DNA of 64,000 nucleotides from Macrostomum lignano (lineage: Eukaryota): positions 20,684 through 84,683 of the forward strand of contig NIVC01002096.1 of the NCBI GenBank assembly GCA_002269645.1, given 5' to 3'. The position numbers were made by a program, and so were the translations under genes. A model generated the notes under the pieces. That model was not told the DNA's origin and ran no database searches. It saw only the letters and a list, made by a program, of their open reading frames with translations. This document shows, piece by piece, positions 1 to 64,000 of the stretch. Position 1 is the stretch's first letter. Every line of letters starts with the position of its first letter.

Positions 1-72
1 AGAGACAGGGGCGCCCATCAAGAGACAGGGGCGCCCACCAAGAGACAGGGAAATCCACCAAGAGACAGGGGC
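1..72 (+). repeat. 20-bp minisatellite (CAAGAGACAGGGGCGCCCAC), truncated by window edge
   Basis: About 3.5 copies at the window start; same unit as the array at 53560-54142. Confidence 0.9.
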
Positions 73-146
73 CACTATCTCCATACAGTGTGACTGGGAG
101 TGCCACTATCTCTCATACAGTGTGACTGGGAGTGCCACTATCACCT
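72..146 (+). repeat. short tandem repeat of about 31-33 bp (GCCACTATCTCCATACAGTGTGACTGGGAGT)
   Basis: About 2.3 copies read directly. Confidence 0.75.
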
Positions 147-731
147 TAGAGCCTATATTCATATCGCGCGGCTCGCAGTTTTACAGTTCCAAAACCTGAC
201 CTTCCTAAATTTCTAACGTCCCAAAATATCCCCAAGAATATTTGGGGCAGTGGTTTCGAAAAGCAGAAAAGCTTTAAAAAACAATTTATGGTTCCAATAA
301 TAACAAAAGCGGCCATTCGGTGCGCAAAAATAACACAAGTATAAAGGACAGAAAGTCCAATCTTTTCCTTCTAATCTTCATCTTTACCTGACCGGAGGTC
401 ACTGCTTGAACGGTCCTTAATAGCCTTAGTGGTCCATGACTCACTGCCGGGCGGTCCGTTTGCAATTCGATCCCCAAGTCAGAATGGAAGCTCGCCAAAC
501 TTTATGACAGAGAAGTTGCAACTTTAGGTTTCTTTTGGTTAGGAAAGCAAAATATTGAAAATACGTGCAGTCGTGTGTCGTGGTTATAAGCCTGACGCTT
601 CTGACAACTCGCCCCACCTACTGACTCCCTTCAGGTGTGGCTTTTAAGCATCCCTGACACGTTATTTTACGATTCTTCTGTGACCTTCTGTTCCCTCATT
701 TTAGCGTTTCTGTCACATCGATAACCTAATT

Positions 732-1092
732 TTATTGTCCCTGACACCTTAATTTTATTGTCCCTGACACCTCAATTTTATTGTCCCTGATACCTCAATT
801 TTATTGCCCCTGACACCTCAGTTTTATTGTCCCTGATACCTCAATTTTATTGCCCCTGACACCTCAGTTTTATTGTCCCTGGCACCTTAATTTTATTGTC
901 CCTGACACCTTAATTTTATTGTCCCTGACACCTCAATTTTATTGCCCCTGACACCTGAGTTTTATTGTTCCTGACACCTTAATTTTATTGTCCCTGACAC
1001 CTCAGTTTTATTGTCCCTGACACCTCAATTTTATTGCCCCTGACACCTCAATTCTATTGTCCCTGACACCTCAATTTCATTGCCCCTGACAC
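732..1092 (+). repeat. 23-bp minisatellite (TTATTGTCCCTGACACCTCAATT)
   Basis: Period measured 732 to 755; about 15 copies. Confidence 0.95.
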
Positions 1093-1938
1093 ATATTTTT
1101 GCACCCACTGGCACTTTATAAAGTGAAAGCGAGTCCCAACTCAATGGCGGTCATAAAAAAGTCAAAATCTTCGGGTGCCAGAGAACAAAAAGCCCTAATA
1201 ACTTCCTTCTATATTTAGGAATCTGCCCTAACACTCTGGCTGTCCACACAGAAAAAACAAACTATAGGCTTGGCCCTGCCCATCTGTCTCCAAGCCCACT
1301 TTCATAGTGTCAGCAGTTCATCTGCCTCGCTCAATTTACATGTCAATCATTCTAAATCTTTTTTTCTAGTCTCTTCTCTCTCTCTCCCTTTCCCTCTCTC
1401 TTTCTCTTCTCCCTGTCAGTCAGTAATGTGGCTTAACCACCCACCGCACTGCCTGCAGGTTCTAAGCCCTCTCAATTAAAGCTGTCTTTCCGTCTCTGTC
1501 TTCTGTCGCTCTCCCCCTTAGATCCCTGCCTTGCTGCTTTTAATTCAATCATATAATGTGACTGTACAGTTTGAAGCGCTCCGTACATTGATGCAATTTC
1601 TTCTCTTGAGCGGCTTGAGTACTTCGTGTCGCTCTGATAGTGTCTAATGCCTCTGTACACTGAGTCACTTTCACTTATCCTGCCTGTCGTACCTGGCTAA
1701 CCTGTCTTTATAATCGATTTCACTATCAGGGCCTGACGGTTTTGTACTATTGTATCGATTATTAATACGAATAAATGATCCCTTTGTTTTCACACCTGTG
1801 GGGGAAGACAATTTACACTGAGGTTGTGGGTGTCGCCATGGATTTTATGAATTTCTGACAATATCTGGGGACAAAACTAACTATTCTGAGCGAAAAATGC
1901 CTGTATCAGTTTTAGAATCAGTGTTGTTAGTACTTCTA

Positions 1939-2437
1939 CTCATTTTGGCACTGCAGGCACTCATTTTGGCACTGCAGGCACTCATTTTGGCACTGCAGGC
2001 ACTCATTTTGGCACTGCAGGCACTCATTTTGGCACTGCAGGCACTCATTTTGGCACTGCAGGCACTCATTTTGGCACTGCAGGCACTCATTTTGGCACTG
2101 CAGGCACTCATTTTGGCACTGCAGGCACTCATTTTGGCACTGCAGGCACTCATTTTGGCACTGCAGGCACTCATTTTGGCACTGCAGGCACTCATTTTGG
2201 CACTGCAGGCACTCATTTTGGCACTGCAGGCACTCATTTTGGCACTGCAGGCACTCATTTTGGCACTGCAGGCACTCATTTTGGCACTGCAGGCACTCAT
2301 TTTGGCACTGCAGGCACTCATTTTGGCACTGCAGGCACTCATTTTGGCGCCGCAGGAACTCATTTTGGCACCGCAGGCACTCGTTTTAGCGCCACAGACA
2401 CTCATTTTGGCGCCGCGGGCACTCGTTTTAGCGCCGT
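1939..2437 (+). repeat. 21-bp minisatellite (CTCATTTTGGCACTGCAGGCA)
   Basis: Near-perfect copies degrading at the right end; explains the CSAKMSA and LILALQA ORFs. Confidence 0.97.
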
Positions 2438-3704
2438 GATGCATTTTTTTATTTATGTAACGGGTCCCCCAGGTAGCGACGCCTAGTTATATATATTTTA
2501 GACTACCAGTTCACTGTTTAATGATTATAAGTTGTATTAGCAATATCCCCTACGTAGATTACTATATTTATATCTAATAGTTTGTGAAAGGGATTAAAAT
2601 TCGTATTTAGATTAACTGAGACCCTAGCAGGATATTGCTTGTCTCAAGCCTCGAAAAAGCTTTTCAAGATTGCGATTATGCTTTTTTGTTTAAAAAAACG
2701 GCGAAGAAAAGTTGAATCCTAGGGGTTGCATGGGGATAATTTTCCCTATAGTCTCGCCCTCTTTTCCACTCCTCGATACTGCTAGAGCTTAGAAGCAGAG
2801 AATAACAAAATCCCCCTGTCATAGCCGCCTTCACACAGAGAGGGCTGCTGGCTACACACGCAGAAAGCTTTGACACATATGCTGACACACAACTTGTGTA
2901 AACTTATGGGTCGTCATTCTGCACTGCGCTATAGGGGGGTAAAATGTTTCCTCAGTTGTAGACTGGCATAGTTTCCTATATATCTATGTATCTAACCTTT
3001 TCACTTCTAGCGGAAGAGAGGAGAAGAAATTCCGGGGACAAAAGCTGACTGTTGCTGCTGCTTCTGAAATATCCCGCGCGGTCCTTAAGACAGCGCACGA
3101 GGGTTAAAAAAAGACATTTTCGTGTGTGCTGTGTGTACACACGAACTGATGGCTTATGGGGGTCATTATTTCTACATTACGTACACACCAATATAAGCTG
3201 TTGGTTTAGCTTAAGTCCACAAATATGAGTGGACAAAAGCCACTCATATAGTGTCAGACTGCAACTGTTGCAGTCACTTATTCTGTGTTTATACGAGGAA
3301 CCTGCCTGGACAATTTATCATCAGCAATTAACGGTTCCATGTCCATCTCCCACAGACACGCACTCTCTCTCTCTTAGTCAGCATATCCTAGTAACTATTA
3401 ATTAATTATTCTATCCTTCATATCCTCTTTGGGAGTTGGACAAAGATAAATAAATAATATATATATTAATAGCCACGGGTTCAATATTATCAAGTGAAGG
3501 ACTTCGTGAGAAAATAAGAAGCTTGAATATAGATTTGTTAAACTGATAGTTGTGCAGATTTTTAGGTCGTATAAACAGTAAGAGGAATGGCACTTGAAAT
3601 TTCTTAATAGAATAACAAATCCCGTGACGAATTCCGACTTTTTCAACTGCCAGGGTCCATGGAGGGACAGTCGTGCAGAGATTTGTAACATTCATGATTC
3701 TGAT

Positions 3705-4656
3705 AAGACATCCCAAGAAGACAGACATTGTGATACTAATAAGACACCAAAGAAAGACATATTGTGGAACTAATAAGACACTAAATGAAGACATATTGTG
3801 GCACAAATACGACACTAAAGAAGACATCCCATATACTAAAAATGAAAATCTTGCTTGCTTGTATGTTTGTGCGCAATCGATTTTAGCAATTGTGATACTA
3901 ATAAGACTCTAAAGAAGACATTGTGATACTAATAAGACTCTAAAGAAGACATTGTGATACTAATAAGACACTAAAGGAAGACATATTGTGGTGCTAATAA
4001 GACACCAAAGAAAGACATATTGTGGTACTAATAAGACACCAAAGAAAGACATATTGTGGTACTAATAAGACACCAAAGAAAGACATATTGTGGTACTAAT
4101 AAGACACCAAAGAAAGACATATTGTGGTACTAATAAGACACCAAAGAAAGACATATTGTGGTGCTAATAAGACACCAAAGAAAGACATATTGTGGTACTA
4201 ATAAGACACCAAAGAAAGACATATTGTGGTACTAATACGACACCAAAGAAAGACATATTGTGGTGCTAATAAGACATCAAAGAAAGACATATTGTGGTAC
4301 TAATAAGACACTAAAGGAAGACATATTGTGGTGCTAATAAGACATCAAAGAAAGACATATTGTGGTACTAATAAGACACTAAAGGAAGACATATTGTGGT
4401 GCTAATAAGACACCAAAGAAAGACATATTGTGGTACTAACAAAACACCAAAGAAAGACATATTGTGGTACTAATAAGACACTAAAGGAAGACATATTGTG
4501 GTGCTAATAAGACACTAAAGGAAGACATATTGTGGTGCTAATAAGACACCAAAGAAAGACATATTGTGGTACTAACAAAACACCAAAGAAAGACATATTG
4601 TGGTACTAATAAGACACCAAAGAAAGACATATTGTGGTACTAATAAGACACTAAAG
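3705..4656 (+). repeat. 34-bp minisatellite (TGTGGTACTAATAAGACACCAAAGAAAGACATAT)
   Basis: Period measured 4021 to 4055; degenerate copies on the left side. Confidence 0.95.
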
Positions 4657-7368
4657 AACGCAGACATGATACCTTGAAAGATACAGTCGGTAAAATCACA
4701 ACTAGGCACGCCCATGGCTACATGCGTAGAAACTGGAACGCCAACCAATATACCCAGCCCACTCATCTATCTGTTCAGGATGGATCTGCAGAGCCATGGC
4801 TAAGCCCCAAATCTGCAATAGCAATTAGTCGTCCAGCAAGCAGGTTGGCTCCGAAGTCCAGCTAGCATGAGTCACTTTTCAGCTAATAAAAGTAAGTGTC
4901 GATTTTTTCCATTAGCTTCTTCCCTTCTGCTTGCTTACGATATACTGCTGCAACTCTTTTCTGTCTGCATTGTTCGACTGTAGACGTATCCAACTGGATG
5001 AATGTGCGATATAGTCCACGCTGTGCTAATGAGTCAGTTGCTATGGAATTATCAATCTATCAAGGAGCAATTGCATGGACTGTTTGTCTTTTCCTCACTT
5101 TTTTTCTCTAACCTTTATGTACATAACACTGGCCTGTTCACACGCGCTCCTTCGAATAAACTTTTTCTTGACCACATCATGGAGCTGAGATCCGCAGCTT
5201 TCATTTGAATCAAGTTAAAATTGAAACGGACTGAAATTATGTCCGCTAGAAGACATCGTAGCAAGGGTTCCGGAACTTTTGACGGACAGTATATATACGC
5301 TCCTTTCCTTACCAGCCCATTTCTAGGAAAAATCGAATCCAGCGTCCTTCTACTTTAGTTGCGCACGCGTGCGAAGCTTGGAAAATCTGTGGCCATCAAA
5401 AAGCTCATAATTTCGAGTAATTAGACAAATGTCACATCCGCGCTTACTTGATTCCCCTATGATATTGCCAGTAATAGAGTGATTACGCAATATTAAAGAC
5501 ACAGTCCATGAACCAATTTTGATGCTAAAAGCCTCAATTTAGATGATTTTGATCATGGAATTCAAACCTATTGAATAGAGAAGAAATCTTTCTTTAAGAT
5601 CTTATTTTAGACAGACAAGCATTATTATGGACTGTGTTGGATCCTACTTGCGCCAGACAAATTAAAATCCTAGATTAGAAGACATATTTTAATTTGGAAA
5701 TTTGAGAAGCAATCGACAAAAAATGTGATTTTTCAAGTTTGGCAGTCCTTCTACTTACTTTCTAAACTTTGGCTCAAGCCTTATAATAGGACAAATTGGA
5801 TTCTAGGATCCCAAGGAGAGCTGCGAACGAGTGAAGCGGGAGAACCCACTCAATACTTGAAACTTGGCAGTTTAGTGACTCAACACTTGAGCAAATTGGA
5901 TGAGCCACAGCCCATTGCTCCCGAGGCCTTAGAGAATATTCAATGAAGGAATTTGCCTGAGAGTAAAGGAGACTTGGGGTGAGTCAGATTGTGGGGCAGA
6001 GTGGGGGAGACTGAGACTGAGAGGACAGGAATAGGTAAACCAATAAGTGATATAATATTGATGAAAAGAACTTTAATTGAATTCAGCGCGCAGAACCATG
6101 TAAGCAATGAGATTATTCGATCCAGTGAGCTATATTGATTTCTTGTGCGTGCACTTCAAATCAATACTGATTCCGATCAAAGGACAAGTCAAGTTTAAAA
6201 GTCATGGTACAAATTGGAATTGGCAGTTACACAGCAGCAGCGCACAAGCTTTTCTTTCGCAAGAAGAAAGACAAATGAAAATGTTAATTGAAGTCAGTAG
6301 AATCTTCCTATGCTCCTTTCAGCAGCATTGCAGAAATGAAGGCCCCGTAAACACTGTTAAACCTTTTAGCTACCGGGCGATGTCCATGCTTATATGGCAT
6401 GTAAACAAATGAGTGAATAATGGCGAACCAACGCAGAGGCCTGAGGTCACAACAGACCTGATGGACCAACTTTAATGGAGAAAGCTTGTGCAGCGCACAT
6501 TTCTGGGTAATTAGATCCTCAGCAGGTTTCCCCATTCCCATATGGGGAATGGGACTTTTTTCCCTCAAGCAGAGAGGCCAAACAGCCCACGTTGATTTCT
6601 TAGAAGAAGCAACTATGTAAGAGAGCATTGCCAAGAGGAAGGTACAACTGCTGCGTGTACTGCTGCGGACTGTCAATAAATCAATGCCCCCCCCCAATAA
6701 TCGAAAATCCAATTTAGACAAGTGCTAGGAAATTTTTTTAATTTACTTCCTTCTTCTCTCCTAACGCCGGAGCTGGGAAGGAATTACCGCTGTAAAACTC
6801 TTCCAACTTTCCCTGCTCTCCTTACTGCTTCTCAACTCGAGCTCTTATTATTAAAATGAGAGTGAAGCTTCACAGTCACAATGTCCACTTACTCAAGCAC
6901 CTCCACGTGCTTCAATACTGTTGCCGCTGTTTCCTCTCGCATCCGAGCTGTCTAAGCAGCCATGAAGAAATTATATTTATTAAATGAAAAATTGGGGAGT
7001 CTAGCAACTAAACTGTCTATACTCTCACCGGGCTGAGCGTGCTCATGGGGCATTGTTTTCTGTGCATGCATTGCTGGGGCAGTGGCTTGCATTATATATT
7101 TTATATAGATAGAGGGTGAGCTGCATGTGGAAAGCTGACCCCACTTCTGTTGGAGGGTCTGGGGGGGGTCTCGCTTAGCCTCTGCGGCTGCTGCTCTCGG
7201 CGGGACTTGGGGCTGCTTGGGGGAGAAAGTTGAGATTCTGTTGAAGAGTTTTAGCCCGCCTTCGTGTTGCGATACGGCAATACTGTGTGTTAAAGAGTGA
7301 GATCGCTGACTCAGCGCATTGAATGTCAGTAGACTTGTCAACTGCCAGGCAAAGTTGAAATTGTCTCG

Positions 7369-7790
<422 letters not shown>

Positions 7791-8320
7791 CATAATGCTA
7801 TTTTCACAAATTAACTAGGCTACTTCTCCCTGTGTCCCACAACCTTCCTTTCCCTTTCTCTACTCTACACTTCCAACTCCCCTATTCCACATGGCATTGT
7901 TATGGTACTAAAAGCTCCCATTGTCATTCACAAGAATACCCCCTGCCTCTCCCCAATGCTCCCACAGGGCAGTCACTCTCGCCCAGTTTCCTATATAGAA
8001 TCGCAACCCCAGCCCAAGCCACAGTTGAGAGCGGAACTCACGCAACCTCCCAGCCCCTGAAGAGGGTCCCAGCCGCTTCTCCCCCCCCCCCCCGTCTCGC
8101 GGGCGTTGCAAAACTTCGCCATTCATTGGCGGATGGCAATGCCGGAACAGACCCGCAGACCCGATGATTCTACAGGAAGTGGACGACCTGCGAGCACAAA
8201 ATCTTTCACTCTCGCTTTATTTCATTCGCCACTGAGTCCTGAAGGTGACACTTCTGCCTAACCAGCTTATACTCTCCGCTGTGTTGAGCGAAAGTTTAAT
8301 ATTAAGATAAAACCCAGTTC

Positions 8321-9246
8321 GAACTGAAGGTACCTGAGTAGGTTAGAGATGTCAGAACTGAAGGTACCTGAGTATGTTAGAGATGTCAGAACTGAAGGTA
8401 CCTAAGTAGGTTAGAGATGTCAGAACTGAAGGTACCTGAGTATGTTAGAGATGTCAAAACTGAAGGTACCTGAGTAGGTTAGAGATGTCAGAACTGAAGG
8501 TACCTGAGTATGTTAGAGATGTCAGAACTGAAGGTACCTGAGTAGGTTAGAGATGTCAGAACTGAAGGTACCTGAGTATGTTAGAGATGTCAGAACTGAA
8601 GGTACCTAAGTAGGTTAGAGATGTCAGAACTGAAGGTACCTGAGTATGTTAGAGATGTCAGAACTGAAGGTATCTGAGTATGTTAGAGATGTCAGAACTG
8701 AAGGTATCTGAGTAGGTTAGAGATGTCAGAACTGAAGGTATCTGAGTATGTTAGAGATGTCAGAACTGAAGGTATCTGAGTATGTTAGAGATGTCAGAAC
8801 TGAAGGTATCTGAGTATGTTAGAGATGTCAGAACTGAAGGTACCTGAGTAGGTTAGAGATGTCAGAACTGAAGGTACCTGAGTATGTTAGAGATGTCAGA
8901 ACTGAAGGTACCTGAGTAGGTTAGAGATGTCAGAACTGAAGGTACCTGAGTATGTTAGAGATGTCAGAACTGAAGGTACCTGAGTATGTTAGAGATGTCA
9001 GAACTGAAGGTACCTGAGTATGTTAGAGATGTCAGAACTGAAGGTACCTGAGTATGTTAGAGATGTCAGAACTGAAGGTACCTGAGTATGTTAGAGATGT
9101 CAGAACTGAAGGTACCTGAGTAGGATAGAGATGTCAGAACTGAAGGTATCTGAGTAGGTTAGATATGTCAGAACTGAAGGTATCTGAGTAGGTTAGATAT
9201 GTCAGAACTGAAGGTATCTAAGTAGGTTAGAGATGTCAGAACTGAA
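8321..9246 (+). repeat. 34-bp minisatellite (GAACTGAAGGTACCTGAGTAGGTTAGAGATGTCA)
   Basis: Period measured 8321 to 8355; about 27 copies. Confidence 0.97.
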
Positions 9247-10089
9247 AAACCTTGCTTTGGATATCTGTCATCTGACTCGTTTCATAAAAAAATGTTATTA
9301 AGACTAAAGTAAAATTTATTGCAATAGAAATAGGAGCCTTTAACTTAAATCTGCAAGGGTTCTTGTTGGGTTAATTTCTTATTCTGTCTGTCTGTCTGCC
9401 TGTCAGTCTGCCTGTCTGTCTGGCAGTGTCTGCGGTTGGTCCCATCCCACTTGATTTGATTAAATATCGTCTTCTTGTAGCAACCCGGCGGGGGTGCCAT
9501 ACACAAGCAGCTTTGGTTGCGTGTTAGAAATTAAATTGAAATGCTCCAAGGCATGCTGGCGACTTATAGGGGAGTTATGATTATGACCCATAATTATGGC
9601 AGGTGCCACACTGTCTATTCTTTCTGAAGGCAACCCCTTAGCAGGCACCTGAGAACTGGTGTGAGAATTCCTTAAGACTTTTTTTACAAGTTCTCTAATA
9701 TTCGAGACTCGAGAATTCGAAAAAGTGACACATCGAGTTCTTGTCGTTATTGAGCAAAGATTAATTAAGTCTTACCTTAATCTCCTTGTTTTTTGTGACT
9801 TCTCTTTTTAAATGGAAAAAGATTCTGATTAACCTGTAGGGATGCTGTGTAGGGGCGTGGCACCTTCGTAATACCAGTTGCTTTATAATAAAAAACTAGG
9901 CTAAGGCTCACGAATACTTTTACTTTGCAAGTCGAGGCTCTTCTCTCTCCCTCTGTAATTCCCTAAGCTCTGTCCTCCCGCGGCCTGGGAATACGTCAGT
10001 CTCAACCACCAAACCCTCTATTTTAGGGATATACGTTCTTGCTCCCTGTGCGTCTCTTCTGTGTCTCCCTCTCTACAAAAAGCTCTGCT

Positions 10090-10140
10090 ATTGGCCTAGA
10101 TTTCACTGCGACCAATCAGAAAACGGAAAGCCTATTATAA
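10090..10140 (+). promoter_or_regulatory. possible promoter: CCAAT boxes plus TATA-like element
   Basis: ATTGG at 10090, GACCAATCAG at 10110-10119 (NF-Y consensus), TATTATAA at 10133-10140. No downstream gene identified, so chance occurrence is possible. Confidence 0.25.
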
Positions 10141-10360
10141 CCCTAACTGATAGGCAAGCGGGGAAAGTGAAATGATGAGTATTGCTAAAAGAAACCTCCT
10201 CAGGTATGACTGAGCGGGGGGTACGGTAGTACGGTGTATTGGGTGTGGATGCCATGCACTGCTGTCTAGCGGAGAGACTTGGGGGTGGGAAACAGAAAGT
10301 GAGTCTTGCTTTTTAATAGAGTGATGCTTTAAAACTAGCAGATGGATTAGGAATTGCTTG

Positions 10361-11599
10361 GATCTATAGCGAGTGATCTATAGCGACAAATCTATAGCGA
10401 CAGATCTATAGCGACAAATCTATAGCGAGTGATCTATAGCGAGTGATCTATAGCGACACATCTATAGCGAGTGATCTATAGCGACAGATCTATAGCGACA
10501 CATCTATAGCGAGTGATCTATAGCGACAGATCTATAGCGACACATCTATAGCGAGTGATCTATAGAGACAGATCTATAGCAAGTGATCCATAGCGACAGA
10601 TCTATAGCAAGTGATCTATAGCGAGTGATCTATAGCGACAGATCTATAGCGACAAATCTATAGCGAGTGATCGATAGCGAGTGATCTATAGCGACACATC
10701 TATAGCGAGTGATCTATAGCGACACATCTATAGCGAGTGATCTATAGAGACAGATCTATAGCAAGTGATCCATAGCGACAGATCTATAGCAAGTGATCTA
10801 TAGCGAGTGATCTATAGCGACAGATCTATAGCAAGTGATCCATAGCGAGTGATCTATAGCAAGTGATCTATAGCGAGTGATCTATAGCGACAGATCTATA
10901 GCGACAAATCTATAGCGAGTGATCGATAGCGAGTGATCTATAGCGACACATCTATAGCGAGTGATCTATAGCGACACATCTATAGCGAGTGATCTATAGA
11001 GACAGATCTATAGCAAGTGATCCATAGCGACAGATCTATAGCAAGTGATCTATAGCGAGTGATCTATAGCGACAGATCTATAGCAAGTGATCTATAGCGA
11101 GTGATCTATAGCGACAGATCTATAGCGACAAATCTATAGCGAGTGATCGATAGCGAGTGATCTATAGCGACACATCTATAGCGAGTGATCTATAGCGACA
11201 CATCTATAGCGAGTGATCTATAGCGACACATCTATAGCGAGTGATCTATAGAGACAGATCTATAGCAAGTGATCCATAGCGACAGATCTATAGCAAGTGA
11301 TCTATAGCGAGTGATCTATAGCGACAGATCTATAGCAAGTGATCTATAGCGAGTGATCTATAGCGACAGATCTATAGCGACAAATCTATAGCGAGTGATC
11401 GATAGCGAGTGATCTATAGCGACACATCTATAGCGAGTGATCTATAGCGACACATCTATAGCGAGTGATCTATAGAGACAGATCTATAGCAAGTGATCCA
11501 TAGCGACAGATCTATAGTAAGTGATCTATAGCGAGTGATCTATAGCGACAGATCTATAGCAAGTGATCCATAGCGAGTGATCTATAGCGAGTGATCTAT
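10361..11599 (+). repeat. 14-bp minisatellite (GATCTATAGCGAGT / GATCTATAGCGACA) with higher-order blocks
   Basis: Alternating variants; rare variants (GATCGATAG, GATCCATAG, TATAGAGACA) recur in the same order. Confidence 0.95.
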
Positions 11600-12019
11600 G
11601 GCTAGTAATTTTATAGATAATTTTATTTATAACTACTGCCTAAACTTTAAATCTTTAAAGTAACACCCAGTTTAACTTGATTATTGACTTCTTAAATTTC
11701 AATGAGAAAGTAGCATAAGTATTTAATTACTTATTAGACAGACAAGAGGAAAAGTGATATGGGATTTCTCTAACTACTGAGCAACATCATGTATCTTATG
11801 TGATATGTCTCATATATACTGTTCTGAGTGTAAAGTTACTATCAGTTTTTTAGACGTCTAGCATTGTTTCAACTGATGACTTCCGAAAATGAGCCGGAAC
11901 TAACCTATCCCATATCCTATCGTATTGATACAGTGCGTCAAATTTCTACTGAACTGATGCGAGCTTTAACAACTGATGCATATCTATAGCTGTATTGTGT
12001 TACAGATTGATGAAAAGCC

Positions 12020-13590
12020 TACTCTGTATGCTTCCCACTCTCTGCTCTCCTCCGCTCTCTACTCTCCCCGCTCTCTACTCTCTCCGCTCTCTACTCTCTC
12101 CTCTGTCTACTCTCTCCTCTGCCTACTCTCTCCTCTGTTTACTCTCCCCGCTCTCTACTCTCTCCACTGTCTACACTCTCCATTGCCTACTCTCTCCTCT
12201 GCCTACTCTCTCCTCTGTTTACTCTCCCCGCTCTCTACTCTCTCCACTGTCTACACTCTCCATTGCCTACTCTCTCCTCTGCCTACTCTCTCCTCTGTTT
12301 ACTCTCCCCGCTTTCTACTCTCTCCACTGCCTACTCTCTCCTCTGCCTACTCTCTCCTCTGCCTACTCTCTCCTCTGCCTACTCTCTCCTCTGCTTACTC
12401 TCTCCTCTGCCTACTCTCTCTTCTGCTTACTCTCTCCTCTGCTTACTCTCTCCTCTGCCTACTCTCTCCTCTGCCTACTCTCTCCTCTGCCTACTCTCTC
12501 CTCTGCCTACTCTCTCCTCTGCCTACTCTCTCCTCTGCCTACTCTCTCCTCTGCTTACTCTCTCCTCTGCTTACTCTCTCCTCTGCCTACTCTCTCCTCT
12601 GCCTACTCTCTCCTCTGCCTACTCTCTCCTCTGCCTACTCTCTCCTCTGCTTACTCTCTCTTCTGCTTACTCTCTCTTCTGCCTACTCTCTCCTCTGTTT
12701 ACTCTCCCCGCTTTCTACTCTCTCCACTGCCTACTCTCTCCTCTGCCTACTCTCTCCTCTGCCTACTCTCTCCTCTGCCTACTCTCTCCTCTGCTTACTC
12801 TCTCCTCTGCCTACTCTCTCTTCTGCTTACTCTCTCCTCTGCCTACTCTCTCCTCTGCCTACTCTCTCCTCTGCTTACTCTCTCCTCTGCCTACTCTCTC
12901 CTCTGCCTACTCTCTCCTCTGCTTACTCTCTCCTCTGCCTACTCTCTCCTCTGCCTACTCTCTCCTCTGCCTACTCTCTCCTCTGCCTACTCTCTCCACT
13001 GCCTACTCTCTCCTCTGCCTACTCTCTCCTCTGCTTACTCTCTCCTCTGCCTACTCTCTCCTCTGCCTACTCTCTCCTCTGCCTACTCTCTCCTCTGCCT
13101 ACTCTCTCCTCTGCCTACTCTCTCCTCTGCTTACTCTCTCTTCTGCTTACTCTCTCCTCTGCCTACTCTCTCCTCTGCTTACTCTCTCTTCTGCTTACTC
13201 TCTCTTCTGCTTACTCTCTCCTCTGCTTACTCTCTCCTCTGCCTACTCTCTCCTCTGCTTACTCTCTCTTCTGCTTACTCTCTCTTCTGCTTACTCTCTC
13301 CTCTGCTTACTCTCTCCTCTGCCTACTCTCTCCTCTGCTTACTCTCTCTTCTGCTTACTCTCTCCTCTGCCTACTCTCTCCTCTGTTTATTCTCCCCGCT
13401 CTCTACTCTCTCCTTTGCCTACTCTCTCCTTTGCCTACTCTCTCCTTTGCCTACTCTCTCCACTGCCTACTCTCTCCGCTGCCTACTCTCTCCTCTGTTT
13501 ATTCTCCCTGCTCTCTACTCTCCCCGCTCTTTATTCTCTTACGCTCTCTACTCTCTTACATCTTCTCCTCTCCCCCGCTCTCTACTCAAA
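12020..13590 (+). repeat. 16-bp pyrimidine-rich minisatellite (CTACTCTCTCCTCTGC)
   Basis: About 1.57 kb; stop-free in all three plus frames, producing the spurious 462-546 aa ORFs. Confidence 0.97.
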
Positions 13591-14115
13591 CTGTCAACGC
13601 TGTCTCATATTTTTAAGTACATTTAGTACTTTCAACTTTCTTCCTTTCTAGTTCTGTACTTTTTAGCCAAACGAGTTCACCAGGACAGAGAATTGCCAAG
13701 AACTGTGTCTCTCTAACTCTAGCAGATGAATCTAAAAATCTAATTTTCAAAAAAATCTAGCCAAAAATATAGGCGGCTAAGGCTGCATCTAAAAAGCAAA
13801 TGCCAGCAGTTGAATTCGCGTCTGCTATTTCTATTTGCTATTTTCTCCGAGCATATGCGCCAAGCTTATCTTTTATGTCTCTATTCCATACTGCTAGGCA
13901 GCCCCCTGGCTTCCCACCCACCCAGCCAATCGATTTCTGATGCTGATGAGGCATCCCAGCTGCTTTCTGGAAGCTGTTCGCGGGTTTAAGCCTTTCGGTC
14001 CCGTCTTCCGCTTCTCTGATCTTTAAAGGCTCGTCCTATGGTGTCTTAAAGCAAGGAGAATCTGGATTGGATATTTTTCTCCTTTTGAAACTAAATTTTT
14101 TAAACTAAAACAAAG

Positions 14116-14596
14116 AAATACGTTTCTGCAGCCTATGGCCGGGCACAAGTGCAGGCTAATCAATACAAATACGTTTCTGTAGTCTATGGCCAGTGCAGGG
14201 TAATAAATACAGATACGTTTCTGCAGTCTATGGCCGGGCACAAGTGCAGGGTAATAAATGCAAATACGTTTCTGGAGTCTATGGCCGGGCACAAGTGCGG
14301 GGTAATAAATACAGATACGTTTCTGCAGTCTATGGCCGGGCACAAGTGCAGGGTAATAAATGCAAATACGTTTCTGGAGTCTATGGCCGGGCACAAGTGC
14401 GGGGTAATAAATACAGATACGTTTCTGCAGTCTATGGCCGGGCACAAGTGCAGGGTAATAAATGCAAATACGTTTCTGGAGTCTATGGCCGGACACAAGT
14501 GCAGGGTAATACGTAAATGCATATACGTTTCTGTAGTCTATGGCTTGGCAAAGTGCAGGGTAATAAATACAAATATGTTTCTGTAGTCTATGGCCC
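14116..14596 (+). repeat. 51-bp minisatellite with alternating dimer (102-bp higher-order unit)
   Basis: Units TACGTTTCTGCAGTCTATGGCC and TACGTTTCTGGAGTCTATGGCC alternate; 17-aa periodicity in the ORF track. Confidence 0.93.
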
Positions 14597-15044
14597 GCTT
14601 AAGTATCGAATAAAGAAACTTCCTTATTTACTAGCAAGCTCAGTTCCTATCCAGATAGGTTTTTAGTATTTCTCGACCGCTTCCTTTCCTATTTATCGCT
14701 TCGTTTTCCCAACCCCAACTGTCACCTGATGCTAATTCCTTTTAAAACTCCTAAGATCCCGATATCATGGTCTTTTTAACTGTCTACGCCTCTGACTGAC
14801 TGACTTTCTTACTTGCTTTCAGCTGTTGCCAATAAGCACGACCCCATCTACCCCGCCATCCCAGTCGGATCTGCCACGCCGCCCAACAGAAGAAAATCGT
14901 CAAAGACTCCCAAGAAAAGTTGCCGATGCACAAAAATACCTTTTTACTTTTGGGGTTCAATGGCTTTATTTGTATAGTTTTTGAGAGTGAAAGCTTTTAC
15001 AGTGGTTGATGAAATGTGAGAAGTACATTGATTGTGTAAATATG

Positions 15045-16190
15045 CGAGTGACTGACGGAGTGAATAGTAGAGTGACTGACGGAGTGAATAGTGTAGTGCC
15101 TGACGGAGTGAATAGTAGAGTGACTGATGAAGTGAATAGTAGAGTGCCTGATGGAGCGAATAGTAGAGTGACTGACGGAGTGAATAGTAGAGTGACTGAC
15201 GGAGTGAATAGTGTAGAACCTGACGGAGTGAATAGTAGAGTGACTGACGGAGTGAATAGTAGAGTGACTGACGGAGTGAATAGTAGAGTGACTGACGGAG
15301 TGAATAGTAGAGTGACTGACGGAGTGAATAGTAGAGAGACTGACGGAGTGAATAGTAGAGTGACTGACGGAGTGAATAGTAGAGTGACTGACGGAGTGAA
15401 TAGTAGAGTGACTGACGTAGTGAATAGTAGAGTAACGGACCGAAAGAATAGTAGAGTGACTGATAGAGCGAATAGTAGAGTGACTGATGGAGCGAATAGT
15501 AGAGTGACTGACGGAGTGAATAGTAGAGAGACTGACGGAGTGAATAGTAGAGTGACTGACGGAGTGAATAGTGTAGAACCTGACGGAGTGAATAGTAGAG
15601 TGACTGACGGAGTGAATAGTAGAGAGACTGACGGAGTGAATAGTAGAGTGACTGACGGAGTGAATAGTAGAGTGCCTGACGGAGTGAATAGTAGAGTGAC
15701 TGACGTAGTGAATAGTAGAGTAACGGACCGAAAGAATAGTAGAGTGACTGATAGAGCGAATAGTAGAGTGACTGATAGAGCGAATAGTAGAGTGACTGAT
15801 GGAGCGAATAGTAGAGTGACTGACGGAGCGAATAGTAGAGTGACTGACGGAGTGAATAGTGTAGTGCCTGACGGAGTGAATAGTAGAGTGACTGACGGAG
15901 TGAATAGTGTAGAGCCTGACGGAGTGAATAGTAGAGTGACTGACGGAGTGAATAGTAGAGTGACTGACGGAGTGAATAGTAGAGTGACTGACGGAGTGAA
16001 TAGTAGAGTGACTGACGGAGTGAATAGTAGAGTGACTGACGAAGTGAATAGTAGAGTGACTGACGGAGTGAATAGTAGAGTGACTGACGGAGTGAATAGT
16101 TGAGTGACTGACGGAGTGAATAGTGTAGTGCCTGACGGAGTGAATAGTAGAGTGACTGACAGAGTGAATAGTAGAGTGACGGACTGAGTG
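15045..16190 (+). repeat. 24-bp minisatellite (GAGTGACTGACGGAGTGAATAGTA)
   Basis: 8-aa periodic ORFs; the variant CGAAAG recurs at 15441 and 15729 (288 bp = 12 units). Confidence 0.96.
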
Positions 16191-16927
16191 AGCTATAAGG
16201 TGACCGACGGACGGAGTGAACAGAAAAGTGAATGAATTTAATAAAGAGTGAAAAGTACAGAGTATGGCTGTCATTAGAATAATGTGGCCCGCAAAAATCG
16301 GTAGAAAACATTTAAAAAAGCAACAGAAAAATGCAGAAATTATATTGAAGCAACTGCACGACCAATTTTCGTTCATCACAAGAAAGCACAAGGAGAGGCA
16401 AAAAGAACAACCGGCTCTCGCTGCCAGAAGAGGCGGCACATGTATTTCCAAGAAACACCAACAAAGCACAGGCCAGCAACAGAGCAGCATGGAGGAATTA
16501 TCCAATTTTTTCCCGCTTCGATCTTATCCGACGATCGTCGAGCTGTCCGCGGCAGTTCCAATTCAATTAGTTTCTCGGAAAGGCGACACGTCGAAGGTCA
16601 GCTGGGGACGCTGCCCCCCCCTCCTCCCATTTGGTGGGTTCTGTTTGCTAGAGAGAGCTGAGGGAACAGCGCATTTTTGTTCTAATTAAACGCATGCAAA
16701 ATCGGATTTTCGGGCAAAAGCAAAAAAGGGAAAGAAAGCGATAAGATGTCGTATAATTATTATTTTTGCTGAGCTGGTCACAGGTGCTTTGTGCTGTTTG
16801 AGTTCAAAGCCAGTGGGTTGACGAAGAACAGTTTGGACAGACAAATGAGCATTAATCATTTAGTTTGAGATTCAATACCCGTTTCATATCCACGAGTCAG
16901 TTGAGATATGTTTGAAACAGTTGAAAG

Positions 16928-17860
16928 GATTGAGATTCTATGGGTGAGATTCTAATGGGTGAGATTCTAAGGGGTGAGATTCTAATGGGTGAGATTCTAA
17001 TGGGTGAGATTCTAAGGGGTGAGATTCTAAGGGGTGAGTCTCTGAGGGGTAAACTTCTAAGGGGTGAGATTCTAAGGGGTTGGATTCTAAGGGGTGAGAT
17101 TCTAAGGGGTGGGATTCTAAGGGGTGAGATTCTAAGGGGTGAGATTCTAAGGGGTGAGATTCTAAGGGGTGAGATTCTAAGGGGTGGGATTCTAAGGGGT
17201 GGGATTCTAAGGGGTGAGATTCTAAGGGGTGAGATTCTAAAGGGTGAGATTCTAAGGGTGAGATTCTAGGGGTGAGATTCTAGGGTGAGATTCTAAGGGG
17301 TGAGATTCTGAAGGTGAGTTCTAATGGATGAGATTCTAAAGGGTGAGATTCTAAGGGTGAGATTCTAGGGGTGAGATTCTAGGGTGAGATTCTAAGGGGT
17401 GAGATTCTAAAGGTGAGATTCTAAGGGGTGGGATTCTAAGGGGTGAGATTCTAAGGGGTGGGATTCTAAGGGGTGAGATTTTAAGAACGGAGATTTTAAG
17501 AACTGAGATTCTAAGGGGTGAGATTCTAAGGGATGGGGTTTTAAGAACTGAGATTCTAAGGGCTGGGATTCTAAGGGGTGAGATTCTAAGGGGTGAGATT
17601 CTAAGGGATGAGATTTTAAGGGGTGGGATTCTAAGGGGTGAGATTCTAAGGGATGAGATTTTAAGAACTGAGATTCTAAGGGGTGAGATTCTAAGGGGTG
17701 GGATTCTAAGGGGTGAGATTCTAAGGGGTGGGATTCTAAGGGATGAGATTTTAAGGGGTGGGATTCTAAGGGGTGAGATTCTAAGGGATGAGATTTTAAG
17801 AACTGAGATGCTAAGAAGTGATATTCTAATGGGTGAGACTCTAAGAGCTGAGATTCATAG
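16928..17860 (+). repeat. 15-bp G-rich minisatellite (GAGATTCTAAGGGGT)
   Basis: Direct reading; G4 run in most units. Confidence 0.95.
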
Positions 17861-18301
17861 AGCTGACGTTTGAAGAAGTTAAAGTTGGAACATTTCCGAA
17901 TATCACACTGTGGATTCTGCTAATCAATAGGCAATGCCTTCGGGCGGCTTTTTACTGTTTCAAAAATTGTTGTTTAATAATTATTTTTTTATTATAATTC
18001 AAAAAGCTCTTATAATTTTCCAATACAAAACTTGAAGAATTCGCATATATAACTACTATTGGTAGAACCTAAAAATACGAAAAAAATACTCAATTTATTC
18101 GATCTTTCAGTGTCTACATTGTACAAAAAAGACAAAACTGGCAGACAAACTCTAACAATACGATAAAATGTAGAACTATTTGAATACAAAACTAAATGAT
18201 TTGAAAAATGCTCACAGTTGCAATACAGATAACGATTGCTAATATGATAAAAGCAAATGTTATGCCTTAAAAGGAGTTCAAAGGCGATAGAGGGAGGGTG
18301 G

Positions 18302-19290
18302 TGTCAGTGTCTCTAGAAGCATGTCAGTGTCTCTAGAAGCATGTCAGCGTCTCTAGAAGCATGTCAGTGTCTCTAGAAGCATGTCAGTGTCTCTAGAAGC
18401 ATGTCAGTGTCTCTAGAAGCATGTCAGTGTCTCTAGAAGCATGTCAGCGTCTCTAGAAGCATGTCAGTGTCTCTAGAAGCATGTCAGTGTCTCTAGAAGC
18501 ATGTCAGCGTCTCTAGAAGCATGTCAGCGTCTCTAGAAGCATGTCAGTGTCTCTAGAAGCATGTCAGTGTCTCTAGAAGCATGTCAGTGTCTCTAGAAGC
18601 ATGTCAGCGTCTCTAGAAGCATGTCAGTGTCTCTAGAAGCATGTCAGTGTCTCTAGAAGCATGTCAGTGTCTCTAGAAGCATGTCAGTGTCTCTAGAGTG
18701 GTGTCAGTGTCTCTAGAAGGTAGTCAGTGTCTCTAGAAGGTAGTCAGTGTCTCTAGAAGGTATTCAGTGTCTCTAGAGGGGTGTCAGTGTCTCTAGAAGG
18801 TAGTCAGTGTCTCTAGAAGGTAGTCAGTGTCTCTAGAAGGTAGTCAGTGTCTCTAGAAGGTAGTCAGTGTCTCTAGAAGGTAGTCAGTGTCTCTAGAAGG
18901 TAGTCAGTGTCTCTAGAAGGTAGTCAGTGTCTCTAGAAGGTAGTCAGTGTCTCTAGAAGGTAGTCAGTGTCTCTAGAAGGTAGTCAGTGTCTCTAGAAGG
19001 TAGTCAGTGTCTCTAGAAGGTAGTCAGTGTCTCTAGAAGGTAGTCAGTGTCTCTAGAAGGTAGTCAGTGTCTCTAGAAGGTAGTCAGTGTCTCTAGAAGG
19101 TAGTCAGTGTCTCTAGAAGGTAGTCAGTGTCTCTAGAAGGTAGTCAGTGTCTCTAGAAGGTAGTCAGTGTCTCTAGAAGGTAGTCAGTGTCTCTAGAAGG
19201 TAGTCAGTGTCTCTAGAAGGTAGTCAGTGTCTCTAGAAGGTAGTCAGTGTCTCTAGAAGGTAGTCAGTGTCTCTAGAAGCATGTCTGTGT
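18302..19290 (+). repeat. 20-bp minisatellite (GTCAGTGTCTCTAGAAGCAT then GTCAGTGTCTCTAGAAGGTA)
   Basis: Two homogenised sub-domains switching at about 18700. Confidence 0.97.
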
Positions 19291-19350
19291 CTCTTCATGT
19301 ATGTCAATATTTCTGAGAAGTTTGGTCATATATAAAAGCTCCAATTGCAG

Positions 19351-23874
<4,524 letters not shown>

Positions 23875-24621
23875 GCACTTCTCGGCTCTGTTAGTCATCA
23901 TTCTAGCAACTATTCAATTCAAGCGCTTATTTCTGATGGACAAACAAACTAAAAAGCTTGAAGGCTTGAGCAGAGATATGATGGGTTTTTGCGGATGTCT
24001 TCCGTATTTAAAAATGAAGAAAGAAAAAATCCAGCTGGCTATTTTGTTTTTTTCCAAGCCAAACAAGTTTGAGTATTGTACACTGCTCTCCTGTCTCTCC
24101 GTCTCTTCTATTCATCTATCAATTGTTTCAGCTCTCCAGTCCAACCCCTGCAGCGCTTTACTTTACTGCCGAGATTTTATTTCACTGACTGAAGCCTCAA
24201 ACTTAAATGCGCCGAGTTACGCGGTACAAACGCCCACTCAAAGTCAGAGAATACAGTAATTTATAAACAATGTTCTCAACTGTCTCCCTCAGATACCTGC
24301 AGCTAGTTGGTGGGGTATTGCACTTGCACAAAAGCTTTTACAGTCTATCTGTATCTCGAATAATGTCGAATATAGAGCTGCCAACGACCGCCAATATGGC
24401 AGTAAAAGGGACCTACAACAGATAAGTACAAGAAAGTTTGATGTGCGACGGAAGCCCCCCCCCGTCCCCCGTGTCTCTGGGGTGACGCAGAGGTATTTAT
24501 TCGATACAATGGAAGCTTTTATGTCAGAAAACACAAAGTTGAACGCGAATAATAATTATTGCAAGTAAAAAACATCTACACTCAGCGACATCTTACAGTT
24601 TCTCTCACGAAACCAGAACTC

Positions 24622-24884
<263 letters not shown>

Positions 24885-25465
24885 TTATACGAGTACTACA
24901 CATTAAAGAGACGCCACGTAGGTTTACCCAATCAAACACTATTAGCTACATGAAATGTCAAACGCACATCTGCCCCACCGTCTATACTGCTGTCTCTGGA
25001 ATGCATAGCTGTCAGGCATAAGTCTCTATATGCCCTTAAAACCCCAGCAAAGCAAACAGGCGGAGCTGCCCAGATAAGAAATCCACATATGCCCGGCTGC
25101 AGCTGTATAATCCGACCACTTTAGGATGCAATGCGACCGAATTCGGCAATTTCAGTTTTGTCGCGGAACCACTTCGGCAAATGGTCGTCTAGCGGAGTTG
25201 CAGTTTGACATGCACGCGCTCCGGAATAGAAAAACATATCCCCAAGCGTTCTTGGGCTTCCCCAAGGGAATTAAAACGAACACAGCAGTTCGAATCTGTA
25301 GAATGAATATATTTACGCACAGCCCCACTCGATATTTTGGTTTCGAGTTTGAATTCAAACTTTTCAATTTCGACAATTTCTGAGCTTCCGAATTAGTCGG
25401 TCAGATTTATACTAAATGCCTCTTCGTTGTCAACAAAGAAACATTAGTAACCTTGTTAGATTATT

Positions 25466-26561
25466 ATGCAGAAGCTTCTGCTGCTATCTGCTACTCACTA
25501 CTGACTATGACCTGCATCGTGCAATGTGAGTGACGGTTCTTTAGCTCGAATTATAATAGAATTTCAGTTACTGCAGTTGACAGGCACTAAAGTAAAAACA
25601 CTCAAGTAACAGACTAGTTTACAGACACTTCAGTCAACAGACTAGTTTACAGACACTTCAGTTAACAGACTAGTTTACAGACACTTCAGTTAACAGACTA
25701 GTTTACAGACACTTCAGTTAACAGACTAGTTTACAGACACTTCAGTCAACAGACTAGTTTACAGACACTTCAGTTAACAGAGTCCTAGTTTACAGACACT
25801 TCAGTCAACAGACTACTGGCTTACAGACACTTGAGTCAACAGACTAGTTTACAGACACTTCAGTCAACAGACTAGTTTACAGACACTTGAGTCAACAGAC
25901 TAGTTTACAGACACTTCAGTTAACAGACTAGTTTACAGACACTTCAGTTAACAGACTAGTTTACAGACACTTCAGTTAACAGAAGAGTTTACAGACACTT
26001 CAGTTAACAGAAGAGTTTACAGACACTTCAGTTAACAGAAGAGTTTACAGACACTTCAGTCACTGTTGCATTATTAGTGCAACCCTATGCATCAAACTTA
26101 CTTTTTTACCCACAGTCTCATCCGCAAGCATTGACTGCTTCGTCTGCGAGTCAATCAACGGCTCCAATCCAGCCTGTCACGACCCGTTTGACTCCCGACC
26201 AGCCGCCGGCGCCCAGCTTGTCCAGGACTGCCGTCAGGGTCGTTTAGGTCGATCTGGCCAATTCCCAGCGCGCTACTGCTTCAAGCTCAAAGGTCGCCAG
26301 CAGTCCAACGGTCAGCAGGTGCTGATTCGACGGTGCTCAATTGACACACTAATAGAGAATTCTAAGAATAGCCACTGCGGTCGGTTTGCCGTCACTAAGT
26401 CGCTAATTGGGCAGGCTGAACAATCTGATGATAGCAGAGAATATTTTGACGGATGCGTGTCAATGTGCCGCTACGACGGCTGCAACGGCGCCGCAGCTGA
26501 TAGCGCCAGTTTGCTTACTAATGCGCTCCTCGCACTGACGCTCGTTTTAGCTCGCTTATAA
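25466..26561 (+). CDS. GPI-anchored Ly6/uPAR three-finger protein (quiver/sleepless-like), 2 exons
   Basis: Exon 2 (26116-26561, after CCCACAG) encodes IDCFVCESINGSNPACHDPF...GCVSMCRYDGCN with 10 Cys, the terminal CN motif and a hydrophobic GPI-signal tail. Exon 1 ends at 25525 (GTGAGT donor). The start at 25466 (MQKLLLLSA) needs a +1 correction to join the exon-2 frame, so the 5' end is uncertain. Confidence 0.85.
25610..26060 (+). repeat. 28-bp minisatellite (ACAGACTAGTTTACAGACACTTCAGTCA) in the Ly6 intron
   Basis: Period measured 25637 to 25665. Confidence 0.94.
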
Positions 26562-26616
26562 AGTTTTGAGCGCCTCATGTGTGACCGTGAATTTTTACTC
26601 AGCTTGGTTTTGTTTG

Positions 26617-27385
26617 CCGCTCATTACAGGCTGCTTGCTACAGGCCGCTCATTACAGGCCGCTCATTACAGGCTGCTCATTACAGGCCGCTCATTACAGG
26701 CTGCTTATTATTACAGGCTGGTCATTACAGGCTTGCTCATTACAGGCTGCTTATTTTTACAGGCTGGTCATTACAGGCTTGCTCATTACAGGCCGCTCAT
26801 TACAGGCCGCTCATTACAGGCTGCTTGCTACAGGCCGCTCATTACAGGCTGCTTATTATTACAGGCTGGTCATTACAGGCTTGCTCATTACAGGCTGCTT
26901 ATTTTTACAGGCTGGTCATTACAGGCTTGCTCATTACAGGCTGCTTATTTTTACAGGCTGGTCATTACAGGCTTGCTCATTACAGGCCGCTCATTACAGG
27001 CTGCTTGCTACAGGCCGCTCATTACAGGCTGCTTATTTTTACAGGCTGGTCATTACAGGCTTGCTCATTACAGGCCGCTCATTACAGGCCGCTCATTACA
27101 GGCCGCTCATTACAGGCTGCTTGCTACAGGCCGCTCATTACAGACTGCTCATTACAGGCCGCTCATTACAGGCTGCTCATTACAGGCCGCTCATTACAGG
27201 CTGTTCAATACAGAATGCTCATTACAGGCTGGTCATTAGAGGCCGCTCATTACAGGCTGGTCATTAGAGGCTGGTCATTACAGGCTGGTCATTAGAGGCC
27301 GCTCATTACAGGCTGTTCATTACAGGCCACTCATTACAGACCGCTTTTATTACAGGCCACTCACTAAAGGCCACTCATTACAGTA
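26617..27385 (+). repeat. composite minisatellite built on 14-bp TCATTACAGGCCGC variants
   Basis: Direct reading; explains three overlapping repetitive ORFs 3' of the Ly6 stop. Confidence 0.93.
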
Positions 27386-27952
27386 AAAATGCAGAATCAT
27401 TTTTCGACCTTCGCACTATTGCGAATTGACATATATACTACTAATTAATAAGTAGCTTACGAGTACAGCAACAATAAAAAATAATGCAAGGTTAACACTT
27501 TCACATTGATTTAATTGACTAAGTTTTGCTCATTGAATCAAGCTGTATATCAGTAATTTACATTTGTTTCATTTATCCTATCAGTCTTTAGTGCATTGTG
27601 TTGGAGCGAAAAAATAATTATTTAGCCATATGCTTAAATAAAAATAATTCTAGAAACAAAATACTTTGGAAGCTGTAACCAAGAGATAAGAAAAATGGAT
27701 TTTTTTGAACTATTGAAGTGTCACACAGGTTCACGCCATTCAATACTGTACATTGTTTACATAGGTACTCAAAATAATACAAAAAATGCAGTCAATTTGT
27801 TTGGAAAGAAACTTGACCAGCAGTTCAGCAGGTACTTTTGTTAATTATTGCAGTCATTAGCGCGTTTCTGTCTGCTTGTAAATCATTGTTTGCTTTAATT
27901 TTTTGGCACATTGTAAAACTAACCCTAGACTTGGTAAACTTTAAGTTTTCGA

Positions 27953-28425
27953 AATGATCCCAAATTCCCATAACTATCCAAAATGATCCCAAATCCCCAT
28001 AGCTATCTAAAATGATCTCAAATCCCCATAACTATCCAAAATGATCCCAAATCCCCATAGCTATCCAAAATGATCCCAAATACCCATAGCTATCCAAAAT
28101 GATCCCAAATCCCCAAAGCTACCCAAAATGATCCCAAATCCCCAAAGCTACCCAAAATGATCCCAAATCCCCATAGCAATCCAAAATGATCTCAAATCCC
28201 CATAGCTATCTAAAATGATCCCAAATCCCCATAGCTATCCAAAATGATCCCAAATACCCATAGCTATCCAAAATGATCTCAAATCCCCATAGCTATCCAA
28301 AATGATCCCAAATCCCCATAGCTATCCAAAATGATCTCAAATCCCCATAGCTATCCAAAATGATCCCAAATCCCCATAGGTACCCAAAATGATCCCAAAT
28401 CCTCTCCAAAATAATCCCAAATCCC
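27953..28425 (+). repeat. 29-bp minisatellite (CCAAAATGATCCCAAATCCCCATAGCTAT)
   Basis: Direct reading; begins about 40 bp 3' of the glomulin stop. Confidence 0.94.
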
Positions 28426-28463
28426 AGCGTCACTCCGATTGTAGCGATGAATCAAATTATTTG

Positions 28464-31400
28464 TCAGTGATCACACGGTAAGATCGCTGGATCCCAGTTA
28501 TCATTGGGTATGTGCGTCACCTCCGTGGCGTCTCGCACGTACGGATTGTTGGCGTCCCCCTCCGGTCGGGGAGCCGCTGCCACCCAAGACGGTCGCAGTC
28601 GATCCAGTGCGTCGCTGGCCTCGCCGTGAACAAAGACCAGCAGTTCCAGACGGTTAAGCGCCTCTCGCATCACCTGACGCTTCTCAGTTCGAGACATGGG
28701 CGGCAGGGGCACCCCGCCAACTGAGATGCTCGGCTCGATGCCGTCCGCTCGCATCTCCTCGGCTGGCACGATTAGATCTTCCTCCGTGGTCGGATTGCGA
28801 TACTCAGCCTGCAATTGAAAATGTGAACTTTCGATACATATCGGCTCGTAATCTTTATTTCATTTTAACATAATTTCGATACATGTCGGCTCGGAACCTA
28901 TAATTCAATTGAAGTTTTTTGATACATATCAGAGCGCAATTTTTATCTTGATTAAAGTTATTTTTCGATACATATCGGCTCCGAATTTTAGTTTCAATTC
29001 AAGATATTTTCGATACATATCGGCTGGGAATCTTTAAAATTCGATTTCAAGTTTTTTGATACATATCGGAGCACAATTTTTATCTTGATTTAGGTTATTT
29101 TTCAAAAAATATCGGATTGAATGTTTACTTGTTTTATTATTTTCGATACATATCGGCAAGAAAAAATACACCAATATAACTATTACCTTATAGTGCGCCA
29201 TTGACATGTTAAATCCGGTGCGCATCTCGTCTAAATAGGTCTCTTGAATTTTCTGATACTTATTCCAGAATAGTGTACGGTTCCTGCCGTCTCGCATGGT
29301 TAGAAATTTGAGCAGATTGAGACCTGCTAGAAGAGCCTCGCCCTCCTCCAGCATATCCGACACCGCGCCCCTAGGCAGGCTAAACGCTTTCTCAAGCATT
29401 CTCAAAGCAGACGAACCGGTGAACAGGTCCACCTGTTGACAGGTTTTACCAGAGTCAGCCAATTCAATAGCTAAAGCGATTTGATCTTTTAGCCGGCTGA
29501 TGAAGAAGCCCCGGCAGCTGGGATGGTCCTGAGAGTGGAGGCTGCGCAGGATGGCTCGATGCCGGCCAACGGGTCCAATAGCGGCAAAGATGGCGGACAG
29601 GCAGTCCAGGGCCAGCTTCCGGCAGTCGGAGGCTGGGTGATGGATGAGGCAACGCTGCAGTGAGGACCAGAATTCGACAAACTCCTCGAGATCCCATAGG
29701 CCGGGATCGAGAGAGTCCGGGCTGAGCAGCAGACGGTTAAGCACGGTTAGGGCGGCTCGAGCTGAGGCCGACATCTCGGCTGATAGGGAAGCTGAGAGCA
29801 CCGGCAGGAGGCGCCTCATCAGGTAGGCGCTGGAGTACACCTGCCCAGTGACGAGTTATTGGGCAACTGTCATTACTAGAAAGGATACTAAATAAGATGA
29901 GAACAGTCTGCTCCCCTGCTCCCCTGATGCTCCCCTGATCTCAAACACCCTGATAGAGAGGATATAATCCCACACACACCTGGTAGATGGGATATAATCC
30001 CACACACACCTGATAGATGGGATATAATCCCACACACACCTTATAGATGGGATATAATCCCACACACACCTGATAGATGGGATATAATCCCACACACACC
30101 TGATAGAGGGGATATAATCCCACACACACCTGATAGATGGGATATAATCCCACACACACCTGATAGATGGGATATAATCCCACACACACCTGATAGATGG
30201 GATATAATCCCACACACACCTGATAGAGGGGATATAATCCCACACACACCTGATAGATGGGATATAATCCCACACACACCTGATAGATGGGATATAATCC
30301 CACACACACCTGATAGATGGGATATAATCCCACACACACCTGATAGAGGGGATATAATCCCACACACACCTGATAGATGGGATATAATCCCACACACACC
30401 TGATAGATGGGATATAATCCCACACACACCTGATAGATGGGATATAATCCCACACACACCTGATAGATGGGATATAATCCCGCACACACACCTGATAGAG
30501 GGGATATAATCCCACACACCTAATAGAGGGAATATAATCCCACACACCTGAGAGGGAATATAATCCCACACACCTAATAGAGGGGATAGAATCCCACACA
30601 CACCTGATAGAGGGGATATAACCCCTACACACCTAATTGAATGGGATATAATCCCATACACAACCTGATAGAGGGGATATAACCCCCACACAACCTGATA
30701 GAGGGGATATAACCCCTACACACCTAATTGAATGGGATATAATCCCATACACAACCTGATAGAGGGGATATAACCCCCACACAACCTGATAGAGGGGATA
30801 TAACCCCCACACACCTAATTGAATGGGATATAATCGCACACACACGCCTGATAGAGGGGATGTAATACCACATGCACTCCATAGAGGGTATATAATCAAA
30901 AAATGCACCTGATAGAGGGGATAATCCCACATGCACTAGAGGGGATATAATCGCACATACCCCATAGAGGGGATATAATCCCACACACTTGATAAGGGGG
31001 ATATAATCCCACACACACCTGATAAGGCGGATATAATATAGGACAATGAACATCCCACACTCACCTGAGGAAAAGCAGCGCCAAGCCCGCAGGCTCCAGT
31101 CAGAACAACAAACGCCAAAGCCAATCTGGCCTGAGAGGATGCAGTGACATCATCAACAGACCCATTCAGCACCAGATCGACCAGGCGATGGCCCAGCACA
31201 CCAGTTAGCAGTTTGGTGACTTCCGCAGCTAATTCGCAAGCATCGGATTTAAGCCGCTGATCCTTACCGGTCCAGCACAGATCCGCAGGCAGCAGCGGTT
31301 TCTCCAGCAATTTAAGCCCGCTATTAGTCACAGCTCGAACTAGTCTATTCGGCGGATTCGAACCCGCGTCCTGCAACAAATCGTTCATGAATTGCACTAG

Positions 31401-32713
31401 CTGACTAGTTAATCTCAGAGCTCGTTGAGTCTCCGGATCTGACTGCATCAAGGCTAATTCTTCGCCTTCAAGCTGAGGCGGAGGATCTTCGCAGGACTGA
31501 ATATGAGCGCCGAGAACTTCGAGAGCAGCCTCTGCGCTAGCGGCGCCAGCCCGACTCAAGCAATTCCTAACCGACGGAATCAAGTGCTCAAATCGGCAAT
31601 CGTCTTTAAAACAGTCTAGCGCTTCCATCAGCACCAGGAGGACTTCTTTGGCGCTGCCAATTTTTGATACCCGATCTCTGAGCACAGTTGAGCATAGGAC
31701 AAATAATACAGGCTGATTCTCAAGATTCCCCTGAGTCAGATAGAGCGACAGGCATCGGGCAATGTCCCATGCTTCTATAGCCAAGGCTTCATCTGTGGCT
31801 GAGTCCAGACATCTGCGCAGCCTCTGTTCGTCATCTGCAGCTAGGCTCTGCTCAACTTCCGCTGTTAGCGGCAGCTGCGGTTTGGGCGCTTCGGGATCCA
31901 GCAATTCAGATTAGTTTTGATGTTATGGCGGATGGGACCTTTTTGAACGTCTGATTATGAGGATTCATAACTATACGAGCGTACAAAAGTTTATAACATA
32001 CCCTGCTAAGCCTGCATATCTGGACAGTCTCATCTGCCTATCTTCTCTACAATTCTACCGGACAATATCTACTCTACAGTTCTACCGGACAATATCTACT
32101 CTACAGTTCTACCGGACAATATATACTCTACAGTTCTACCGGACAATATCTACTCTACAGTTCTACCGGACAATATCTACTCTACAGTTCTACCGGACAA
32201 TATCTACTCTACAGTTCTACCGGACAATATCTACTCTACAGTTCTACCGGACAATATCTACTCTACAGTTCTACTGGACAATATATACTCTACAGTTCTA
32301 CCGGACAATATCTACTCTACAGTTCTACCGGACAATATATACTCTACAGTTCTACCGGACAATATCTACTCTACAGTTCTACCGGACAATATCTACTCTA
32401 CAGTTCTACTGGACAATATATACTCTACAGTTCTACCGGACAATATTTACTCTACAGTTCTACCGGACAATATCTACTCTACAGTTCTACCGGACAATAT
32501 ATACTCTACAGTTCTACTGGACAATATATACTCTACAGTTCTACCGGACAATATTTACTCTACAGTTCTACCGGACAATATCTACTCTACAGTTCTACCG
32601 GGCAATATATACTCTACAGTTCTACCGGACAATATTTACTCTACAGTTCTACCGGACAATATCTACTCTACAGTTCTACCGGGCAATATATACTCTACAG
32701 TTCTACCAGCCAT
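28464..32713 (-). CDS. GLMN: glomulin (GLMN / FKBP-associated protein, YAP-binding/ALF4/glomulin family), about 600 aa
   Basis: Exons (minus): 32713-32707 (ATG GCT G, hypothetical), 31861-31065, 29840-29187, 28808-28464; phases consistent. Family-like segments recognised from memory: AWDIARCL, KIGSAKEVLLVLMEAL, DHPSCRGFFISRLKDQI, DMLEEGEALLAGLNLLKFL..RD..N.T, SISVGGVPLPPM..KRQVM..AL..LEL. The first micro-exon is inferred. Confidence 0.85.
28831..29157 (+). repeat. degenerate 45-bp-period repeat with conserved core TCGATACATATCGG, in the last glomulin intron
   Basis: Cores at about 28831, 28876, 28920, 28965, 29010, 29056, 29101, 29143. Confidence 0.85.
29948..31035 (+). repeat. 30-bp minisatellite (CCTGATAGATGGGATATAATCCCACACACA) in a glomulin intron
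   Basis: Near-perfect on the left, degenerate on the right; explains the CVWDYIPSIR ORFs. Confidence 0.96.
32040..32708 (+). repeat. 27-bp minisatellite (CTACAGTTCTACCGGACAATATCTACT)
   Basis: About 24 copies; explains the TLQFYRTIS ORF. Confidence 0.97.
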
Positions 32714-33184
32714 GGTAAGGATAATGATACTTGATAAAGATAATAAAAGCAAAAATCTGAAATTCAAGCACACCTGCACACCTATGAGTCACGGAGACTC
32801 TAAGCAACTTCAAGTAGCTTGTAAAGTTTTGTTATTTAACACAATGTGCTTCATCGCAAGCATTAAAAGATCAACGCGTTCTTTCTTGCAATCATAATTA
32901 AAGATGGTACATAACGAGCGACAAATGTTGAAACGCACAAGAAAATTGGAAGTGCAAACATTAGCAGAGCTATTTAATTGCGAATTACACTAACATAATT
33001 AAGATTTAATGCAAAACCAATATCAGGGCGAACTAATTTTCGCTCATGGACCACTGAGAAACCTCAGATTTTATCTCAATTTCAAGTTGCACGGCTTTAA
33101 AGTTTCCAGAGTGCAAGGCAACATACACAAGTCCATTAACAAAATCAAGCTTCAGTCGAGTTCACATAAAAATGATTAGTAGAA

Positions 33185-34213
33185 TCACTGGAACACCTGG
33201 TCAGTAGGATCATCAATATAAGCCGGCAGATCCGAATGCAGCCGCTGTCTCATCTTGGCCTGCAGCTTGCTAACATACTTAGAACTGTTGTTAGCCCGCA
33301 GTCTAGGCGGCGGCACATAAGCCGGATTGTCGAACAGGCAAGGACCAGTGAAGCTACCGGACCAGATTCGAATTGGTCGAAGAACGCAACGAGGCCCGAT
33401 CTCGGCCATGTCGCCAGTTTCATTCACGATCTGATAATTTCTAAGCCAGATTCGACCGTCTAGCCAAGCTAATAGCATCACGTGATCAACGAATGGTTTG
33501 CTACGCGGATGAGACCGCGGCACGTTGAATACCTGGGTGAACAGTTCTTTAACTAGGCGAAGCTGAGCATTCGATTCGAAAGCCGAATCAAAAGCGACGA
33601 TGTGTCGGGAGCCTTTCAGACAGTTGCCAGTTAGCTTCAGTTCGCTCATAGTGTGAACATTTTCAACTAGAAACTTCACGCTTGGCCCAGTGCCAACCCG
33701 GCTAATCCACATGTACAGATCCTGCTTCCGCCTGGTTTCCACGTACATCACGTGACTAGCATTGCGCATCTCGGCAATTTCGTTCAACAAAATTAACTGA
33801 TCTTTGCCAGCAAACTTGGAATCGGATTTCGCCTGAGGCAGTAGGGCTTGAAAATCTTTCAACAGATGCCGGCCAAGATAGGAGACGCCGCGTGAAGCTA
33901 CTGTAAGTAGCCTCTGCCGGTTGGTCCATTCTGATTTTTTAACAGCGTCGCCACCGCTGCGCACTTTTGGAGGCAGCACGCCTGGCTGCTTGAGCGGATT
34001 CTCAATGTGTCGGGTGGCCTGAGACTGTTTAGCTTTTTTTCCCGGCTTCAAGTTCATTGTCTGTTTCTTCTTTGATTTTGCTTGCACCTTGTCTGGCATA
34101 ATCTGCTTTGGTGGCAACTTTTTCTCTACAGACACATTAGCACTTGCAGTTTTCTGCTTCTTGGCCACTGGTTGGCCATTGGCAGAAGCTCCGAGCTGTT
34201 GCTTTGATCGCTT
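33185..34213 (-). CDS. BRIX1: ribosome biogenesis protein BRX1 (Brix domain)
   Basis: Motifs WTNRQRLLTVASRG, RKQDLYMWIS..GPSVKFLVENVHTMSELKLTGNCLKGSR, HPRSKPFVDHV, RIWLRNYQI, EIGPRCVL, GSFTGPCLFDNP, DPTDQVF match BRX1. The ORF stays open up to a strong acceptor (CTTCTTTTTGCTTTCAG) ending at 34214; the initiator Met is not in this exon. Confidence 0.95.
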   Translation of the reverse strand, partial: KRSKQQLGASANGQPVAKKQKTASANVSVEKKLPPKQIMPDKVQAKSKKKQTMNLKPGKKAKQSQATRHIENPLKQPGVLPPKVRSGGDAVKKSEWTNRQRLLTVASRGVSYLGRHLLKDFQALLPQAKSDSKFAGKDQLILLNEIAEMRNASHVMYVETRRKQDLYMWISRVGTGPSVKFLVENVHTMSELKLTGNCLKGSRHIVAFDSAFESNAQLRLVKELFTQVFNVPRSHPRSKPFVDHVMLLAWLDGRIWLRNYQIVNETGDMAEIGPRCVLRPIRIWSGSFTGPCLFDNPAYVPPPRLRANNSSKYVSKLQAKMRQRLHSDLPAYIDDPTDQVFQ

Positions 34214-37139
34214 CTGAAAGCAAAAAGAAGCCAGTTTAAAGTATATTCCACGGTTAAATATGAGCTTTTAAATGCCATCAAATTACTAGAATTTGAGCAC
34301 CTTTTCAGGGACAGAAAGAATGCCCATTGTCAATACTTGATTTTGTTAATTGAAAGCAAACTAGGTAAGAACACTTATAGTTCATAACTGATAAGACTTG
34401 TGATGGTACTAAATTAAATAGCTTGTAAAAGTCTTATACATTTTTAAAGACAATACAGAATGTCTTAAACTAAACAAAACTACATATTGCACTTTGGGCA
34501 TATTTATTTTATATATGATATACCAAAACTAATAAGAACTATCATGTAGTGTCATTTTAACCAACTATTATTCAAGTTATTTTGAATATTACTAACATTT
34601 ATTAGAATGGCAAATCACTTTTGCCATTTCTATGAATAAGATCTTAATGAAAAGCTAAAAGTGCTTAATGACCACATATTTAAACTTTTGCTAATCAACT
34701 TTGTTTGCAATGCTCTTGCTTATCTTTATATTTGTGCCACTTTTAATCAATGCACCATATGGTTGCCTATATATACCCAACACCCATCCAACTTATCTAA
34801 ACTGGATGGGTGAAATAGCTGTTAGCCAAGGTAAGTTGCAAAATTGAAAATGCGAAAAATGAAAAATTGGGAAAGGAAAAAAAGGAGAGGAAGAGAAAAG
34901 GAAAAGAAAGGAGGGAGAAAAGAGAGAGGAAAAAAGGAGAGAAAGAAAAAGAGAAAAAAAGAAAAAGGCAAGAAAAGTCATATACAAAGTTAAAATTAAG
35001 TCACAATTAGGGGAACTAAGTTGCTATCAAGAGGAACTAAGTTGCAAATCTAGACAAAACTAAATTGCATTGGACGGGTAAAATTTTGAGGTTGGGCATA
35101 TATGTGGTTGCCCATTTTATAGGTTAGAAAGTAGGTATATTTTAAACCTTATTTGTATTTCATACTACCATTGCTCTTTCCCAAAGAGATACCTATTACT
35201 TTGAGTTCCTTGAGAATAATCAAAAAAGGTATAAGACTAAGACGGCTACATACCAAGATGGCCACAATATTGCATGTCTATTATATCCACTCTTCATTTA
35301 ATATTAATTAGAAATATAATATCTATTGTTATATTATTTTTATATAACATGTTTAATCAATCATATTTATAAATAGTAAAACAATAATGGATTTGAAAAT
35401 AATTACCTCTTATACAAAAACTTTAATCTTTTTTAGTGTTTATGCCAATTTAGGCTTATTCTTTATCATTATATACATCTGATCTATCGCTATTATTAGT
35501 TTATCAAGAAACCATTGCTAGTAGTAATGCTATATAAAAATGAGATTAATATGCTACAAGGTTTTTATTTTGTACTAGGCTATATACTTGTTTTATTTAG
35601 TAGTAGGCCTAGATAAATATCCATAGGTTAGGTTATAATAAAAGCTGAAGCCAAAAGGAATTATTATTATATAATATAGATATATTATAGTATCTATCTC
35701 CTTAGGCCTAAGACTTAACGATCTATACCTAATATAAATTATTATCAATAAGAAATAAGTGAAATATAAAGATCTAGGCTAGGATTAGGCTATCATTATT
35801 GATTTAGATGTTTAAAGCTATGGCCATCTTAGTGTGTGGCCATCTTGGTCATGTGCCATCAAAATAACATATAGCAAAACATAAAATATGCTGACAATGA
35901 CTAAACAATTGTCCCCCAATTGATTTCGGATTTCTAAAACAACTAAACATATATCAAAGCAGAAACTAGGCCCATAACATTGTTCATATGCTCTACTATG
36001 TGTTCAGCTGTTTTAGAATTTAAAAGCAACTATGAGAAAAATATAGAATGAGAAGTTTGACACAGATTGCTTTTTCCACTTTTTTTCTATATGTTAGGTC
36101 TATAGGCCCTAGTTCAAAAGTTACAAGTGCTTAAAGTTCAAAAACATGATGGGACCCAATTGTAGAACGACCCGAAGGCATAACTATAAGAATACATTAT
36201 TTTTTATTAAAAATATTATGCCTAGCTTGACTCATTGACTAGCCTAGGTTTAGGCTAAGGGCCTAGGGTGTAGGTCTCATAGGCCTATCAGGTCTTGGTC
36301 AGGGCAAAGGCTAGACTTAGAGTTCTAGTTCTGGCATTGGAACCCATTTTTAATGGCTTTGGATCTAGCAATGGTATTCCTGTAGTGCAGTTTATGGGTA
36401 TAATATAGCAGAAACATTTTAATTTTTTGACAGGTGGTTTATATTGAGATTTTGTTCAAAATAGGGCCTGAGATCAAAACAAAATGATGAGATTCAAAAG
36501 AAGATACTTCTAATGTTCAAAGATGTCATTAGTATTAGTAGATAACTGCCTGCAGAAGACTGCCCGATCCATAGCTATTAGAAAATGGGTTGCAGTGCTG
36601 GAACTCTAGCCATTGCTCTTGGTCAGTGGGTTAGGGCACCATTAGGCCACAAGCCACATATTGTATTGTAGTGTAGGTCTAAATAAAAAAAGTATATAAT
36701 TATAGCATTGTACACCACACCAGTTGCGTAATTTTTGCCCATGTGACCTATAGTCAAGTCAGTAACTTCAGTGTTTTTTACCTTCAAGTTTCAGTTTAGA
36801 TCAACATCCATAAATGAAAATGGGCGAGAGTGGAGTGAATGACCGGATTTTCGGTTCTCGGTTCAGTTCCGAAATTTAAATTAATTCACTCCGGATTGCC
36901 TCTAAATAGTTAGTGTATAAACAAAGTAAAAACATTTCTGCTCCAATTTCACTTAAACATCAAATAAAAAAGCATTGCCATTGCAATAAATATTTAAATT
37001 ATATTTTTTTATGATAGTTTTACATTTTATTGTACTTTTTTCGTCAGTCATTTTAGCGCGCATATGAAACTTATCCACACGAAATTCAAAAGCACATTGC
37101 TTTCGAAGTGCTTTGAATGAGAATACACTAAGGCAAAGG

Positions 37140-37320
37140 CAGTGGCGCAACCAGGTGGGGGCGGGGGGCAGTCGCCCCCCTCTTATAGGCGCGGAGACCC
37201 AAAAAATCAAAGGGGGACCAAGCGAATTTTCGCCAAAACAGAGCCACCCCGTCCGCCCCACCTCCCGGGACTTTACCCTCCAGAATCCGCCCCCTCATAA
37301 AATTTCTGGTTGCACTACTG
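37140..37320. mobile_element. possible small MITE (hAT-like CAGT ends) nested in the TIR element
   Basis: CAGTGGCGCAACCAG at 37140 and CTGGTTGCACTACTG ending 37320 (13/15 inverted match) around a GC-rich core in AT-rich DNA; no clean TSD. Confidence 0.5.
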
Positions 37321-37790
37321 AACGAAAGTTTCCTTACACACCCTCTCTTCAATATAAATTTATAATTATATTATATTTTAATATAAAATTATAATATTAA
37401 TTACACATTATAATTATAATTATAATTTTAATTTTACTTACATGTATATATAATTATATAATTTAAAAAGATATTTAATTTATCTGCACTTTCTTTGAAA
37501 ATTTAACCTCATAAAAATAAAATATAAGCATTAAAAGTCATGCTTAAATGTCTTTTGCTGAGCAAAACTGTCACTCTATAATGATGGTATTAAATATTTA
37601 CGCGTAGATGAACTTTGTTTTAGTTTTTAGTTACTCTTAAGACTATAAAAAAATTACCTGGGACTACATGAAGTATAACTTGTTTCAACTAATTGTTTTA
37701 CTTAAATGAATAAAAAATATATACACAGTAAAAGTTAATAGCTCATAACAGCAACAACTTAACAACAAATTATGCAGCTAGCAATCAAAG

Positions 37791-38745
37791 TCACAGAGCA
37801 GGGTGCTTCAGATGGCGCGCCGCAGAGCCTGAGAGCGGAGGAAGTCCGCCCCGTTGGCAGTGTCGGGCGCCCTGGCGTCGCGTACGTAGGAGGCAGTCCA
37901 CGTATCGACGGGTTTGGGCCTGACCCCGCCTGAGCGGGCCCTGCAGAGTGAGCAACAGGGCTAGGACGTCCTGAACAGGTTGGGGGCAGTAGCCCTCGGC
38001 CCGGATCACGTACGTGGCCCGCCAGTTGAAGTCGCCGCCGGCGCAGGATGGTGGACGGGCGCTGCAGCTTGGCCCGATCGTACAGGGCCTCAGTCCCGAC
38101 GCTCTCATCAGCTCGAAAGGTCGCACGGAGCAGCCCTGAATGCGCCGAGTCCAGCTGCCGCTCTAAGCGTAGCCGTCAGTGTCCACGTCTCGGCGTTGTA
38201 GAGCACACCGCCTGCCACAGCCGACGAGCCCTCTGGCGGTCGGGCAGCGCTTCGGACTGGACGTCGGCTCGGATCGAACGGAAGGCCGCCCAGGCAAGTC
38301 CTCGGCGCCGCCGGATCGAGGTCCGTCCACGTGAGGCACCAGACCGCCGAGTAGGTGATCCCGCTGGTAGCGTGCGCGCGAGCGTGGTCATCTGCCCGTC
38401 TGCGAGGCGACATGTCAGGTCCGCTAGCGCTGGGATGTCGGCCGGCACAGTCAGCACCTAGGTCTTTAGCGTGTTGACAACCAGTCCGACGCTCAATGCC
38501 ACCTTGACCAACCTGTCGATCTGGCGGGATGCCACCTTGAACGGACGAGGACAGGAGGGCGAGTTCGTCGGCGTAGCCAAGCAAATAATAATAAGGCGCT
38601 TTTCACCGTGGCGGCGACCGATGCGTCTGCGCAGCGCAGGAAGCCGTCGTTAGCCGAGGAGACTGCGGTCCGAAGCACCCAGTGGCAGCAGCACGAAGAG
38701 AAACGGCGCCAAAGTGTCGCCATGCAGAACTCCTGATGAAGTGTC
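37791..38745 (-). mobile_element. 5'-truncated, frameshifted non-LTR retrotransposon (LINE) RT and C-terminal region, RTE-like
   Basis: Across shifting frames: SGVLHGDTLAPFLFV, LGYADELALLSSSV (degenerate YADD), RRGLAWAAF, VLYNAETWTLT, RRRLQLAGHVIR. Multiple indels and a stop; clade assignment is tentative. Confidence 0.88.
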
Positions 38746-39339
38746 GAACTGATGATGATTTACATGTATGTAATCGCCCTACTAGTGAACCGTCTTCTCA
38801 TGGGGGAAGGATCAGATCGTATGACTATGGATGGCTGCCAGCCGTCTATGACCAGACTATGACCGACAGATCGCCCTTCAGGTTGTCCCGCCCATGCATA
38901 TTGATAACTTTTTGGTAGTGCTATATTAGAGACGCGGTAAGGACCCAAATGTGCCCCATCGATAGCTAAGGTGCAAATATTGATCATTGGGTTATTGCAT
39001 GACCCACTGGCTGCCACCACTCTGTGACCTGGCGAACCTGGATCTACGGTATGACCAGACCTGGCGAGGCCGGAGCCCCCGCCTGGGATGGGTATCAAAG
39101 GGTTGGAGCTAGCGGTGAGCAGCATGCAGCCGAATAGCTGATAGGAATCTGCTTGGGCACAAATCGAGAACTCCGGGATCATACAGACGGATTTTTATCA
39201 GGGGATCTTTTAAGGCTGTGATGACATACAGTTCAGATTGCAAAAAGTACATGTAGTGTATAGAGAACACGTAGAACAGCTATACGTGTACATCTAGTTT
39301 GGATTGATCAATGGGTTCGGGCCTGGCTCCTCATATGAA

Positions 39340-39600
39340 AGGTTTTTTTCTCCACGGAGCACCAGACCGCTGATGTGATGAACCACTGCTGGCAGCGTGC
39401 GTCTGCGTCGTGGCATGTCAGGTCCGCTGATACGTCAGCAGACACAGTCAGCATCTCGGTCTTCAATATGCTGTCAACGCTTGAACCCACCTCTTTCTGT
39501 GCTTTCAACAGACGAGAAAAAGAGGCTGAGGTCGCCAGCGTTGCCAAACAAGCTCAGGTGTTTTTTGCCGCTGTGGCGAACGATGCGTCTCCACAACAGA
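39340..39600 (-). mobile_element. second, more degenerate fragment of the same LINE family
   Basis: GNAGDLSLFFSSVES resembles GYADELALLSSSVQ, and LKTEMLTVSADVSADLTC resembles KT*VLTVPADIPALADLTC; GCGGACCTGACATG is shared at DNA level. Confidence 0.7.
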
Positions 39601-39623
39601 TAAAAAAGCAGGAAGAAATCTCT

Positions 39624-41148
39624 CCATTTCAGCATTCGAGGTGTGCCACGAAGCTCACAGATGTTCAATTGAAAAGATATTTTTGGTGTAAAGTCTACTC
39701 AGATGTTATATTGCAAAAATGCTTTTAGTTTAATTTTAAAAAGATTTTCCTTGCTGTAGTATGCATTTGATTTTTTTGTACAGTCACCATCTCGGTCGTA
39801 GATTCTAAAGAAAATTCACTCCATTTCAGCATTCGAGGTGTGCCACGAAGCTCACAGATGTTCAATTGAAAAGATATTTTTGGTGTAAAGTCTACTCAGA
39901 TGTTATATTGCAAAAATGCCTTTAGTTTAATTTTAAAAAGATTTTCCTTGCTGTAGTATGCATTTGATTTTTTTGTACAGTCACCATCTACGTCGTAAAT
40001 TCTAAAGAAAATTCACTCCGTTTCAGCATTCGAGGTGTGCCACGAAGCTCACAGATGTTCAATTGAAAAGATATTTTTGGTGTAAAGTCTACTCAGATGT
40101 TATATTGCAAAAAAGCTATTAGTTTAATTTTAAAAAGATTTTCCTTACTGTAGTATGCATTTGATTTTTTTGTACAGTCACCATCTACGTCGTAAATTCT
40201 AAAGAAAATTCACTCCATTTCAGCATTCGAGGTGTGCCACGAAGCTCACAGATGTTCAATTGAAAAGATATTTTTTGTGTAAGGTCTACTCAGATGTTAT
40301 ATTGCAAAAATGCTTTTAGTTTAATTTTAAAAAGATTTTCCTTGCTGTAGTATGCATTTGATTTTTTTGTACAGTCACCATCTACGTCGTAAATTCTAAA
40401 GAAAATTCACTCCATTTCAGCATTCGAGGTGTGCCACGAAGCTCACAGATGTTCAATTGAAAAGATATTTTTGGTGTAAAGTCTACTCAGATGTTATATT
40501 GCAAAAATGCTATTAGTTTAATTTTAAAAAGATTTTCCTTGCTGTAGTATGCATTTGATTTTTTTGTACAGTCACCATCTACGTCGTAAATTCTAAAGAA
40601 AATTCACTCCATTTCAGCATTCGAGGTGTGCCACGAAGCTCACAGATGTTCAATTGAAAAGATATTTTTGGTGTAAAGTCTACTCAGATGTTATATTGCA
40701 AAAATGCCTTTAGTTTAATTTTAAAAAGATTTTCCTTGCTGTAGTATGCATTTGATTTTTTTGTACAGTCACCATCTACGTCGTAAATTCTAAAGAAAAT
40801 TCACTCCATTTCAGCATTCGAGGTGTGCCACGAAGCTCACAGATGTTCAATTGAAAAGATATTTTTGTGTAAGGTCTACTCAGATGTTATATTGCAAAAA
40901 TGCTTTTAGTTTAATTTTAAAAAGATTTTCCTTGCTGTAGTATGCATTTGATTTTTTTGTACAGTCACCATCTACGTCGTAAATTCTAAAGAAAATTCAC
41001 TCCATTTCAGCATTCGAGGTGTGCCACGAAGCTCACAGATGTTCAATTGAAAAGATATTTTTTGTGTAAGGTCTACTCAGATGTTATATTGCAAAAATGC
41101 TATTAGTTTAATTTTAAAAAGATTTTCCTTACTGTAGTATGCATTTGC
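39624..41148 (+). repeat. 197-bp tandem satellite, about 7.7 copies
   Basis: Unit starts at 39624, 39821, 40018, 40215, 40412, 40609, 40806, 41002; copies nearly identical. Confidence 0.97.
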
Positions 41149-41608
41149 TTTTTTGTTTATTTATTTTCGTGGAACTGAACGTGGAACTGAAAATCCGGTC
41201 ATGTGGAGTGATCTATCCAGAGTGTCGCGTTGGAGTTGGCGCGCGAGGATTTGAGTTAGAAAACAGTAATTTTTAAAAAAGAATTTGGATCCAAATTAAA
41301 GCAGATAAAAAACATTTCCTTTAATTTTTTTGAAAATTCTTTAACTTTCATTGCTTTTTAGCATTTGCTTTTTTATACAATTTTGTTATTTTTAAAGAAT
41401 TAAAACTAGTTTTTAAAACTAGTCAACGAAAAAATATTGTATTGCATGACGACGAGTGTATAGTATAGTGTTGTTCGGTAGCCGCTAGAGAGCTAGTTGA
41501 GTTTAGAGCCTTAGAAAGAAATCGTTGTAAATTTGCAGGCTAAAATTACAGTGAATTTTTTTCTGATCAAGTCCTTAAAAATTAAAGTAGTTAATAATTT
41601 GTATTGTC

Positions 41609-44600
41609 ATGGCTGATGTTCTTTCAATAATTCGAGACTACACTATAAAAAATAAAGAAATAGTAGAAAAGGATGATGAAGTTATCTTTGGAGACTTTGC
41701 CTATCCTAAGAGTACAAAGACTAATTACATTATATGGGGGTAAGTAAATTTAGTATGTTTGTATTTAAATTCAGTATATTAGATGGTAGTATGTAATCTT
41801 TATTCCCATTTAAGTTGAGTATAACCATAAGGACTCCAGCCCAGTGAGATTTTGATAGTTATTTTATTAGTACTTTTTAACTGTATTTGATAAAATTTAT
41901 TTGCCTGCTTTTGAAATTTGTCAAGTAAAAAAAGTTATAAATCTTTTTACAATAATTGTATTTGTATGTTACCATTTTCATTGATAATGTTTTCAATGAT
42001 TTTGAAAAGTAGACCTATTTATATTTTGGCAATTTTGCCTAGTAGTATTATTACTATTAAGTAGGTTACTATTACTACTATTTTGGCTTAATAAGTAGTA
42101 TTGTATAAACAAGCAATTGTTATTTATTATTATGTCTATGATAACTATTTAAACAATATATATATGCAATCCTGATTTATACTGACTATTTCTATATGAC
42201 TTACTTTTTGAGTTTGACCAAAAATGTCATTTATATATGAAAAAACCCTAAAACAAAATTAATACAATTTTGGATAAATAGCAAAAATTATTAAGGCTTA
42301 TTATAATACCTATGGCGAAATCCAAAAACATGGGATAAAATGGTAAAACAAATCTGCGGACATTTGATGGAAAGTAATGTATCTAAAAAAGGTTTTTGAA
42401 AGATAGATAGGTCTTTAGAAAATAGTTCTGGATAAAAACTATTGTTTTCATGCTTTATATTGTTGAATAAATAAGAAAAAACCACAAAAAATCATTTTGA
42501 AAGTCCAAGTTGACCGATTTGCAATTTTTTGTTTCACTTTTTTTCATTATTAAACAATTAATTTTAAGACTTGTAGGCCTTAGAGCCCTATTGCAGCCAA
42601 TGGCCATTTTCGTGGACGGCGTCCGGCGCGGATTGGCCTGGCGGCAGCGCGGCGCATGGTGGCGGCGCGCGGTGGTGTGGCGTGTGGCGGCGGTGTGGCA
42701 GGTGCTTCGGCGACTGGTGGCAACAAAGGGCCGGGTCAACGTCGATTGATGCGAGCCATTGACTGATTAATTGAACCAAATCACTGATCCTGGGGACTGG
42801 CCCTGGCGCGGTACGGGTAGATGTCTGGCGCGGGAAAGGGGGGCGTCTGGCGCGGTTCAGACCTTGGCTGCAATAGGGCCTTAGAGAAGGCTAATTTTTT
42901 ACTACTTACAAAACAGAAAGTAATCTGTGTTTTACTTTTTATTCAATTCAAAAAGATGAAGTATTTCTACGGATTTCAAAGTTTTTCTAAAACCATATAA
43001 ACTTGCAAAAATTCATACTAATATAAAGTGCAAAGTTTGCCAGCAAACATCTTTCTCTAAAAGTAAATATATCACTAATTCCTTGTTGCAAAATAATATT
43101 TAAGTTGTTTTCTTTCATTTGAATATTAACTTGCATAGTATTAGTATTTGTAATATGCCTATATTTAGACTTAAAAATTTTGGGTAAAAAATGGTACCAC
43201 AAAATGTGAACCCGGCATCCAAATCAGATGCTTACTGTATGCTCATTAAGTGACAAAGAACAATGAAATTACACTAAAACATGTATCATTGCGGTGTATA
43301 TGCAGGAAAAAAAGAATTTTCCAAATCGCTTTAGTAGAAGCTGAGTAAAATGCAATTTTCCAATCCTTATAGGAATTCCAATGTGTTACCCGGCTTCCAA
43401 ATCGGATGCTTACTGTATGCTCATTAAGCGACGAAGAACAATGAAATTACACTAAAACATGTATCATCGCGGCGTGTATGCAGGAAAAAAAGAATTTTCC
43501 AAATCACTTTAGTAGAAGCTAAGTAAAATGCAATTTTCCGATCCTTTCGGGAATTCCAATGTGTTACCCAGCTTCCAAATCAGATGTTTACTGTATGCTC
43601 ATTAAGCGACGAAGAACAATGAAATTACACTAAAACATGTATCATTGCAGCGTGTATGCAGGAAAAAAAGAATTTTCCAAATCGCTTTAGTAGAAGCTGA
43701 GTAAAATGCAATTTTCCGATCCTTACGGGAATTTGTATGTTTAAATAATAAACTTACGTTGAACACAATTTATTGCAAACGAACTCTACAAAATACACGT
43801 TGTCAAGAGTAACGAAAGTGATAAACAAATAAACCCTTGAAAATAATGTTAAATATGTTGTAGAATTATAGAGTGTAACATTATAAAATAGTTAAAGTTA
43901 TTAAAATACATTATTATAGCTTTTCTATCATTTTTATTAGACTCATTTTAGGTCGTAATTAAACTTACTATTTTAACAAATCATTTTATTAAAAATAAAG
44001 CTATACAAAAATAATTTGTGCTTTAATAGACTTTTTTACCTTTTAAAAACTTGAATAAATTTATTTTATAGCTTTATTGCTTTCAAATTGCCAAATAACG
44101 AATTTTCATAAAACTTGCCCCCAATTTTTGGATTTCACCCTATATATTTACATTCCTAAGAACCTAAAAGCCAATTTATGTCTAATTACACTTAAACAAT
44201 TTTTACCAAAATGTTTTTGCAACTTTTAGTTCAATGCCTTAAATGTCCTAACATTTAGTAACTTTACTTGATATATAACTTTCTTGTAAGGATGTTATTG
44301 CAAAATTAATGTTAGATTGATTGACATAATTTGTTTTTAAATATAGGCAAAACATTTTAGTAATTTTAAGTATCTAAAGCTTTATTTTAAAATTGGGACA
44401 CACATTAATATATGTAACTAATATTTAGGACTTAGAGACAAAAGAAACAACAAAGTGCAGCAACAAAAATATCGAATGCATTATTTAAGCTTTTTTTAAT
44501 TTTAGTCCAGATGCACTTCAAGCACAATTTTGCTTAATATAAATATCAACTAGGAGTGCTCGCAATGTCAATTAAAAACAAGGGATATATTATGTATTGT

Positions 44601-47600
44601 TGTTGCCAAGATAGGCATAGAAATAGAAAAAGGCAAATAACTTATTTTTTGTTTATCATATCTTTAATTGAACTATAAAAATGAAAACTTTTAGATAAAA
44701 AAATCTCTTAGATGCATGTAAAGATAGCTAAAATATAGTCTGCATTGAAAATCTTTGTTAAACAGAACACTCATTTATTTGAATCATTTGTCTGAATATC
44801 TATTGGAAATCACTATATCAAAAATGAATTCAAAAGACATAAAATGTAGCATTTTGTTTTTTAATATGCTTTCATATTTTAAAAGTTTTATTTCTTTTAT
44901 GTTTTTAATTTGTTTAGGTTTCTTGATTTTTTCATATTCAAAAGTACATTCAAAATACTTGGAAATATTTCTAAAAAAAGTAAGACATTTTTTGGATTTA
45001 GATTGGATTTGGATTTGGATTTAGAAACATGTTTGAACCAATTTTCAAATAGCTTAGAACACCACTTTTTGTATGCCAAATATAATTCTTTTAGATTCAA
45101 GTATGCACCCCAATGAGGACCAGAAAATTCTAGCATAGATGACACTTTCCTGACTATTTTATATTAATAGCAAGATGGTTATTTTTATGGTTAATATATA
45201 AAACAAATAATATCTTAATTAAATAACAAACTTATAGTGCAAATAATAGGAGGTTGTTAAGTAAAAAATGAAGAAATACATTCTTGATATTATGGTAATT
45301 TAGTGGTTCTCATTATCAACTTTAACAAGCTTACATAAGTTAATGCTATCTAAATATACTAAATCTCTAAGGTTTATATGTTTGAATGAATCAATATACT
45401 AAAAATGTTTTATCTGTCTATTAAATGTGATCAATTAATGCAATTGTTAACTATTAATATAAATAAGTTTTATAGTGTCCAGATAGTGTCTTATGACTTG
45501 ACAGTAAAAATAAACATAATAAAAGTAATAGCTTTTCACTGCCAGACTTTTGACAGAGAGTCAAATTTTGGCAGTCTAAAGTCAGTAACCCAGTATGTCT
45601 ATAAGCAATAATCCTTACCTTTTTTATTTACATTGATTCCTATATCCCATTTGCTATTTCTATCTATTTTCTAGGGTCTTAGTCTATATACCTATGTATC
45701 TAAGATCTATATATCCCATTTCTTTTATATTTATCTAGAATCCTATTGGTTTAGATTTTGTGCCTTATCCCACTATTCTAAGTCAGGATTTCAACTTCAA
45801 ACTAGTTTATCATTTAATATATAATTTAGTATACATTGTGTTAGTATATATCAATAAAGCCATAGTAGAGCTGATATTAATATATTCTGGTTTAAGTATA
45901 GACATTTCAGGTTTTATAATTTAAGTAATCAAGTTTCATGTCTCTGCCTTTCTAAGCTTTCAATTATATTGCTACCAATGAGAAAAATCAAAACTAGATT
46001 TTCATTTTCATTTTTAAAAGGTTCTGTTAAAAATAATCTTTTAATATTAATTAAAAAATCAGTTTTAAGCTGTCTCTATTTGGTCTATTGGCATTGTGTC
46101 TGTTTATTTTGAGAATAAAATTGTTTATTTCACTTAGGGTTTACATCTCTCTTTTGCAATTTTTAAAGCAACTATCTAAAATTTATATAAAAATAATTGA
46201 TAATAAAAAAACTTGACAAAGGCATGAGCATTTGCTTGAGTTAGTCAGTGAGTAAGTCACTTATTCCAGACGGTCAAACAAAAGTAATTAGCCCATTGCC
46301 TTGGCAATAAATAATTGGCTAAATTGTAATAGAAGCACATGTCAGACTTTGCATATTTTTTGGTGAGAGAGAGGTAGGTAGAGAGAGAGAGAAGAGAAGA
46401 GAGGTCATTGCATTTTATAAATTTAGTATATATACCACCAGTTTCAAGCCTTTGGGCTCTTTGTCAGGCCAAAAATTAGTGTGTAATGCAATGCAAGTTA
46501 GTCTCTCAAGTATTCTTTTTCTCAGTATGATAAAATGGATGAGCAGCTGTACATATGTGGGATGTACATTTAAAACACTGTTCAGTCTGGCTCTACCTTG
46601 TCCCAGAGGTTTTCAACCAGTCAGTTTAAGTGAATTTTATTTGTTAGAGAGGAGAGAGAGAGAGAGAGAAAAGGAGCTATTACATTTGTCTTATGTATAC
46701 ACCAATTCATAAACATAGGTCATGGTTTTGGCAACTTTTTTATATACAATAAAAAAAGTCGAATTTATATTAATTGAACAAAATGCTGCACCATCTCCAC
46801 ACCCAACTGACCAGTACCAACCGGCCAGACAGCAGCAAGGACTACTACACTCTAGAGTGCATTCTCTACCTGCTCCGCAATGTCCGGCACAACCATGCCC
46901 AGTATGTGCGCACAGCCGCAGCCGCCGGTGTGCCAGTTGTTCGTCTGCCCGACCGCCGAGACCTGCTCAACTATCTCACTGGCAAGTCGGCCACTTCGGA
47001 CAAGATTGATCGATCAGCTCCGCTGGACATGTCGGCGCAGAGGCCCGTGGCTGCAGCGGCAGCAGCTGGTGCGTCTAGTATGGAACCGTCTGTTCCCTCT
47101 GCTGCCGCCGCCGTCTCCACTGATGCCTCTGCCGCTCTGTCAACAGTGGATCTTGACGCCGTCAGATCTGCAGACACTGCCGATGTCTCGTCGTCGGCCG
47201 TCTCCGCCGATCACAGCGACTCGCATTCGTTGGCTAAACGGGCCAGAATCGATTTAGATTCGAGTGGTGCCAATGATGCTACTAATAGTAATAGCGGAAT
47301 TGTTGCGCAATCGTCTACTACGGCTGCAACTGATGCTTCCGGACTGCAGGCTGGCTCAGCTGCCCCGGCTCAGACGGCGGTTAGCGAAGCTGATCAGCTG
47401 GCAGCTGTGCAGCGGTCGATGAAGGAGCGAGAGAGATTAGCGGCTAAACTGGTTGACGAGACTGGCGCTGCTAGGCCTGCAGTGCTGCCGGAGAGATTCG
47501 AAGGATCAACGCTTAGTCAGGTATAAATATGTTATTGTTGCCCTCATTATCTAATTATCTTTTTTGCCGTCATTTTCTAATCATCAGTAATTTCCCTCAT

Positions 47601-50600
47601 TATCTAATCATTATTAATCGCCCTTCATATCTAATTATCATGAATTGCCCTCATTATCTAATCTTTTTGCCGGCATTATCTAATTATCATCAATAGCCCT
47701 CATTATCTAATCATCTTTAATTGCCCTCTTCTAATGATCATTAATTACCCTTATTATCTAATCGTCATTAATTTCCGTCATTATCTAATCATTATTAATC
47801 GCCCTTCATATCTAATTATCATGAATTGCCCTCATTATCTAATCATCTTTTTTGCCTTCATTATGTAATGATCATTAATTGCTCTGATTATATAATTATC
47901 ATTAAATGCCCTGATAATCTAATCATCTTTATTGCCGTCATAATCTAATTATTATCAATTGCCCTAATTATCTAATCATGATTAATCGCCCTCACTGTCC
48001 CAACTCGCGAATCTCCAGGTGATGACAATCGAGAAAATCCACGCTCTCCGAGCGAAGCGCCGAGTGAAAATTCGTGACAGCATCAAACCGGACGAGAGCG
48101 GCGGCGCCCTAGCTGGCGCCGATTCTGGCGCCATCGGGGCCAGCTTTTTCAGCGAAGATCTCAGCCTGTTACGCGATCTCGTGTCGCGCGAGCGACTGCA
48201 TCGCGATAGGAATTCCTGTCTGCAGGCGGCAACGAGAAACTTTGCCGACTCTGTGCTCAATGGCGTGCTGCGGGCCGTGCGAGCGCGCGAGGAGGGCGCC
48301 AATGCCATTGCTAACTCGTCCGCTGTGACTGCTTCTGGAGGTGTAAGTCTGTCTGAGCGGCGTTGAGGTCATAGCTTGACTTGATTTGATAGATTAGGTT
48401 TACGGGCCAGCCTCCCAGATCCTCAGTTGCCTGGCCAGCCTCCCAGAGTGTCAGTTTCTGGGCCAGTCTCCCAGATCCTCAGTTGCTGGGCCAGCCTCCC
48501 AGATCCTCAGTTGCTGGGCCAGCCTCCCAGATCCTCAGTTGCTGGGCCAGCCTCCCAGATCCTCGGTTGCCTGGCCAGCCTCCCAGATCCTCAGTTGCCT
48601 GGCCAGCCTCCCAGATCCTCAGTTGCCTGGCCAGCCTCCCAGCTCCTCAGTTGCTGGGCCAGCCTCCCAGCTCCTCAGTTGCTGGACCAGCCTCCCAGAT
48701 CCTCAGTTGCTGGGCCAGCCTCCCAGATCCTCGGTTGCCTGGCCAGCCTCCCAGCTCCTCAGTTGCTGGGCCAGCCTCCCAAATCCTCAGTTGCTGGGCC
48801 AGCCTCCCAAATCCTCAGTTGCTGGGCCAGCCTCCCAAATCCTCAGTTGCTGGGCCAGCCTCCCAAATCCCTAGTTTCGAGTGCAGTATCTCTCCGATCA
48901 GACCCTTAAACTAACGAATTTCTCCTGCTCCAAACCTGCCGCGTCATCACCAGCATTCGCGCCAGTCGGTGGGTTCGAATCCCGCGCACCAGCAGCGGCC
49001 AACGCAGCACCTGGCCTACAGTCGGTACGATCAGGAGAAATTCGCTAATCGAGACGAGGCAGCGGATTTTTTTAAAATCGACACTGTCGGAGGCTGGGGC
49101 ATCGACATGTTGGGCAGGGGACCGGCAGGTCCAGGCGGCGATTCCAGCGCCGTCAAAGGCGGACCCGGCGGCGCCGCGAGGCCCTCAGATCCCAGGCGGA
49201 TGCAGCAGCAAAGGCAAAGCTTTGGTGAGGGATATTTATACTTACCAATATTCTTTTATCCGCAACTATCTTATCTGGCTGAGAGCTCCTCCATTGGTTG
49301 GGTCGAACTCTGCTGGGAATCTCACTGTGAGATCACCTTCTCTGCTGGGAATCTCACTGTGAGATCATATTCTCTGCTGGGAATCTCACTGTGAGATCAT
49401 CTTCTCTGTTAAGAATCTCACTGTGAGATGATATTCTCTGCTGGGAATCTCACTGTGAGATCATCTCTGCTTGAAATCTCACTGTGAGAACATCTTCTCT
49501 GCTGGGAATCTCACTGTGAGATCACCTTCTCTGCTGGGAATCTCACTGTGAGAACATCTTTTCTGCTGGGAATCTCACTGTAAGATCACATTCTCTGTTG
49601 GGAATCTCACTGTGAGAACATCTTCTCTGCTGAGAATCTCACTGTGAGACCGGCTTCTCTGCTGGGAATCTCACTGTGAGATCATCTTCTCTGCTGGGAA
49701 TCTCACTGTGAGATCATCTTCTCTTTTGGGAATCTCACTCTAAGACTCTTCTCTGTTAGGAATCTTACTGTGAGAACATCTCTGCCGGGAATCTCACTGT
49801 GAGATCACTTTCTCTGCTGGGAATCTCACTTTTAATCCAACTTCGTAGTCGAGAGTTTCGTCATGAGACTTTATGTGATAAGGTAGAATATCATATTTTA
49901 GAAGCAACCCCACGTGCGTCACAAGCATCATAATTATTCTATTCAGTGTCTAGGGCTGTAGGGGTTGTAGCGTAGCGGTTAGACCGTCGCATTCCCAACT
50001 AAAAGGTCGGGGGTTTGATTCCTGATACTACTGGAACAATTTGTGTCTTTGAGCAAGACACTTCAATTCTACATTGCTTCAGTTCACCCAGCTGTAAAAT
50101 GGGTGCCAGCATTAGCTGGGGTAATTGAGGGTGTGGGTGACGACCCCCCCCCCCCCCAGTCCTTGGACTGAACAGCCGTACGCAGCCTTCAGATGCGCCG
50201 CGCAATAGCTGCGGCTGAGCTGTCGGCTGCACATCTGGCCTAATTGGGGCAGGTGTAATCAGTTAATTAATCAGATTCAGTGTCTGCAATGTACTACTCA
50301 CAATAGGACTCGAATATATGCACCGAGCTTTACCTGTTCCTGTTCACCCCGCAGGCTCCGGCACCCCCCGGACGCCAGTGCCAGCTTCGCCGCTAGTTGG
50401 CAACTCGTCGACGAATTCAACACCGTCCAGTCAGCAGAAGCGCACAAGCCGAACTCCTATTATAATCATACCGGCCACCGCTAGCCTCATCTCTATGCTC
50501 AACGCTAAAGACATCCTGCTAGAGAAACGATTTGTTTCTATCGAAGATAAACGCGCGGCGGGCGCTCGCCGAGAAAACGAAGCACTGATTCAACGAATGC

Positions 50601-50944
50601 GCCCGGACGGCACTACAACGGTGCCGTTTCGCGTTGTTGACCAGCCGCAGAAGCTCACAGCGGACGAGTGGTCGCGGGTTGTAGCCGTGTTCGTCCAGGG
50701 CCCGGCCTGGCAGTTCAAGAACTGGCCAATCGGCGGGGGCATTCCCGTGGACATTTTTGCCAGAGTGAAAGCTTTCCATTTGAAGTTTGCCGACATGCCA
50801 ACTGATGCGAATGTGCTGCAGTGGAATGTCACAGTGCTGCAGTTGGATCGGCACAAGCGGCATCTGGACAGAGCGGTGCTGCAGCAGTTCTGGGATGAAT
50901 TGGATCTGTTTATGCGGAAGCACAAGACTCATTTGAGGTTTTAA
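41609..50944 (+). CDS. CDC73: parafibromin / Paf1 complex subunit CDC73, 5 exons, 673 aa
   Basis: Exons 41609-41739, 46815-47520, 48019-48342, 48954-49224, 50355-50944; total 2022 nt, phases 2,0,0,1. N-terminus [43 protein letters not shown], and the C-terminal domain [12 protein letters not shown]...[17 protein letters not shown]...FWDELD match CDC73. Confidence 0.97.
42585..42879. mobile_element. 295-bp MITE with perfect 16-bp TIRs in CDC73 intron 1
   Basis: GCCCTATTGCAGCCAA (42585-42600) and TTGGCTGCAATAGGGC (42864-42879); CTTAGA flanks both ends (42579-42584, 42880-42885); GC-rich body in AT-rich intron. Confidence 0.88.
43203..43733 (+). repeat. about 178-bp tandem repeat, 3 copies
   Basis: Unit starts near 43203, 43380 and 43558. 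Confidence 0.92.
47540..47990 (+). repeat. degenerate minisatellite of about 27 bp (CATTATCTAATCATCATTAATTGCCCT) filling CDC73 intron 2
   Basis: Recurrent ATTATCTAAT motif throughout the intron. Confidence 0.85.
48405..48872 (+). repeat. 28-bp minisatellite (GCCAGCCTCCCAGATCCTCAGTTGCTGG) in CDC73 intron 3
   Basis: Direct reading; explains three overlapping repetitive ORFs. Confidence 0.95.
49308..49830 (+). repeat. minisatellite of about 31 bp with palindromic core ATCTCACTGTGAGAT in CDC73 intron 4
   Basis: Direct reading; 7-bp inverted arms around a single T. Confidence 0.92.
49961..50340 (+). mobile_element. tRNA-derived SINE with CORE domain
   Basis: A-box-like TAGCGTAGCGG (49968), B-box-like GGTTTGATTCC (50012), then TTGAGCAAGACACTT...GCTTCAGTTCACCCAGCTGTAAAATGGG (about 50049-50103), which resembles the MIR CORE consensus as recalled. 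The 3' boundary is approximate. Confidence 0.8.
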
Positions 50945-51469
50945 TCTGTATTGACAAAACTATATATCTGTATTGATAGTTACTGTTCAAGCCTTAGTTA
51001 ATCCTTTTATGACAGAGGGGGGTGTCTCACCGTGTTTGCCAGCTGCATTCAACTATTGATTAAATAATCCAACTAATCATTTTCGCTATTTTATATTAAC
51101 TACTGATATCCATGCTCTCTTATTAGTAGTCTATATGCAGGTTATATGAAAAGGTTTCGTTTTAAATACTCGTAAAATAATACAGACAGACTGTCTTGTC
51201 ATGTTTTGTAAATAAATTCATTCGCTAATATTATATATTATGTTATTAATGCAGAAAAATTAAATAAACCACAACACATACTACTGTTGCTAACTACCCG
51301 CCAGTTTAATTCTATGCGACCATAATACAAGCTTTGTGCGAGTGTTTTGTTCTGCAATTTGTGTAAATCTATATGCTTTGTTTATTGACTTGATATTCAT
51401 TTTTAGTTCAGTAAGTTGATTTCAAATTTAAAACCAATTTTAATTTTAACCATCTTACTACACGTGTAT

Positions 51470-51810
51470 CTCCGCAATTCCCCCGTGTGCCTTGGCACCT
51501 CCGCAATTCCCCCGTGTGCCTTGGCACCTCAGCAATTCCCCCATGTGCCTTGACACCTCCGCAATTCCCCCGTGTGCCTTGGCACCTCAGCAATTCCCCC
51601 ATGTGCCTTGACATCTCAGCAATTCCCCCGTGTGCCTTGGCACCTTAGCAATTCCCCCGTGTGCCTTGGAATCTCAGCCATCCCCTCGTGAGCCTTGGAA
51701 TCTCAGCAATCCCCCCGTGAGCCTTGGAATCTCAGCAATCCCCCCGTGAGCCTTGGAATCTCAGCAATCCCCCCGTGAGCCTTGGAATCTCAGCAATTCC
51801 CCCGTGAGCC
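51470..51810 (+). repeat. 29-bp minisatellite (CTCAGCAATTCCCCCGTGTGCCTTGGCAC) between CDC73 and the dynein gene
   Basis: Direct reading; about 11 copies in two variants. Confidence 0.92.
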
Positions 51811-52008
51811 GAAAAGAAAGCAACTTACAACTCGACTTGTGTTTGTCTCCGCAGCTTCTAAACAAACTGCCTACAAGTCAGCGAATGACATTGCATGCAT
51901 GCTGCCACCAGCTCAAAAAGACTTTACAGAAACAGCTATTCGACGAAAGATAATATGATCGCATTAAGAAGAGGCGCAGGCAGAGAGAGATCGTCTTGTT
52001 TAATCTAC

Positions 52009-52022
52009 GTTGCTATAGTGAC
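52009..52022 (+). promoter_or_regulatory. RFX X-box upstream of the dynein heavy chain gene
   Basis: GTTGCTATAGTGAC fits the RYYNYYWWRRNRAC X-box consensus exactly, about 360 bp before the ATG of a motile-cilia gene; forkhead-type TAAACAAA at 51859-51866. Confidence 0.6.
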
Positions 52023-52380
52023 AACAGGTAAAGACGGCAGATCTTACTGACTGAAGTTAAGTAGCTTGAAAAGCAGCATATTGAAACGTTTCTAATGTAT
52101 GTAACGCGTGTTCAATGCGCATAGGCTGGTGTTATCTACTCGTATAGAAGCTTAATAGGACCGGGGGTTTGGTGTTAGCGATAATGCATCACCTAAGCAA
52201 CGGGGCTTCTATGCTGCCAATACCCGTAGTTAAGGCAACTCCTAGCCCTACTAAAATGCCAGCAACTTTGAGTTCTTGCATGGTGTTAAAGCTCGAAAAA
52301 AAGCTTTTTCTGGAGTTTAATTTTTTGAAAGTTAAATCAAGTTACAAAAGAAGAGTTCTTTAATATTTATTTTCAAGCCC

Positions 52381-64000
<11,620 letters not shown>

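Follow-up and report, generated by a model that had tools for sequence, protein, structure and literature searches.

A target-site duplication of 9 bp points to a Mutator-like element (MULE) or to Merlin, and the length alone does not separate the two. Merlin duplications are mostly 8 bp; in an account by Feschotte from 2004, Merlin (IS1016-like) elements reportedly have duplications of 8–9 bp and inverted repeats, and occur in flatworms (Schistosoma). The hAT duplication is 8 bp. What defines Pack elements is the capture of host gene or exon fragments, and MITEs are short (under ~800 bp) with high copy number. The duplication of the P superfamily is 7–8 bp (PMC5199201) and that of MULEs is 8–11 bp (PMC6446971). 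In the flatworm Schmidtea, MULEs have 9-bp duplications and 42–46-bp repeats, the values for MuDR1_SM being 9 bp and 46 bp, respectively (PMC6446971). Phantom elements also are found in Platyhelminthes, with duplications of 8–10 bp and repeats of 18–613 bp, and both Rehavkus and Phantom bear minisatellites near one end (PMC6446971). Internal tandem repeats furthermore characterize Tetris of Drosophila virilis (PMC4079207) and the tandem-repeat MITEs and Helentron-borne satellites of bivalves (PMC8268682, PMC5139131), and transposons of this type have been reviewed (PMC6947457, PMC12628747).

The insertion described here was studied in a window of 64 kb, which is the whole stretch of DNA that was analyzed, from contig NIVC01002096.1 of the Macrostomum lignano assembly Mlig_3_7 (GCA_002269645.1). 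Paralogs in the three-copy genome structure of M. lignano differ by ~2.2% in SNPs and by 36% when indels are counted (PMC10733133). The BRX1-CDC73 locus is present in three copies: the window, NIVC01003351.1 (L002) and NIVC01004255.1 (L003). The two genes are arranged head-to-head and transcribed divergently, and the spacer of ~3 kb between them is the landing place of the insertion. The end of the right duplication is 398 bp upstream of the CDC73 ATG at 41609, in agreement with the distance of ~400 bp and the position between divergent genes given in an earlier, sequence-only reading of the window. The BRX1 gene model is 5′-partial (GenBank PAA48037.1, marked "partial"). The features of the locus are as follows.

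33185–34213, minus strand: BRX1 (Brix domain), flanking gene; known exon beginning at a splice acceptor, 5′ end unannotated
36830–36838, no strand: left 9-bp target-site duplication GTGGAGTGA, abutting the left repeat; one copy at each empty site (L002, L003)
36839–36870, plus strand: left terminal inverted repeat ATGACCGGATTTTCGGTTCTCGGTTCAGTTCC, with short GTTC/AGTTCC direct repeats inside
36871–37139, no strand: left subterminal region, AT-rich; no coding signal, nothing similar elsewhere in the window or in L002 and L003
37140–37322, no strand: GC-rich island (the "MITE-like" candidate), ends matching in inverted orientation at 13/15 positions, no duplication
37323–37810, minus strand: AT-rich stretch that includes a (TTATAA)n-like microsatellite (37360–37458)
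37811–38748, minus strand: LINE fragment A, a reverse-transcriptase ORF reduced to its 3′ half (YADD motif through C-terminus)
38759–39319 (~560 bp), no strand: orphan segment, no homolog, with a minus-strand 140-aa ORF
39320–39602, minus strand: LINE fragment B, from the interior of a related reverse transcriptase, aa 151–260 only (tblastn E 5e-14)
~39606–41154, no strand: tandem array of a 197-bp unit, 7.8 copies that are 97–99% alike
41171–41202, minus strand: right terminal inverted repeat, whose reverse complement is ATGACCGGATTTTCAGTTCCACGTTCAGTTCC
41203–41211, no strand: right 9-bp target-site duplication GTGGAGTGA, abutting the right repeat
41609–41743, plus strand: CDC73 exon 1, flanking gene that runs on to ~50944

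The element spans 4364 bp (36839–41202) between terminal inverted repeats of 32 nt each that are identical at 28 of 32 positions (88% complementary) and constitute the top-ranked inverted pair of the region. Weaker similarity of the two ends reaches ~46 nt (to ~36884 on the left side), and the reverse complement of the right repeat includes a 12-bp direct repeat TTCAGTTCCACG. When ≤3 mismatches were permitted, the first 19 nt of the repeat occurred at only two places in 64 kb compared to a chance expectation of 0.02. As the neighboring bases differ, the duplication measures exactly 9 bp. Thus, the insertion of 4364 bp with inverted repeats and an exact duplication that had been proposed from the sequence was borne out. 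A hairpin at the left end takes in part of the duplication (fold z −2.66) and was judged incidental, the duplicated bases being those of the host.

An empty site, which the sequence-only reading had envisaged as a check on the insertion, was found in precise form in both paralogs. Each contains exactly one GTGGAGTGA, at L002 6710–6718 and at L003 6351–6359. Over ~1.5 kb of flanking DNA, substitution divergence was 0.46% between the window and L002, 0.74% between the window and L003, and 1.07% between L002 and L003. As two paralogs have the empty site and the flanks differ by just 0.5–0.7%, the insertion evidently is young and private to one of the three locus copies. The 32-bp motifs are absent from both paralogs and so are not conserved promoter elements of the two genes, an alternative that also had been raised.

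No transposase domain was detected by Pfam in six frames of 36839–39640 nor in the ORFs of the element, in line with the earlier view that no transposase is visible, and these ORFs are absent from a collection of 15 billion proteins. The repeats that abut the duplication, the single-copy empty sites and the lack of a detected transposase domain agree with a class II TIR transposon. The element very probably is a non-autonomous, cut-and-paste member of this class in M. lignano that carries older debris as cargo. At 4364 bp it is too long to be a MITE as a whole, and the hAT and P superfamilies were set aside as the duplication is exactly 9 bp with differing adjacent bases. Rfam and tRNA scans of 34–47 kb gave no match, and an RNA origin was rejected on this basis.

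Both LINE fragments noticed in the sequence were confirmed by reverse-transcriptase protein matches and tblastn. Fragment A corresponds to aa 115–419 of a reverse-transcriptase protein (P0121) and is dead, with 10 frameshifts and one stop in 938 nt in a frameshift-aware alignment (78% identity). Its stitched translation matched reverse-transcriptase proteins at E 1.7e-78, M. lignano entries in UniRef among them. The 4.4-kb dynein ORF and the 1-kb BRX1 ORF in the window are intact, and the frameshifts therefore are not assembly errors. The M. lignano reverse-transcriptase gene models P0142–P0157 were considered as copies of the element, but at 27–87% identity represent merely related LINEs. The adjoining AT-rich stretch may take in the 3′ UTR of fragment A, and a possible 10-bp LINE duplication TTACATGTAT at 37438–37447 and 38759–38768 is weak (p ~0.07 by our own estimate). 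Both ends of fragment B are truncated, and it is more decayed than fragment A; as an internal piece of reverse transcriptase, it cannot be a simple LINE insertion.

The remainder of the interior is different in nature. The GC-rich island is no more stably folded than its shuffled versions (z −0.35) and has no other copy in ~106 kb of M. lignano DNA; the MITE-like identity that had been suggested for it was dropped, as the inverted match at its ends is accompanied neither by a duplication nor by unusual folding. The segment at ~38760–39300 that had been noted as lacking an identity was equally refractory here: there was no Pfam match, and phmmer against 1.84 billion representatives returned one spurious leucine-rich-repeat hit. 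No host-gene fragment was found inside the element, in which protein homology is limited to LINE reverse transcriptase and there is no similarity to the neighboring genes. A strict Pack-MULE or Pack-TYPE designation was rejected for this reason. Of the earlier description of a cargo-carrying, pack-type transposon, the cargo thus appears to stand on the strength of LINE decay set against flanks ~0.5% from the paralogs, and the strict Pack-MULE part does not. The element resembles plant Pack-MULE and Pack-TYPE transposons in being a transposase-less TIR element whose foreign interior moves with its ends, but that interior consists of LINE debris, satellite and DNA without a homolog. Nested insertion together with internal amplification is a more probable source of it than capture.

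The 197-bp satellite reported near the right TIR also was verified. One delimitation of its 7.8 copies gives 39622–41154, with 97% matches. Its last unit is truncated and the array ends 16 bp before the repeat. Matches of the monomer to other parts of the element and window do not exceed chance, and it is absent from L002 and L003; comparison of a monomer dimer with the rest of the element produced just 9–11-nt matches (E 0.2–3). The left subterminal region and every satellite unit share a motif, AATTCACTCC, that is similar to the duplication read as reverse complement; it was rejected as a link, given that matches of 10 nt are expected by chance (E 0.8). As in Tetris and the bivalve MITEs and Helentrons, a satellite-like array is located between the ends, and transposition could place the repeat at new sites. 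However, Tetris repeats derive from long inverted repeats, whereas the 197-bp monomer is unrelated to the ends of this element (E 0.2–3), and a satellite of that TIR-derived type was discounted.

The ends were searched as a 19-mer with ≤3 mismatches and a 14-mer with ≤2 mismatches, and each interior part was compared as well. No second copy of the repeats or of any interior part was found in the window, L002 and L003, and the element therefore is known from one copy in these ~106 kb. The repeat pattern produced 34 matches in public metagenome collections and none in viral contigs; the former are chance matches because the 27 nt beyond the pattern agree at only 4–11 positions. An autonomous partner was sought with the DDE domain of Schmidtea MuDR1_SM, the sequence of which was taken from the supplement of PMC6446971. 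This word-limited search recovered rotifer and metagenome MULE proteins and no M. lignano protein.

We know of no superfamily consensus that matches the terminal sequence ATGACC... The 9-bp duplication falls inside both the MULE and the Merlin ranges, the two families to which the sequence-only reading had pointed, and 9 bp is the typical MULE length. Judged by duplication and repeat length, a Mutator-like affiliation would be the most likely, by somewhat more than an even chance, and Merlin would come second as a rather doubtful assignment. The similarity to Merlin comprises inverted repeats and a 9-bp duplication within 8–9 bp. Likeness to non-autonomous animal MULEs, namely the Phantom clade and Schmidtea MuDR1_SM and MuDR3_SM, extends to the 9-bp duplication, to repeats of 32–46 bp here and 42–46 bp in Schmidtea MuDR, to the host phylum, and to the tandem repeats near one end of Phantom and Rehavkus (PMC6446971). 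In contrast to those MULEs, the element is without transposase or a demonstrated MULE sequence link and its ends are unlike any known to us.

The favored origin can be outlined as follows. A transposase encoded elsewhere would recognize the terminal repeats together with the short subterminal GTTC/AGTTCC repeats, excise the whole 4364-bp unit and insert it at a staggered 9-bp cut, whose repair would generate the GTGGAGTGA duplication. The jump probably followed the divergence of the three subgenome copies. The interior would be non-gene debris gathered in earlier genomic homes, namely a 5′-truncated dead LINE, an internal LINE scrap and 560 bp without a homolog. The 197-bp array would have grown beside the right end, and the entire interior would now move with the ends.

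A patchwork interior that is unrelated to the ends, only ~32–46 bp of which are related to each other, also would be expected of a composite or "macro" transposition in which a short element's two ends, situated apart in the genome, mobilized the ordinary repeat-rich DNA between them. This would have created a one-off 4.4-kb unit and no family with stable cargo, and the failure to find a second copy in the window, L002 and L003 (~106 kb) is in keeping with such an event. The satellite within 16 bp of the right end is better suited to an element-borne array, and a composite origin is considered unlikely. The present data do not tell it from the main explanation.

It is still less probable that a small TIR element, perhaps with the satellite, arrived alone and that the LINE fragments and other debris inserted later at the locus. 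Fragment A does look like an ordinary 5′-truncated LINE, maybe with its own 10-bp duplication, and the region is a hotspot of new insertions in the paralogs. However, the flanks differ by ~0.5% from the paralogs, yet fragment A has accumulated 10 frameshifts in 938 nt and a stop; LINE debris therefore seems older than the insertion. Moreover, fragment B is cut at both ends and so is not a primary LINE insertion, and the putative LINE duplication is weak. Thus, the debris most likely came in with the element. Some points nevertheless count against the main explanation: copying of LINE debris from sources already dead might in principle have taken place after arrival, the two terminal repeats differ at 4 of 32 positions, and the searches described above yielded one copy and no autonomous partner.

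The paralogs harbor further paralog-specific TIR insertions in the same BRX1-CDC73 spacer, which indicates recent DNA-transposon activity there. A possible rearrangement or misassembly is present in L003 close to the site. M. lignano paralogs very commonly differ by indels, to which most of their divergence is attributed (PMC10733133). In this setting, excision or recombination between the duplications could recreate an empty site, and the filled state might be ancestral with the element lost from both other paralogs by precise deletion between the 9-bp repeats or precise excision. This history is very improbable: it requires two independent base-perfect losses, footprints are usual after cut-and-paste excision, and the window is not the outlier among the three locus copies in flank divergence. 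Least credible of all is a chimeric long-read join that placed foreign DNA in the contig since, although the long-read assembly Mlig_3_7 is fragmented, the neopolyploid genome is rich in repeats (PMC10733133) and L003 may be disturbed nearby, a chimera would not yield inverted repeats flush with an exact duplication of 9 bp from the empty site.

Young transposition of the element into one locus copy is thus the preferred reading, and the event is real but fairly ordinary in a transposon-rich genome. With one filled and two empty copies, it is a clean, dated case of DNA-transposon movement after the M. lignano whole-genome duplication. The position 398 bp upstream of CDC73 in a head-to-head pair provides a natural test of promoter disruption for which other copies can compensate: BRX1 is intact in both uninterrupted paralogs and CDC73 in at least one, and any interruption of the promoters, as proposed in the sequence-only reading, would be buffered by these copies. 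The element ends mark out a candidate active family, and they point to a transposase that still works in this regeneration model. A bolder proposition, at present tentative and rather unlikely, is that the element belongs to a currently mobile, transposase-less MULE-like (9-bp-duplication) family all copies of which carry the 197-bp array and, since the recent genome duplication, have been seeding the satellite at new sites near genes. The spread of satellites by transposons is an idea already well documented in flies and bivalves; if other copies share the array, the family would offer a concrete case of cut-and-paste satellite spread. A mobile, array-bearing family, if true, would signify an active endogenous transposase in a flatworm model in which transposon tools are wanted.

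An inverted repeat of 32 nt (36839-36870 and 41171-41202; 88% complementary) ranked first among the inverted pairs of the region. The similarity continues more weakly to ~46 nt, and the 19 nt at the start of the repeat, allowing ≤3 mismatches, occurred only at these two sites in the 64-kb window compared with a chance expectation of 0.02. The ends also include short GTTC/AGTTCC direct repeats. The 9-mer GTGGAGTGA adjoins the outer side of both arms. Because the bases beyond it do not match, the duplication measures exactly 9 bp, which leaves 4364 bp for the element itself. The inverted pair and the abutting 9-mers confirm the TIR transposon with a 9-bp target site duplication (TSD) that was proposed in the sequence-only reading.

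Features of the element and adjacent genes (window positions)
33185-34213, minus strand: BRX1
36830-36838: left TSD copy, GTGGAGTGA, adjoining the left TIR
36839-36870: left TIR, 32 nt
37811-38748, minus strand: LINE fragment A (tblastn versus P0121 residues 115-419)
39320-39602, minus strand: LINE fragment B (tblastn versus P0121 residues 151-260 only)
39622-41154: 197-bp tandem repeat, 7.8 copies, 97% matches
41171-41202: right TIR, 32 nt
41203-41211: right TSD copy, GTGGAGTGA, adjoining the right TIR
41609, plus strand: ATG of CDC73

The genome of Macrostomum lignano is neopolyploid, and its three paralogous copies diverge by ~2.2% at the SNP level and by 36% once indels are included; GCA_002269645.1 is Mlig_3_7, an assembly of M. 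lignano DV1 (PMC10733133). Using the BRX1 ORF beside the element as query, an identical protein was located on two contigs of this assembly and a third contig was recovered via the protein cluster. One of the three is the window itself (100% identity). In NIVC01003351.1 (L002) the two flanks of the element join directly with an overlap of exactly nine bases, and the flanks in NIVC01004255.1 (L003) likewise join with a nine-base overlap. Both alignments read ...GGGCGAGA GTGGAGTGA TCTATCC..., with the 9-mer present once. Both other paralogs therefore have the empty site with a single 9-mer that had been proposed as a check, and the insertion is confined to one copy of the three. These empty sites rule out that the 32-bp motifs are conserved promoter elements. 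The sole alternative polarity, in which the filled state is ancestral and L002 and L003 both lost the element by deletion, is unlikely as it requires two independent base-perfect deletions. Insertion into the window copy is also young, based on the low substitution divergence in ~1.5 kb of immediate flank: 0.46% for the window versus L002, 0.74% for the window versus L003, and 1.07% for L002 versus L003.

BRX1 and CDC73 are divergent with a spacer of ~3.0 kb in the empty state. The CDC73 ATG lies 398 bp downstream of the insertion, matching the ~400 bp estimated initially, and on the other side ~2.6 kb separates the insertion from the known BRX1 exon. This exon starts at a splice acceptor, and the BRX1 model is 5′-partial. 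CDC73 still is called with both domains in the filled copy. Because the other two copies both retain an intact BRX1 and at least L002 an intact CDC73, any regulatory cost is buffered. L003 lacks a CDC73 gene call and shows a rearranged CDC73 intron 1, reflecting either loss of that copy or misassembly: L003 5274-5559 corresponds to window 43854-44139 inverted, and nothing upstream of it is homologous (L003 1-5559 versus window 41989-44139).

The same spacer contains at least three further paralog-specific insertions, two in L003 and one in L002; such insertions are routine in the M. lignano genome. A TIR element of ~0.7 kb at L003 7073-~7790 (window ~36100) has an 8-bp duplication (CTTTTGAA), ends of GGTGCGCAGTCATTTCGTCTGCC... 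and ...GGCAGACGAAACAACCGTCAACC (~17/23), and repeated TTTCGTCTGCC motifs, and is followed by the second insertion, of ~0.3 kb (window ~36092). The ~660-bp element at L002 8636-9302 (window 34905-34912) has a perfect 14-bp inverted repeat (TATTGGAATAAGTT / AACTTATTCCAATA), may have a TA duplication, and sits in a polypurine tract upstream of BRX1.

Elsewhere, ~35 distinct minisatellite arrays, built from units of 14-51 bp and spanning 0.3-1.6 kb apiece, punctuate positions 1-33000 and 47500-55000 at ~1 per kb. Many of them lie in introns of a Ybp2/glomulin-like gene, CDC73, and a dynein heavy chain. An axonemal-type dynein heavy chain gene occupies 54212-64000 and has an uninterrupted 1463-aa exon (56250-60641). 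Paralogs vary in copy number, as in the 27-bp array at 32039-32707, with 24.8 copies in the window and clearly more in L002 (roughly estimated at ~50). The 20-bp unit AGGGGCGCCCACCAAGAGAC recurs ~53 kb apart (1-72 and 53538-54146), and related units are shared by 16931-17856 and 19692-20930, and by 18303-19294 and 21337-21952.

As had been noted by eye, no transposase is present: Pfam detected no domain in ORFs of the element or in six-frame translations of 36839-39640. The element ORFs are absent from the protein collection. The element is genuine and young, a non-autonomous TIR transposon flanked by a 9-bp duplication. Stitched translation of 37790-38750 (minus strand) matched reverse transcriptases (E 1.7e-78), M. 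lignano UniRef entries among them. The two LINE fragments recognized previously were placed by tblastn with P0121, a protein with its own RVT_1 match (3e-28). Because fragment B is truncated on either side, it cannot be a primary LINE insertion. Frameshift-aware alignment of fragment A gave 78% identity and revealed 10 frameshifts plus one stop across 938 nt; these are real mutations instead of assembly errors, because the dynein (4.4 kb) and BRX1 ORFs in the window are intact. We infer that the debris is ~10-fold more decayed than the ~0.5% divergence since the paralog split allows, and thus that it already was inside the element at landing. The proposed cargo therefore holds in a loose sense, with nested insertion at previous genomic sites, not capture, as the probable source of the debris. 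The nearest relatives of this reverse transcriptase, P0121-P0141 (≤78% identity, frameshift-aware), are on short ENA/JGI metagenome contigs, which suggests flatworm or similar animal DNA in those samples.

Neither Pfam nor a set of 1.84 billion representative proteins yielded a homolog of segment 38759-39319, which contains a 140-aa ORF; the single match, to a leucine-rich-repeat protein, was judged spurious. The MITE-like element envisaged at 37140-37322 was not sustained: the inverted match is only 13/15, ~1 of which is expected by chance in 4.4 kb by our estimate, with no duplication and folding no better than shuffles. L002, L003, and the remainder of the window contain no further copy of any part of the element.

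To our knowledge, 9-bp duplications come only from MULEs (8-11 bp, usually 9) and Merlin (8-9 bp), both of which had been put forward from the TSD and fit here. The hAT duplication is 8 bp. That of P elements is 7-8 bp (PMC5199201), and neither superfamily matches an exact 9 bp. Flatworm MULEs are known, with Phantom and Curupira occurring in Platyhelminthes; in Schmidtea, MuDR1_SM combines a 9-bp duplication with 46-bp repeats, and MuDR3_SM has 42-bp repeats (PMC6446971). The MuDR1_SM DDE domain, taken from the alignment in PMC6446971, retrieved MULE-domain proteins from rotifers and metagenomes, with no M. lignano protein among the matches. TIR matches in metagenomes were attributable to chance, and the TIR pattern had none in viral contigs. 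Judged by duplication and repeat length, a MULE-like affiliation is modestly favored and Merlin is rather improbable, with other or unknown families accounting for the remainder. The element is not the pack-type element suggested earlier, in the strict Pack-MULE sense, because no host-gene fragment lies between the TIRs. A transposase encoded elsewhere would bind the 32-bp ends and their direct repeats and move the whole unit, with a 9-bp staggered cut made at the target.

The 197-bp satellite noticed near the right TIR stops 16 bp short of that arm. Its eight monomers are 97-99% alike, and matches of the monomer to the ends, the remaining element, or the window do not exceed chance; a 178-bp tandem repeat in CDC73 intron 1 (43203-43733; three copies, ~4 in L002) is unrelated. 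Tandem arrays borne by transposons have ample precedent (PMC4079207, PMC8268682, PMC6947457, PMC12628747), and minisatellites close to one end have been described for the MULE clades Rehavkus and Phantom (PMC6446971). By analogy, the 197-bp satellite may be an element-borne array, and interest would grow if a genome-wide search revealed a mobile family spreading it.
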